Source of the DNA: Pirellulales bacterium
GTDB lineage: Bacteria; Planctomycetota; Planctomycetia; Pirellulales; PALSA-1355
Assembly (NCBI GenBank): GCA_963733035.1
Contig: CAVTBU010000008.1
Coordinates: forward strand, 288,001 to 352,000
Direction: 5' to 3'
DNA length: 64,000 nt
The translations under genes and the position numbers were made by a program. The stretch's first letter is position 1, and each line of letters starts with the position of its first letter. Positions 1 through 64,000 of the stretch are shown in pieces. The notes beneath the pieces are model-generated. The model ran no database searches. It had not been told where the DNA came from and was given only the letters and a program-made list of their open reading frames with translations.

Positions 1-1
1 G

Positions 2-202
2 AAGAACCTGGGTAACCGAGGCCCCGGCGTCTTCGCCATCCCGGGCCTGGTGAAAATCGAAAAGAAGAAGGTCCCGGCTCGACCGGCTCAGAAGAACGTT
101 CCGAACCCGTTCAAGCCGGGCGAATTCATGGACCGTCCAGCCAAGCCGGCCAGCGTCAAGGTCAAGGTTCGTGCGCTTAAGAACCTGAAGGACATGGTCT
201 GA
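2..202 (+). CDS. HU/IHF-like DNA-binding protein, 3' part (5' end outside window)
   Basis: Frame 2 reads KNLGNRGPGVFAIPGLVKIEKKKVPARPAQKNVPNPFKPGEFMDRPAKPASVKVKVRALKNLKDMV*, typical of the HU beta-arm and C-terminal helix. Confidence 0.8.
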   Translation, partial: KNLGNRGPGVFAIPGLVKIEKKKVPARPAQKNVPNPFKPGEFMDRPAKPASVKVKVRALKNLKDMV

Positions 203-394
203 GGCACTAGCCCGCCGCGATACGGCTCGTGGAATCTGCGAACCGTTCCCAGCCGATTTGGGAAACTGCCGCCTGATGACGGCGCTTCGCAACACACATG
301 TCCGCTCGGCCAGATTCGCCTCACGCCCCGCACTTGCGGGGCCGTGAGCGAATCTGGACGAGCGGTTTCATTGCGCCCTGACATTGCAAGCGAC

Positions 395-844
395 CTAGCG
401 CGCCTTGACCTTCGCTTTGGGACGTACAGTTCGTCTCCCGGCGTGGTCGAGTCGCTCCAAGTCTGCCAGCGTCACGTGCCGCAATCGATCCGAGAATCGC
501 TTAGCGTTCTCTTCACAGAGCTCATTCACGTAGGCGATGGCCGAACGTTGCGCGTTGCAGGCTGCTTCAAGAATGCTGGGGTCGAGTCCACTCTCCACGC
601 CCAGCACGATCTCGAGCAGCGAGATGTCGTCCGGTGCTTTAGCCAGGGCGTAGCCACCACCAGGGCCGGACGTCCCGCGTAGCAAGCCCGCATCAACCAA
701 CTTGCGCAGCACGCGATAAAGAAACCTGGGGGGAAATCGACAACCACGTGCAATCCGTGACGCGGTCACGGGACCATCGCGTGTCAACCGCTCGATTTGC
801 AGCAACACGCCAACGCCATAACTAACCGATAGGGTCAGTTTCAT
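395..844 (-). CDS. Rrf2 family transcriptional regulator
   Basis: wHTH with FLYRVLRKLVDAGLLRGTSGPGGGYALAK..DISLLEIV; start taken at MKLTLSVSYG. Confidence 0.9.
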   Translation of the reverse strand: MKLTLSVSYGVGVLLQIERLTRDGPVTASRIARGCRFPPRFLYRVLRKLVDAGLLRGTSGPGGGYALAKAPDDISLLEIVLGVESGLDPSILEAACNAQRSAIAYVNELCEENAKRFSDRLRHVTLADLERLDHAGRRTVRPKAKVKAR

Positions 845-1147
845 CTGGGTCTCCTCCACGAGCAAGAAGCCCTTGTAAACTGCCGTCGACCGCTGTCGAC
901 GGTCATCTGCCCATTCTCATGTTCGCAATTAGGCGCGTTATGACACCAACGAATCGCCGTTCGTAAAAAGAAACGCGAAAGCGTTTCACGGAGAAAAGAA
1001 AACTTGTGAAAGAGCCGTTTCCGCCTCACGACCTCAAGTCAATCACTCGGCATGATGCAGAGTGAGAGGGCTTTGACGCAACCGCGCTGGCCACCCTGCC
1101 GCCAGCCGCGCGGTATCATACCGCGCGCGTACAAGAATGCAAACCTT

Positions 1148-2476
1148 TTATCCCAATTCGCGCAGCGCTTCGATCGGATCCATCGTCGCGGCGCGCACCG
1201 CGGGATACAGGCCGAACACCACGCCAACCGCAACAGAGATTCCAAACGCCAAGGGAATCGACCAACCGACGACCTCGGGTTGAACTTCGCGAATCACTTC
1301 AGGAAGGTTCTTTACAGCAAGTGGAAATGCACCAACTAGCATCGATCGAGCCTGTTGCGTCACGGGACCGCAGGCCAAACCGCAAACAACTCCGCCAATC
1401 CCTCCCACGACCGATAAGACGATCGTCTCAACGAGAAACTGCCGAGCGATGTCCTTCCGCTTTGCCCCCACGGCCCGGCGAATACCGATCTCGCGCGTTC
1501 GCTCGGTAACCGTGGCAAGCATGATATTCATGATCCCAATTCCCCCAACAACCAGGGAAATTGCAGCGATAATCCCCATGAAAATCATGAACATTAGCCG
1601 TGTGGTTCGCGCCTGTTCGAGCAATTCCAACGGTACGGTCACGCCGTAGTCTGGCTTGTCATGGAACTTCGAAAGCGTGGTCTTGACGACCTCCGCAGTC
1701 TCCAAAACGCTGTCGACGGATTTGACACGGAGCGTGATCTGGCTGACTTCCAGAGACTCGCCTTCGAACGAACCACTTCGCTCCGTAATGACAGTGTCGC
1801 CGACCCGCGACCACAGCTCATTGATCGGTATATACACATCACTCGAATAATCCTGCGCGGCCAATGAGCCTCCGATACCCGCTGACGGCGCACGGGCCGC
1901 CACGATGCCGACAACCATGTAATACAGGTTCTCAACGCGCACGGATCGCCCGAGGGCATCCTCAACGGGGAACAAGCGCCGCGCAGTCTCGGCGGCCAGC
2001 ACGCAGACGTTTCGCTTGAACTGTAAATCCGCGTCCGTGAGAAATCGCCCGCGTTCCGTGTGCAGGTGATTGATTGGGGCATACTGCGGAGTGCAGCCGA
2101 CAAGGCGCCCGTCGACCAGATGGTCCTTGCGGCGAAATTCTCGCCTCACCTCGCGGACCGGCAACGCGCGTTCGATCGTGGGAATCGTCGTTTGCAAGCG
2201 ATCGAAATCGCGACGCGTAAGACCATACTTTACGACCCCCTTCTTTTCCTCGTTCGATTCGTCGCGGGGCTTGATCGAACGCACAATGATATTGTCAGCT
2301 CCCAGGCTTTCGATCTGCCGCTGCGCGGCACTGGAAATGCCCTGACCGATGGCTAACAGCCAGATGACGCTGGCCACACCGACCAGGATGCCCAGAATGG
2401 TCAGCGATGAACGTAGCGGGTGTAGTCGCAGGCTCCGCACGCCAAGCTGCCAGATGCGAAGCGTTGCGAAATTCAT
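1148..2476 (-). CDS. MacB/FtsX-type ABC transporter permease
   Basis: LRSSLTILGILVGVASVI, GGIGIMNIMLATVTERTREIGIRRAVGA, FGLYPAVRAATMDPIEALR. Confidence 0.95.
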   Translation of the reverse strand: MNFATLRIWQLGVRSLRLHPLRSSLTILGILVGVASVIWLLAIGQGISSAAQRQIESLGADNIIVRSIKPRDESNEEKKGVVKYGLTRRDFDRLQTTIPTIERALPVREVRREFRRKDHLVDGRLVGCTPQYAPINHLHTERGRFLTDADLQFKRNVCVLAAETARRLFPVEDALGRSVRVENLYYMVVGIVAARAPSAGIGGSLAAQDYSSDVYIPINELWSRVGDTVITERSGSFEGESLEVSQITLRVKSVDSVLETAEVVKTTLSKFHDKPDYGVTVPLELLEQARTTRLMFMIFMGIIAAISLVVGGIGIMNIMLATVTERTREIGIRRAVGAKRKDIARQFLVETIVLSVVGGIGGVVCGLACGPVTQQARSMLVGAFPLAVKNLPEVIREVQPEVVGWSIPLAFGISVAVGVVFGLYPAVRAATMDPIEALRELG

Positions 2477-3998
2477 AGCCCGGCGCCTCCCGATGGACTT
2501 GCCGCCGTGGCCGTGCGTTCGTTGCTGGCCTGCCGGGCGTCGTCGCCGGCTTCCGCCACCAGTGTCGTTGCGTCCAAACTCTCGTCGGAAATGTGAGAGC
2601 GCGGATTGAGGAGCACCTCGTCGCCAACCTTCAGACCCTGGCGAATCACGAGAAACTTTTCATTGGTCGAACCTACCAGCACCTGTCGTGGCGCAAGTTT
2701 CTCACCAGATCGCTGTACGCAATAGTACTTGCCACCCCGTTCAAGGACGGCCTGAATCGGCACCTGCAAGGCATCGCTAATTGTCTCTACCCGAATCGAG
2801 ACGCGCGCCGTCATACCCGGACGCAACCCCTTTGGCGGATCGAACACCTCGACGGTCGTGGCGTATTCTTTTACGCCGGAATTGAACCAGTTATCCGGCG
2901 CAGGATACTCGTTGACGCGCGTCACTTTCCCGGAGAGTTCGACGCCTGGGAGACCTTCAATTTCAATCTTGGCCGGCATGCCGGGTTTGATCTGCTCGAT
3001 CCGCGATTCGGCCACCTTGGCCACCACTTGCATTTGCTTTGGGTCCGGCAAGCGAATCACGACCCGCTGCTCGTGGACGACGGTTCCCTGTTTGATTTGA
3101 TATTCGGCGCCCCCCACCGGTCGCGCTCATGGTCGTAAATCACTTGTCCTTCGACAGGAGCCTTTACCAGGCATTTGGCGATTTGGTCGTCGATGACATT
3201 AAGCTTTTTGTTCTCCAGCGCCAACTTGGCCTCGTCGGCCTTTAATTTCGCTTCCGACGTCTTCATCTTGGCATCGAGTTCCGAGAACTTCTTGGGCTTG
3301 GTGTATTCCACCAGGGCATTGAGTTTGACTTTCGCCGCCCGCAGGTCCGAACGGGACTTGGCCAGGCGAAACTCGTCGCTTTGCAACGCCAGCTTGGGGA
3401 TATAGCCGCGCCGCAAGAGCTTCTTGCTGTGCAATACGCTTTCTTCCGCGTGCGTCACCGCCTGGCTGGCCACCAGGATCTCGCCGTTGAGCTTCTCGCG
3501 CTCGGTTTCAAACTCGCCGAACTCGTATTCCTTGCGCGCGATGATTGCCGACTCCAGATCGTTCTTCGATTGGGCAGCCGTGGCTTCGGCCGTGCCGACA
3601 TTGATCAACTGCGTGGTTCGCTCGGCCTGGAGGGCGGCATCGTCGAACCGTACCAGGAAGTCGCCCTCTTTTACGAGCGTCCCCTCGGCAACGATCTCGA
3701 TGATTTTAACCCCGTTGGTACCGGCCGTGCGAGACTGCACTTCGCAGCGAACCAGCACATTGTTGGAGCTCTCCAACTCCCCACGCTCGTTGATGTCGTG
3801 CTCGAATGTGCCGCGGATCACCCGTTGCAACAGTTCCGGATCGACACTTGCTTCGTCGGCAAACGGGTTCACGTACCACATGGCCGAAGCGGTACCGAGA
3901 ACGCCCAGGATGGCCGAAGCAAGCACCAGTTGCCCGACCGCCAGTCCACTCCGCGCGAAGAAAGGTCGCCGGCGGCGGTCCGAGTTGCCCAATCGCAT
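2473..3998 (-). CDS. MacA/HlyD-like membrane fusion protein, split by a frameshift near 3112
   Basis: ORF 3057-3998 (lipoyl-like VKEGDFLVRFD, coiled coil, VKAPVEGQV) joins ORF 2473-3117 (LRPGMTARV, VLVGSTNE) if one G is added to a G6 run. Confidence 0.85.
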
Positions 3999-4305
3999 GG
4001 CCCACCTCTTGAGAGAAGAGTTTTACCGCGCGATCGCAAGCGCCGGACATGCGCAGCCGCCACGCGGAAGACGCTGTTCCACCGGCTGTCATTCTAACCG
4101 CCTATTGGTGGGATGTCACGAGAAGGCGCCCAAATCGGCATGGCCACGCGCCGCTCGCCGATTGCCGCCGGCCGCGAACACAAGCGCGGCCGAGAATCCG
4201 ATAGTTGCCAGCCCTGCCAGCGAGTCGTAGACTCTATGCGCTTTGTTGCGAACAACGGCGATGAGCGGCCCGGCCGCCCGCGCCACTTCCACCGGCGAGC
4301 CACCC

Positions 4306-4671
4306 ATGTCCAAGGCCTTCAAATACACGTTTCTTGAGCTTGACGACTTCGGCGAGGTGCTGGTTGTGCGATTTAACCAGGCTTCGATCCTCGACCAACA
4401 GATCATCGATCAAATTGGCCGCGAGTTCGACCAGGTACAGCTTGAAGCCTCAGGCAATCGAAAGTTGCTGCTCAACTTTCAGACGGTCGAGTACATGTCC
4501 AGCGCTATGCTGGGCAAGCTGATCCAACTGCACCGCCGCTGCAAGGCGGACAAAATTAAGCTCAAACTCTGCGGTATCGCTAAAAACCCGCTCGACGTCT
4601 TCAAGATCACGAAACTCGACAAGTTGTTTGAGATTCACAAAGACGCGCCGGCTGCTTTAAGCACGTTCTAG
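4306..4671 (+). CDS. STAS-domain anti-sigma factor antagonist
   Basis: LLLNFQTVEYMSSAMLGKLI...LDVFKITKLDKLFEIH. Confidence 0.9.
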   Translation: MSKAFKYTFLELDDFGEVLVVRFNQASILDQQIIDQIGREFDQVQLEASGNRKLLLNFQTVEYMSSAMLGKLIQLHRRCKADKIKLKLCGIAKNPLDVFKITKLDKLFEIHKDAPAALSTF

Positions 4672-5023
4672 CGACCCGCGCCGCGGATGGTACTCTCGAC
4701 CCGGAGGTGAATTTTCGGGTTACGGAATCTTCCAAATGGCCGATTCCAGGCGCGCGGATTTTGAGGGTCGCATTCGCTCATAGCCCTGCAATTTTTGGAG
4801 GTTTCAGCCCAGGCGAAACTTGCCCGCCGTGGCCGGGGTTGAATCATGGGGCCGGGAAGCGGGAGTTCTCATGCGACGAACCGCGGTAGACGTCGCAACG
4901 TTGTTCCGCGGCCAGGCGCCGCGCTAATGCAAGCTGTCCATTGGCACGTCGTCCATCAAGCCCTATTCGACTGGCGTCGCAACCGGCTCTTGCGAACGAG
5001 CCGACGTTCCCCGACCGCGTCGC

Positions 5024-6250
5024 GTGTTGAACGAGATTCGATCCCAATTCACATATACGAGTACGGAAATCGAGACGGGGGCCATGGACTCACTTTTGTC
5101 TCGCATGCGAAAGGCATGGCCTCGCCGGTCCCGTCTCACAAACCACTTCAGTGGGTTCACAGCCGATTGGACGCGACCATCCAAGGAGCTGTATTTTGAG
5201 ACTGGTGGCACGACGGCAGAAGTCCTCGACACGGTATGTCGGTTGTTTTCAGCGGGTCGGGACGCCGCGGTCTATGAATACCTGAGACAGAACGCCGCAT
5301 CTCCGCTGCAAATTCCGTTCTACTATCTCGAATTGGTTCGGGGAAATCGTCTCGGGAATAGCATCGTTTCAAACACGCTCACCGCCGAGCAGATGCGGTT
5401 GGGGTACCAATCCATCCTACAGCGGTCTCCGGGGTACAAGGATATTCTGCGCCGATTGCTGCTGATGCGTTCGTCTCCTGACCTTGTCATTAAGACGCTT
5501 TTGAGCAGCAGGGAGGCGATCATGCGAATGCCGCGTCTTTTTACGAGCGCATTTCCTCATGCTCGTCGTTTGTGGCACTTGCACATACCCAAGACGGCCG
5601 GAACCACCTTTTTCACCGCTGCAGTCGAGAGCGGTTGGGGCTTTGTCAACATAAATACGCTTTCAGATTCCCTGGGAAGTGTCCACCGCCTCGCCGGGGC
5701 AATACGGCTCCGTCCCGAAGATGATGGCGATGTGATCATATCCGGGCATTGGCACCTTTTCGACTATCTGGACTGCATACCACGGGAAGATCGCATTTTG
5801 GTTTTCGTCAGGGATCCTCTGGAATTGATGGTGTCTGAGTTCAACTACGCGGTGGACGTGGTCAACCGCCGTTCGAACGTGCATGCCGGAGAGGCCGCCC
5901 CATTCTTCGAACGAGGGCTAGACCCAATGAGTTTCCGAAGAACGTACGACCGCGGTTTCTTTTCGTTCAACCTCCAATGTTCCTACTTGTCCAAACGCGG
6001 AACCTTTCGATCGGCGTTGGATAACCTCAACCGGTGCCATGCGGAGCTGATACCTTCTGAGTACGTGAACCGTGCCATCCTGAGACACTTTCCGCACGTG
6101 GCCGAAAGGCGGGACAATGTCTCAAACAAGTATGTTCACACCGGCGACATTGATCGCACCACGCGCGAAAAGATTCTCGTCCGATGCCATCACGATGTCT
6201 TGCTCTATCAGAGCGCCAAGTGGCGTTTGCAGGATAACGACTTGGGCTGA
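5024..6250 (+). CDS. Protein with C-terminal sulfotransferase-like (Sulfotransfer_2) domain
   Basis: HLHIPKTAGTTF PAPS-binding loop, ISGH, FVRDPLELMVSEFNY; start uncertain. Confidence 0.65.
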   Translation: MLNEIRSQFTYTSTEIETGAMDSLLSRMRKAWPRRSRLTNHFSGFTADWTRPSKELYFETGGTTAEVLDTVCRLFSAGRDAAVYEYLRQNAASPLQIPFYYLELVRGNRLGNSIVSNTLTAEQMRLGYQSILQRSPGYKDILRRLLLMRSSPDLVIKTLLSSREAIMRMPRLFTSAFPHARRLWHLHIPKTAGTTFFTAAVESGWGFVNINTLSDSLGSVHRLAGAIRLRPEDDGDVIISGHWHLFDYLDCIPREDRILVFVRDPLELMVSEFNYAVDVVNRRSNVHAGEAAPFFERGLDPMSFRRTYDRGFFSFNLQCSYLSKRGTFRSALDNLNRCHAELIPSEYVNRAILRHFPHVAERRDNVSNKYVHTGDIDRTTREKILVRCHHDVLLYQSAKWRLQDNDLG

Positions 6251-6307
6251 CGGTTTCCGCGAGATCGCTTGAGCTTGTCGCTACCGTTAGAGGTTCAGGC
6301 CACCGAC

Positions 6308-9300
6308 TCAATCGACTGCCGCCCGCCCGCGCATCGCGCGACCAATCCACTCATCCTCGAAGAGTAATGCCCAGTCCCAATCGTCTGCATGCGCCCAGAA
6401 GGCGGCCAATGACGCGGTTGTCGGCGTCGGGGAGGCGGTTGCGACCATGTTCGGCACGCGAATTTGTCGATCGGCGAGCGGCTCTCTCTTCACCGTAGCT
6501 ATTCCAGGAACCACCGTCGTTCGCATCTCGAAAGCGGCATCAGCGGCGGTCGGCGCCGCGATTGCGGGGACCAGGTCCCGATTTCCCTGCAGCCACATAA
6601 GATACCCGATCGCCCCAGGATGCATCCGCGCAATGATCTGATCGGCGGCGTTGACTTTGCCGTCGCGGTTGAAGTCATAAGGGTTGTCGATCGCAACCTC
6701 GAAACCAACGTTCTGACGCACTAGAACTTCATCGCTGGCATCGGTGGTCGGCAGGGAATATTTCGCGTGTGTCGATCCCACCTTATTGCCAAAGAAGTAA
6801 ACCTCCGACGCAGCCAGGCCAGTATGGGCGTTATGACCACCCACCAGATCGTTTCCCGCGACGATCACGCGTAGCCAGCGGTCGACGATCGCCCCGTCCG
6901 GCCAGATGAGCGTCATCCGATCCGAACCGAACAAGCCTTCGCCCGTGCGAACGGTCAGCGAAGTCGGTTCAGGCGCCGAACTCCATCGAAACGTTCGTGG
7001 CACCGTAGTAGCGGAACCGGCTTCACTCCACTCGAAACGAAAATCGGCCAGTCTCGGTGCATTAGCCATGCCCACGACGTCGAACATCAGGCCGTTGATG
7101 CCACGTACATAGCTAGTCACGTTTTCCATGTCGGAGGTATCAGGAACCTGGTAAGCCTGCTTGTCCGTTGCGATGGCGCCGTCATCCTGCCGGCTCGGCC
7201 CACTGGTATAGCCGTCGAAGTACGAATTGTTGTAGAAGAGATGGGTTGCCAATACGGCGGGCGACGGGTCGCGCGGCACAATCCAGGGATCGGCGCCGTA
7301 GACCGGATCGCGCGTGCTGTAAAATAGGGTCCCGCCGACATTTGCAAGACCGTGAGGATAGGCATCGAAATGGTAGGCCGCCGGGGATCGTTTGCTGAGT
7401 AAAACCGTTCCGACGACCGTTCCGTCCGACTGCCAAACTCCGTCGCCAGACAGGAAGTACACGCTGTCGTTGGCAACGATCATTTCCTCCGGCTGCGCGT
7501 ACTCGTCCAGTTGCAATGTTCCGCTGGCTGTACCATCACTCCTCCAAATTCCCCCCGACTTGCCGAACACTAGCGCGCCGTTGAAGTTAACCGCGGGGCC
7601 ATCGTACGAGTCTCCCGCCACAAATGGCCTGGTTCCCGACGCCGTGCCATCGGTTTCCCATAGGACCCTGTTCCAGTTGGCCAATTTCAACGCAAAATAC
7701 AAAACGCCGTTGACATTCGTAAAATCGAACAGTTCCGAGTCGGAGTCCGCGCCCCCTGCCGTGATGTCCGCGACCAGGGCCGTGCCTTGTTCGGTACCGT
7801 CACTGCGCCACAGTTCGTTGCCATGCTCCCCGTCGTTCGCGACGAAATACAGAGTCTCGTTCTCGTATGTCAGATTTGCGACGTCGGCAGCTCCGTGCGG
7901 GTTGATATCTTTGACCAGCGTAGTCCCCGCGTCGGTTCCGTCACTTTTCCACAATTCCAGTCCATGCGAGCCGTCATTGGCGACAAAGTACAGCACTCCG
8001 CCGGCGTTGAGCAGGTTCGTCGGACTCGATCCGGAACTCCCGAGTTGCAGATCCGTCACCATCACGGTGCCGTCCGCGGTACCATCGCTTTTCCAAAGCT
8101 CCACACCGTGGACGCCGTCATTCGCCGAAAAATAAAGCGTGCCGTCGACGTTCGTCAGGTATTGCGGATCGGAACTCCCGTCGGCGCGAAGATCTTTGAT
8201 CAGGACCGTTCCCTCCAGCGTGCCGTCGCTTCGCCAGAGTTCGTTGCCGTGCGTGCCGTCGTTGGCTCGAAAGAACAGCACGCCGCCAACGTTCGTAAGA
8301 AAGTCAGGACGAGAGGACCCAAAACCCGGCTGGATGTCTCTGACAAGCGTTGTTCCGTCGCGTGTGCCGTCGCTGACCCACAGTTCACGACCGATGCGGT
8401 CCGAGTCCGCAACAAAAAACGCCTGGCCATTTACGTCCGTAAACTTGCCGGCGTAGCCATCGTACGGATTGGTCGTATCAATCTCCTTTACCAGTACAGT
8501 TCCAATCGTGGTTCCGTCCGTGCGCCAAAGTTCCCGCTGCGTTGTTCCGTCATCGGCGGCGAACAACAATTCGCTTCCCAAGGCGGCCATTAGTTGCGGC
8601 CGCGACTGATCCTGGCCCGGCCAGATATCCGCGACGAGACGCGTCCCCTGGACTGTCCCGTCCGTGCGCCACAACTCGCTGCCGTGCGTTCCATCATCGG
8701 CCTGGAAATACAAAATGCCGTCAAGGTTGGCCAGCGCACCGCGGACCTCGAGAGTTGGCAGCGTTTCGTCCCAAAGCATCGTTGTTCCAGCGGGGGTGCC
8801 GTCGCTGACCCACACTGGAAAGCCATGCACCCCATCGGAAGTCGTATACGTCAGTTTCCCCTTGTACTCCCTCAACCCGTTGTAGTCGGCCGACGCAATA
8901 CCGGGCGCCGTGTCCATCACGAGTTGCGTTCCCTCCGGCGTGCCGTCAGTTCTCCACAACTCGCGCCCCACGCCGGCACCAATCGCCGTGAAGAACAGCT
9001 GATCGCCCACGGCGGTCAATTGTTCGGGCAGCGACGACTGCATGCCCGGCAGGATGTCGCTCACCAGGAAGGTTCCGTCGGGTGTACCGTCGCTACGCCA
9101 CAGTTCGCGTCCCGAAGTGCCATCGTCGGCGACGAAGTACAGCAGGTCTCCAACCGCCGTGAGAAAATTCGCGTCGGTGGTTCCGGCCACTTCTCGTGGT
9201 AGGTCCATGACCAACAACGTGCCAGCCTGCGTGCCGTCGCTCTTCCAGAGGCCCAATCCGTCAGCGCCGTGCGCCAGAAAAAAGAGCGTGCCGTTCACAT

Positions 9301-9895
9301 TGGTCAAGTGCGTCGGCTCGGAGCCGCCATTCGGATTGACATCCTTGACAAGGTAGGTTCCCGCTTCGGTTCCATCGCTCCGCCAAAGTTCGCTATCGGG
9401 CGACGTTGAACTGGCAAAATACAAGACACCGTTGACGTTCACCAGGTTGGACAGTCCGCCGGGAAGAAACCTCGCCTCCACGCCGCCAACGGCAACCGTA
9501 CCGCTCTCCGTGCCGTCACTCTTCCACAACCGGTCGTTCTCGAGACCATCACTCGCAACGAAAAACAGCGTGCCGTTTACGTTGGTGAGTTGTTCGACTG
9601 TGTACGGGTGGCTGCCGTTGATATTCGGCCCGATGTCGCGCACCAACCGTGTCCCCTCGGTCGTGCCGTCGCTTAGCCACAGTTCGCGCCCATGCACGCG
9701 ATCGTCGGCCACAAAAAACAGTTGGTCCTCTACCTTGGCGAACTCAACGTCGGAGTAATCCAGCGCACCTTCATCCGGGCTTCCGAGGTCAATCAGCAAT
9801 TCCGGCACCGCCGCCAGCAGGTGGCGATTTTCGAGGGCCTCAAAGCGTCGGCACTGATCAACCCCGAGCGACTGCGTCCATGCAGGCCATTTCAT
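6308..9895 (-). CDS. Surface protein with ELWxxDGT beta-propeller repeats and shared C-terminal module
   Basis: N-terminal RRFEALENRHLLA export motif; many ELWRSDGT repeats; C-terminal FYNNS..DDGAIATDK..TSYVRGINGLMFD..DFNRDGKVNAAD. Confidence 0.9.
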   Translation of the reverse strand: MKWPAWTQSLGVDQCRRFEALENRHLLAAVPELLIDLGSPDEGALDYSDVEFAKVEDQLFFVADDRVHGRELWLSDGTTEGTRLVRDIGPNINGSHPYTVEQLTNVNGTLFFVASDGLENDRLWKSDGTESGTVAVGGVEARFLPGGLSNLVNVNGVLYFASSTSPDSELWRSDGTEAGTYLVKDVNPNGGSEPTHLTNVNGTLFFLAHGADGLGLWKSDGTQAGTLLVMDLPREVAGTTDANFLTAVGDLLYFVADDGTSGRELWRSDGTPDGTFLVSDILPGMQSSLPEQLTAVGDQLFFTAIGAGVGRELWRTDGTPEGTQLVMDTAPGIASADYNGLREYKGKLTYTTSDGVHGFPVWVSDGTPAGTTMLWDETLPTLEVRGALANLDGILYFQADDGTHGSELWRTDGTVQGTRLVADIWPGQDQSRPQLMAALGSELLFAADDGTTQRELWRTDGTTIGTVLVKEIDTTNPYDGYAGKFTDVNGQAFFVADSDRIGRELWVSDGTRDGTTLVRDIQPGFGSSRPDFLTNVGGVLFFRANDGTHGNELWRSDGTLEGTVLIKDLRADGSSDPQYLTNVDGTLYFSANDGVHGVELWKSDGTADGTVMVTDLQLGSSGSSPTNLLNAGGVLYFVANDGSHGLELWKSDGTDAGTTLVKDINPHGAADVANLTYENETLYFVANDGEHGNELWRSDGTEQGTALVADITAGGADSDSELFDFTNVNGVLYFALKLANWNRVLWETDGTASGTRPFVAGDSYDGPAVNFNGALVFGKSGGIWRSDGTASGTLQLDEYAQPEEMIVANDSVYFLSGDGVWQSDGTVVGTVLLSKRSPAAYHFDAYPHGLANVGGTLFYSTRDPVYGADPWIVPRDPSPAVLATHLFYNNSYFDGYTSGPSRQDDGAIATDKQAYQVPDTSDMENVTSYVRGINGLMFDVVGMANAPRLADFRFEWSEAGSATTVPRTFRWSSAPEPTSLTVRTGEGLFGSDRMTLIWPDGAIVDRWLRVIVAGNDLVGGHNAHTGLAASEVYFFGNKVGSTHAKYSLPTTDASDEVLVRQNVGFEVAIDNPYDFNRDGKVNAADQIIARMHPGAIGYLMWLQGNRDLVPAIAAPTAADAAFEMRTTVVPGIATVKREPLADRQIRVPNMVATASPTPTTASLAAFWAHADDWDWALLFEDEWIGRAMRGRAAVD

Positions 9896-9957
9896 TCGTG
9901 TGACTTCCCTGACTGCTTCTGGGGTTGCAAGGTCTAACCCGAGTGAGGGGACAGCGA

Positions 9958-9986
9958 AGTCTAGAAGTACCCAAACGTCAGGTCAA
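9958..9986 (-). promoter_or_regulatory. sigma70-like promoter TTGACC-N17-TAGACT
   Basis: Exact hexamers and 17-bp spacer ~60 bp upstream of the ATG at 9895; same hexamers recur upstream of the paralogue. Confidence 0.7.
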
Positions 9987-10081
9987 CCGGAGTTAAACAG
10001 GTGCGACGTGCCAAGCTTAATGTCCCGGTGTACGCCTGAAACGCAGACGACTACATTCTTGCGGGCGACAAACCACAACGA

Positions 10082-13000
10082 CTATCGCCCGTGGGAATGA
10101 CCGAGCCCAAACCACCAGTTGTCAACGAGCGACTCGACTCGAGCGTCGTCCGTCGCGGCCAGCGCAAACGCCACGACATCCTGATCTTCGTCGATCGCCG
10201 GCACATCGGGAGTCCAAAGGGCTCCTTGCGGCGGCACTTCCACCGTCGTCGGCGTTGCGATCGTCCCGCCCAAAGCCAATAGCGGCAAGAACCCCACGCT
10301 CGTATGGGCAATCCCCTCGTCCGCCGCGTCGACTTGCCCGTCTCGATTGAAATCATAGATGCTGGTCACAAATTCAGCAGCTGACGCATGGAGGCGAACC
10401 GCAATGGCATCGGCCGCATTCGTGACCAAAAGCCGATCGGGCGAAAACGCGAACGTATCGCCAACCCGATTGCCAAAATAAAACACGTCGCTCTCGGCCA
10501 ATCCGGTGTTCGTGTTAAAGCCGCCCTGGGCATCATTCCCCTTGACGATCACTTGCAGCCACGTATTTTTGATTGCACCATCGGGCCAGATGATTTCCAC
10601 ACGATCCGATCCATTCGCACCGGCCCCCGCGCGAACCGTAATCTCCGCCGGATCAGGTGCGGCCGTCCACAACTCGGGGGCATTGTTCGTGCCAATTCGG
10701 AAATCAAAGTCGGCAGCCGTCAGCGCGCCATGGATGCCCACCAGATCGATCATCAGCCCGTTGATCCCCTTGTCGTAGCTGGTGACGCTGTTGGCCGACG
10801 CGCCCCCCGCACTCGGCCGGTAGGCGACTTTGTCGGTGGCAATTGCCTCATCGTCGGGCGTGCTGGCTTCGGCAGTCATCTGGTCGAACGTCGACTCGTT
10901 GTAAAAGACGTGGCGGCCCACAACGACACTGGCCTCATGCAACGTCCACAGTTCCGCTCCAACCGATGAGTCACGATTGGCAAAGAACAGCTTGCCCGAC
11001 GCGGTTTCCAGGTATTCCGCGTCGATCCGATCGCTGACTTTGACGGTTCCGGACGACGTTCCGTCCGATGTCCACAGGGTCTCGTCATTCGCGAGAAAGT
11101 AGAGGGCGCCGCCCACGTTGATCAACTGTCTCGGGTAAGACCCAGCCGGACCTGGCGCAATGTCCTTGACCAGTTGTGTCCCGACGGTCGTACCGTCGGT
11201 TTTCCAAAGCTCGCTTCCTGTCGCATCGTCGCTTTTGACGAAGTAGCACGTGCCGTCGACTTCCGTTAGTTCGCTAGACCATCCCTCGGCGATCACTTGC
11301 GTCCCCGCGACCGTGCCATCACTTTCAAACAGCGCTCCATGACCCGAATCGTCGATTCCGTCAAAAAGCAATAATCCGCCGAGGCTTTCCAAATACCTTG
11401 TCGATGTCAATTGACGCAGTGCGACCGTTCCTTCTGTCGTGCCATCGCTTGTCCACAAGGTGCGCACGCTGCCGACATCGCGGAGGAAGAACAGACGGCC
11501 GTTTGCATTTGTCAGATACGTCACGTCGGTGCGACTTGTTTCCGGATCAAAATCCTTGACCCGCGTTGTCCCATCGTGCGTGCCGTTGCTTTTCCACAAG
11601 TCGACTCCGCTCCCATCATCGGCAGCGAAAAACAGGTCGCCGCCTACGTGCCCCAAGTCGCTCAGACCTGAGTTGAAGCCCTTGATTAGACTTGTTCCTT
11701 CGGTCGTCCCATCGCTCTCCCACAACTCCTTGCCGTACCTAAAGAACAGCATGCCGTCGACGACGTCGGCATCCCAGTAACCAAACGAATTACTCGCAAT
11801 GCCAAAGTCGTGCACGAGCACGGTCCCTGCCGACGTCCCGTCACTTCTCCACAATGCCGATCCGTACTTGTCGTCGCTCCAGTTTGTAACGTACGTGACC
11901 AAGATCAACGCGACGCCGTTCACGTTGTACATGGAATTCACCGAAGTACCGCGCAGCCCCGGCGTGATATCCTTGACCAACGCGGTACCATCGGTTGTGC
12001 CGTCGGTTCTCCAGAGTTCCTCGCCATGATTTCCATCATTGGCCAGAAAGAGCGTCGTGCCATTAATCCCCACAAACGCCATCGGCCAAGACGATCCGTC
12101 AGTCACCGTGGTGTTGATGTCCTTGATGAGCATCGTGCCCGTGGGAGTTCCATCTGTCGTCCATAGCTCGTCTCCGTACGACCCTGCGTCGCTTGAGAAT
12201 ATAAGGGAGTTGCCAAGCACAACACCCCCTGAGGCGCGGAAACCGCTCGACCAGTCTTCTAACAAGACGGATACGCCGAGATCGTCAGCGCCCCAAAGTT
12301 GAATGACAGTATTGTCGCGCAGTACCTCAAACAACGCCTTGCCGTTAACGATTGCCAATGGACGCACCGAGATTTGATAGCTGGACGAAATCTCTTGGAC
12401 CAAACGGGTGCCCGCTTCCGTCCCGTCGCTCTTCCAAATTCCAACCTGATAGTCCGTCCCCCAAGCCTGGAAATACAGCGTTCCACCCAGGTTGATCAAC
12501 CACCGAGGTTCAGAGCTGCTGTAAGCATGAATATCCTGGACTCGCGTTGTCCCTTCGCTGGTGCCGTCGGACTTCCATAGCTCCACGTCGCCCGCGGAAT
12601 CCATGCCTGCAAACAGCAACTCGCCATTGAGATTGGCCATTCCGACGAAATAACCTGGCAGGCGTACGCCATCGATCATCGCGGTCCCAGCGGCGGTCCC
12701 ATCGCTCTTCCAGAGGGAGTGATGTGCCGGATAATCGGCCTCAAAAAAAAGCGTGCCGCTGACCTTCGTGACCAGCCGGATACCGTCCGACGACGTCCCC
12801 GGATTGATATCCTTCACCATCACTGTTCCGGCGGCAGTTCCGTCACTGGTCCACAGCTCTTCGCCATGCACCCCGTCGTCGGCGGTGAATACCAGCTTGC
12901 CATTCAGCTCCGTCAGGTAGCCCGGCGAACTACTTGCATTACCGGCGGCGATGTCTTTGACCATCATCGTTCCGGAGGCGGTGCCGTCACTCTTCCAAAG

Positions 13001-13477
13001 TTCGCGTCCGGCGTCGCCAGAACCGGCCGAGAAATACACGGCGTCACCGACTACGGCCAATCCGTACGGAAAGTCAGCGTGGTCCGCAGGCATATCCACA
13101 GCAACAACAGTCCCCGCGGAAGTGCCATCGCTTTTCCAGATCCGAAAGGAGTCTTCGTAGTACCAAAAGACCCACAGATGGTCGCCGAAGACGACCAGCT
13201 TTTGTCCAATACCGCGTACGCCTCCGAGGCTCTTGACGAGTTCCGTGCCCGCCTCCGTGCCGTCGGTTTTGCAAAGCTCGGAATCTTTCGTCGTGAAGTA
13301 GACCGCGCCCTGAAACGCCACAAAGTTCGCGGGGTCGGAATCCGCGGTCGTCGCGTTGATGTCTTTGACCAGCGCCGGGACGGAAGTGAGCATCCGCCGC
13401 TCTTCCAGCGACTCAAAACATCGCGACCAAGTTGCGCGCTCAGAGCGCGCGAGCCAATTCCGTTTTATTCGAGTCAT
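10082..13477 (-). CDS. Second ELWxxDGT-repeat surface protein (tandem paralogue)
   Basis: FESLEERRMLT motif, ELWKSDGT repeats, same C-terminal module; start at MTRIKRNW behind GGAGG. Confidence 0.9.
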   Translation of the reverse strand: MTRIKRNWLARSERATWSRCFESLEERRMLTSVPALVKDINATTADSDPANFVAFQGAVYFTTKDSELCKTDGTEAGTELVKSLGGVRGIGQKLVVFGDHLWVFWYYEDSFRIWKSDGTSAGTVVAVDMPADHADFPYGLAVVGDAVYFSAGSGDAGRELWKSDGTASGTMMVKDIAAGNASSSPGYLTELNGKLVFTADDGVHGEELWTSDGTAAGTVMVKDINPGTSSDGIRLVTKVSGTLFFEADYPAHHSLWKSDGTAAGTAMIDGVRLPGYFVGMANLNGELLFAGMDSAGDVELWKSDGTSEGTTRVQDIHAYSSSEPRWLINLGGTLYFQAWGTDYQVGIWKSDGTEAGTRLVQEISSSYQISVRPLAIVNGKALFEVLRDNTVIQLWGADDLGVSVLLEDWSSGFRASGGVVLGNSLIFSSDAGSYGDELWTTDGTPTGTMLIKDINTTVTDGSSWPMAFVGINGTTLFLANDGNHGEELWRTDGTTDGTALVKDITPGLRGTSVNSMYNVNGVALILVTYVTNWSDDKYGSALWRSDGTSAGTVLVHDFGIASNSFGYWDADVVDGMLFFRYGKELWESDGTTEGTSLIKGFNSGLSDLGHVGGDLFFAADDGSGVDLWKSNGTHDGTTRVKDFDPETSRTDVTYLTNANGRLFFLRDVGSVRTLWTSDGTTEGTVALRQLTSTRYLESLGGLLLFDGIDDSGHGALFESDGTVAGTQVIAEGWSSELTEVDGTCYFVKSDDATGSELWKTDGTTVGTQLVKDIAPGPAGSYPRQLINVGGALYFLANDETLWTSDGTSSGTVKVSDRIDAEYLETASGKLFFANRDSSVGAELWTLHEASVVVGRHVFYNESTFDQMTAEASTPDDEAIATDKVAYRPSAGGASANSVTSYDKGINGLMIDLVGIHGALTAADFDFRIGTNNAPELWTAAPDPAEITVRAGAGANGSDRVEIIWPDGAIKNTWLQVIVKGNDAQGGFNTNTGLAESDVFYFGNRVGDTFAFSPDRLLVTNAADAIAVRLHASAAEFVTSIYDFNRDGQVDAADEGIAHTSVGFLPLLALGGTIATPTTVEVPPQGALWTPDVPAIDEDQDVVAFALAATDDARVESLVDNWWFGLGHSHGR

Positions 13478-13525
13478 CCTTGACCGACCTCCGAGATCCA
13501 CCAACCCGAGCGAGGGGGCAGGGGA

Positions 13526-13554
13526 AGTCTAGATGGCGCGCCAAGGCAGGTCAA
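13526..13554 (-). promoter_or_regulatory. sigma70-like promoter TTGACC-N17-TAGACT
   Basis: Same hexamers and spacer length as 9958-9986. Confidence 0.7.
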
Positions 13555-13628
13555 TCGGAATCGATCGCCTCGCCCCTCTGCACGGCGTGGCGTTAAGATG
13601 CGAATCGTGAAAAGGCAGTCCGGTTACG

Positions 13629-14465
13629 CTAGAACCGCCAGCCAAAACCCGTATTCGCGAAGAAGTTCGCCGCGTCGGGCGTGACGCCCCAGCCGAGGCG
13701 CAAACCGACTTCCAGGTTGGGCGTGAAGTTGTAGTGCGCGCCGGGGCTAATGAACCCGCGCTGGGTATCCTGGATCCAGCCTTGCGAGTAGACGCCGAAG
13801 TACTCCAGGTGCGCGTGCCAGCGCTCGGTCACCGGAATGCGCAGCACGATCGACGGGCCCCAGCGGTTGAACGCGATATTCCGCTCATTGCCCATCGCAT
13901 ACCGCAGCGCCGAGTCGAGCCGCCAGCCGTTCGCCAGTTCCCAGCCGCCGGAATACGTAACCACCGGCTGCGAAGCCGGTGCGTCGCCGCTGGTGGGCGT
14001 GAAACCCTCGACAATGGCACAGCTTCGCGGAATCCAGCCCCGCTGGTCGGTGAGTGACACTTTCACTCCGTACAGCGTGTGCGACTCATAAGAAACGCCT
14101 TCACCGGTCAGCCCCTCGGAGCTTTCCTCGGCAGTCACCACGTTGCCTGCGCCACCGGCTTCGTAGTTCCAGCCCAGCCGCAATTCAATCCGGTCGGTAA
14201 GGCCGTAACGAAACAGAGTTTCCGGAAAGCTGTTGATGTCCGCGTCATGGCGGTTGTCGATATACGAATACGACGACTCAAGCACGTACCACCCCGTCCC
14301 CACGGTGTCGGTGGCCGGAGTAAACGCATCGCGGTCGGTCTCCAGCTCGGGCAGCAGGTTGAATTCCGAAAGCTGCTCCTGTCCTGCGGCAAATCGGGCA
14401 CCACGGACCAACGGCACAAAGGCCAGCAGGACGATGGAGACGAACATTGCAAAGCGGCGCGACAT
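13629..14465 (-). CDS. Outer-membrane beta-barrel protein (MetA-phenol-degradation/transporter family)
   Basis: Signal peptide, LETDRDAFT, PETLFRYGLTDRIELRLGW, C-terminal aromatic FGWRF. Confidence 0.75.
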   Translation of the reverse strand: MSRRFAMFVSIVLLAFVPLVRGARFAAGQEQLSEFNLLPELETDRDAFTPATDTVGTGWYVLESSYSYIDNRHDADINSFPETLFRYGLTDRIELRLGWNYEAGGAGNVVTAEESSEGLTGEGVSYESHTLYGVKVSLTDQRGWIPRSCAIVEGFTPTSGDAPASQPVVTYSGGWELANGWRLDSALRYAMGNERNIAFNRWGPSIVLRIPVTERWHAHLEYFGVYSQGWIQDTQRGFISPGAHYNFTPNLEVGLRLGWGVTPDAANFFANTGFGWRF

Positions 14466-14821
14466 GGACAAGGCATCAAAGAAAACGTTTAGGTGTCGCC
14501 TTGGCTGAGACGAGGCCGGTTGTCTCGCCACGCTGCAGTTCTCTGCTCGTGCGGCCGAATTGCTCCCCCGGCAGCCGATTCGTTTACGGGGAAAGCCGGT
14601 CGTGGTACCAGCTATCGACAGGAGCCTCACTATCGCGTTAGGTCGATGGAAGTTACATCGAGTTCGCAATCCTCCCAAGTTGAGGATCGCTCGGATCGCG
14701 CCGCTCAGTCAAAGTGGGCAAGAGTTGCGGGCACCCTCGCAGTGGCCAAGGGTCGAGCGGGCAGGGGGCCGATCAAAAACTTGATAGCATCCCAAGCAAC
14801 GAATCGCAGGAGTTCACCACC

Positions 14822-14998
14822 ATGCCGTCGATGTTCGAGTTTGTCGTGGTCGTCCTGGCGATGGGAAAAGCACTCTTGATGGTGGGTGGAATCGTCGCGA
14901 GCGTTTGCGCCGTCTCCTGGTCCGCTCGCATCGCCTGGCAGCAGTTGGCCCAGGATGCATCGCCAGCGACTCAAGGGCCGCAGCCTAACCGCGGATAA
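14822..14998 (+). CDS. Small hydrophobic hypothetical protein
   Basis: 58 aa with hydrophobic helix, AGGAG upstream. Confidence 0.35.
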   Translation: MPSMFEFVVVVLAMGKALLMVGGIVASVCAVSWSARIAWQQLAQDASPATQGPQPNRG

Positions 14999-15049
14999 CT
15001 GGCGGCCAGGCACTTCCACGCTCGTCGCCCGCTTGTTGGAAAAAACTGG

Positions 15050-15090
15050 TTGACAATGCGCGCTGTCAGCTGTACTATCGTGCTAGTACA
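15050..15090 (+). promoter_or_regulatory. sigma70 promoter (TTGACA-N17-TACTAT) overlapped by operator palindrome TGTACTA-N6-TAGTACA
   Basis: Consensus -35 at 15050-15055, -10 at 15073-15078; perfect 7-bp inverted repeat spanning 15071-15090 just upstream of the GntR gene. Confidence 0.8.
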
Positions 15091-15111
15091 CAGAAACAGC
15101 GGGGCCGGAGC

Positions 15112-15501
15112 ATGTTTTTTCAGATTGATCCCAACAACGGCCTGGCCATCTACGACCAGATCGTGCGGCAGGTCAAGTTTGCCGTTGCCGGCGGTGTGCT
15201 ACGCACGGGCGAATTGGTCCCCTCGGTGCGCGAATTGGCCCGCGAGCTGGCCATCAATCCCAATACGATCGCCCGGGCATACCGGCAACTACAAGACGAG
15301 CAGGTGCTCGCGGCGGTCCGCGGCACGGGCCTCGAAATTGCCACCGGCGCCGCGCAGCGTTGCCGCCAGCAGCGATTGCATCTCATCCGCGCGCGGCTCC
15401 GCCAGGTGCTCATCGAAGCGCGACACAGCGGACTCGATCCAGACGAAATCCGCAAGCTTGTCGATACGGAATTCTCACTTGTCAGCAAACAAGGGGTTTA
15501 G
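15112..15501 (+). CDS. GntR family regulator, YtrA subfamily
   Basis: IYDQI..PSVRELARELAINPNTIARAYRQL; short C-terminus; precedes an ABC ATPase. Confidence 0.92.
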   Translation: MFFQIDPNNGLAIYDQIVRQVKFAVAGGVLRTGELVPSVRELARELAINPNTIARAYRQLQDEQVLAAVRGTGLEIATGAAQRCRQQRLHLIRARLRQVLIEARHSGLDPDEIRKLVDTEFSLVSKQGV

Positions 15502-15505
15502 CGCG

Positions 15506-16435
15506 ATGCAACCGGTGATCCGACTCGACGGCGTGACGAAGACCTACGGCTCGCAGCGGGCCCTCGACGGGCTTTCCATCGAGGTGCCCGCCGGAGTCGT
15601 GTTTGCCCTGCTCGGCGAGAACGGCGCCGGCAAGACCACCTCGATCCGCATTCTGCTCGGACTCACCGCGCCCGACCAGGGGCAGGCCACCGTACTCGGA
15701 CTCGACAGCACGCGCCAGGGACAACTCGTGCGCAGTCGAGTCGGGTACGTGGCCGAACGCCCCACGCTCTACGACTGGATGAAAGTCAGCGAAATCGGCT
15801 GGTTCACCGGCGGGTTCTACCCCAGCGGCTTTTACGATCGCTTCTTGCGGCTGGCCACCGACTATCAATTGCCGCTCGATCGCAAGATCAAGGCCCTCTC
15901 AAAAGGGATGCGGGCCAAGGTCTCTTTGGCGCTTGCGCTGGCCCACGAGCCCGAAGTGTTGATCCTCGACGAGCCCACCTCGGGGCTCGACACCCTCGTG
16001 CGCCGCGAGTTTCTGGAAGGCATGGTCGACATCGCGGCCGCCGGCCGCACCGTGCTGCTGTCGAGTCATCAGATTGGCGAAGTCGAACGCGTGGCCGACA
16101 TCATCGCCATCCTCCGCGACGGAAAACTAATCCTCGTCGAAAAGCTCGACGCTCTTAAGGACGAAATCCGCGAACTAAACGTCACGCTCAGCGACAGCGT
16201 GCGACAGTTGCCCCCGATCGGCGGCGATATCCTCAACCAGCGGCGACACCACAACCAGTGGCAACTGCTGGTGCGCGGACTGAGCGACGAACAACTCGAA
16301 TCGCTCCGCCTTTCTGAATGGGTGCACGAACTGGGAGTTCGCACGCCCTCGCTCGAAGAGATCTTTGTGGCCTACCTCAAGCGCGGCGAACCGGATTCCG
16401 GTCAACCGGCCGCCCAACACGAGGTGACCCCATGA
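15506..16435 (+). CDS. ABC transporter ATP-binding protein
   Basis: GENGAGKTT, LSKGM, LILDEPTSGLD, SSH. Confidence 0.95.
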   Translation: MQPVIRLDGVTKTYGSQRALDGLSIEVPAGVVFALLGENGAGKTTSIRILLGLTAPDQGQATVLGLDSTRQGQLVRSRVGYVAERPTLYDWMKVSEIGWFTGGFYPSGFYDRFLRLATDYQLPLDRKIKALSKGMRAKVSLALALAHEPEVLILDEPTSGLDTLVRREFLEGMVDIAAAGRTVLLSSHQIGEVERVADIIAILRDGKLILVEKLDALKDEIRELNVTLSDSVRQLPPIGGDILNQRRHHNQWQLLVRGLSDEQLESLRLSEWVHELGVRTPSLEEIFVAYLKRGEPDSGQPAAQHEVTP

Positions 16436-19400
16436 ACGCCACGCCGCTGCGCTGCCTGCTCTGGAAAGAGTACCGAGCCATCCGGGCGTTTTGGATCGCT
16501 CTGGTGCTGTTGGCCCTGGGGCTGCAAGCATTAATGCTGCTCACGTCCAGCGATCAAGCGCTCACCCAATTGTTTGTCTACAACGTGGCCCTGGCCACGC
16601 CAGTCTTCTTCGCCCTGGGCTGTGTGGGTACCACCTTTGCGATGGAAAAAGAGGACGGGACGTATGAATGGCTGCAGGCCTCGCCGGTCAATGATCGGCA
16701 AGTGCTTGTCAGCAAATTGGTGCTCGCCACGCTTGCCACGGTGGGAATGTATTTCGTGTTGTTGCCGCTTGCGCTTTGGATCGAAGGTGCCGAGCTGCCT
16801 GCGGCCGATACCCTGCGCGGCATGCTCGGCCTCTGGCTGCTGGCCGCCGTCGAAGCCATCGCCTGGGCCACTCTGTTTTCGCTACTCTCTGCTCGGCCGC
16901 TGACGGCCATCGTCCTGGCAATGGTGGTAACATCGAGCCTCACGCATCTAATGGCATGGACCGTTACGCCAGGACGAACCTACCATTTCCACTTTGCGCC
17001 CTACCTGACTGCGGTCCCCTGGCGGTTGGCCGTGATCCTCCCCGTCATGTTGGCCGATGTTTACCTGGGCTTGCGCTGGCTGCACGGAGAGCAACAATCT
17101 CCGGCGATGAAGCGACCATCTTCGCTACAGCAGCGTCTGCGAGCATTTTATATGCGGCTCAGGGCCTGGCCGGCCACTCCGACACAGACCGTGGTCAACA
17201 ACTTGGTTTTATTGACCCTGATCGTTGTTGCCTCCTACACGCTGTTGTGGCCGCTCACTTTGTGGCTAAACAATCCACCTGTGGAGATATCAGGCAGATT
17301 GAGCCGCGACGTCGTCGGCTTGCTGTTGCTGTCGATTGTCGAAGCATCTGCTTGGACCGCGTTTTTCTATTTCCTATCGAGGCGGCCCTGGGGATCGATC
17401 GCGCTCGGACTCGTTACGGCCTCAGTCGTCACCCGAGGGCTAATCTGGCTGATGCCGGGCACGCGTACATATTCCGCGTATGCGTTGTATCATCAAAACG
17501 TCATTCCGTGGAGATTGTTGCTCCTGCTGGTGCTCATCGCGGTAGACATCTACCTTGGCTCCGGCTGGTGGCACGACAGGCATTGGGCGTCCACGCTTCG
17601 CGGGGGGCTTCTCGCGCGAACACGTGATCAAAAAAGCAACGCGCTGTTGCCGTATCTCCAGTGGCGCGATCGTGGCATGATTTTGGGGCATTTGCTTTGG
17701 CAGCATTGGCGGCAGTCGTTGCGGCTGATGTTGCTGATGTCGACGCTGCAGATCGCGATGTCGATGCTGGTGATGTACTCTGGGGCCGACAAGGACAACA
17801 CGCTTGCGATTCTGCCGCTGCTCGGGATGGCCGCCGTGATGGGGGCCTGCGTCTTTCTGCCCGACCAGGAGCGCCGCCATTTCCGTTTTTTCGTCGAGCA
17901 CAACGTGTCGCCGCGCTATGTGTGGCTGACGCGGCTGGTGCCATGGATGGTCATCGCGGCCGCCTCCTCATTCATCGTGATGTTGTTCTGGATCGGCATC
18001 CGCACGTTGGGCAAGCTGGTCTGGGCGATGCTGACGATGTTTCAAGTCTTCACCACGCTCGACAACGGTAACCGAGTCGAGATCAACGCCTACTACACGC
18101 TGCCACCGATCTTCCTCGGTGTCGCGGGGGCCCTGTTGGCCTTCACCATCGGCCAGTGGGTCTCGATGATGGTTCGTAGCGGACTGCTCGCCGGCTTTTT
18201 CAGCCTGCTTCTGGCCGGAACGCTGGGCTGCTGGACACTTGCGGTCTACAGCATGAGCCTGAGTTGGCTAATGTTCATTGCCCCAATTCCACTTGTTCTG
18301 CTGTGGGCCACCTGGCTCCGCGCTCCCGATTGGATTGTGGAAAATGCGACCTGGCGAGCAAGGCTGAAAGCCGGCTCGACGGTCGTCGTGCCGACGCTCG
18401 CATTGCTCGTCGCCGCCCCATTTGCGCATCGCACAAGTTCCGGATGCGTATCCCGGTTTCTCTCCCGCCGTATATGTTGCCGAGATTACTCCCGCGGGGT
18501 TGGCAACCGGCGAATTATATCGGCGAGCGAACGAATTGAGCACACATTTCGGCCTCGAGCCGCGAGAACTACAGCAACCGGAACCATTTCTATCACAAGA
18601 CCAGAGGAAGCGTCTGGACGAGAGTAAGGAGTCGCTGGAGCTAGTCCTTGAGGCAAGCAAGCGCCCGGAATGCTTTCTCGCCAATCCGGCCACACTCGAC
18701 AATTGGCCACAGGTCAATGATCTGGGTTTAACCAACCTGGTACTGGCAAGCGGCCGTTCGTTCGAGGCGGAAGGAAAACTCGACGAAGCCCTCGACCGCT
18801 ACCTGCTCGCATTCAAAGTAAAGGCCGATCTGACCAATCACGCACCGAAATTCCATCAACATGTGTATGCTCGCAATCTCGATGCCTCCGGAGAAAAATT
18901 CAGCGAACTTGTCGGCTGGGCTGCCCAACCGGGTCAGACGGACCAGACGATTCGCAAAGCGATCCAGGCCCTCGAAGCAATCGACTTCAACACGCTACAT
19001 GGCAAGGACTCTCTCAAAAGCAACAATATCCTTTGCCGCCGTTTTCTCGCTGGCGATGAGCAACTTTCGCACCTTTTCTACAACACTAATATGGAACCAT
19101 ACCTCGCTGCCCGGCAAATGCTGCTGAGCAGGCTGATGCCTTGGGAACGGGCGCGGGAAGAGCGGCAGCTCAATCTGTTCACCGGTATCATGCTGAGGGG
19201 ACTCCATCAAGCCGGCGAGGCAATGGCTCGTGGAGAAAACGTGTCGGACTTTGCTGATCCCTATCGGAATCGCCCATGGGAATCTCCCCCGCTTAACATC
19301 GCTTGGCGCATACAACGCTGGGGTGACGGCGTCATCTCGAACGCGATCGCCTTCGAAACCTATCGTCGCGCCACGCTCTTGATACTGGCAATCGAAGCTT

Positions 19401-19843
19401 ACCGCCTGCAACACGGCGAACTGCCGGCGGCACTCGACGATCTCACTGGTGACCCCGGGACGGGGGACGCTTATTTCGAAACCTTGCCGCACGACCCCTA
19501 TTCCGGCCGCGACTTTGTTTACTTTCCGCAAGGCATTCCCCAACCGCGCACGCCAATCGAAACCGCGGAGCTAGAAGAATCTGAACGAAGTTGGTATCGG
19601 CGGTTCAGCGGCACGATCCAACTCGGCGTGCCCTGCCTGTGGAGTCCCGGCATGTATCTGCTGACTCGCCAGCAGATCCCTAATACACCCGCGTCGGAAA
19701 CCGAAGAAACCACCACGCCGGCGCTCATCTACTACAGCTACCGCCACCACCAAAACTTGCTTCAAATCCCCGACTATCACGCGTGGCTGCGCGGCGAGAG
19801 CTTCCCCATTCCCGCTCAGTTGAAAGAAAAACCTGCCGAATGA
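16432..19843 (+). CDS. Large ABC-2-type permease with C-terminal extracytoplasmic domain, frameshift near 18420
   Basis: LLWKEYR..FAMEKEDGTYEWL; many TM helices; ORF 18422-19843 continues directly after the last TM helix in another frame; ATGA overlap with the ATPase. Confidence 0.75.
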
Positions 19844-19948
19844 ACCGCAAGAAAGCGTCCGCTACTGGCCGCTGACTTTTCGCCGAATCGACACGTCGGC
19901 CCTACACGCACCAAAAATCCATCGCCTATCGCACATGTCTGGCGAAAG

Positions 19949-19977
19949 TTGACTCGCCCCCTTCACGCTATTACACT
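19949..19977 (+). promoter_or_regulatory. sigma70-like promoter TTGACT-N17-TACACT
   Basis: Near-consensus hexamers 42 bp upstream of ATG 20019. Confidence 0.6.
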
Positions 19978-20018
19978 CCGCGCGGGCGTCCACTTTCGGT
20001 TCTGGCGGGAAGGTTCCC

Positions 20019-22055
20019 ATGCGATTTCGCGCTGCTGGCCGTTGGGCTTCGCCGCATTTGGAGCGGCTTGAAGAACGGCGTCTGCTCACGGCCGTCGTCG
20101 GGCAGCAGATCTTCTATAACGACTCGAAGTTCGACGGCAACGACGGCGCGATCAATGCGGCCGACGACGGCGCAATCGCCGTCGACAAGACGCCGTTCCT
20201 CTCGCAGGTCCTGTTCAATGCCCAGCAGATGACCACCAATACCGACTACGACTCGAATCCGAGAGTCTACGGCGACAAGATCGTCTGGCAGGGACGCGGG
20301 GGCACCGATGCCGGCACGGATGATGAGATCTTCTACTACGACGGCGCCACGGTTCATCAGCTGACGGAAAACGCCGTGCCCGACCGCTTCCCGCAAATCT
20401 CCGCCCTGGGCATTTCCTGGGAGCGTGGCACCGGCACGAGCCAGGAAATCATCTACTGGAACGGCACCGAAACGCCGCTCACCAACAACACCGTTTTCGA
20501 CGGCAACGCCTCGCTATCCGACAACCGCTTGAGCTGGGAACACGACAGCGGCACGGCACTCGAAATCTGGAGTTGGGACGGCGTGAATCCGCCCGCGGAC
20601 ATCAGCAATAACTCCGTGGTCGACGTGCTCCCCAATACCGATGGCAACAACACGGTCTGGGTTACCGGCAGTGTGCCCAATCGCAAGGTGCTCAAGTTCG
20701 ACGGCACGACCATTTCAACCATCGGCACCAGCAACCTCAGCATCGAAGACCCGAAGATCGACGGCGCGGACGTCGCCTGGGAAAGTTTTAAAGGCACTAC
20801 CTCCAACGATCGTGAAATTTACTTCTACAACGGCACGACGGCTCAGCAGTTGACCACGAACAGCTTTCCGGACTTCGATCCGCAGGTTTCCGACGGGCAC
20901 GTTACCTGGTGGGGCGGGGTGTTCAATGACTTTCAGATCTACCTTTACGACGGCAACACGATTCGAGCGATTTCCACCGGCATTCGCAACCAGTATCCGC
21001 AAATCGACGGGCAATACGTAGTCTGGTACGGATACGACGGCCACGACAACGAAATCTACCTCTGGGATGGCATCAAGGTCACACAGCTCACCGACAACGA
21101 CCTGGACGATACCAACCCACAGATTTCCGGTAATCACATCGTCTGGCAAGGCCAGGTCGCCTACAACGGCACGACCCAAGAGATCTTCCACGCGTATATC
21201 GATCAGCCGCAGGCTTCACCCGCCAACGTGACGAGCTATTCGCGCGGCATCAACGGCATCATGATCGATCTGGCCGATCTGTCTGCCGAAACCGTGCTTA
21301 CGACCAGCGACTTTCGCTTCAAGGTCGGCAGCAACAACACTCCCGGAACCTGGACCGACGCGCCCGCGCCCGCCGCTATCTCGCTACGGCCCGGAGCAGG
21401 GGAGGGGGGCTCAGACCGACTGGAGATCGTGTGGGCAGATGGCGCAGTCACCAACACCTGGCTCCAGGTAACGGTCGAAGGCAACGACAATGCCGGCGGT
21501 TTCAATACGCACACCGGCCTGCCGGGCAGCGACATTTTCTATGTCGGCAACCGCCTCGGAGACACGTTTGAGGCCACGCCGCAGAATTATTTCGTCACCA
21601 ACGCCGTCGACGAGATCTCCGCCCGCATCCACCTGGCATTCAATCAACCAATCACGAACCTTCGAGATTTCGATCGCAACGGGCTGGTGAACGCTGGTGA
21701 CCAGATCATCGCCCGCACCAATGGCGGCTTCATGATCAAGCTCTATCTCGGTAGCGGCCCGCCCGCGGCTGGACCCGTGGCCGCCGCGCCGGCCGCCGTG
21801 ACCCTCAATGCCGATCCCGGCATGGCGTTTGCGCTGGCCGTGACGACAAAAATGCCCTCTCGAATCGAGCACTCGAACGCGGCGCAGGTCCAGATTCGCG
21901 CGGACAATTCCATCGCGCCCATCAACCGCGCACGACAAAACATCCATGGGTTGGAAGTTACGCATGCAGCCAGGCGTCAACAGGCGGCTCCTACGGAGTA
22001 TCCGGCTGTTGGCCTGGTCGACGAATTGCTCGACTTGCTGTCTGGCCGCCACTAG
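20019..22055 (+). CDS. Surface protein with TolB-like beta-propeller repeats nested in the shared module
   Basis: LERLEERRLLT; repeats such as QLTDNDLDDTNPQISGNHIVWQG; module motifs on both sides of the repeats. Confidence 0.85.
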   Translation: MRFRAAGRWASPHLERLEERRLLTAVVGQQIFYNDSKFDGNDGAINAADDGAIAVDKTPFLSQVLFNAQQMTTNTDYDSNPRVYGDKIVWQGRGGTDAGTDDEIFYYDGATVHQLTENAVPDRFPQISALGISWERGTGTSQEIIYWNGTETPLTNNTVFDGNASLSDNRLSWEHDSGTALEIWSWDGVNPPADISNNSVVDVLPNTDGNNTVWVTGSVPNRKVLKFDGTTISTIGTSNLSIEDPKIDGADVAWESFKGTTSNDREIYFYNGTTAQQLTTNSFPDFDPQVSDGHVTWWGGVFNDFQIYLYDGNTIRAISTGIRNQYPQIDGQYVVWYGYDGHDNEIYLWDGIKVTQLTDNDLDDTNPQISGNHIVWQGQVAYNGTTQEIFHAYIDQPQASPANVTSYSRGINGIMIDLADLSAETVLTTSDFRFKVGSNNTPGTWTDAPAPAAISLRPGAGEGGSDRLEIVWADGAVTNTWLQVTVEGNDNAGGFNTHTGLPGSDIFYVGNRLGDTFEATPQNYFVTNAVDEISARIHLAFNQPITNLRDFDRNGLVNAGDQIIARTNGGFMIKLYLGSGPPAAGPVAAAPAAVTLNADPGMAFALAVTTKMPSRIEHSNAAQVQIRADNSIAPINRARQNIHGLEVTHAARRQQAAPTEYPAVGLVDELLDLLSGRH

Positions 22056-22594
22056 CGGCGCACATGAATACCCGTGGCCGAGACCACGAGCACGCCGAGT
22101 TTGTCGACATGCCCCTTGCCGCGCACGACGACCACCTGATTTTTCTCGACTCCCAGTAGCTTCCGGGCGTCGATGGGCAGCACGTCCCCCTTTTTGTCGC
22201 GAAACTGAACCAGGGCCGTGGCGTTCGCCTTTTGGGCGCGGCGGCGGCAGAACGGACACGTCGCCGGGTCGTGTCCCGGCGTGCTGGCATGATCGGTTTC
22301 AGGCAATGCCTCGGAGAGCAGAAACGAGGCTTGCCCCTCGGCCCAGGGTTCGTACTCACCGGCGCCGATTCTTCCCACCACGACCACATCCTGATCCAAC
22401 GATTCTTCCGCAGTTTCCTCCGACGCTTCTTTTGGCGCCAGCGCATCGCGCGAGTCGGCAATCGACGATGCTCCGGCCGGCTCCTCGACGAGCATCAACT
22501 GCTTGCGCAGCGACGACACCTGGGAATCGGCCTGGCCGCATCCACTAACAATTGCCACTCCCAGCAGCAAAGAAACCCCGACCGTCAGTCGCAT
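22052..22594 (-). CDS. Lipoprotein with HDPATCPFC motif
   Basis: Lipobox VSGC; His/CxxC motif; beta-rich. Confidence 0.7.
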   Translation of the reverse strand: MRLTVGVSLLLGVAIVSGCGQADSQVSSLRKQLMLVEEPAGASSIADSRDALAPKEASEETAEESLDQDVVVVGRIGAGEYEPWAEGQASFLLSEALPETDHASTPGHDPATCPFCRRRAQKANATALVQFRDKKGDVLPIDARKLLGVEKNQVVVVRGKGHVDKLGVLVVSATGIHVRR

Positions 22595-22623
22595 GGCGCC
22601 ACTCTCGCATCAGGTGCAGTTGT

Positions 22624-23134
22624 CTATTCCTCTTTCCCTTCCGCGTGGTGGTGATCGGTGCGCTCGTGCAATCGTTCGATCGCGGCGTCGATCTTCTCGG
22701 AATACTCGTCATAGGTAACCTCCGCGTGGGCGTGAATCTGCTCATCGAGCTTGCCGAACAGATTGAACAAATCGTCGACGTCCTGCTTCACCGCTTCGCT
22801 GGCATCGGACGAGTGCGATTTTGCCAGCTCGGGGATCTGCTCCAGCACGTGGCCCAGGTCGTGAAGCGCTTCGTCGGCCTTGTCCTTGTCGCCGGCGGCC
22901 AGGCTGTCGCGAATCGTGTCGCGCAGACTCGACCATCTCAACCGCCTCGTCGTACGTCTCGGCTGCCTCGTGGTCGCCATGTTCGTGCTCGTGGTCATGC
23001 CCCGCATGCTCGTGGTCATGATCGTGCTCGTGATCATCGGCCGTCTCCGCGGTCTGGTCGACCGACGGCGCCTGGCTGCAGCCCAGGCAAAACACGAATA
23101 CGAGCACCCCTAGCGGCAGTAATTGGCGACCCAT
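22624..23134 (-). CDS. His-rich helical lipoprotein, frameshift near 22925
   Basis: CLGC lipobox and DDHEHDHDHEHAGHDHEHEHGDH (ORF 22742-23356) continue into LRDTIRDSLAAGDKDKADEALHDLGH (ORF 22624-23037). Confidence 0.7.
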
Positions 23135-23324
23135 CTTCAATTTCTCCCAAACGCAACCGTTTATTTTACGACAAATATTGCTCCGGAGCCGCCCCGTTTG
23201 CGCGAGCAACTCCCGATGTGGAAACCATATCCCCCCAGGTCGGTTTCGACCAGCCGAGTTTAACCGCGCGCGAGTCGACGCAGGTGCACAACGACCGCAA
23301 ATGCCCGGAAACGCCCGTTGAGAG

Positions 23325-25006
23325 CTAGTTTGCCGGTACGCCGGAAACGATCCCAATCAGCCGTAAGAATGGCGCAATAAAGTCCGGCCAGGCTCCCCAC
23401 AGCCCCGCCACCAGCAAGCCCAGAAACGAGACGATAAGCGCCACGTCCCACAGTGGCGAAGGCCGCAACCGCGGGTCAGTACGGCGGTAGCGAAAGTACA
23501 GTGCGCCGAAGCCCAACATCGGCAATAGCAGAGCCTGCATCGCCCCGGCCAGCAGGATGGCCCGAACCGGATTAATGCCGCTGGCGAACACTGCCAGGCA
23601 CACCACCGGCAACCCCACCGAGAATAGCATCACGGCCCGATCGTGGGCTCGCTGGGAATGCGGGCTGATGCCGCCCAACAGTTTCACGCAGTCGGCCCAC
23701 ATACGGGCGTTGCCAGCCGTCGCCACCAGGAACGTTGAATAAAGTACCGCCAACGCTCCAACCAAGAATAGCCATTTGGCATACTCGCCGAATACTGGCA
23801 CATAGGCCCGGGCCAGGGTGGTAACCATTCGCATGCCGTCGGGATCGAGTCCTTCGTTGTAGAGCACGGCCACGCCCATCATGAAAAACGCCAGCGTGGC
23901 CGTGGTGTAGACGAGCATCGAGCAAAAAGCGTCGTAATGCATCACGCGCAACCAGCCTCGGGCACGCACCGCCCACGCCGGATCGTCCGATCGCCGCCCC
24001 GTGAACTTCGCGTATCCTTTTTCCAGACACCAGTAGGGATAGGCGAACAGCTCGGTCGCCCCGACGCCGATGATGCCGAAAGTGGCCAGCGCCGTGGCCA
24101 TCGGATTGATCCCTTCACTTGCGTCAGGCAAACGAAATGACAGCCCGTCGAGCAATGCCTGACCGCTGATTCGCCACTGCTGGGTGCTCTGCAAGGCCGC
24201 GACGTTTCCCAACGTGATGAAAGTAAACAAGACCACCAGGCAAATCGAAAGGTTTTGGATCAAGCGATAACGCCCGCGATAGAGCAGGGACATGGTGAGC
24301 AGCGTGGCCACCGCGGCCCACAGTTTGTCGTCCCAAGTCCACGGATCGCGCAGCACTTCGCCTCCGCGCACGCGGGCGGCGAGATCGCCGTAGTTGGGCT
24401 CAAGCGTCTTCAACCGTTCGGTGAATAACTCCTGGCCATGCAGGATGCGCTCGCGTCGTGCCGCGTTGAGCTGGTTCAGCCGGACACGGTTTCCCTGCAG
24501 ATCGTCTTCCCATTGCAAGTACCGCTCCATTTCGCCCTGCGAGGGCGTTTCGACAGCGGCTAGATAATCTCCACGCAGCGGGATCGCGATTGCCGCCGCC
24601 TGGCCGACGCCACCCACAATGCCCCCCAATTGCCCGAAGCCGATGACCATCATCGCCAGCCAAAACCAGATGATCCAGTTTACGCGCCACCGTGGTCCCG
24701 GCACCTGGTCGAGTGCGGCCAGCGTCGTTTCGCCGTGGGTGATCGTGTAGCGGCCCAGTTCAATCTGCACAAACACCTTGATCACGCAGCCAATGATGAC
24801 CAGCCACAAGAGCAAGATACCTGCCTGCGCCCGGTCTTGGTCGTGGCGATCAATTCGCCCGAGCCAACGATGCTTCCGGCAATAATCAGTCCCGGCCCGA
24901 GCCGTCGCAGCACGCCCGCCAGCGTCGTGGGCGGCGCAACCACACCGACGTCGTCACGCGGGTCCTGTGACGGGGGAAGTGTGTCGTGATCGTCGATACT
25001 CGCCAT
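23325..25006 (-). CDS. Nramp-like divalent metal/solute transporter, frameshift near 24830
   Basis: [24 protein letters not shown] joins [22 protein letters not shown] if one G is added to a GGG run; many TM helices. Confidence 0.85.
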
Positions 25007-25862
25007 CCAAAACTCTCGCCTGCGAGAAACTCGCGCACCGCCCCGTGGCCGCGACGGTTGATCATAGCGGTCCGACGGAAGGGATACCACGATCGGATTT
25101 CAAGTGACCCAAATCCAATCGAACACCGCGTGTATTCGCGTCTGCTGCTCTCAGTAAGACCGCTTGCTATTTGGTACGACCGACAGCGTTTGCACGGAAC
25201 TTACACGTCCAGAGTCGACAATTCTCGCCTGGGAAACGCCGCGGTCGCTGGTGCGCTTTTTGCGCGTGGCATCACATGCGGCAATCTTCCTTACGAATCG
25301 GGCTGCTGGGCCGGATGGGCGATTTTCAAGCCCCAGCCTGCGGTTGGCCAACGGCGAGCGGTGTTCGGGGGGCAATCCAATGCGTTTTCACGAAAGAGCG
25401 CGAATGGCAATTCGCGCTACCAAAAAAGCCTGCCGGCCTCCCCACCCAGTACGTCGCGGCGTGCCAGGCTCGAAACCGCGAGTCGTGGGGGCGTTTTTGC
25501 TCGCATCGCACAAATCGCATGCGATGGAGGGCACACGGTGCGACGAGCCACGGTAGCGGCGCGAAACTGCACGCGCTCCGTCTCATTCCTACTTTTCCGC
25601 CACGCCCCTTCGTGAGAGGCGCACACAGAATCCCAGGACATATCCTAACTTTTCGGCTATATCTCGGAAAAATAATTGACGTCGCCGGGCACGGAAGGTC
25701 CAATTGAGATTCATGTGGTCCGGAATTCCCCTTCAATCCGTAGATTCCGAATCACCCAACCGCGTCTTATTCCAACGGTGTGCATACACTACAACCTGGC
25801 TAATCGCCCCTGGCGACCTCCCACATCCCTGGGCAGGCCCAGCCCCTTGGTAGGAGCTTCCT

Positions 25863-28800
25863 ATGAACCGAAAGACTCTGTTTGGTCGTGTTACTCGTTC
25901 GTTAACGGCGGAACGTCCCGAGTATGCTAGCGTGCGACTGGAGCCGCTCGAAGATCGCAAGATGCTGGTCGCGACGGTGTACGTGAATGACGACTGGACC
26001 GACATTGATAATCCGGGTGGACCGGTTCAAATCGGTGACTACGTCCAAAGCTCCATCGGCACCGATGGGGTCTCCGTCATCGCCGAGTACGGTTTCGACG
26101 CCTTCGGCACGGTCGAGGGGAGCACCCAACCAGGCGCTGCCACGATTTACGATGCCATTCAGGCCACGAGCACAGGCGGCACGCTGAATCTGTTGGGCGG
26201 CACCTACGCCGAGTCGGACATCGTCATCGATCGTCCCATGTCGTTCCTCGGCCAAGGCACCAGCGGCGCCACCGCCTCGGTGATCGTTCCGGAAGTGGTT
26301 TCGGCCGCTGTGCAAGAAAACTTCGGCGTCGGCACCCACTCGGGCATCATCATCTACTCGCCGACCGTCAACATTGCCAACGTCCGCGTCGACGGTGCCG
26401 GCAACGGTTCATTGGCCGGCAGCTACAACTTCCACCAGGGCATCACCACCCTCTACGACACGCAGAACGGTGGCGACTACAGTTCGCTGCATAACGGTCT
26501 ACTCCCCCTGATCCAACTGGGCCCGGCGGGGAGCGGCGAAGGTGGCGCACCGACCGCCTCGATTCCAGACATCTCGATCGACAGCGTCTCGGTCAACAAC
26601 GCCTACTGGCATGGTGTCACGATTTCGGCCCTGGCCGACTACGCGTTCAATCCGGGTGCTGATAACAACTACAACCTGCAGATCACGAATTCCGAAATCA
26701 ACGACATCGGTGACGTCAAAGACGTCAATCGCGTTGGCGTTCTACTGCAGAACTTGAACGACGCGTTAAACGGGTTTGCCAATGCCGCTTATGTCACGGC
26801 CACGAACACGGGCGTTGGTTTCCGGACTGCAGCCTATGGTTCAGCCCCGATTTTTGGACAAAACAATGTCGCCACCAACCAGTCGTACCTGCGGTTTGTG
26901 ACTGCCGTCGATCCGGTCGTCTATGGTATTGACGTCTCTTTTGAAAACCGCAGCGACGCCTACGGCTGGACCGTCACGCAAAGCGATCCCAACAACACTG
27001 CGGTCGGTGTTCACCTCAATTACTCCCGCTCACAACTGGTGGGTGCCGAGATTCATGGGACCAAGATTGGTGTCGAGGTCCAGAACGCCCCCGTGGCCCC
27101 GACCGGCACCGATGTGTTCTCTGGACTCGGTTGGGAAACGTCGATCACCGGTCCGGCCGGCGCCCCTGCCGGCTCGGTCGGCTGGCTCATCACCAGCGGC
27201 GCCGGCGATCAGTACGCCGTGGACACGACCATCAGCGCGGACGTCGCGATTTCTGGCTTCGATACCGGTGTCAAGATCGAGCAGCCCAACACGCCTGCCA
27301 GCGGCCGGCCGAACACGGTGATCTGGGGTAGCGGCGCTTACTCGAACGGGTCGGCCACGCCCCGGATATCCGGCAACAACACCGACATTGAGGTCGATAA
27401 CAATGGCATATTGAGTGGTGCCCCGAATGTCGCTGGCAACGTCGTGACTTCGGGCAATGGCACCATTGACCCGCGAATGTACAACTGGAAAACCCAAAAC
27501 CCCTACTTCTACGACGGCCCGGGCAACTCCGGGATTGGCAGTGCCGCCCCGGCAAATGCCGATGTGCAAAGCACCGGCAACGTCACCATGGGTAGCAGTT
27601 CGACTTTCTCGGCCCTGCTCACCAATAAGACGACCAGTGGGGACTTGTTCAACTTCAACAGTGCGGCAACCTACAACTTCAGCGCCCCGCCGGACAGTCC
27701 GGTCGATGGCGTGGTACCGCAGCCGTACGGGGCTCTGTTTGGCTGGTACCCACACATCACGCAGTCGGGCGACGGAGTGATGTCGGTCTCCAATGCCATC
27801 AACGGCTATGAGTACGAGTACATGTTCGGCACGAACAACACGCCAATCACCAGCGGTCCGAACGCCGGCAAGTACCAACTCGTCGGCACCGACATTTCCA
27901 ACATGTCGCACATCAACATGAAAGTCATGTTGCGGCCTGAAAATGTCAGCCACATGTTTGCCTTCGGTCTGATTGACTTCCGCGGCAACGCGAATGTCTG
28001 GACGGTCGACGCGACGCAGCTCAGCTCGACGACCTGGACGACGCTCACCTTTAACTTGTTGACGCCGACCATCGACCTGACCGGCCCCGATAGTCACCTC
28101 GACTTGACGAACGTCGCCGGCTGGCTGTTCGGTGGCGACCAGGGTCTGGCCAACGACATGCACACGGTGCCCGTTGGCTTCACCGTGGACGACATCAGCA
28201 CCTCGAGCGTGCCCAACAGCGAGCTCAACGTGACTGGTACCGTGACCTTGGGTGGAGCAGCGCTGAACGTCAATCCGCAGTTTTCGCCGACGGTGGGCCA
28301 GTCGTGGACCATCATCAACAACGATGGGGCCGATGCCGTCTCGGGTACGTTCTCCAGCGTTACGCCAGGCTACTCGGTGTCCTACACCGCGGGCGACGGG
28401 AACGACGTGGTGCTGACGTACACCGGCACTTCTGTGACACCCATGACTGTCGTGGGTCAGCAGATCTTCTACAACAACTCGAGCTACGACGCCAACACGC
28501 CCGCCATCAGCGCCTCGGACGACGCGGCGATCGCCACGGACAAGGCGGCCTTCAACGGCGTGGGAACCGCGCCAACCACGGCGTTTACCAGCTACAGCAA
28601 GGGTATCAATGGCATCATGATCGATGTCACCAATGAGCCCGGCAATTTGTCGCTGTCCGACTTCACCTTCAAGGTCGGCACCAACAACATGCCCAACCTC
28701 TGGGCGAACGCTCCGACTCCGACCGGTTTTTCGATCCGGCCGGGCGCGGGTGCCGGTGGTTCGGACCGGGTGGAAATCATCTGGGCCGATAGCGCCGTTG

Positions 28801-29417
28801 CCAACGAATGGCTGCAGGTGGTGGTCCGAGGAAACGACACGGTCGGTGGCAACTGGACCAATACGGGGTTGACCACCAGCGACGTGTTCTTCTACGGCAA
28901 CCGCATCGGCGACAACTTCACCGGCGAGCCGCCAACACTGGTCACCACCAACGCGGGCGACGAGATTTACGCTCGTAACAACACGGGCTTCTTATTGCCG
29001 GTCACCAACATCACGGACTTCAACAAGGACAAGTTCGTGAACGCGGCCGACCAGATTGTCGCCCGCAACAACGGCGGCTTTTTGACCCGCGTGATCAACT
29101 GGGTTCCACCGGCCGCTCCCGTAGCGTCGCCGTCGGTGGCCACCAGCAGCAGCGATGGGACTGGTTCGGCCGTGGCTTCGGCCCTGGCTATTCATGCCAC
29201 GCCCAGCCTGCCGAACGTACCGGGCTGGATCGCCTCGCGACTGGCCAGCGTGGACCTGAACAGCGGCCCGATCGCCACGGTGTTCACGCACCTGGCCGCG
29301 GCCGACACGCCTCGCACCCGGCAGCTTTTGCAGGCGGTCGATCAACTGGCCGATGATCTCGGTCTCGACGATTCCTTGCTGGATTCGCTGATCGGTGACG
29401 TCGACGAGACCGCCTGA
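25863..29417 (+). CDS. Large surface protein: beta-helix passenger-like region plus shared C-terminal module
   Basis: VRLEPLEDRKMLV; YVNDDW..TIYDAIQA..GGTYAE; LNVTGTVTLGG..SYTAGDGNDVVLT; FYNNS..DDAAIATDK..TSYSKGINGIMID..DFNKDKFVNAAD. Confidence 0.85.
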   Translation: MNRKTLFGRVTRSLTAERPEYASVRLEPLEDRKMLVATVYVNDDWTDIDNPGGPVQIGDYVQSSIGTDGVSVIAEYGFDAFGTVEGSTQPGAATIYDAIQATSTGGTLNLLGGTYAESDIVIDRPMSFLGQGTSGATASVIVPEVVSAAVQENFGVGTHSGIIIYSPTVNIANVRVDGAGNGSLAGSYNFHQGITTLYDTQNGGDYSSLHNGLLPLIQLGPAGSGEGGAPTASIPDISIDSVSVNNAYWHGVTISALADYAFNPGADNNYNLQITNSEINDIGDVKDVNRVGVLLQNLNDALNGFANAAYVTATNTGVGFRTAAYGSAPIFGQNNVATNQSYLRFVTAVDPVVYGIDVSFENRSDAYGWTVTQSDPNNTAVGVHLNYSRSQLVGAEIHGTKIGVEVQNAPVAPTGTDVFSGLGWETSITGPAGAPAGSVGWLITSGAGDQYAVDTTISADVAISGFDTGVKIEQPNTPASGRPNTVIWGSGAYSNGSATPRISGNNTDIEVDNNGILSGAPNVAGNVVTSGNGTIDPRMYNWKTQNPYFYDGPGNSGIGSAAPANADVQSTGNVTMGSSSTFSALLTNKTTSGDLFNFNSAATYNFSAPPDSPVDGVVPQPYGALFGWYPHITQSGDGVMSVSNAINGYEYEYMFGTNNTPITSGPNAGKYQLVGTDISNMSHINMKVMLRPENVSHMFAFGLIDFRGNANVWTVDATQLSSTTWTTLTFNLLTPTIDLTGPDSHLDLTNVAGWLFGGDQGLANDMHTVPVGFTVDDISTSSVPNSELNVTGTVTLGGAALNVNPQFSPTVGQSWTIINNDGADAVSGTFSSVTPGYSVSYTAGDGNDVVLTYTGTSVTPMTVVGQQIFYNNSSYDANTPAISASDDAAIATDKAAFNGVGTAPTTAFTSYSKGINGIMIDVTNEPGNLSLSDFTFKVGTNNMPNLWANAPTPTGFSIRPGAGAGGSDRVEIIWADSAVANEWLQVVVRGNDTVGGNWTNTGLTTSDVFFYGNRIGDNFTGEPPTLVTTNAGDEIYARNNTGFLLPVTNITDFNKDKFVNAADQIVARNNGGFLTRVINWVPPAAPVASPSVATSSSDGTGSAVASALAIHATPSLPNVPGWIASRLASVDLNSGPIATVFTHLAAADTPRTRQLLQAVDQLADDLGLDDSLLDSLIGDVDETA

Positions 29418-29432
29418 GGTTTGACAACGACC

Positions 29433-29466
29433 TGTTGGTCGCCCCCAATAACGGGGGCGACCAACA
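29433..29466 (+). terminator. Strong hairpin after the surface-protein gene
   Basis: TGTTGGTCGCCCCC-AATAAC-GGGGGCGACCAACA, 14-bp perfect stem. Confidence 0.65.
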
Positions 29467-29567
29467 ACAGTTTGAAAAATCTATCCCAGGCCGACGCTTG
29501 CGCATTGCAGAACGCATGAGGAGGCCCGCAACCGCCTGATTCTTCGACAGATGCGGGTGTTTCGATT

Positions 29568-29611
29568 AGTGGACAGGGGCGGGATCGAACCGCCGACACA
29601 CGGATTTTCAG
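29568..29611 (-). repeat. att site: duplicated 3' half of tRNA-Phe
   Basis: AGTGGACAGGGGCGGGATCGAACCGCCGACACACGGATTTTCAG, identical to 45486-45529; identity ends at the anticodon loop. Confidence 0.95.
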
Positions 29612-29773
29612 GACATCCTAGACAGTTGGTATTTGTCGAAGAATCGCGTATTTCTCGGGAAATACCCAACACTCGAAGTCGGTCGAACCGGATCGAAACC
29701 GGCTGACGGGTTGTCAGGTTGTCAGCTTTTGGGACGGATTTCTAATCCGTGTCCCATCAAACGGGCATCACAA

Positions 29774-30196
29774 CTATTGAAGCGAACTAGCAGCGTCCGC
29801 CAAAAACTTTTTCAGGCGGGCTTCCGTCAATGCGTCTTCTCGTGGCTTATCCAGATTCGGCGGGTACATTTTGACGCTCTCAGACGGAAGTATCGGCTGC
29901 CCGATCAACTCGCCTGGCAAAGAGCGATGACCAGCCTCAGAATGAGCATCGAGCGCGAATCTAGTGACCTTAATGCCACTGTGTTCGACCAAGGCACGAA
30001 AGTATGCGAGCGCAGGAATTACGTGGTTGAACCAATCCTCAGAGGGATGATCGTCGGTGCCCAGAATCGGGTATCGCCAACATGAACCCCCGATATGCTC
30101 CCAGCCAAACCGAAGAAACGCAACTTGAATGCGCGTTCGGTCGTTTGGGTCCTTCACACTAGCCGTCTCTAAATCAAATGAAAACGTGATTGGCAT
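29774..30196 (-). CDS. Hypothetical protein, possible VapD/Cas2-like ferredoxin fold
   Basis: ITFSFDL..RIQVAFLRFGWEHIGGSCWRY resembles the VapD pattern IAFDL..I...L..FGF...QGSxY. Confidence 0.45.
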   Translation of the reverse strand: MPITFSFDLETASVKDPNDRTRIQVAFLRFGWEHIGGSCWRYPILGTDDHPSEDWFNHVIPALAYFRALVEHSGIKVTRFALDAHSEAGHRSLPGELIGQPILPSESVKMYPPNLDKPREDALTEARLKKFLADAASSLQ

Positions 30197-30259
30197 TTGT
30201 GCGACCTGAAGGGGTTTGTGGTTCATCAATCAGAATGTCAAGGGGATAGCGCTTCAGAA

Positions 30260-30682
30260 TCACTTCTCCGCGTCCATGTTGACGGCGGTGTAGAAACCCA
30301 TCGGCTCTCGTTCGGGCAATCGTTTGAGCGCAACACACGATAGGTTTATTTGGCTGATATGCTGAATCAACCGTCTCGGATTTCCGTCAACATCGAAGCC
30401 ATCGAAGATGATAAGCACCGGACTTCGGTAGCCGATGGTTTGGACGTACATATTTACGCCACTGCCAGACACGAAGGCGGCGATACCTACATCCTTGTCT
30501 GGTGGCAGACTCTTGTGAAACTCGTTGAAGGCAGCCGCAACTTCATCGCACACGCCAGCAGCGTCTAACTTGTACTTGGCTTCCGCGATTGCTGCATTGA
30601 CTTTGCCTTGAGCCAATAAACTGTTGTACGAGTCGCGGGCAATTGCATCGGTCATTGATTTGAGCCGGTCAAACGCACTCAT
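30260..30682 (-). CDS. DUF6173-like protein
   Basis: FHKSLPPDKDVG..YVQTIGYRSPVLIIFDG..DGNPRRLIQHISQINL..REPMGF matches my recollection of this family. Confidence 0.65.
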   Translation of the reverse strand: MSAFDRLKSMTDAIARDSYNSLLAQGKVNAAIAEAKYKLDAAGVCDEVAAAFNEFHKSLPPDKDVGIAAFVSGSGVNMYVQTIGYRSPVLIIFDGFDVDGNPRRLIQHISQINLSCVALKRLPEREPMGFYTAVNMDAEK

Positions 30683-30911
30683 GTCCGATTCCTTCCCTTT
30701 CCTTAACCGCCAGACGGGCGTCCGGGCTGGGTCCGCAGTAGCCTTCCCTGGCAATCGTCCACACTGGGTTCACAAAGTCGCCTTCGCCATAGACGTGGAT
30801 GGCATCGACGTACTTCATGTTCTGCGCGAACAGTTGGGTAGCTTCCTGTTGGGCTTCCTCAAAAGTCGGCCACCAGCCGAGTTGGTTGTCGAACCAAATA
30901 GCGAACTTCAT
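30669..30911 (-). CDS. Hypothetical protein (80 aa)
   Basis: ATGA overlap with the upstream Zn-finger gene, overlaps the downstream gene start. Confidence 0.55.
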   Translation of the reverse strand: MKFAIWFDNQLGWWPTFEEAQQEATQLFAQNMKYVDAIHVYGEGDFVNPVWTIAREGYCGPSPDARLAVKEREGIGHECV

Positions 30912-31126
30912 GGTTGTTGCCCTGCCCCGATGATGGTGGTCTTCACAAACTCGTGTTGGCAAGCAGGGTTGAGGCATTGGTGCCGGTAGGTCGTTGACGT
31001 GTGGACCTTCTCAGCCTCGTCTGCAAAGGCGGTTTCCATTCGGGTGATTTCCGACTGAGCCTTGCACTTGGGGCAGGGCACGTTGGTGATGTTCCCCGCC
31101 ACTGGATCGGTGATTCTGGTAGGCAT
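30908..31126 (-). CDS. Ogr/Delta-like zinc-finger protein
   Basis: CPKC...YRHQCLNPACQHEFVKT. Confidence 0.6.
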   Translation of the reverse strand: MPTRITDPVAGNITNVPCPKCKAQSEITRMETAFADEAEKVHTSTTYRHQCLNPACQHEFVKTTIIGAGQQP

Positions 31127-31128
31127 TT

Positions 31129-31224
31129 TTATTTCTTTGGTGGGGCTTTCGGGGCGGGTGGCTTCTCTTGGGTCTTCGTAGGCTTCGGATTCGAGCCGCC
31201 TTTGACTTTCTTGGGATCGACCAC
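31129..31224 (-). CDS. Pro/Lys-rich peptide 5 (31 aa) MVDPKKVKGGSNPKPTKTQEKPPAPKAPPKK
   Basis: GTG start behind AGGAGG; stop 2 nt before the next ATG; not in ORF track. Confidence 0.75.
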   Translation of the reverse strand: MVDPKKVKGGSNPKPTKTQEKPPAPKAPPKK

Positions 31225-31236
31225 TAGGCGAACCTC

Positions 31237-31375
31237 CTATTTAGACTTCCGTGGTGGTGGTGCTGGCGGCGCTGGTGGGCGTGCTGGCGGTCGCGGTGGA
31301 GTGATTGGACGCTGTGAACTTCGGATAGGACAGCGGCCATTAAAAGCCGTTGTTGACAGGAATGTTGTCGGACAT
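31237..31375 (-). CDS. Pro-rich peptide 4 (45 aa after removing one T) MSDNIPVNNGFNGRCPIRSSQRPITPPRPPARPPAPPAPPPRKSK
   Basis: ATG behind GGAGAA; as assembled a T4 run near 31342-31345 gives a premature stop, T3 restores the ORF. Confidence 0.65.
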
Positions 31376-31378
31376 AGT

Positions 31379-31579
31379 TCATTCTCCCGATTTCGGTGTG
31401 GCGGGCGGCTGTGCCGTGGTCGCGGTCTGAGCGACCGGAGCGGTGGCCGGGGCGGGTGGTTTAGCTAACGATACGGGCCTGCTTCCTGTCCGGCCAGCCT
31501 TTATCTGCACTTCACCGGGGGCAGGGCCGTTCAACCCTTCCATAATGTGTTCAACAGCGCGTAGTTCGTCGTCGGACAT
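31379..31579 (-). CDS. Pro-rich peptide 3 (66 aa) MSDDELRAVEHIMEGLNGPAP...AKPPAPATAP...PPATPKSGE
   Basis: ATG behind AGGGAG; 3' part of ORF 31379-31660. Confidence 0.75.
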   Translation of the reverse strand: MSDDELRAVEHIMEGLNGPAPGEVQIKAGRTGSRPVSLAKPPAPATAPVAQTATTAQPPATPKSGE

Positions 31580-31589
31580 TCGAGTCTCC

Positions 31590-31721
31590 CTACTTCGATT
31601 TTTTAGGTGGGGCCGCTGGCGCGGGCGGCTTGGCGGTCTTGGGTGACTTGGCTTGTACACCCTCTTGAAGTATGCGCCGTGTCTTCTGTCCTGTACGTGA
31701 GTAACGGTCTTTGTTTGGCAT
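31590..31721 (-). CDS. Pro/Lys-rich peptide 2 (43 aa) MPNKDRYSRTGQKTRRILQEGVQAKSPKTAKPPAPAAPPKKSK
   Basis: ATG behind GGAG; not in ORF track. Confidence 0.75.
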   Translation of the reverse strand: MPNKDRYSRTGQKTRRILQEGVQAKSPKTAKPPAPAAPPKKSK

Positions 31722-31732
31722 TATCAACTCCG

Positions 31733-31882
31733 TTAGCTCGGATTCTTCGGCGGCTTGGGCGGGGCTGGCGGCGCTGGCGGCTTCGCTGCCTGCGGTCTGC
31801 CCTGCGCTCCACGCTGACCATCAGTTGCACAAGCGTCTCGCTGCCTGCGGTTTGGTGAAGGGGTTGGAACTTTGCTTCCCAT
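31733..31882 (-). CDS. Pro/Lys-rich peptide 1 (49 aa) MGSKVPTPSPNRRQRDACATDGQRGAQGRPQAAKPPAPPAPPKPPKNPS
   Basis: ATG behind AAAGG; 3' part of ORF 31733-31927. Confidence 0.75.
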   Translation of the reverse strand: MGSKVPTPSPNRRQRDACATDGQRGAQGRPQAAKPPAPPAPPKPPKNPS

Positions 31883-31930
31883 GTTGGTTTGACCTTTCGG
31901 ACTAACTGGCGATTGCGTCTTGCCCAACCA

Positions 31931-32611
31931 TTATACCGGATTCCCGTTCGTGGCCTCGCGCTCGTACACGTATTTTGCAAACTCCACTCGCTCAACATCC
32001 TTGGCGCGTATCAAGACGATGGAAACGTCGTCCAGCTTCAATTTCGTCGAGCCGTCATCGTTGATCCACTCAGCCTCGGCCATAATGAAATGGCCGTTAT
32101 CCGGCTGGTCGGGCCATTCTTCCGCCCAGCCGTACAATCGCCTTCCATCCTCAAGATTCAAAACGATGTACCGTTGCCCTTCGCAATGGAAGGCGCTGTA
32201 CCATTCGCCGGGATAAGCTGTTCGCTTTGTCCAAACCCATCCGGTCGGCAGTTCGCCCTCGGGAATTTTCTCAAAATTCCACCGTCGTGAACTGAGGAAT
32301 CCGTGGATGGTGTTGTTGTTCGCGAGCGAAGCAATCGCAAGCCCGAACAAGAGGGCAATTAACAGCGACCAGCCGAGCGCCACGTCGGTGGTCCAGTCGC
32401 CGAGAATGAACGTCACCTGCCCCAGCCAAAAAAGAAGCTGACGAACGATTGCCGTGAGCACCTGAATTATGGCGCTGAACACCAGCGCCTGAACCGTGCG
32501 CTCGAATTGGTCCCGTCTCGGGTGAGCCGTGAGTCCGTAGAAGACCCATGCCGCGAGAAACCCCGGCATGAGGGCCAGAACGATGGCGATGATGTCCTTG
32601 GAAGGAAGCAT
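31931..32611 (-). CDS. DUF6338-like membrane protein
   Basis: LMPGFLAAWVFY, three TM helices, then W..AF..YIVLNLEDGRRLYGW..WP..HFIM..WI..VLIRAKDVERVEF small beta-barrel. Confidence 0.75.
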   Translation of the reverse strand: MLPSKDIIAIVLALMPGFLAAWVFYGLTAHPRRDQFERTVQALVFSAIIQVLTAIVRQLLFWLGQVTFILGDWTTDVALGWSLLIALLFGLAIASLANNNTIHGFLSSRRWNFEKIPEGELPTGWVWTKRTAYPGEWYSAFHCEGQRYIVLNLEDGRRLYGWAEEWPDQPDNGHFIMAEAEWINDDGSTKLKLDDVSIVLIRAKDVERVEFAKYVYEREATNGNPV

Positions 32612-32768
32612 TTGCGCAGCCTCAAGTGCCTGTTCACTTGTCCATTAAAGCTAGCAAATTCCCCGATGGGAGGGAAGGCCGATTTTTCGGCCACCCTTGG
32701 TTGGCCAATTTGCCGCAACTCTGCTACAGTCCCCACCCCTCGCAACGAACGCAACCAAGGGGCCACGG

Positions 32769-32930
32769 ATGGCACCGCACCCGCTCGAATCTCAGTACGG
32801 ATTGACGGCGCTCGAATTGCTGGACGCCATCGGCAGTAGGTTCCGGCTGAAAGATCGGCACTACTCCAAAGATTCGGAACTGAGATTCAGCGAGCCGCAA
32901 GAGGCGGCCGGCGAAAAGTTGTTGTTCTAA
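32769..32930 (+). pseudogene. Short probable gene remnant
   Basis: MAPHPLESQYGLTALELLDAIGSRFRLK looks protein-like, then degenerates and stops at 53 aa. Confidence 0.3.
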
Positions 32931-33715
32931 GGGGCAGTCGGCACAGCGCTTGGGTCGGGTGCGTGCGTCCGCCAATAATCCAAACAGTAAGGATTGATGA
33001 TGGTGATGGGGCCACCGCCGTTGTCGTTTAGGTCCGGGTACATTTGCGTGTATTTGTACGAACTGGAATCAAAGCTAGTCGTGACGTTCTGTCCACGACC
33101 AAAGCTGCCACCAGCACTACCGCTTGTGCTATTCCCCATTGAATAGTAACTGCCTCCAAAGCCACCAGCACTACCGCCAGTAGTGTTGCCATAGCCAAGA
33201 TAGCCGCCATTTCCGCCGAATCCGCCCGTACCAACGCCTACTTGGCGGGTGTTGCTTTTGGCAGACGAGCCGGCCACGTCCATCGTGGTCATGTCGCCAC
33301 GCTCTCTCAGGTATTCCTCATGTCGTACTTTTGCGTCGGCGACTTGTTGCTTGTTGTATGCCAATGCCCAAGCCCGGAATTCGGCATCGGTGCACGTTGC
33401 GAAGTCGATGCCTTTGACAACAACAACCGGTGCAACGATCCGATCCGAGACGGTGACGCCATTGGATAGGATGATTTCCTTGGCGTTGGCGGCAACGGCC
33501 ATCATCACGACCAGTGCGGCTCCAATCAGCCTCAAGAACGGTAAGCGACGTGCGAGACGCAACGTCGCGTGCTGCTCGGGTGTGGGTGATACATGCAAGA
33601 CGCGCGGATTTCCATAATTGGCGTCTCGCACAACGACATGGGCCACACCATCGAAATACGTGATGATGTCTGTTGCCCCAATGCCGCAAGATGCTAACTC
33701 GTGTGTGTGAATCAT
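32927..33715 (-). CDS. Hypothetical protein with internal signal-like helix and Gly/Ser-rich region
   Basis: LRLIGAALVVMMAVAANA; GGFGGNGGYLGYG..GGSAGGFGGSYY; ATGA overlap with the HTH gene. Confidence 0.6.
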   Translation of the reverse strand: MIHTHELASCGIGATDIITYFDGVAHVVVRDANYGNPRVLHVSPTPEQHATLRLARRLPFLRLIGAALVVMMAVAANAKEIILSNGVTVSDRIVAPVVVVKGIDFATCTDAEFRAWALAYNKQQVADAKVRHEEYLRERGDMTTMDVAGSSAKSNTRQVGVGTGGFGGNGGYLGYGNTTGGSAGGFGGSYYSMGNSTSGSAGGSFGRGQNVTTSFDSSSYKYTQMYPDLNDNGGGPITIINPYCLDYWRTHAPDPSAVPTAP

Positions 33716-33906
33716 GGTTGTTTGCCCTTCAATTCGAGTTTGAAGAAATCGCACAATTTCTGCGCAGCGTTGAGACTCAATCCCCTAGTCCCTACGCGAA
33801 AACGTTGGATTGTTCCTTGGTCAATTCCAGTCTGGCGGGCAAGGTCCAAATCGTTTCCATGTTCCTTGACCTTGCGACGTAAGGTCTGTTCGATTTGCTT
33901 GGTCAT
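33712..33906 (-). CDS. Small Cro/XRE-like HTH protein
   Basis: DLARQTGIDQGTIQRFRVGTRGLSLNAAQKLCDFF; AGGAG RBS. Confidence 0.8.
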   Translation of the reverse strand: MTKQIEQTLRRKVKEHGNDLDLARQTGIDQGTIQRFRVGTRGLSLNAAQKLCDFFKLELKGKQP

Positions 33907-34126
33907 TGGGCTTCTCCTATTTGAATTATGGCATTCTGCCATACCTGCGACAAGCCCTATCCTATGGAATATAGCCATATGGCACAATTCCAATGTCTGG
34001 CGGGTCCGATTGTGCCTAGCGGTCAAAGCAAGTGATATGGCCGATCTTGATGGAATCAAGGTTGCTTCGGTGTAATTCCAAGCAAGGCTAGAAGTAGGTC
34101 AAGACTTCCAACTTGGAGCTACTTCA

Positions 34127-34423
34127 ATGACAGACTGGCAAGACATGAAAGTAGGGGAACTCGCGGACGTGATAGGCGTCCCGGCCTGCAAGGTCTATAC
34201 CGCCTTGCTCCAACTGAGAAACCAACAGCGAGCCCAAGCAATGCAGAGTTGGGAACTGGTCGCCGCATTCGAGCGACATGGCGTGCCGAAGCAAGACCAC
34301 CGCGCCCTTACACTGCTTATCAGGCTGGGGAAAGCCTCACGTCGTTTGCAGGCGCGACGTGCTGAGTTTCAGTCTTGCCTAAACGAAATCTGGGGAATCA
34401 TAACCAAGCGTGAAAAGTGCTAG
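34127..34423 (+). CDS. Hypothetical protein, possible HTH, divergent from the Cro-like gene
   Basis: MKVGELADVIGVPACKVYTAL; GGAG RBS. Confidence 0.5.
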   Translation: MTDWQDMKVGELADVIGVPACKVYTALLQLRNQQRAQAMQSWELVAAFERHGVPKQDHRALTLLIRLGKASRRLQARRAEFQSCLNEIWGIITKREKC

Positions 34424-34432
34424 AATTCAAGT

Positions 34433-34609
34433 ATGGATGAAGACCAGCAAGCCGAACTAGAAATGCACCTTGCCGCCGGAACCGACATTCCGACCGCCTT
34501 CGCGGCTGTCCAAGGCGACGAACCGCCGCAAGGGCGGGGCCGATTCGTGGCAACCACAATCGGCGTGATAGTGGCCTTGCTTTTTATGATTCTCTGGCTC
34601 TGCGCATGA
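34433..34609 (+). CDS. Small membrane protein (58 aa)
   Basis: MDEDQQAELEMHLAAGTDIPTAFAAVQGDEPPQGRGRFVATTIGVIVALLFMILWLCA; below ORF-track cutoff. Confidence 0.5.
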   Translation: MDEDQQAELEMHLAAGTDIPTAFAAVQGDEPPQGRGRFVATTIGVIVALLFMILWLCA

Positions 34610-34685
34610 AAAACCCCAACTGGCCGAAGCCAGTTGGGGGCAATCATGGTGCAACAAACCATGCTTGTGCGACTGTTGCACAGCG

Positions 34686-35707
34686 CTATTCGATCTTGAA
34701 ACCGAATTGTGCCGCCTGTCTACCTCGGAAGGTGTCCAAGGGCCGGTCGTGTCGGGATTCGTCTCAAAGATTTCAGACTTTTGAACGTAATCGGTACTGC
34801 CGATGGTTTGGGCTGAGCCTTCCCCGGTCGTCGTGCCGCTCTTTGCTAGTAGCTTCACGTCTAGCGGGCTCGCGTCCGTTTGTCGGCAAACTGTGTTGAC
34901 CGTGACAGCAAAAACTTGACTGACGTTGACCAAGTTTTGATGGTCATACAAGTCGATGTCGCTGGCGGCGCCCGTCACGTAATCCGTGTCATCGTTAGCC
35001 GGGTTGTCATCGACGAGCGCATAGTTGTCGGTCCCGGTGCTCGGCGTACAGTCAACCGCACCATCCCCATTTGGAAAGGTGGTCTGAACCTTAAACGACC
35101 CAAGAAAGTCGTTGTTCGTCGCGCCGCTTTCGTCCAAAACGTAGAAGTCATCAAAATGAAACTGCACCCCAAGGATATTTGATCCCACGATGCGAATGGC
35201 ATTTGTATAGGCGTTGCTCGCGGGCTGGGTGTCGATGCCCGTGGCCGACAGCAGGGTTATGCCGTTTACACGCAATTCGTACTCGCCGGCCGAGTTGTCC
35301 ACCTTGACGCGCAACTCAACTGTTGCCCAAGTATCGACGGGCAAGACTTGGCCGCTAGTCGTGGCAAGATGCGTGGTGTCGAAATAGATCGACCATTCCC
35401 CGCTTGTTTGTCGCCGCAGATTGATTCCGACGTTGGAACCGTCGAGAAACTCGCAGATTCGTGACTCCGCAGCGATTGCGAATGCCGCTTTGAATCCGAA
35501 GCCACAGATTAGTGTTTGTGTCGCTGGAAGCGAGACACCACAAAAGTTAGCCGGGTCAAGGCTGACGGCTTTCCCGCTAATGCGACCATCACGCACACGC
35601 ATGAAGCTAGAGATACTGCCATCGGTCCATTTACGTGCCATACCGCTAGGCGTGACGTTATTCGTTGCACCATAGGCGTCAAAGCCGTCAATGAAGATGA
35701 TCGACAC
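34686..35707 (-). CDS. Beta-sandwich (LamG/ConA-like) protein resembling phage virion proteins, frameshift near 34715
   Basis: IFIDGFDAYG, WATVELRVKVD..GEYELRVNG, FHFDDFYVLD; alternative frame gives a compact end AAQFGFKIE* at 34686. Confidence 0.6.
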
Positions 35708-35896
35708 AGTTTAGGATTCCTTCCTTGGTTGGGGCTTGGCCGGTGGAGCCGCACACAAGACTTCGATGTAAACTATTTCTTTTTCTGACATGGTGATTCC
35801 ATTGTTGTGTAGAAATAAAAAGCGTCGGGGCACTGGGTGCGGTACCCCGACGCACTGTCGGGCTGCGAGGATTCACCCCGACAAGTTTCGCAACGG

Positions 35897-36673
35897 CTAG
35901 GCCGTTGTCTCTCCGCTGATTTCTTCGGGCTCAGCTTCGGGCTGTTCGATTGTCTCGCGTACTTCAGCGGCGGCTAGCTTCAGTTTCTCCGACTGTTCGG
36001 CCAGCGCATCCGACCTTTCCGTGAGCACGGCTGTGCGCTCAGCTTCAAAGGCAGCATTCGCTTTCCAGAATCGTTCCGTGTCGCCTGTCTCAGTGAGCGT
36101 CCGCAGTTCGCGGCGATAATTCTCCAACCACGGTTGACAAACCGGGTCGGGGTTTGTGCTGAGCCTCGCTATCCAAGCCTGTCCATACAGCTTCGCATCG
36201 ACTACTTCTGTCGAGTTCAACTTGGCTTGGTGAGCCTCTTTCCCCGCGAGTTGGACATCGAAGGCGTCTGCTGACTTAATGGCCATTTCCAATCGCATCT
36301 TGATGCCGGCATGTTCGCGGGGCGGTCGGTTGGCCAACTCGCGTTCCAAGAAATCCACTCTGGCGCGGTAGGGGTTGTCTGTCTCGGATCGTTGAGTTGA
36401 GCCTTGGCCGCCCCCGTCCGTTTTGATCTTTTCTCGCAACGGACGGGCATCCTTTACAAAATCGGTATTGCGAAGTAGCTCGGAGGGTGTCAACTCGCGG
36501 CCAATGGTCGCAAGGGCTCTGGCTTGCGTAGCCTCGACAATTGCATTCGTCTCACGCTGCATTTCACTCTGTTGTGCGCGCGCTTTGTCGCCTGGCTTGT
36601 TCTTGTCGAATTTGTAGGTTCGGCGTTGGCCGCCGATATACGAAACGAATGAATCACGATTCACGGTGTACAT
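35897..36673 (-). CDS. Hypothetical charged helical/coiled-coil protein
   Basis: 258-aa ORF, E/K/A-rich, GGA RBS. Confidence 0.6.
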   Translation of the reverse strand: MYTVNRDSFVSYIGGQRRTYKFDKNKPGDKARAQQSEMQRETNAIVEATQARALATIGRELTPSELLRNTDFVKDARPLREKIKTDGGGQGSTQRSETDNPYRARVDFLERELANRPPREHAGIKMRLEMAIKSADAFDVQLAGKEAHQAKLNSTEVVDAKLYGQAWIARLSTNPDPVCQPWLENYRRELRTLTETGDTERFWKANAAFEAERTAVLTERSDALAEQSEKLKLAAAEVRETIEQPEAEPEEISGETTA

Positions 36674-37476
36674 GGTTTTCCTCGATAGGGTAGTGTATCA
36701 GCCAACGCGCCTTCCGCTGGTACAGGCCGGCGTCGCGCATAGTCTTGGTCAAGAATGCTTAGGGTGCCATCCCACGATTCGGATTCGATTCCCGGCGCAA
36801 TGCTCCAATGGTTGACGCAATCACGGGCGTCTAGTGGTACATCGACGCCATCAAGATACTTGTGGGACTCGGATGGGTTGTGCTGGTGTAGGAACCAGAC
36901 ACGTTGCCAGAGCGATTCGAGCCCGGCATCTAGCTGCACGACAGGCGCGATCGACGCACAAGCGATAACCTCGCAACTTGGCGCGAGTGTGTGTGCATGA
37001 ATTTGATTTGCCACGTCTACCTTGATCATGGCTTCATGGAGATATGATAAATGCGTCCAACTCAAATCATGCGGGATGCGAACGATTTCTAGTTCGCTTC
37101 GTAGGATCGCAGCCCGCCCGATTCTCGGCTCTAAGTAATCGTTGAATCGACCGCGAATCGCGGCTAGGCCGAACCCGATTCGCTTGCGAATTGGAACGTG
37201 ACGCTTGGCAAGATCGGCTTGCCAAGTCGCTCGCCAGTATCTCCGCTCACGTTCCCAAGCAAACCTTCCGTCGGCAGTTCGTTTGCCATTGCACTTGGAC
37301 AGAGGCCCAAGCGTGCGAGGGTCAACTTGCTGGCAGCCGGGGAATCGTCGCGGCCAACGTGCAAGGTCGGCGAAATAGATGCGTCGGATTATCTTTGGCG
37401 TGCTTGGCTTCTGACCACGAGAATCTGGCGGGTCATCAATCTGGACAAGGCACAACGTCATCGGCGGCCCAGTCAT
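36661..37476 (-). CDS. Hypothetical protein
   Basis: 271-aa ORF co-directional with neighbours; no motif recognised. Confidence 0.35.
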   Translation of the reverse strand: MTGPPMTLCLVQIDDPPDSRGQKPSTPKIIRRIYFADLARWPRRFPGCQQVDPRTLGPLSKCNGKRTADGRFAWERERRYWRATWQADLAKRHVPIRKRIGFGLAAIRGRFNDYLEPRIGRAAILRSELEIVRIPHDLSWTHLSYLHEAMIKVDVANQIHAHTLAPSCEVIACASIAPVVQLDAGLESLWQRVWFLHQHNPSESHKYLDGVDVPLDARDCVNHWSIAPGIESESWDGTLSILDQDYARRRPVPAEGALADTLPYRGKPCTP

Positions 37477-37743
37477 AGGACCGGGCGAGCGGTATGGTAC
37501 TACAGCCGTCTAGCAAGGGGCCGGGGCGCACAGAATCGCAGGGGCTTGCCGTCGTAGAGATACTGCCATGTACTCATTTGCTTTCCTTGACGGCTTGTGC
37601 CTTTTGCTGAGCGGCTTTGCGTTCGGCTTCGCGGGCTCGCTCATTGGCTGCTGCATTGGCCCTTGCAATTTCTATCTCTCGTTTAGTAGGCATCGGAATA
37701 CCTCGCTTGACTGGCCGCGAGCGCGTCGCGGGCTTCGATGGTC

Positions 37744-37998
37744 TTACGTCGGCACGCTTCGACGCTGGGCCGCCAGCCGGGCGGTAAACCTATAGGCGGG
37801 GGCGTTGGTGCGGGCATGTTGCGAGTGCTCTTGAAAAGCCCCGGTTGCCATTTCTGCAAGCTTGTCAATCGCGCCGCTCTGGCGAATGACGATGGCCTCG
37901 AACGCACTTCGCAGAATCGATACGCAACTCGCGGCAACGTCCAAAGCGCCAGCCGCCTTAGCAGCGCGGATACAGCGACCTAAAGCATCGTCGGCCAT
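37744..37998 (-). CDS. Hypothetical protein
   Basis: ATG 4 nt after the upstream stop with GAGG; helical composition. Confidence 0.4.
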   Translation of the reverse strand: MADDALGRCIRAAKAAGALDVAASCVSILRSAFEAIVIRQSGAIDKLAEMATGAFQEHSQHARTNAPAYRFTARLAAQRRSVPT

Positions 37999-38002
37999 TG
38001 GA

Positions 38003-38239
38003 CTAGCCTCGCAAGTAATTGAGGCGAGCGGCCATGTCGCGGACGGCCAAGTCGTGGCTTGATCCGGCGGCACTGGTTAACTGGTTGAGGCAGTCAGTCA
38101 CCGGATCGTCGCTTGTCGGTGATGCGTCAATCAGAGCGAGCAATTGGAGTACGAGCATCGGGTATGCGGACTCCACGCTCCCGGCCGGGGATGCGCCTTG
38201 TGCATATCGCTGATACAGTTTAGTTGGGGCGTTTGCCAT
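38003..38239 (-). CDS. Hypothetical protein
   Basis: MANAPTKLYQRY, AAAGG upstream. Confidence 0.45.
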   Translation of the reverse strand: MANAPTKLYQRYAQGASPAGSVESAYPMLVLQLLALIDASPTSDDPVTDCLNQLTSAAGSSHDLAVRDMAARLNYLRG

Positions 38240-38316
38240 CGAAAACCTTTCAAGGAATGACGCGAAGTGTGAATGGCGGCCCGTTGCGTCGGATCGGTGC
38301 CGCTTATTTAAGAACG

Positions 38317-38613
38317 TCACGAGTGGGGAAATCTGGGCAGACTAAAGCCACTCGTGACGTGAGCCACACCACCCCCACGTCGGCTTTGGATGGTTGCCGT
38401 GCTACCGGCCGGCTCGGCAAGGCGGTCGTTACGCCTTGCTGCTTCGTTCGCGGGGATAGAGGGAGATCGTAGAGAGACACGCAAAGGCGTTGTGCTGTAA
38501 GCAGAATCTTTTAATGCTGCATCCTGACACGATTCGCAGATTCCTTCCCTTGTGTAAACTTTCAATTCGTTCGTTTTGCACACTGGGCAAAGGTCATCGG
38601 GCTTCACTGTCAT
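38317..38613 (-). CDS. Small protein with N-terminal Zn ribbon
   Basis: CPVC..CESC; overlaps the end of the upstream gene. Confidence 0.45.
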   Translation of the reverse strand: MTVKPDDLCPVCKTNELKVYTREGICESCQDAALKDSAYSTTPLRVSLRSPSIPANEAARRNDRLAEPAGSTATIQSRRGGGVAHVTSGFSLPRFPHS

Positions 38614-39223
38614 ACCTCTTGAGGATCGCTTTCAATCGTTTTTTCACGTCGGCCTCTGTGAGCCCGAGATGCAAAGCCACGTCAGCCGGGGAGCCGCCAT
38701 GCTCGCATAGGCGGATAATTTGTTTGTCGGTTTCATCTTGGCAGGCGTGGTTGAGTGAGTCGCGCACTTCCAAGAGCGTTGTCGGATCGGCGACTTCGGA
38801 GCAGACGGTAAACTCATTCAGCGTGGTTGTGTCTGGCGGAAAATCATCCTCAATACCATCGAGCTTTCGACGTTTGAGCGTACGGGCAGAGTAGCCGCGC
38901 GGAACTGGCCACGCGGTTCGTCGAATTGCTGACTTTACGCACGTTGCGATATAGGCGTCTGGATTCTCGTGCTTTTTTCCGAGTAGAGCGTGTGCCGCTT
39001 CAACGACGGCAAGCGTTGCCTCGCCGTTCAACTCGTCGGCAAGGTATCGGCGGTCGGGATTCAGTCGCAGAAATTTTCGGACCTGCCCCAGAGCGGCCGT
39101 ACCATTGTCGAGGATAATTTTTTCGATCCATCTTTTCTCGGCGGCCGTTAGTGCAGCGAGAGCGTCATTGTCTTTGTTCTTCAGGTGGACAGCCCCGGTG
39201 CGGGGCGGGCGTAGATCATGCAT
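38594..39223 (-). CDS. Sigma-factor-like protein (region 2-like helix and C-terminal HTH)
   Basis: ADELNGEATLAVVEAA..PDAYIATCVKSAIRR..DKQIIRLCEHGGSPADVALHLGLTEADVKKRLKAI; start uncertain. Confidence 0.55.
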   Translation of the reverse strand: MHDLRPPRTGAVHLKNKDNDALAALTAAEKRWIEKIILDNGTAALGQVRKFLRLNPDRRYLADELNGEATLAVVEAAHALLGKKHENPDAYIATCVKSAIRRTAWPVPRGYSARTLKRRKLDGIEDDFPPDTTTLNEFTVCSEVADPTTLLEVRDSLNHACQDETDKQIIRLCEHGGSPADVALHLGLTEADVKKRLKAILKRYDSEAR

Positions 39224-39231
39224 GGTGTGAT

Positions 39232-39489
39232 TCACGGGAGAGGAGGGGCGGGCGGGTTCGCCTTTGACCGCTGAGAAGCAATCGAGACGCCATTGGTCGA
39301 GCGACCTTGGGCGGCAGCGAGACGTTGAGCTACTACGCGGTCGTGATCTTCGCGCGTGTGCAAGGTGCCGATCGGAAAAAGGCCATGCTTTGACTCGAAT
39401 CCGTAGAGAATCCAATGTTCCATCACGCCATCCGGGCGGGTGATGGTCTTGTCTGGATAGACCCAGGGCGGGGGATTGCGTTTGGACAT
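39232..39489 (-). CDS. Hypothetical protein
   Basis: MSKRNPPPWVYPDKTITRPDGVMEHWILY; co-directional. Confidence 0.3.
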   Translation of the reverse strand: MSKRNPPPWVYPDKTITRPDGVMEHWILYGFESKHGLFPIGTLHTREDHDRVVAQRLAAAQGRSTNGVSIASQRSKANPPAPPLP

Positions 39490-39659
39490 GAGGCGAGCGA
39501 GGGGAGGGACGCGAGAGTGTGCGCAGTAAAGCGACAGTAAAGCATACGGCAAAAACCACCTTTTCTTCACCGCGTGGCAAAGAAAACGACCCGCCAGAGT
39601 CAAAGAACCATGACTCTTGGCGGGTCGGGTGGATGCGTCACCGCGTCGATGCGGCTGGG

Positions 39660-40037
39660 CTAGTTGGCCGAAGGTATGCCAGCCCAGAAGCGGCCGTCGT
39701 GGTCGCCCGGAACAAAGATCAAGGCAAACGTGCGTCCTGGGTTGTGCCACGTTGCAGGGTCACAATGGAATTGGAGTCCGTTCGCTTTGGCAAATTCCTC
39801 ACATACTCGCAATCGGTCGGCGGTGACTGAGTATGGCTGTGCAACGAGACACGGCACGCCGCTATAGAGGTTAGTCGATCCCCAATGGTCGAGTAGCCCA
39901 CCACTCAACTGCCGCGAGATGTATTCCTCCACGGCTTCCACGTGCAAGTCTTGTGATTTTCGCACGGCTTGTTTGACGAACGTCGGAAACTTGGCTTCAT
40001 GGCCAGATTTGATCGGTGCAAAACATGGATGGCTCAT
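39660..40037 (-). CDS. Hypothetical protein
   Basis: 125 aa with RBS; LDHWG..LVAQPY..WHNPGRT. Confidence 0.6.
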   Translation of the reverse strand: MSHPCFAPIKSGHEAKFPTFVKQAVRKSQDLHVEAVEEYISRQLSGGLLDHWGSTNLYSGVPCLVAQPYSVTADRLRVCEEFAKANGLQFHCDPATWHNPGRTFALIFVPGDHDGRFWAGIPSAN

Positions 40038-40122
40038 AACTTCTCAAACTCCAAGGGACTATTGCTTGCCATCCATGTTGAAAGTGTGCTCCATACAATC
40101 GAACGTATTGCCGTTGCTGAAC

Positions 40123-42197
40123 TCATGCGGCTGCCCCTTTCAAAAGGAAACCTGGGATGGTCTTAGTTTTGGAACCACGATTCGGTACTTGCCCGGCGAC
40201 AATATCTTCAAAAGGCAAAAGTGAACTCACCCGTTCTCTGCCAAGTTGTGACCGGACAGCAAGCGAACTCAACGTAAGCCCCTTGGGGTGTGCGGCGAGT
40301 ATCGCACGAATGGCCGTGATGTCTTTGTCATCCTCGCTCGCTTTCACTTCGGCGATTTCCTCTTGGTCACTGACAAGAGTTGGAATCCAGACACGCCCCC
40401 CTTCGTCAGAAAGTGACCGTTCCTCGATGTCAAGGTGATGCTCGCTTGCATGACCAGCACTGCCACCCAAAGTCATCCATAGTTTGTGTGGCTTGTTGGG
40501 AACGAATTTCGCGCGTCTGTTGAGCAGAATCCATTGCCGTGCGAATTCGCTGAAGCCCGACATTGCAAGGTCTTCGAGCGCCAACGCTTTCCCTGTTTGG
40601 CAGCCCCTTTGACGCTGTGATGTGCGATGGCCAGTTGAGCGCCGTGCTCTTGCATGACGAGTTTATTGCGCAATAGTTGGCCTTGCGCGAACACGTTGCT
40701 CGGGTCGCCCTCCCCGATGCAAAGATAGAACGGATCAATAATCAAAAACTCAATTCGATGACGCTCCAATGTCCGGGTAAGTTTGGCGAGAGACGATGGA
40801 TCATTAGCTTGTGGTAAATCTTCTGACCATTTAAGCGCGTCCAAATCACACGCTTCAAGTGTGTGACGCCAACCGATACGAATGGCCGTCTCTTGTAGTG
40901 TCTGGATGCCAGACTCGCCGCTCATAACCAAAGTTCGGCAGTGTTGGTTGACCGGGAAGTGACCCAGGAAAGGCGACTTCGACGCGAGCGAGATTGCAAG
41001 GTCTAGTAGAACTGAAGTTTTCATCGCCTTGCTTGCGCCACCAGCAACGAGTGGCTGCCTCGCGACAAGCACCTCGGGGATTAACCATTCAACGTCATAG
41101 TCGCCAGTCGCCAGTTCCCAAGATGAAATGACTTTGAATGTGTCGTCAGCGTCGGCGGCGTTGCTGGTAGTGGGCGGTTGCCAGCCATCCTGCCGTGCGA
41201 GGTAGAACAGCGTGGCAACCTTCGCGCCATCGTCTCTCCCGAAAGACTTCCAACGATTCTTGGTTTCGCCGGGCTTGTACTTGGCTGAACTCTTGGACAA
41301 ATCGTCCCACAACGGTAGGTATTTCTCTGTGCCATCACCGGCATCGTGGAGAGCGGAACCGATGCGAAGCCAATCGTGGCAATCGTCGAAACGCTTTGGG
41401 TGTAGTGCGGCAGCAGCCAAATAGATTTGTTGTGGCGTGTGGGAAGTCGAGGATAGCGAGTCGTACCAGTCTTCCTGTGGCTGGGCTGTTGGCAAATGGG
41501 CTGTTGGCAGCATGGCCACAAGCGTCTCGCGTGTAAGCGTCTCGCGAGTCGCGGGGCACGATATGATGGTTGACTGCCGGTGTGGACGATCTGGCGTGTT
41601 TGGCCCTTTCCGATTCCAGTTGCCGGTGCGTTCTCGCATTAGCTGACTCAGTGTCCACACTGAGTCGTCTACCGTGACCTCGGGTATGCTGAATTTGTCT
41701 CGAATGTGAAAGACAAATGCTTTGACAAGCTGGTTGTCTGCTACTGGCAGGTCACAGGCGAAGTAGGCTTGCACCCCGGAACCGCTATCGACAATCAGCG
41801 GCTCGGGGAACCCATGTTCCCGGCAGTATTGGATTGCCGCGTCGGCAACCGCTTTGGCAGCAGCACGTTCGCCGTCCGTGGCCGATACGCCTTTCGGTCG
41901 CACGGGGTCGAAGTCGAGCGGGAGGGTGCGAATTCTGACGATATGCTTGTCGCTGGTGCAAGCACCGATCCTGGCAGAATCATATCGGTTGGTGATGGGC
42001 ACCGAATCGTCAATCTGGTTGACCGTCCAGTGGACCCCACCACCCGCGAAGTCGCTCACGTCGTCTATCAGGCGGGCGGAGTCGCGGTAGAAGCCACTGA
42101 GGCGATTCCCCGCCATGTCATAGGGGCGGATTTCTACCGGGCCGGTCGGGTGTAGAAACTGGTGAGCGAGACGGACATCATCTGCTGGTGTGTTCAT
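40123..42197 (-). CDS. Primase (AEP-like + PriCT-2) fused to AAA_25/RepA helicase, frameshift near 40590
   Basis: LDFDP..DSGSGVQAYF; WLRIGSALHD..WDDLSKSSAKY; GGASKAMKTS, LIIDP, IAHH; ORF 40123-40584 supplies LEDLAMSGFSEFARQWILL. Confidence 0.85.
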
Positions 42198-43161
42198 CAA
42201 AAATTCCTTACTTGTTCGACGCGGGTGGGTTGGTTTTGGAGTGAAACCAACCGAAACCAACCCCCTTGAAAATATGTGATATTTCCCGAGAGATTTGCAT
42301 GTTTGGGTTAGTGTGTAATTAGGTCTGTCTATAGGGAAAAACGCCAAGACGTTTTTCCCCGCCGACAGACACTTGACGAGAGGGGGTTTGAGGTTGGCGG
42401 AGTCTGCTAAAAACACACCCAACCAACCTAGAACCCCCTGCTGTATTGATTACGAGTCAATTTCGGGCAGCATTTTGAGAAACTTCCCGAGAGCGCCAAG
42501 AATCCTCCGACCACCCGCCAGCCGACGCGGCAATAAGCCCCTCCAATGGGACAACGGTCGTTATCGCCCAAGACTGCCAAGGCGGCCTCGCGGTTACAGA
42601 CCGAACCACACCTGTACATTAGTACATTCACTCACAACCCGCAAACACGCCACAATCGACAAATTCGTCACAGTCACCCCAACCAGCTCAGCCGGCAAAC
42701 TCAGCACAATCGACAAACATGCCACAACCGCCCCGCGCGGCCGGTCAGCGAGGGGTGGCGGTTGTCGGCGGTTGTCAGTACCACGGCGAAGCCGTGGAAA
42801 TCCCCTAGAAAACAAGGGGTTTTGAGACATAAGACCACGGATTCTGTATCCGTGTGTTGTTCTGGCAGTCGGCGTCGGGCAGTCAGCGTCGGGCGGGCGA
42901 GGGTGGGGTGGGGTCAAATGTCGGGGCAATGCCCACTATGCCGGTCGTAGCGACGGCCCTGCCCTATCCCGACTGGCTGGGGGATTTTGAAGACCGGACC
43001 ACCGCGTGGATAAGTATTGTCCACAAAACGCTTTAGGATGGCCTAGGACGCTTCGGCGCGAATAGTGGTGTCATTCGACCTACCTGCCACTCGCCCACCA
43101 TCCTGGACGCTCACAGGCGGCCCGTGCGGCGAATGCAGCCCCTATTCGCCGCACGTCGGCA

Positions 43162-43289
43162 GGTCTGCGGGCGGGCGGGTCTGCGGGCGGGCGGGTCTGC
43201 GGGCGGGCGGGTCTGCGGGTCGGCAGGTCTGCGGGCGGGCAGGTCTGCGGGCGGGCAGGTCTGCGGGCGGGCAGGTCTGCGGGTCGGCA
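43162..43289 (+). repeat. Tandem repeat, 8 x 16 bp GGTCTGCGGG(CG/TC)GGC(G/A)
   Basis: Eight contiguous units counted, partial unit from 43155; no spacers. Confidence 0.95.
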
Positions 43290-43446
43290 CAACCGGACCC
43301 TGTCGGCAAAAGAATCGGCTGCAAGCGCCAGATTCTCAAAATGCGGGTCGCTCTCATTTCGTCTCCATTATGTACCGCTAATCGAGTTACCGACCCGCCG
43401 GCCGCCTTGCGGGCCGCCTCTCACTTCCCCGAATCGAAAGCTGACG

Positions 43447-43890
43447 ATGTCACTTTGTAGAACCTGCGGCGAACCGCTCCGAACCACGGGTTCGGAGTGC
43501 GAAGATTGCATTTCCAATCGACGTGACGCTCGCCCCGCCCGCCGGCCCACCCCCGACGCCTCCGATCCACTCGGCGGCCAGCGGCGAGCGGTCTATGAAA
43601 TTCTGATTGCCAAAGGTGTCCAAAACCCGATCACAATTTGCGATGAAGTTTTTGAAAAACTCGCACGCGATCTACCAGAAATGCTGAAAGCCCGTGCGCT
43701 TCAGGCGGCCGGGCTGGCGGAACGCGAGCCCCGCACGGACAACACTACCGGGCATCAGGGCGTTGACCGGCACAGAGGGAAATTCCGGGCACGGGTCTGG
43801 CGTGGTGGTCGATGCGTTTGGCAACGGTCCAGCATCGACCTAGACCGGGCGGTAGCCGCGAGGGCGAAGTATCTGGCGGACCACCCATGA
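43447..43890 (+). CDS. Zn-ribbon plus AP2-like DNA-binding protein
   Basis: CRTC..CEDC; NTTGHQGVDRHRGKFRARVW..AVAAR. Confidence 0.6.
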   Translation: MSLCRTCGEPLRTTGSECEDCISNRRDARPARRPTPDASDPLGGQRRAVYEILIAKGVQNPITICDEVFEKLARDLPEMLKARALQAAGLAEREPRTDNTTGHQGVDRHRGKFRARVWRGGRCVWQRSSIDLDRAVAARAKYLADHP

Positions 43891-44106
43891 CGACATACAC
43901 GACCGCCGAAGTCGCCGGAATCTTGAAGGTGTCGCCGGACACGGTACGCGGCAAGATACTGTCGCGGCCAGCTTCAAGCGTTGAACTTGGCCGAGCCCGG
44001 CCATCGCCCGCAGTATCGCGTCACAGCCGAACAACTGGTAGCGTACCAGCGGCGGGCTACGGTCCTATTGCCTATCGCAATGGGACGACCGCGACGGTCA
44101 GCTTGA
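43887..44106 (+). CDS. xis: Excisionase (MerR-like HTH), frameshift near 43962
   Basis: YTTAEVAGILKVSPDTVRGKI continues in another frame as GQLQALNLAEPGHRPQYRVTAEQL; adjacent to the integrase. Confidence 0.75.
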
Positions 44107-45336
44107 CCATTCGACCGGGGCGAAGCCGTCGCGGTCGTGTCGCTTCAGCTTTTCCTCGCCGATATACCAGCGGCGGACAAATGAACTGACTTCAACCAGC
44201 CGCTCAGCATACACACGCTGACGATACAGCCCCGGCATGGTCGAATCTTTGTGCCCCATGATATGGTTTGTGGCCGGCTGGTTGCCCGCTGCTGCCGCGA
44301 CCGTGGCAAACGTCCGCCGAAGCCCGTAGAAGCTGGTCGTGCCCTTCTTATATATGCCCAACTCAACTAGCAACTCTCGAAACGCTTCTGAAATGTGGTT
44401 GAAGCATTCGTCTTGATCGACCCATGCGCTGCCATCGGGGCGTAAGAATACAAGGTCACTGTCGCTCTTGGGACGAACCGCGACCGCTGCCTTGATGGTT
44501 TCCACGACTTCAGGCCAGAGCGGGGCGTGCCGTTCGGTGCCAGTCTTGAAACGTGGCTTGTGGTGCCAGCCGGCTTTAAGGTCCAACTCGCCGAATTGTA
44601 GGGTTCCGCAGTCGGCGTTGCTGAAGGCACACGACAACCCCAGCAAGATCATGGCCCCGAGTCCCGGGTCAGCCGCCTTGACCATTGCTTGAATTTCGTC
44701 AGCCGTGAAGTCTCGGGCACCGCGAGCTAGATTCAGCCGATGGAATTGCAGCCGGCCGGGCGGGGCTAATGCCTGTTGGTATCGAAGCGGCTTTTCAGTC
44801 AGCCCGTTTTCGACGATGTACGCAAACAGCATGGTTGCCCGGTTCAAGTGTCCCTTTTGCGTGGTCGGGTTGAGTAGACCACGTTTCTTGCGTGGCAGTC
44901 TGCGCTTCGGGTCTTTGGCCAGCCGCCTAGCTTTTCCCTTTTCGATGGCCCCGGCCATTCGCTGGAAGTCAGCCGCTTCAAGTGAAGCAAGCGGGGTGTT
45001 CTCATTGACACCCATCGTGAGCAATTCACACGTTCGCTTGTAATCGCTCAGACTTCGTGGGGTCAGCTTCCCGCCATCGACGCGAGCCTGTTTGAAGTCG
45101 AGAAAATGATTGATCGCTTCGCCCAGCGTATAGCCGCCGATAGGCTGTTGCTCGCGGCCGGCGTGAAGTCCGTCGCGCTGCTTCACGTATTCATCAAGCG
45201 CGGCTTGCCAGTCGGGCCATCGTCCGAAGTAGTGAATCTTGCCCCGTATCTTTTTGCAGTAGCGACCATCAACACGGAGGGACAACGGGAAGTCTTTGTA
45301 CGGTGGGTCTGGTAGGTCAGTGGCGCTCTTGAACAT
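44098..45336 (-). CDS. int: Tyrosine integrase
   Basis: N-terminal arm-binding YCKKIRGKIHYFG; RFKTG; FYGLRRTFAT; MGH..GLY; adjacent to the tRNA att. Confidence 0.9.
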   Translation of the reverse strand: MFKSATDLPDPPYKDFPLSLRVDGRYCKKIRGKIHYFGRWPDWQAALDEYVKQRDGLHAGREQQPIGGYTLGEAINHFLDFKQARVDGGKLTPRSLSDYKRTCELLTMGVNENTPLASLEAADFQRMAGAIEKGKARRLAKDPKRRLPRKKRGLLNPTTQKGHLNRATMLFAYIVENGLTEKPLRYQQALAPPGRLQFHRLNLARGARDFTADEIQAMVKAADPGLGAMILLGLSCAFSNADCGTLQFGELDLKAGWHHKPRFKTGTERHAPLWPEVVETIKAAVAVRPKSDSDLVFLRPDGSAWVDQDECFNHISEAFRELLVELGIYKKGTTSFYGLRRTFATVAAAAGNQPATNHIMGHKDSTMPGLYRQRVYAERLVEVSSFVRRWYIGEEKLKRHDRDGFAPVEWSS

Positions 45337-45439
45337 GGCGGTTGGCTCCGAGTTGCGTTGGTCTATGCAACTCTATGCCCGTTTCGGACCGCTGGTTGTC
45401 AAAACGGTTGTCAGATGCCAAAAACGGCCGCCAGAAACG

Positions 45440-45467
45440 AAAAAAGCCAGTGGCGTAAACCACTGGC
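45440..45467 (-). terminator. Intrinsic terminator downstream of tRNA-Phe, supplied by the element
   Basis: GCCAGTGG-TTTACG-CCACTGGC followed by T6 on the minus strand. Confidence 0.75.
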
Positions 45468-45487
45468 ATCATTCAACTTAGGCGAAG

Positions 45488-45560
<73 letters not shown>

Positions 45561-46801
45561 AGGGGCTAGGCCGCTGGCATGCTTGCCTGGGTCGGCTCCT
45601 TGCATCAAGACAAGTTCCTCATCTTAATCCTCGATCGGTGGACTGCAAGCCGAATCGAACGGTAGGCCCCCAGAGATGGATCGTGCCTGGAGTGTGACAA
45701 TGCAGGTGGGGCGACAGCCCGGAAATGATGCTTCAGCGGGTGCCAGATTCCCCCTGGAGCACGTCTGTGACAAATTGCGCCGGAGTGGAACGAAATCTGT
45801 CCCTGTGCAAGGAATCGTATCGAAGACGACGCGATGACTCGGCGCCACCTTCTGACTTTGTCGCCATCATTTCGCGCGCGGCCAATACTCAGGCAGCGCC
45901 AATGACCATACGATCACGCTGGTGGCCTCAGGCACCAACTACGTCCGGTAAACCAACCAAGTAGAAATGGAACGAGATTCCAGCATCGACGACGTGCCGA
46001 ATTACATTACATGGCGCGCCTGTGTCCGAACTAGCAACGGCGCCGTCTAAAACTCCACCGACCTGGCGCTATTACAATCTGTCGGCGTTGAAATGGAACG
46101 GCATTTCACCACGGTGGATACAGAAGCCGAACGGAGCTCTGTGCCCCGAGAGCGCAAACCGCGCGTGGTTGAGAAACCGAAACGACTAATTGCACAAAAA
46201 TGGACGGCCGGCCCCCAGCTACTCTCTTCGCTGGGGACCGGCCGAGCCAGGGACGTCGCCTTGTATACCGGATCGCAGGTGGAAGCACCTTCCTAGAGCG
46301 TACGAAGCTGCAGCCTCATTTGCAAGCATATTCACGCCTGCTCGAATGCGTGCATTGCGCGACGTCTCCAAACGCATAGACAATCCCCCCCAACCTGCGC
46401 CTGCGTGCGTCCAAACGATCCCGGCTCCCGTCGACTAATCCGGCCCGCCGAGAACCGTGGGGAACGTTCTGAGAGAATCACTGTTTTCGGCGTCGATTCG
46501 GGGATATTTGGCCATGCGAGTGCGCGGAACTCGGAACAATTTGGCCCGAGCATGTCGACTCGGCCGGCAGTTGCGCGAAACGCGCCCCGCCCGCCGAATC
46601 CGCGGCGAACGGCGGCAACCCCTCTACCGAATCGGCCGCCGTCGACTGAGCAATGAGCCGAGTTCAAAAACTTGGTCGTCACTCCCGCAGCGATCGCATA
46701 CCCGCCAGCCCGCGGCGGCAATCGCGGTGGAGCGCCGAGCCACCTATAATTTAACGTCGTGATATTCCCCCGACGACGGACAGCCGCGCTGGCTTTGCAC
46801 C

Positions 46802-47992
46802 ATGCAACACACGCCCCTCTATCTAGACAACCATGCGACGACGCGAGTCGACCCGCGGGTCCTCGGGGCCATGTTGCCCTATTTCAGTGAGCACTACGGC
46901 AATCCGGCCAGCACGAGCCACAGCTTTGGCTGGGATGCCAAGGAGGCAGTCGACCGGGCCCGCGCAGCCCTCGCCGTGGGCATCGGCGCCAAGGAACGCG
47001 AAATCGTCTTCACCAGCGGAGCGACCGAGAGCAACAACCTGGCCATCCGAGGCGTCTGCGAGAGGCAAAGTCGCCGCGGAAATCACCTGATTACCGTCCG
47101 AACCGAGCACCGGGCAGTGCTCGATCCAATAGAACGACAGTCGCGCCGCGGGTTCGAGGTGACGACGCTAGACGTCAAACCTGCGGACAGTGAGAGGGCA
47201 GGGGAACTCGACCTCAATCGACTCGAGGACGCGCTGCGAGACGATACGCTGTTGGTCTCGGTGATGCTGGCCAACAACGAAATCGGCGTCCTCCAGCCGC
47301 TCGCCGAGGTCGCCGCCATCTGCAAGCGCCGCGGCGCACTTCTCCACTGCGATGCCACACAGGCCGTCGGCCGCATGCCCGTCGACGTGCATCGGCTCGG
47401 CGTCGACTTGATGAGTTTCACCGGCCACAAGATCTACGGCCCCAAGGGCATCGGCGCGCTATGGGTTCGTCGCAGCTCACCGCACGTGCGGCTCGAACCG
47501 CAAATCGCTGGCGGCGGCCACGAAGGGGGCTTCCGCAGTGGTACGCTCAACGTCCCCGGCATTGTCGGATTCGCCAAGGCATTGGAAATCTGCCTGGAAG
47601 AAATGCCGACCGAGCAGCCACGACTGCACGCCCTCCGCGGTCGCCTATATGGCGGCCTGACCACGGCCCTCGAGGGTGTGACTCTCAACGGCCCGGCGCT
47701 CGACCCCGGTCTGCGGCTGGCTGGCAACTTGAACGTGAGCTTTGCCTTCGTCGACGGCGAGGCCTTGCTGATGAATCTGAAGGACATCGCCGTCAGCTCA
47801 GGCAGCGCCTGCACCTCCGCCAACCCCGAACCGAGCCATGTGCTACGAGGCCTGGGCCTATCCGACGCCGCCGTCCGCAGCAGCCTCCGCTTTGGCCTGG
47901 GGCGATTCAACACGGACGAAGACGTCGATCGGGCGGTGCTGCTGGTCTCAGAGGTCGTCGAGCGGCTGCGAAAACTTAGCAGCATGGCATAG
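46802..47992 (+). CDS. iscS: Cysteine desulfurase
   Basis: YLDNHATT, FTSGATESNN, HCDATQ, FTGHKIYGPKG, SSGSACTS. Confidence 0.95.
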   Translation: MQHTPLYLDNHATTRVDPRVLGAMLPYFSEHYGNPASTSHSFGWDAKEAVDRARAALAVGIGAKEREIVFTSGATESNNLAIRGVCERQSRRGNHLITVRTEHRAVLDPIERQSRRGFEVTTLDVKPADSERAGELDLNRLEDALRDDTLLVSVMLANNEIGVLQPLAEVAAICKRRGALLHCDATQAVGRMPVDVHRLGVDLMSFTGHKIYGPKGIGALWVRRSSPHVRLEPQIAGGGHEGGFRSGTLNVPGIVGFAKALEICLEEMPTEQPRLHALRGRLYGGLTTALEGVTLNGPALDPGLRLAGNLNVSFAFVDGEALLMNLKDIAVSSGSACTSANPEPSHVLRGLGLSDAAVRSSLRFGLGRFNTDEDVDRAVLLVSEVVERLRKLSSMA

Positions 47993-48167
47993 CACAGGCT
48001 GAAGAATGCCCAAAACCGAGGATTCCGCCTATGGAAAATCCGTCGAAACACCTTTCCTTCGCCCATCCGATCGTATAATTTACACAGTCTGGATTGCGAA
48101 AATTCCGATCCGGTTCCTAGAGTCGCCGGAATCCACTTTTCCACTCAACGAATACGAGAGCGAAACC

Positions 48168-48500
48168 ATGGGCATCATTCTCAGTGAACGGGCCGCCACC
48201 GAGGTCAAGAAGGTCCTGCAAGACCAGAACCAGCCCGAGACCACCTGCCTTCGCGTACGCGTCGTCGGCGGCGGTTGCAGCGGCTTTTCTTACGACCTGC
48301 GATTCGACGACAGCTACGATGAATCGGCCGACTCGAAGTACGAGCAGCACGGCGTGACCGTGGTGGTCGACAAGAAAAGCGCCCTCTATCTGGACGGCAC
48401 GACGGTCGACTTTTACGACGGGCTCGAGAAGCGCGGCTTTACGTTCGACAACCCCAACGCCGTCAAGACCTGCGGCTGCGGCAGCTCGTTCCAGGCCTAG
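48168..48500 (+). CDS. iscA: Fe-S cluster A-type carrier
   Basis: [23 protein letters not shown]. Confidence 0.95.
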
Positions 48501-48596
48501 TTCACGGCATGGCTAGCGGCCATTTGTCTCCGGGCTTTGCGAGGGCAGATTAGCTCAAGCCCGATGCAGACCGCAGTCGATGAATTAGCGTCCATC

Positions 48597-48628
48597 AAAA
48601 AGCACCGTGCACCGCGCGGTGCTTTTTT
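48597..48628 (+). terminator. Bidirectional intrinsic terminator
   Basis: AAAAAGCACCG..CGGTGCTTTTTT. Confidence 0.75.
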
Positions 48629-48756
48629 GTTGCGGACAGTTCAAGCCGAAACGACGGGGCCTGGCAGCAATAGCTCCACGAAGCGTTCGATTCGTTGCAA
48701 ACCGCAAGGTTCTTGGACACCGCCGGCGATGTGAAAAAAATCCTGGCAGACAGCAC

Positions 48757-48784
48757 TTGTGTGACGGCAGGTGATCGCTAAAAT
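48757..48784 (+). promoter_or_regulatory. Candidate rRNA promoter TTGTGT-N16-TAAAAT
   Basis: A-tract upstream; 16-bp spacer typical of rrn promoters. Confidence 0.45.
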
Positions 48785-49206
48785 CAAATTTCACGTGAGG
48801 CGGGTATCGGGATAGCGAGCCGCGGCCAGGTTTGGGCGTGGCTCTGTTCTTTTCCCCCTCAGGGTGCGAACCCTGGCCCGCCTGCGGACGTAAACGAGGA
48901 GTTGGGCAGTCTACCGACTGGTAGCCGTCAGGCGATGGGCACCTGAGAGAATTTACCTCCCGGGACCGTCGGACCAGCGAAAGTCAAAAGGCACGACTTT
49001 TGTCCCCTTGACGGGGCACCAAAGACGAGTAAGATTGCCTGTTTCCGGCACAACGCGAAGAGACAACCGGCAGTTCGCTGGTTTCGTCGCGGACATGCAA
49101 GGAGGAGTGGCCAGGGGCCGGCTTCAACGGGGCGTTGGATTCGGCCTCTGTCCACTGACAGAGTGGAGTACAGTCAGGCGAGGCATCGCAGGCCTGGGTT
49201 CCAGTC

Positions 49207-49218
49207 GATCTTTGACAA
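49207..49218 (+). promoter_or_regulatory. boxA-like antitermination site
   Basis: GATCTTTGACAA in the 23S leader. Confidence 0.6.
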
Positions 49219-49530
49219 TTTGGTTGTTGCAAGAGTGGCATCTTGTATTGAATTGAACAATGCCGGGTCGGTCGCACTGCAAAGTGTGACTGATCTAATT
49301 TGTTCTCCAAGGCTCTTAGCGTGATCAGATGAGACGCGCCAGTCCGCACCACGGGCTGGGGCATCGAGTTTGGGCACAAAAGAATCGAGCGTTACTCTAA
49401 AAAATCTGGCCGACCGTCGAGAGACGATCGGCGCGGATCTGTAGTTGGAAGCCATATGCGATTCAAAGCTTCTGGCGTCGGCTGGTGTTCTTCGGAGCAC
49501 CTGTCGCACGTGAGAGGGTTGGATTTATGT

Positions 49531-52457
<2,927 letters not shown>

Positions 52458-52614
52458 CATATATCCAACGCTCTTTCTCTACAGTCTGAGCATCGCTGGA
52501 TTCAGGTTCGAGTTAATCGAACCAGCCAAGAGCCCTTGTGTTCATGCAAGGCCACTCAAGCAACAACCATACACAATCCCTCGCGGGCCTCACTGTCGGT
52601 CCGCGAGGGGTTCT

Positions 52615-52723
52615 TTCCGGTGAACATATCTGAAAGGTCACACCCGTTCCCATACCGAACACGGCAGTTAAGCTTTCAGAGCCGATGGTAGTACCACAAG
52701 TGCGAGAGTAGGTATCGCCGGAT
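52615..52723 (+). rRNA. rrf: 5S rRNA (short form)
   Basis: TCCGGTGA..CCCGTTCCCATACCGAACACGG..GATGGTAGT..GAGAGTAGGTATCGCCGGA. Confidence 0.95.
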
Positions 52724-52735
52724 TTTTTACAACGA

Positions 52736-52773
52736 AGCCCTGGCGGATCCGTCGCGATCCGCCAGGGTTTTTT
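52736..52773 (+). terminator. rRNA terminator
   Basis: CCCTGGCGGATC..GATCCGCCAGGG followed by a T tract. Confidence 0.85.
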
Positions 52774-53227
52774 GCTGCGCGGCCCGGCCTATTTGCCGCG
52801 CTGGCCACGTGCCGATGGCGTCACCGCGGCCCCTCCATCCATCGGCCATTTTGTATACTAGAAAAAACTTGATGTAGTTGTGTCTCTTAATTAGATTTGA
52901 GGCCACAACAATTACTTCGGCGAACAGCAAAACCAGCCACCGCGATGGCTGGGGCCTAATAGCTGTTCTCGCCTACCGTTGAGATTCGCTCGTGAACGCA
53001 GGCTGAACACGAACGCAACTTTCAACCGGGTCCTCACTCGCCCAGTCGATTGGCCCGCTCTCGCACTTCGCTCGTTCGTTGTTTCCAAATTCCCGCAACG
53101 AAGCGCGGTTTCAATGATCAAATGGGCTATTCATGCTGCGATTAGAGCGAGCGGCTGACCTTGTCCCTGATCAAACTGGCCGATTGCCACAAACAAGGTG
53201 ACCTGCCCCTGATTTTTGGTCCACGGG

Positions 53228-54157
53228 CTATGAGAGTATCGGTTGGGGAACGGGTAACGTGACTTCTTCTTGTTTTCGCGTGTGCTGCTGGAGCGGAGGC
53301 GCAGCCGCAGCGGAAGCAGCACACGCGGCGGCGAACGACGCCGGGGTCTGGTAGCCGAGACTGCTGTGCGGCCGCTCGTGGTTGTGCTCCTGCAATCGCC
53401 GCCGCGCGAACCATCGCGCTTCAGCTAGGTTGGCGAACTCCTCGCAGTTCAACAGTTCATCGCGCAGCCGGCTGAAGAACGACTCGGCGTAGCCGTTCTC
53501 CCAGGGACTGGCTGGTTCGATATACAGCATCTCCAATCCTGCTCGTTCGCCGTGACGACGGATCGCCTGGGCAATGAACTCCGGACCGTTATCGCTGCGG
53601 ATGTGCCGCGGCACCCCACGCATCAGGAACAGACTCGTCAGCACGTCGACCACGCGATCAGCCGTAATGCCACGATCGACCTCCAAGGCCAAGCACTCGC
53701 GTGTGTATTCGTCGGTGATCGCAAGCCACTTCAACGGTTGTCCTGTCATCGTCCGATCGTGGATGAAGTCCCACGTCCACACGTGATCCGGATGCTCCGC
53801 GCGGCGCCGCACGCAACTGTTGCCGCTGTGGCCCAAACGCCGCTTTTTATGGGTCTTTCTCGGCACCTTGAAGCCCTCGCGTCGCCACAAGCGATAGATC
53901 TTCTTCACGTTCACGTGCCATCCTCGCTGACGCAGCTTGGCCCAGATGAAGCGGTAACCGTAACGCGGATACTCACACACCAGCTCGTGCATGCACGCCA
54001 CCAGACGCTGCTCGCCGGCAGTGTCTTGCCGCGCACAATAACGTTGTGTGCTTCGTGCCACGCCCAATGCTCTGCACGCCCGACGCTCGGATACACGGCA
54101 GCGATCCTGAACATGGCGAACCGCCGCCCGCCGCCGCGTCGGGCTCAGTAGTTTCCC
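53228..54157 (-). CDS. IS3 OrfB DDE transposase (-1 frameshift fusion to OrfA)
   Basis: WTWDF, TDEYTRECL, IRSDNGPEF, PWENGYAESF, RPHSSLGY; GGGAAAC slippery site at 54151-54157. Confidence 0.92.
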   Translation of the reverse strand, partial: GKLLSPTRRRAAVRHVQDRCRVSERRACRALGVARSTQRYCARQDTAGEQRLVACMHELVCEYPRYGYRFIWAKLRQRGWHVNVKKIYRLWRREGFKVPRKTHKKRRLGHSGNSCVRRRAEHPDHVWTWDFIHDRTMTGQPLKWLAITDEYTRECLALEVDRGITADRVVDVLTSLFLMRGVPRHIRSDNGPEFIAQAIRRHGERAGLEMLYIEPASPWENGYAESFFSRLRDELLNCEEFANLAEARWFARRRLQEHNHERPHSSLGYQTPASFAAACAASAAAAPPLQQHTRKQEEVTLPVPQPILS

Positions 54158-54423
54158 TCCAAGGCTTCCTTCAAGATCGCCTTGTCGAGCTCGGCCTCGG
54201 CCAGCAGCTTCTTCAGCCGCTTGTTCTCGCCTTCCAGCTCCTTCAGCCGCTTGGCCTCCTCGGCCTTCATCCCGCCGTACTGGTTCCGCCACCGATGGTA
54301 CGTCTGCTCGCTGATCTCCAGAGCCTGGCACACCTGGCCAATCGTCTTGTCCGCCGACAGCATCGCGTCCGCTTCACGCAGCTTCCGAATAATCTGCTCC
54401 GGCTTGTGCTTCTTGCCTTTCAT
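54145..54423 (-). CDS. IS3 OrfA
   Basis: EQIIRKLRE..ISEQTYHRWRNQYGGM..LKELEGENKRLKKL. Confidence 0.92.
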   Translation of the reverse strand: MKGKKHKPEQIIRKLREADAMLSADKTIGQVCQALEISEQTYHRWRNQYGGMKAEEAKRLKELEGENKRLKKLLAEAELDKAILKEALEGNY

Positions 54424-54561
54424 CGAGAGTCTCCTTGCCCAACAGGGCGTTAGGATCTCTCATACCACATGGACCAGTTTTCGGGGAGCAGGCCAAAGGA
54501 ATTTGCCAAGGCGACATCACGACTGACTTCAACAGCACGTCAACCTTTAAGGACTCTCCGC

Positions 54562-55131
54562 ATGCCCATCATTCACCGCTGTCTTTTCGCCGCCGCCTTA
54601 TTCGGATCGATCAGTTGGTCCGCGCCGGTAGCGGCCGAGATAATCGACTTCGGCTCGAGCTTTCAGCCGCTACCCTACGTCGAGGATGGTTTGACGTTTG
54701 CCAATCTCGGTACAAGTCCGGCAATCGTGGCAAGTGGCGGAGGTGACGCGTACCTGACTGCTGGAACGAATACTGACCCGATTCGCGTGCGAGCAACCGC
54801 TGCCGCACCATTCGACCTCGTATCGTTCGACATAAATAGTATCTTTCAAACGTGGCGCGTCGAGACTTCGCTGGGCGCTGTCTTGAACGTGACTGGTCCA
54901 GCCACGGTGGACTTCACATCGCAAAGCGGCTTCCAAGGTATCACGTACTTCGAGATTATCCACGATCCCGCGGAAGCAAACGGAACGATCTCCGTCGACA
55001 ACGTCGTGATCAACTACGTACCCGAACCGGACTCCTGGTGGCTGGTTTTGATCGGCGGAACTTGGCTGGTCGGCTGGCGGCTCCAACGCCGTCATAGCGA
55101 GCCACGCCAAAACATCGCTGCGCAACTTTAG
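54562..55131 (+). CDS. PEP-CTERM sorting-domain protein
   Basis: Signal peptide; VPEP, hydrophobic helix, RLQRR. Confidence 0.85.
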   Translation: MPIIHRCLFAAALFGSISWSAPVAAEIIDFGSSFQPLPYVEDGLTFANLGTSPAIVASGGGDAYLTAGTNTDPIRVRATAAAPFDLVSFDINSIFQTWRVETSLGAVLNVTGPATVDFTSQSGFQGITYFEIIHDPAEANGTISVDNVVINYVPEPDSWWLVLIGGTWLVGWRLQRRHSEPRQNIAAQL

Positions 55132-55189
55132 TCGCGGTTAAATCCCGAATTGAATCCCGGTTGTCCGCGTAGCCCAGTTCGATATTGCC

Positions 55190-56736
55190 TTAGGTTATGC
55201 CGAGCAGGCTGCACGCTTCCGCATGCCCAGGCGCCTCTCTGCCATATTCGCTCGCCGTAACGTGCGCAAGCGAAACCAAATGACGCCAGCGGAAGGCGGG
55301 TCGCGTACGGGCGAATTCTTCGGTGGTCGTACGATAATACTTTTCGGCGTGCAGCGCGCCGTCTTCACTCACGGCGTACTTCAATAACAGATCCATCACC
55401 GGCCGAGCGTCGTGACCCAGCTCACCGTAACGGTTCACCACGTTGCACGCCTGGGCCTGCAAATTGTCGCGAATCGCCGCATTGAGTTCCCCCAGCAGCG
55501 CTTCGCGGTCCGTGATCGTGAGCCGCTTCCAAGGCATATCGATTGGCAACGGCGGCAGATTCAAATAGTCGCCACCCCCTTGCATCCGATCACGCGCCAC
55601 CTGATAGGCCCCCAAGATCAGACAGGCAAACAGGTTGCGGGGGCTTCCCACCGACGCCATGTTCCGCCAGGCATTGGCCGAATCGCTGGCGTGCACGCCT
55701 ACCGAGTCGCCGTGCACGCTGCCAATCGGTTTGCCGGGCCATTCCTGACGGGCGGTGCGCCCCGTGTCGCGCAGCACCAATTGATTTGCAGCCAGCGCCA
55801 TCGCCTCGCCAATCGCGGCCGGCCCAAATCCTTCCGCCAGCGCGGCGGCCACCGCGTCTGCCGCCTGTTCAGGCGTCGAGCCAAAGATTGTCTGGCTCAT
55901 CGCATCAACCCAGGCATCGTCGGCCGCGCGATCGCCCGGGGTGCGTCCCGCCAGCCCGTGCGAGTCGAATGCCCCGGTCAGCACCTTACCCGTCTGGGCG
56001 CCGGTTGTTCCGCGACACAGTACCGCACCGATTGCCGCAGGAGCGTATGAGCGTGCTCCTCACCCACCAGGCTCAATAGCTCCCAAGCGCGATGCGGTAA
56101 CACCGTGCGATGCACCTGGGTGTCTTCTTGCACGGTGCACAGCAATTCATCAAAAGCCTCACGCGGCCCATTTTTGGCGATCGCGGCAAACGTGCGCTCG
56201 GCGAGTTCCACGTCCTTGGCATTCACCGCCGCGCGCAGCATTTCAGCGTGATTTTCGCCGGAGCTCAGCGCCGCGGGCTGCACGGGATGCAAAACTTCGC
56301 TCGCTCGTCCGCCATGCTCGCCAATGCGGTTGGTGTTGCGATAGAGCACCTTGAGAATCGGCAGCGCTTGCCGCGGTCCGCTCAATTCTTGCGACATCTG
56401 CCATGCCGGCGCGAGCGCCATCAGCGTGTGATAGCCAATATAGTCCTCACCGCCAAAGGTGCGGGCATTCGCCAGTGCCGCGGCCGCCACTAGCGATCGT
56501 AATTTCGTGCCGCGATTGAGCTCCTCGACGATCGTCGGCAACAGCTTCTCAAGGGGCGTCTCCTGCATCAAGACGACCAGCGGTTCGAGCGGTCCGAACG
56601 AGAGCGAATCCGCTTCGCCCGTCTCGCTTGCCCTGGCCAGCCCCATATCGCCGGCAAGTTGAGCGCCGACGCTGACTGCCAGCATTCCCTGTCCGACCGT
56701 GGAAAGAAACTTGCGACGCGTGCGTGCAGTTGTCAT
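55190..56736 (-). CDS. Tat-exported helical hypothetical protein, frameshift near 55985-56010
   Basis: TRRKFL signal; FGGEDYIGYH, SVHGDSVGVHASD, SEDGALHAEKYY; two ORFs abut. Confidence 0.7.
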
Positions 56737-56902
56737 GGCCGCCTCCTGGTATGAGAAGTTTGACCGGCAGCTATTGTAGCAGGCCGCGGCTCGGCCGCCT
56801 CACATTTGGCTCGCACGCTGGGCATTTACATCGGGGTCGCTTCTGAGTGGGTCCCCACCCATTCAGTGGGGAGGCCCTGTTGCTCGAGGCGCTAGTCGGC
56901 TC

Positions 56903-57146
56903 TCAACCCTGCATCGAATTAAGCAGCTTGCCCATGCTAATGCGGTCTTCGACGGCGTAGGCCAAATTCCGGTAGAAGTGGACTGTGGCGGCATTCGACG
57001 CCAACAGCTGCAGGCTGACCTTGGGGCATCCGAACTGCCGAAGTCCATGCTCGACGTGCGCCACTCAGGGCCGTGCCGATCCCTTGTCGTCGCACCTTGG
57101 AACTAACCGCGACCTAGTAGACCCAACCGCGATGTCCGTCGTACTC
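56903..57146 (-). pseudogene. YpeA-like GNAT acetyltransferase remnant
   Basis: EYDGHRGWVY*VAV..RRQGIGTAL/(frameshift)..GCPKVSLQL..N..HFY..YAVEDRISMGK; in-frame stop, frameshift, no 5' half. Confidence 0.7.
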
Positions 57147-57216
57147 GCGAAACGAGCGAATCTCAAGCGGTGTCACGGCTGCACCCATTTTTGACGCCCG
57201 CTATCCCAGCGTTTCG

Positions 57217-58266
57217 TCAAGCCGGCACGGCCACGCCGAGCTTTTCCGCCAATTGCACCAGTGCGTTCCAGTTCCCCTCGTCGAGCGGGATGCCTTCGGT
57301 GCTGCGTTGGGCGAAGTTGCGGCGCTCGGGGTCGCCGGGAAGCAGGATCTCTTCCACGCCTTCGATCCGTGGACAATCGCGGACGAACTCGGCCAAGCCG
57401 GCAATCTCCCGGGCAAAGTGCTCGCGGCCGCCCACGTGCCCCGGATCGATGAGCATCATGAAGACGCAGTTGCCGTTTTGCGTGATGGGCGTTTCGCGAA
57501 TGCAAACGCCGCCCGACAGAGCACCGGCGAAGATCTCGACCATCAGCCCCAGGCCAAACCCCTTATACGCCTGATCGCCTCCCATGGGGCGAATCGTGCC
57601 GGGTGGAGTCCCGTAAAGTAGATTCGGATCGTTCGTCGGTTTACCTTCGCTGTCGAGCAGCCAGCCATCCGGGCAGAGTTGGCCCGCGATACGCTTGACG
57701 CGCACCTTCCCCTCCGCCGTGGCGCTGGTGCCAAAATCGAGCACGATCGGCCCTCCGGGCGCGGGAGCCCCAATGGCCAACGGGTTCGTGCCGAGTCGTG
57801 GTGCCTTGCCGCCGGGGGGCGCAACGCGCCGCGCATGTCCGTGCGTGTTGACCATCACCATCGAGACCAGCCCGGCCTCGGCAGCCATCTCACAGTACTC
57901 GCCCAAGCGCCCAATGTGACTGCAATGGATGAGGGTACCAATTGCCAAGCCCGACTCGCGGGCCATGTCGATCAGTGTGCGCGTGAGACGCTGGGCCTGT
58001 GATTGTCCGAACCCCCAGTGGGCATCACCCACGAAGATCGTGGGAGTACGGCGAATGGCCGTCAACTCGGCGCCGGGGACGACCTCACCCTTGCGACAGG
58101 TGTCGAGATAGCTGGGGATGCGCATCACTCCGTGCGAGTCGTGGCCGCGCAGGTTGGCGTCGACCAGGCTGTGGCCCACCAGGGCTGCCTCCTCAGTTCC
58201 TAGGCCGCCGGCCGCAAGCAATTCGATGGCGAACGATTCCAGAACCTGGGGAGCAACGGTGGGCAT
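57217..58266 (-). CDS. Ldh_2 (malate/L-lactate/ureidoglycolate dehydrogenase) family oxidoreductase
   Basis: ANLRGHDSHG, HIGRLGEY, LGTNPLAIG, YKGFGL, LLPGDPE. Confidence 0.92.
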   Translation of the reverse strand: MPTVAPQVLESFAIELLAAGGLGTEEAALVGHSLVDANLRGHDSHGVMRIPSYLDTCRKGEVVPGAELTAIRRTPTIFVGDAHWGFGQSQAQRLTRTLIDMARESGLAIGTLIHCSHIGRLGEYCEMAAEAGLVSMVMVNTHGHARRVAPPGGKAPRLGTNPLAIGAPAPGGPIVLDFGTSATAEGKVRVKRIAGQLCPDGWLLDSEGKPTNDPNLLYGTPPGTIRPMGGDQAYKGFGLGLMVEIFAGALSGGVCIRETPITQNGNCVFMMLIDPGHVGGREHFAREIAGLAEFVRDCPRIEGVEEILLPGDPERRNFAQRSTEGIPLDEGNWNALVQLAEKLGVAVPA

Positions 58267-58332
58267 CGGGTTGCCTTCTTGGGCCGGGAGTGAACGGATG
58301 TCGCACCGGCCGCGGGCGTCGGACACGGGGCG

Positions 58333-59487
58333 CTAGCTGACTTCCACAAGCGCGGCCGCTACGTGCACGCTTCGATCGCGTCCGCCGGCCTTTGCGCGAT
58401 ACAATGCGCGGTCGATTTCGCGAATGAATTGGCGCCGCGAATCGTTCTGCGTGGGCACAATTGTGCCAGATCCGACGCTCACTGTCACGTAGGGGCTCAG
58501 GCAGGAGTCGGGGTGCGGAATCCGCAGGTCCTTTACGCAAAGTCGAATCGTTTCGGCGATTCTCGCGGCATCGCGATCGCCCGTGTTTGGGAGCACCGCG
58601 GCAAACTCCTCACCGCCAAAACGCGCCACAAAGTCACCGGGTCGCCGCAACGCCTCGTGAATCGCCTGGGCAATCGTGTTCAAGCAGCGATCGCCGGCGG
58701 CATGCCCGATCGCGTCGTTGTACTGCTTGAAGTAGTCCACGTCGAGAATGATGATCGACAGGGGCAGTTGCGTGCGCTCGTGTCGTTTCCATTCCTGTTC
58801 AGAGACCTGATCGAAATACCGGCGGTTGGGAATGGCGGTGACTGGGTCGGTGGTCGCCTCGAGCGCGAGGTATTGGTTCGCCTCGCGAAGCGATTGCTGC
58901 GTGCGAAACTCGAAGTTGCGCGATACCCACACCATCACCGACACAATCGCCAGGAACGCCAGAAAGCCGGTGTAGCTCAGAATCTCGTCCGCAAACGGTG
59001 TCAGTTCGGTCGGTGGCAGCCAGCCGTTGTGTTGTGCGATCACCAATCCCGTCACGGACACCGCGCTGGCTGCCGTCCAGAATCCGCCCGACCGCGTGCC
59101 CGACAACATCAGCGCGAACACCGGCACGACGGCATACCAGGGGGTAATCGGTGAGCGAATGCCGGCCGAGTAGACCGCCAACGCGTTGAACACACCCCAC
59201 GCCACGAGGCACAGGGTATTTCCACAGAAGGACAGTGCCTCGGTAGCCCTCAACGTTAACAAGTTGGCGAAGACCAGGGGGACGGACCAAATCAGAATTT
59301 GGCCGCAGGTGGGCGCGCCTAGGAGGATTGCGAGCAGCGCGAACGGCGGCCCCCAGACCGCCAGCGAGAAGTGAAAGATCACCAATCGGCGAGCTTCGCG
59401 CAGCCGCATGCCGTCCCGCCGCAAGCGTGACGGAATGAACAGGACGTCGCTCAGGCGAATGATCCACTCCAAAAAATGACTCGCCAC
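58333..59487 (-). CDS. Membrane-bound diguanylate cyclase
   Basis: Several TM helices; TDPVTAIPNRR, DVDYFKQYND, RPGD I-site, RFGGEEF; start uncertain. Confidence 0.9.
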   Translation of the reverse strand: MASHFLEWIIRLSDVLFIPSRLRRDGMRLREARRLVIFHFSLAVWGPPFALLAILLGAPTCGQILIWSVPLVFANLLTLRATEALSFCGNTLCLVAWGVFNALAVYSAGIRSPITPWYAVVPVFALMLSGTRSGGFWTAASAVSVTGLVIAQHNGWLPPTELTPFADEILSYTGFLAFLAIVSVMVWVSRNFEFRTQQSLREANQYLALEATTDPVTAIPNRRYFDQVSEQEWKRHERTQLPLSIIILDVDYFKQYNDAIGHAAGDRCLNTIAQAIHEALRRPGDFVARFGGEEFAAVLPNTGDRDAARIAETIRLCVKDLRIPHPDSCLSPYVTVSVGSGTIVPTQNDSRRQFIREIDRALYRAKAGGRDRSVHVAAALVEVS

Positions 59488-59799
59488 CCGTCGGCTCTCC
59501 CCTACTACTCGCCGGAACAATGTCGCTAGTAAGTATTTAGCATTCTGGCAGCGACTCGGTTGTGAGTCGCGGGCGCAACCGCGGTCATCCAGGGTCGGAA
59601 TGCCGCAATGCGGCTTTCCTGCGGGCGATTTTTCAGCGGATTTTAGGGCGCATCGCGTCGTTCGAGTCGTAGCGGTCGTCCGGAACACGATCGAGGCCGT
59701 GTTGGCATGTATCGTTCGTCCAAATGAGGACCTGCTGGCGCCGCAAGCTAGGTTTGTCGATGGAGGTTGCCTGTTGAACCGCTTGGCCGGAGAAAACCG

Positions 59800-60387
59800 A
59801 TGCAATTGACTTGGCCCATTCGCCACCGCCGCTTTCCAGTGGTATTTTCGTGTCTGATCGGGGCGATCCTGTGCCACGCTGCGGCCCGCGCAGACCAGTG
59901 GTTCGAACTCGACGGCAAGGCATTGTCGACGTTCGAGATCGAAGGCTCCACGCTGCCCACGACAATCAAACAACTCAAGGATCGCTTTCCTGCCGCTGAA
60001 ATCGAACCTGAGCGAGTCGACCAGTCGGTCGGACTCACGTGTTATCTGGTGAAAAACCTGCCGTCAGTCGACGCCGCGCGGTTTTATTTCTGCGACGGAA
60101 ATCTCTACCAGTTCGAAGCGCAATACAATCTTGATCGCGTTGAAAAACTGGGTGGCACGCGCTCGGTCGTTCAGAAACTTGTCGATACCTGGGGGCCGGT
60201 CGACCATGCGGGCGAGCGTCGATGGACCTGGATGCGGAATATGTACTCGCGCCGGGCCGATTTCTATGCCTGGCCCGAATTCGCCAAGCTGACGATTACC
60301 GACACGTCCTGGATGCCGATCGTAAACCGCCGGATTCTGCAGGCCGAGGCAAAACAGCCGATGAATCTGGGGTTCGAGTCTCGCTAG
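59800..60387 (+). CDS. Secreted hypothetical protein
   Basis: Signal peptide ending AARA; GGAG RBS. Confidence 0.65.
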   Translation: MQLTWPIRHRRFPVVFSCLIGAILCHAAARADQWFELDGKALSTFEIEGSTLPTTIKQLKDRFPAAEIEPERVDQSVGLTCYLVKNLPSVDAARFYFCDGNLYQFEAQYNLDRVEKLGGTRSVVQKLVDTWGPVDHAGERRWTWMRNMYSRRADFYAWPEFAKLTITDTSWMPIVNRRILQAEAKQPMNLGFESR

Positions 60388-60794
60388 CATGCCTAGCCCG
60401 ACCGATTGCCATTGCCGGCGGGCGGCGGCGTGCTATACTTGGGGGGTAAAGTTGTAGCGAGAGCGGCCGAGTTTTAGGGCCGTTTTTAATCGCTCGGCCG
60501 TTTTCGGCCGAAGCTGACCGCGCCAGACGCGGACGCGATTTGGTCTCGTCACACTTTAGTGGTAGACGAGATCTTCTTTTCCACCATGCCGCACTTCGGG
60601 CTTGAGGTCTATCCCCATAGCCTGCACACCGCGGCCAATGCCTGCGAATGGCGACTTGGTAGAGCTTTGGCGTGCGCGCTTTTTTGAGCTGGCGCCCCGG
60701 CTCGGTCTCCGTTCCGGCCCGACAAGACACTCGGCTTCGGGCTTCAAGTCCGCCGCCGCGGTCTAGTTCCTCATGCAGTAGGAAGTGTTTGTAG

Positions 60795-62174
60795 ATGAAG
60801 TTTGCAGAAATGGGATTGAGCGAAGCATTGTTGAAAGCCGTCGAACACGAGGGCTATACAACGCCGACGCCGATCCAACAACAGGCGATCGGTCACGTGC
60901 TGGCGGGTCGCGACGTGCTGGGGGTCGCCCAAACCGGCACCGGAAAGACGGCGGCCTTTGCGCTGCCAATTCTGGACCGCCTGGCCGCCAGCGGCGTCAA
61001 CAACCAGCGCGGCCGCAAGGCCCGCGTGCTGGTGCTATCGCCCACGCGTGAACTGGCCACGCAAATTGCCGCTAGTTTTTCCGTCTACGGCCGGCATACC
61101 CGGCTACGACAGACGGTGATCTATGGCGGCGTAAGCCAGAACCCGCAAGCCAGGGCCGTCCGCGATGGAGTCGACATTATTGTCGCCACCCCCGGACGTT
61201 TGATGGACCTGATGAGCCAGGGGCTGGTCACCTTGTCTGGTGTCGAGATTCTCGTCGTCGACGAGGCGGACCGGATGCTCGACATGGGATTCATTCGCGA
61301 CATTCGGAAGATCGTGGCCAAGCTTCCCACGAAGCGACAAACGCTGCTCTTCTCGGCTACCATGCCCGCGGATATCCGCCAATTGGCTGACAGCATCTTG
61401 AACAAACCGGTGCGCGTGCAAGTGGCGGCCAAGAATGCCGCGGCTGATACCGTCGAGCAAGCCGTCTATTTCGTCCAAAAGCGAAACAAGCCGACCTTGC
61501 TCAAACACGTAATCGAAACGTACGAGATGACCCGCGTGATCGTGTTCACACGCACCAAACACGGTGCCGACAAAGTGGCTCGTAGCCTGTCGAAGACCGG
61601 TATCCGTGCCGAGGCGATTCACGGCAACAAGTCGCAGAACGCGCGGCAACGCTCGCTCTCGAATTTCAAATCGAGCAGGCCCCCAGTGCTGGTTGCCACG
61701 GACGTCGCGGCCCGCGGGCTCGATATCGACGAAGTATCGCATGTCGTGAACTTCGATCTACCCGACGTGGCGGAAACGTACGTGCACCGCATTGGTCGCA
61801 CGGGCCGCGCCGGAGCGAGCGGCGTGGCCGTTTCGTTTTGCGATCACGACGAGCGGGAATGCTTACGCGACATCGAGAAACTGCTTGGCAAGAAGACGCC
61901 CGTTCTTGACGACCACCCGCAGTACCCGGAGGCAACGCTCCTTCTACAGTCTGCCAATGGGCAGAGCGGCCGCAAGCCGAAGGGTCGTGGGCCTCGCCCC
62001 GAACGCAAGCCACATGCCGATGGGCCCGTCGACGGACGCCACCGTTCGCGGCGGCGGCGGTTCGCCAAGTCCGGTGCCAAGGCCAACTTCGCCGCGGGCG
62101 CCGCGCCGGCAACCACCGTGACGACCAAGGCCAAGAAAACGAAGAAGCCCGCCAGCCACACGACGATGTGGTAA
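60795..62174 (+). CDS. rhlE: DEAD-box RNA helicase, RhlE-like
   Basis: [31 protein letters not shown]; basic C-terminal tail. Confidence 0.9.
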
Positions 62175-62297
62175 GCCGGACCGATCGCCAATCACCATAA
62201 TCGTGCCCCGATCGGCTCGTTCGATCGGGGCACGTGTCGTTTGCATCGGACATTCCCCCAACCATAGCCCGCCGGTGATACGTTGATGTCGCTTTGT

Positions 62298-63998
62298 CTA
62301 GCGAGCGTCAGCTTTTCGCAGAGCACCAACATCCACCCGCGGGCGTTGCGGTAACATAAGGGCCGCATGGCAATAAAACGGATACACGCTCCACTCGACA
62401 ACGGCGATCAGGTCAGCCCAGCCGTCCCCGTCGAAGTCACCAACCCAGGGATGCGGGCCGTGTGCGGTGATGTTGATCGGTTCGCCGAACAGTCGCATCG
62501 TTTGCGGCGCGGCGAAAATCGGATCGGTTTTCGAGCCCACGTTTTTGAGCAGATACATGCTGCCGCCATCAAGAATACCCGAGGGTCCGCCAGCGCAGCT
62601 GTAGATCAAATCCAACAGGCCGTCCCGGTCCCAATCGACCGCGCAAAAGCTTTCAGTCCAGTGCGCTTTCCGATTAACAATCCGATCGTCGATCGGTCGA
62701 CCGTCCTGGAGCTTCAATTCCTGGTCTCGCTTCAGGCGCAATTTGCCGTCTTGGTGGCGATACTGCACGAACAACGTGGCGTGCCGCACGGAGCCGTCTT
62801 GCGTCACCAGGTCAACCAGGCCGTCCCCGTTGAAATCGGCAAATGCCGGACCGGTGCGCCACAGGAACGGTCGTTCTTTCTCCAACGGATAGACGCCGTT
62901 GTTGGATTTTGGATCGGCGGCGCGCGTCGCCGACAATTGCCTCAATTCCTCTGAGTCTGGGTAGCTGTCGCACACAATTTGTGAGCGCTCGCCAAACTCG
63001 GGACAGCCGGGCTTGCCGATGTTCCTGTACCAAAAAATGCGGTTAGTCTCGTTCCCCATCATCAGGTCCCGCAAGCCGTCGCCGTCCCAATCGACGAAGT
63101 CGGGCATCGGGTAACCCATGTTGTGCCAACTGTCGGGCGGACCCAACAGTTCATTTCGCAGCAAGCGAATTGGTTCTCCGGCGACCAGGATCTTTTGTGG
63201 CTCGGCATAGGCCGGCGCGGCCGACGTACCTTCGTTGATCACGACGCGAGGCCAACCATACCCACCACCGACCAGCAGATCGAGATCGCCGTCGTCATCC
63301 CAGTCCACCGCGCAAGGTCGCGCCTGATCGCTCAGCGACATGATCGCGCAAACCGAACCGGCGCGTCCGATTCGCTCAAAACGCGGCGACTCGACCTCCA
63401 TGGGTTGATAACGAAATACGGAGATCTCCTGCGCCGAGTCATGTTGGATAAGCAATCCTTGGTCGTCAACCCGACGGTAGGAAGCGATGGTGCTGACCTC
63501 TTCAACTTCGAAGCCCGCTAGGCGATTTTTCTCGCCGAATTGCAGGGGATCACGTCCGAGATTCCGAAGCCAAACGAGTTGACCGTTGTCGTCGCGAGTC
63601 ACTGCGTCGAGCACCTCGTCGCCGTCGAGGTCCAGAAAACAAGGCTCGTCACCGATGCCGAGCGGCGTTTCCGCGGCGGGTTCGAACGGCCAACCCGTTC
63701 TCGACTGATTGACAATCAACCGCCCTTCGACAACCAGATCGAGTTTTCCGTCGCGATTCAGGTCCACGGCGCGGCATGCCCGCCAGGCGCTCCCGGAGAT
63801 TGGAAACTCCAGCGACGATTCAAAAACGGGCATGCCCGACACTTCGACGCGACCGCTATGTAAGTAAAAGGCAACGCGGCCGCGATGCGCACAAGCGACG
63901 TCCAGTCGGCCGTCACCGTTGAAATCAGCAAATGCCGTCGAAACGTAGTTCGGGTACTGGCGAAAATAGTCGGGCTTTGCCGTCGCGCCGGCTGCCAG
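62298..63998 (-). CDS. FG-GAP/VCBS-repeat protein, 5' end outside window
   Basis: Repeated DWDxDGxxDL motifs; frame stays open to the window end (AFADFNGDGRLDV). Confidence 0.85.
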   Translation of the reverse strand: MAAGATAKPDYFRQYPNYVSTAFADFNGDGRLDVACAHRGRVAFYLHSGRVEVSGMPVFESSLEFPISGSAWRACRAVDLNRDGKLDLVVEGRLIVNQSRTGWPFEPAAETPLGIGDEPCFLDLDGDEVLDAVTRDDNGQLVWLRNLGRDPLQFGEKNRLAGFEVEEVSTIASYRRVDDQGLLIQHDSAQEISVFRYQPMEVESPRFERIGRAGSVCAIMSLSDQARPCAVDWDDDGDLDLLVGGGYGWPRVVINEGTSAAPAYAEPQKILVAGEPIRLLRNELLGPPDSWHNMGYPMPDFVDWDGDGLRDLMMGNETNRIFWYRNIGKPGCPEFGERSQIVCDSYPDSEELRQLSATRAADPKSNNGVYPLEKERPFLWRTGPAFADFNGDGLVDLVTQDGSVRHATLFVQYRHQDGKLRLKRDQELKLQDGRPIDDRIVNRKAHWTESFCAVDWDRDGLLDLIYSCAGGPSGILDGGSMYLLKNVGSKTDPIFAAPQTMRLFGEPINITAHGPHPWVGDFDGDGWADLIAVVEWSVYPFYCHAALMLPQRPRVDVGALRKADAR

Positions 63999-64000
63999 TC

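Follow-up and report, generated by a model that had tools for sequence, protein, structure and literature searches.

The window, a 64,000-nt stretch of the genome of a Pirellulales bacterium, contains on its minus strand a DUF6338 gene followed by five short ORFs (p1 to p5) of 49, 43, 66, 45 (frameshifted) and 31 aa, all of them located on the same strand within 0.8 kb downstream of that gene (Table 1). The intergenic gaps are 48 nt between the DUF6338 gene and p1, 11 nt between p1 and p2, 10 nt between p2 and p3, 3 nt between p3 and p4, and 12 nt between p4 and p5, with 2 nt from p5 to the next gene. The DUF6338 gene and the peptide genes form a true minus-strand operon, with four intact peptide genes and a frameshifted one. 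Positions, strand and lengths agree with those given in the preliminary description of this DNA, which also assigned an SD-like sequence to every ORF. Each ORF does have a start of its own, and inspection of the sequence reveals GGAG-like sequences 8-11 nt before p2 to p5 (GGAG 10 nt before the ATG of p2, AGGAGG 8 nt upstream of the GTG of p5), so that an SD-like site is present for most of the ORFs, not for all.

Table 1. Features of the operon and of the integrative element that carries it (positions in the window)
Feature	Position	Strand	Remarks
DUF6338 gene	31931..32611	-	226 aa; stop TAA 31933-31931, frame shared with p1
p1	31733..31882	-	49 aa; lead (type A) peptide
p2	31590..31721	-	43 aa; tail KPPAPAAPPKKSK
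p3	31379..31579	-	66 aa; tail KPPAPATAP
p4	31237..31375	-	frameshifted copy; ATG at 31375; Pro-rich part to TAG 31239-31237
p5	31129..31224	-	31 aa; GTG start at 31224; tail KPPAPKAPPKK
att repeat, first copy	29568..29611		perfect 44-nt direct repeat, end of integrative element
Integrase gene	44098-45336	-	adjoins tRNA-Phe
tRNA-Phe	45487-45560 (feature 45486..45560)	-	3' part 45486-45529 is the second att copy

Public contigs, possibly from the source sample, confirm the sequence over 151 nt at 31806-31956, including the DUF6338 stop codon, and at 31970-32120. The contig pieces at 31251-31299 and at 31759-31780 are short stretches of other, similar-looking DNA. Among public runs, one DNA run contains 16% of the sampled words, and no RNA run is listed. 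No match was found in an Rfam scan of positions 29000-34500, the promoter and terminator scan gave no excess over the shuffled expectation, and GC content by codon position did not tell the strands apart. A Gly-rich ORF lies on the plus strand at 31001-31468.

The five peptides share a (K/R)PPAP motif, as had been claimed from the sequence alone: [KR]PPAP occurs 157 times in the 11.6 million six-frame residues of the genome, which gives an expectation of 0.011 per 800 residues, and five copies are observed. No other site in the genome has five such motifs within 1 kb on one strand, and only one other has three. In the five K/R-P-P-A-P copies, codon positions 1 and 2 are kept, except for a Lys to Arg change in p4, and the third positions vary. 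Conservation thus operates at the protein level, as proposed, and the selected frame is that of the minus strand, not the Gly-rich plus-strand ORF.

Membership in a wider peptide family was assessed with profiles, the E values being calculated for the 142,990 six-frame segments (Z) of the 6.6 Mb genome of the window. With a profile from which the window was excluded, the top three segments were p1 (E 9e-6), p2 (E 0.032) and p5 (E 0.15). With the type-A profile, the values for p1 and p2 were 1e-6 and 1.9e-4, respectively. In the alignment, the N-terminus of p1, MGSKVPTPSPNR, agrees with the planctomycete consensus, MGSKAPQPAPNR, and its tail reads KPPAPPAPPKPPKNPS. The score of p5 varies from 0.12 to 0.9 across profiles and is marginal when taken alone, as is that of p3 (E 0.13 with the type-B profile). 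p3 exhibits an acidic N-terminus and an EGLNGPAP motif, like the extra (type B) peptides at other loci, and its tail is extended and devoid of a basic end. Both p3 and p5 are also backed by the [KR]PPAP motif and by their position. No score was obtained for p4 with the peptide profiles in the genome-scale search. Judged by profile, p1 and p2 are therefore the only secure members of the family in the window, p3 and p5 being marginal and p4 having no profile support.

The p4 gene comprises 11 codons (MSDNIPVNNGF) followed by a TAA at 31342-31340. Its Pro-rich part, with the tail RPPAPPAPPPRKSK, is read in the +1 frame and is without a start codon (ATG, GTG or TTG) of its own. The DNA of this tail is a 23-nt repeat common to p1 and p5. 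A 45-aa product requires a frame shift at the T-run 31345-31342, a site outside the coverage of the public contigs. The frame break may be a sequence error, a pseudogene or recoding. A programmed +1 frameshift at UUU-UAA is possible in principle and was not retained: the site has no SD-like stimulator upstream and no comparative support.

The operon is carried as cargo by a 15.9 kb integrative element in tRNA-Phe, with a perfect 44-nt repeat of the 3' end of the tRNA gene at either boundary. In Vibrio cholerae ATCC 14035, the pair lies alone between two cassette-like repeats of about 124 nt. DUF6338 and the peptides move as a unit. Among 401 sampled genomes of the phylum, 9 have a DUF6338 score above the cut-off, and the three genomes of the same order have none. 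The domain occurs throughout bacteria, and one archaeal control genome at least also contains it. With tblastn, it was found in none of 50,697 phage records and in one of 72,556 plasmid records. A metagenome scan for close relatives yielded six loci, and the homologues with 59-66% identity found in another search are not among them.

The identity of the DUF6338 protein, previously proposed without database searches, was established by HMM: it matches Pfam PF19865 with an E value of 4.7e-17 and 62.7 bits, against a cut-off of 26.5, its residues 7-212 covering profile positions 8-200 of 205, and the genome scan agrees. The AlphaFold2 model (pLDDT 83) exhibits three membrane helices (residues 5-27, 35-66 and 75-98) and a C-terminal beta-barrel (about 130-215), in keeping with the three transmembrane segments and small beta-barrel suggested at first. 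The modelled barrel resembles Sm/LSm proteins (VIA match to 6ppv_A with Z 8.4 and 67 of 69 residues superposed at an rmsd of 1.7 A; Foldseek TM 0.75, E 1e-4 with 1i4k). This supports the assignment of the C-terminal domain to the Sm/LSm-like fold class, which is defined by a short helix and a strongly bent beta-barrel of five strands, and is not a claim of homology to Sm proteins, since Z values near 8 are also common for unrelated small domains. The conserved residues of the barrel are aromatic and acidic, and comprise W137, W162, E165, W166, P167, D168, H174, F175 and W182. According to the positive-inside rule applied to the Arg and Lys residues in loop 1 and after helix 3, the barrel would face the cytoplasm. 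Some DUF6338 homologues have long disordered tails with basic ends. Longer, fused DUF6338 forms were sought among 1,818 candidates and none scored, which is weak evidence. DUF6338 has no match in PADLOC, NCBIfam or PHROG. The prediction of a complex between DUF6338 and p1, run with one alignment each and no controls, gave a score of 0.01 against a mark of 0.32, which is no evidence either way.

The association with the peptides was examined at 84 DUF6338 loci, which represent more than ten groups of phylum rank, using a profile built from 112 peptides of other loci, the window being excluded. On six-frame translation, the profile matched just downstream of DUF6338, on the same strand, in 79 of the 84 loci, and matched none of the other segments (13,803 segments in all). 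As this count is circular for near matches, two-fold held-out tests were run, in which the profiles matched 38 of 42 and 36 of 42 loci (74 of 84 together) and nothing elsewhere among 6,944 and 6,756 segments. The short ORFs expected in the flanks of the homologues are thus present, and the proposal of a partner with diversified peptides on a mobile element holds both for the pairing and for the location of the operon. We are highly confident that DUF6338 and the proline-rich peptides constitute a real conserved two-part module.

The first peptide gene is closely linked to DUF6338: its start overlaps the end of the DUF6338 gene in 47 of 78 loci and lies at most 30 nt past the stop codon in another 23. 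One to seven copies are present per locus, with a single copy in 57 of the 78. The 112 peptides have a median length of 49 aa, 29% proline and a net charge of +5. Their longest hydrophobic run is five residues, K or R is present among the last six residues in 111 of them, and Cys occurs in just 11. None exhibits a signal peptide, a double-glycine leader or a hydrophobic segment. The alignment displays conserved non-proline motifs, namely an N-terminal M-G/S-K-K-x-P/S-N/Q-P and G-x-N. Outside the Pro-Pro columns, tail identity is 0.35 within loci (61 pairs) versus 0.057 between loci (6,119 pairs). The tails carry a locus-specific signature, which is KPPAP at the locus of the window. The peptides correspond to no family in Pfam, NCBIfam or PADLOC, and Pfam scans of 150 neighbours revealed no recurrent third gene beside the pair.

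Peptides of this kind were already detected in Pseudomonas stutzeri ATCC 14405, where Pstu14405_RS12030 (DUF6338) is followed on the same strand by the unannotated genes of SEP1, SEP5 and SEP2, which are proline-rich and basic and measure 36-47 aa (PMC10433244). According to that paper and its Table S5, all three were seen by mass spectrometry, with 85, 114 and 44 spectral matches and 98-100% coverage, and were abundant in ordinary growth, DUF6338 itself being undetected. They follow a DUF6338 gene like the peptides studied here and are of the same pattern, with G-x-N, NPPAP-x-N-[IV]-RP and a PPPPPK(K/R) end. The window differs from P. stutzeri by its five copies, by PPAPPAPP tails in place of long Pro runs, by its type-A lead peptide and by the integrative element. 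The authors called the peptides confined to P. stutzeri and possibly encoded by de novo genes. Sequence comparison indicates instead that the SEP1/SEP5/SEP2 type is one cross-phylum family and not species-specific. The system was initially taken to be undescribed; this stands for its conservation, which that paper did not recognise, but not for the peptides, three of which are reported beside DUF6338 in the same source. The listings of a literature search on DUF6338 contained nothing else of relevance.

Defence genes are found near some of the loci. The scan covered two genes on either side of the pair, and PADLOC models were matched at E<=1e-15 by 27 of the 288 ORFs concerned, distributed over 22 of 82 loci. 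These neighbours include BrxC, AbiEi/AbiEii, TRIP13 with NucC, a TIR effector, type I and type IIG restriction enzymes, PDC-S28 and PDC-S33. In the control, which consisted of 8 random 20 kb regions of the genome of the window and therefore of one genome only, 4 of 139 ORFs matched, all of them through generic domains (Fisher p 0.016). If generic matches are retained, only a modest enrichment is obtained, with an odds ratio of 3.5. About three quarters of the loci have no match to a defence model up to two genes away, and housekeeping genes are numerous among the neighbours.

Based on these observations, we propose that the peptides are ligands that control a membrane effector. Since they have no signal peptide, they would be cytoplasmic, on the same side as the barrel. 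Their PxxP or polyproline segments, with flanking Lys or Arg, could act as polyproline-II ligands docking on the barrel of DUF6338, which, by analogy with other Sm-fold proteins, probably forms an oligomer. We regard direct binding between peptide and barrel as fairly probable, even though Sm-fold proteins are best known as RNA binders and not as peptide binders. The bound peptides would keep the membrane protein in a controlled state. The pair could then be a self-contained conflict module of the toxin-antitoxin or abortive-infection type, with the membrane protein as effector and the short disordered peptides, produced by coupled translation, as labile regulators, in which case loss of host translation would release the effector. 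Extra peptide copies may widen or buffer this control. A defence or toxin-antitoxin-like role is the more tentative part of the proposal, and we would not bet on it: neither DUF6338 nor the peptides match a PADLOC model, most loci have no defence-model match within two genes, the phage and plasmid records searched are almost devoid of DUF6338, and a toxin-first order with multiple antitoxin copies is unusual for toxin-antitoxin pairs. The abundance of the P. stutzeri peptides in ordinary growth, as given in PMC10433244, fits a constitutive partner and does not show a conflict role. Overall, we give a probability of roughly 45% to the complete reading, that is, an operon whose peptide ligands control a membrane effector within a conflict module.

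Several known systems resemble parts of this arrangement. Small beta-barrels of the SH3 type bind PxxP ligands with flanking Arg or Lys, and the barrel of DUF6338, with its conserved Trp, Pro and acidic residues, and the peptides, with PxxP repeats ending in Lys or Arg, are reminiscent of such pairs. The modelled barrel, however, matches Sm/LSm rather than SH3, it is membrane-anchored, and its candidate ligands are encoded by separate genes. Cap15-type CBASS effectors combine membrane helices with a small beta-barrel and bind cyclic nucleotides made by a cyclase. DUF6338 has the same order of N-terminal membrane helices and C-terminal small barrel and, like Cap15, is found in defence islands, at some of its loci, and here too ligand binding would control membrane damage. 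Its loci contain no cyclase, however, a peptide encoded by a gene takes the place of the nucleotide as candidate ligand, and neither the sequence nor PADLOC gives a match. With type II toxin-antitoxin systems, the pair shares a compact, autonomous and mobile two-gene unit, coupled translation and an occurrence in integron-like cassettes and mobile elements. It differs from these systems, whose antitoxin is labile and partly disordered, by having the putative toxin first and up to seven copies of the putative antitoxin, and PADLOC, Pfam and NCBIfam contain no known toxin or antitoxin family matching DUF6338 or the peptides. MscS channels comprise three membrane helices and an Sm-like beta domain, in the same order as DUF6338; MscS is not among the best 50 structural matches listed, which is not in itself an exclusion. 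Rz1 offers another parallel, its small proline-rich gene being associated with that of a membrane protein. In contrast to Rz/Rz1 spanins, the peptides have no lipobox or signal peptide, and DUF6338 is absent from the phage records searched.

A conflict role has to be weighed against a physiological one, in which DUF6338 would be a membrane-anchored scaffold or sensor and the peptides its constitutive subunits or adaptors, acting in envelope or translation stress or in RNA handling through the Sm-like domain, with mobility reflecting an accessory adaptive trait. The location of many loci among housekeeping genes (aminotransferase, HPPK, panB, chorismate synthase, dnaN) is consistent with this, as are the absence of a PADLOC match and the fact that Sm folds typically bind RNA (the structural matches include Hfq and LSm proteins). 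The patchy distribution in the phylum, the presence of the pair on an integrative element here and between cassette-like repeats in V. cholerae, and the enrichment of specific defence genes nearby, measured against a single-genome control, argue the other way, and we judge the physiological role somewhat unlikely. The peptides could also be the product of the locus, as leaderless cationic proline-rich antimicrobial or signalling peptides that DUF6338 releases or confers immunity to, in the manner of those bacteriocin loci in which several structural genes accompany a small membrane protein for immunity. They are cationic, proline-rich, 40-60 aa long and present in tandem diversified copies, and PMC10433244 raises an antimicrobial role and states that DUF6338 occurs in biosynthetic gene clusters. 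This is nevertheless improbable given the lack of any export signal or hydrophobic segment, the absence of a conserved transporter or modifying enzyme among the 150 neighbours, the predicted cytoplasmic side of the barrel, the single copy at most loci, and the conservation of both termini, whereas bacteriocin cores are usually variable. Apidaecin, oncocin and Bac7 are secreted eukaryotic proline-rich antimicrobial peptides with PRP-type repeats. The peptides linked to DUF6338 are likewise cationic, proline-rich and unstructured, but they have no export signal, their tails contain poly-Pro or PPAP together with Lys, and one membrane protein invariably accompanies them.

The ORFs might instead act in cis, ribosome pausing on Pro runs (EF-P dependence) setting the stability or translation of the operon mRNA and the peptides being by-products. 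PPP is present in all 112 peptides of other loci, in runs of up to 13 Pro, and translation is tightly coupled to DUF6338. In the window, however, the tails of p1, p2, p3 and p5 are of the PPAPPAPP type and contain no run of three or more Pro. This argues against EF-P dependence being the property that is conserved here and points to the PxxP pattern, not to a stalling run. In addition, the ORFs follow DUF6338 and precede no conserved gene, unlike upstream leader or arrest peptides, they have conserved non-proline motifs, and the full-length peptides accumulate in P. stutzeri according to PMC10433244, all of which makes a role in cis very improbable. Finally, the ORFs could have arisen by chance in GC-rich DNA, or be remnants of a single decayed gene of low complexity or of the tail of DUF6338. 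The frameshift in p4, the weak or negative scores of p3, p4 and p5 with genome-scale profiles, the long disordered basic-ended tails of some homologues, and the fact that DUF6338 and p1 are in one frame with one TAA between them would be in line with this. p1 was thus considered as a detached tail of DUF6338, and this was rejected because it carries the conserved N-terminus of the family and such peptides are separate genes elsewhere. The frames of the ORFs (1, 2, 1, 1 then 0, and 0) mean that they cannot be one gene, and most have an SD-like site as well as a start of their own. A profile search of 1.84 billion proteins matched 50, of which 49 are 44-63 aa long and aligned end to end, and the same arrays are found with canonical ribosome-binding sites in AT-rich Serratia DNA. 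Together with the mass-spectrometry detection in P. stutzeri (PMC10433244), this largely refutes an artefact, to which we attach only a minimal probability.

Returning to peptides as ligands of a membrane effector, a more elaborate version can be imagined, which is speculative and unlikely as a whole. DUF6338 and the peptides would represent a new class of membrane effector, gated by ligands that are themselves encoded by genes. Sm-like barrels arranged in a ring below the bundled membrane helices would be held shut by polyproline-helix peptides, continuously made through translation coupled to the effector gene, and a shutdown of host translation by phage or stress would lead to peptide loss and then to a breach of the membrane. 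The pair would then act in abortive infection by surveillance of translation, having spread across bacteria with integrons, integrative elements and defence islands, and the diversified arrays would be variants resisting phage counter-measures.

A Pfam domain of unknown function thus gains an obligate partner, a family of proline-rich basic peptides, about 50 aa in length, that annotation pipelines nearly always miss and that is absent from Pfam, NCBIfam and PADLOC. The sole published statement on such peptides, namely that they are species-specific and possibly encoded by de novo genes in P. stutzeri (PMC10433244), is overturned. More generally, scanning the flanks of DUF genes can reveal conserved families of short ORFs. 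For DUF6338, a concrete hypothesis is now available, in which its membrane-anchored Sm/SH3-like barrel would bind the peptides as ligands. As a conflict module, the pair would represent a new effector-regulator logic in bacterial immunity; otherwise, it would be a widespread complex between small proteins and a membrane protein.

The operon consists of a DUF6338 gene (Pfam PF19865, encoding a membrane protein) followed by five short proline-rich ORFs, p1 to p5, and all its genes are on the minus strand of the window. The sequence of this strand bears out the sizes, spacing and motifs that the preliminary description had given for the five ORFs, and the DUF6338 assignment, which it had left to an HMM search, is confirmed by a Pfam match of 62.7 bits (cut-off 26.5). 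The p1-p2, p2-p3, p3-p4 and p4-p5 spacings are 11, 10, 3 and 12 nt, and GGAG-like sequences are found 8-11 nt 5' of the starts of p2 to p5. The proline-rich remainder of p4 is in the +1 frame and extends to a TAG at 31239-31237; this shift may stem from a sequencing error in a four-base run, or p4 may be a pseudogene or contain a recoding site. Matching public contigs lie elsewhere in the region and leave the shift site uncovered. The motif [KR]PPAP occurs 157 times in the 11.6 million six-frame residues of the source assembly (6.6 Mb); 0.011 occurrences are expected in 800 residues, where five are observed, and a six-frame scan found five within 1 kb on one strand nowhere else in this genome. 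Among the five copies of K/R-P-P-A-P, codon positions 1 and 2 are constant, except for the change of Lys to Arg in p4, and all third positions are variable, which indicates selection on the minus-strand peptide reading frame. A Gly-rich ORF on the plus strand is excluded as the coding frame by the same pattern. The DUF6338 gene (stop 31931-31933) and p1 (start 31882) share a frame, with one TAA and 16 sense codons between them. Their read-through product would have 292 residues, and a 62% identical homologue has 291 aa, with a disordered basic tail. The first peptide frame follows directly in frame after the DUF6338 stop at 15 other loci too.

Features of the DUF6338-peptide operon, the element carrying it and its flanks (window coordinates)
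Feature	Position	Strand	Details
DUF6338 gene	31931-32611	-	226 aa; Pfam DUF6338, E 4.7e-17
p1	31733-31882	-	49 aa
p2	31590-31721	-	43 aa
p3	31379-31579	-	66 aa
p4	start 31375	-	11 codons, then TAA at 31342-31340
p5	31129-31224	-	31 aa, GTG start
Gly-rich ORF	31001-31468	+	
Ogr/Delta-like zinc-finger gene	30908-31126		weak, E 0.007
Gene upstream of operon	32927-33754	-	275 aa; no Pfam match
phrog_2448 gene	34457-35707	-	416 aa; function unassigned; 3e-40, whole length
PriCT_2/AAA_25 primase-helicase	40473-42422		in element
GC-rich array	43123-43314		8- and 16-nt units
Integrase	44098-45336		in element
Direct repeats	29568-29611 and 45486-45529		44 nt, perfect
tRNA-Phe	45487-45560		3' part duplicated in the repeat
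Gene just beyond att site	25863-29417	+	1184 aa; no Pfam match at E<=0.01

The pairing of DUF6338 with peptide genes is conserved across genomes. We collected 80 loci from species-representative genomes, the highest-scoring 80 among 198 confirmed relatives (35-49% identity), and six from metagenomes. As labelled in the records, they span more than 10 phylum-level groups: Planctomycetota, Gamma-, Beta- and Alphaproteobacteria, Desulfobacterota-type lineages, Chloroflexota, Bacteroidota and Rhodothermales, Spirochaetes, Armatimonadota, Acidobacteriota, Nitrospirales, Sumerlaeota and Glassbacteria. For 84 loci we could define where the DUF6338 gene ends, and in 82 of these a stop-to-stop frame downstream passes a crude filter (no more than 130 aa, five or more Pro, one or more Lys/Arg in the last 16 residues). 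A profile of 112 peptides from 78 loci, built with the window left out and four obvious noise frames dropped, gave 116 matches at E<=0.01 in 79 of the 84 loci, all directly downstream of DUF6338 on the same strand, and none elsewhere in these loci, which comprise 13,803 six-frame segments. As near matches of the full profile are circular, two held-out halves were run: the even-trained profile matches 38 of 42 odd-numbered loci and the odd-trained profile 36 of 42 even-numbered loci, with no match elsewhere among 6,944 and 6,756 segments. The six-frame translation of homologue flanks proposed in the preliminary description thus recovers the peptide ORFs. One of the few loci without a peptide match (L026, from a gammaproteobacterial symbiont) has a 98-aa ORF (3435-3731) whose match to DUF6338 is confined to the barrel half (profile positions 110-200); it lies upstream of the DUF6338 gene at a distance of about 270 nt and is a second, truncated or split copy. 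Of 401 genomes sampled from the phylum, 9 have a DUF6338 score over the Pfam cut-off, and none of the three same-order genomes does, which makes DUF6338 an accessory, patchily spread gene; since it is also over the cut-off in Haloferax volcanii, one of 14 control genomes, the family occurs in archaea as well.

The peptides (n=112) have a median length of 49 aa, 29% proline and a median net charge of +5, and 111 have Lys/Arg within the last six residues. By our own pattern, 61 are lead peptides (type A), with the start M-(G/S)-(K/S/A)-K-x-(P/S)-(N/Q)-P-x-P, G-x-N and N-P-P-P-P motifs in the middle and the end (K/R)-P-x-P-P-P-P-P-K-K. The extra peptides (type B) exhibit diverse, often acidic starts and NG-P motifs, with the same tail as the neighbouring peptides. 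Tails are indeed matched within loci: over the ten residues before the end of the last proline run, leaving out Pro-Pro columns, peptides of one locus share an identity of 0.35 (61 pairs), against 0.057 for peptides of different loci (6,119 pairs), and the signature of the window's locus is KPPAP. In our peptide list, 57 loci have a single copy, 15 have two and 3 have three, and there is one locus each with four, five and seven; the seven copies of Serratia quinivorans lie in AT-rich DNA, and a canonical ribosome-binding site precedes each of them. DUF6338 and the peptides are translationally coupled: in 47 of 78 loci the start codon of the first peptide overlaps the 3' end of the DUF6338 gene, and in 23 it lies 0-30 nt after the stop, with starts assigned automatically (first ATG) and single values approximate. 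Pfam, NCBIfam and PADLOC, a collection of defence-system models, contain no model that matches the peptides. Profile searches returned 46 proteins, nameless or called 'hypothetical protein', from a collection of 5.8 billion proteins, and 50 from a representative library of 1.84 billion. As 49 of these 50 are 44-63 aa long and aligned end to end, the peptides form a discrete small-protein family, and a motif of larger proline-rich proteins is ruled out.

Among 142,990 six-frame segments of the window's own genome, the three best profile matches are p1 (E 9e-6), p2 (0.032) and p5 (0.15), and the next, on a different contig, has E 0.3. With the lead-type profile at genome scale, the lead peptide p1 (MGSKVPTPSPNR...) reaches E 1e-6 and p2 E 1.9e-4. 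By the same scale, p3 is similar to the extra peptides (E 0.13 with the extra-type profile) and has an extended tail without a basic end, p5 is marginal (E 0.12-0.9), and the frameshifted p4 has no profile score. Because the position 3' of DUF6338 reduces the a-priori search space to about 20 frames, we judge p3 and p5 to be probably members.

Family peptides are made in at least one species. According to a digest-free proteomic study of Pseudomonas stutzeri ATCC 14405 (PMC10433244, Anal Chem 2023), three unannotated proline-rich proteins of 36, 47 and 41 aa, encoded directly 3' of the DUF6338 gene Pstu14405_RS12030, gave 85, 114 and 44 spectral matches with 98-100% coverage, and the DUF6338 protein was undetected. 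By eye, these peptides, as given there, fit the family pattern (G-x-N, NPPAP-x-N-[IV]-RP, PPPPPK). With tBLASTN thresholds of at least 60% coverage and at least 40% identity, the authors report no relatives beyond P. stutzeri and suggest de novo genes, a conclusion that is contradicted by the present cross-phylum data. The system had been called undescribed in the preliminary description; this stands for the pair, for which Pfam, NCBIfam, PADLOC and the literature searched gave no family, model or system description, and has to be qualified by this single-species report, which is the one paper naming DUF6338 in the literature searched and the nearest description in print.

The DUF6338 operon is located in a 15.9 kb element bounded by the 44-nt repeats, which duplicate the 3' part of tRNA-Phe, and with the integrase this upholds the mobile-element setting described previously. 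The element also encodes an HTH regulator, an HNH protein and small genes of unassigned function, with the operon near the end distal to the integrase. It further carries the zinc-finger gene, which together with the integrase, the primase-helicase and the HTH regulator makes its layout resemble that of P4-like satellites, and the phrog_2448 gene, its only strong virus-family link apart from integrase and primase. The GC-rich array (GTCTGCGG GCGGGCGG; 14 overlapping register copies) sits between the primase-helicase and HNH genes and could represent iterons or the element's replication origin, or a coding repeat of the ORF 43065-43460. The 275-aa protein encoded upstream of the operon has a C-terminal half of Gly/Ser/Asn/Tyr-rich repeats (GGFGGNGGYLGYG...), and its gene contains a 30-nt internal DNA repeat. 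The pair is mobile as a unit. At the Vibrio cholerae ATCC 14035 locus (L050), nothing but DUF6338 (534-1121) and one peptide gene (1126-1260) is found between two related repeats (383-505 and 1260-1383), which are about 124 nt long and each contain internal inverted repeats. They look like attC (VCR) sites of the superintegron, in which case the pair would make up one integron cassette. The peptide stop codon falls in the first bases of the downstream repeat, and the cassette boundary coincides with the peptide end. DUF6338 is present in one plasmid record and gave no match in phage records.

Pfam scans of 41 loci (L002-L042) revealed no recurrent third gene among 150 neighbouring ORFs. These ORFs are diverse, with housekeeping enzymes at one extreme and a relaxase, integrases, AbiTii, a type I restriction subunit and SIR2 at the other. 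With two ORFs per side at 82 loci, 27 of 288 ORFs, spread over 22 loci, match PADLOC at E<=1e-15 (one scan was run at 1e-10, and its one weaker match is uncounted). They include BrxC (E 0), AbiEi with AbiEii, TRIP13 with NucC, a TIR effector, two type IIG enzymes and one type I enzyme, PDC-S28 (6e-304), PDC-S33 and Aga-SIR2. When the identical ORF caller was applied to eight 20 kb regions drawn at random from the window's genome, 4 of 139 ORFs matched, all generic (protein kinase, sigma-54 activator, ABC ATPase, methyltransferase). Fisher's test against this single-genome control gives p 0.016, and p 7e-5 once three generic neighbour matches and all four control matches are removed by our own filter; given this filter and control, we consider the enrichment of defence genes moderate.

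The AlphaFold2 model of DUF6338 (30-sequence alignment, mean pLDDT 83) comprises three long helices (5-27, 35-66 and 75-98) and a C-terminal beta-barrel with its strands in the interval 148-211. In a Foldseek search of the PDB, the top matches are Sm/LSm proteins of archaea and eukaryotes (1i4k, TM 0.75 on target, E 1e-4). An independent full structure scan gave 6ppv_A (Z 8.4, rmsd 1.7 A, 67 residues), followed by about 40 more Sm, LSm and Hfq entries, which assigns the predicted barrel to the Sm/LSm fold class without a claim of homology, as Z near 8 is also possible for unrelated small domains. The (nearly) invariant residues among 30 homologues are G17, F18, A21, W22, T28, A29, H30, P31, F36, E37 and R38 in helix 1 and loop 1, and W137, W162, E165, W166, P167, D168, H174, F175, W182 and E210 in or before the barrel. 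By the positive-inside rule, Arg/Lys in loop 1 and after helix 3 would give the barrel a cytoplasmic location.

In SH3 biology, small aromatic-lined barrels classically bind polyproline-II segments that carry a basic anchor. This precedent and the conserved Trp, Pro, His and acidic residues of the barrel suggest that the peptides may act as its ligands. Locus-specific tails would be expected from co-adaptation to one receptor, or from recent in-place duplication. Given such binding, the membrane part of DUF6338 would point to an effector with a state set by peptide occupancy. Whereas PPP is present in all 112 peptides of other loci, the tails of p1, p2, p3 and p5 are of the PPAPPAPP type, without three consecutive prolines, which argues for a PxxP or polyproline-helix pattern with basic flanks as the conserved property and not for a ribosome-stalling run.

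The cassette-like autonomy of the pair and its defence-island neighbours lead us to favour, tentatively and with a probability of roughly 0.35, a toxin-antitoxin-like or abortive-infection role. A membrane complex without a part in conflict ranks next and is rather unlikely. A purely cis-acting role of proline pausing fits less well, as does export of the peptides as antimicrobials; their longest hydrophobic run is five residues, so they have neither a signal peptide nor a membrane segment.
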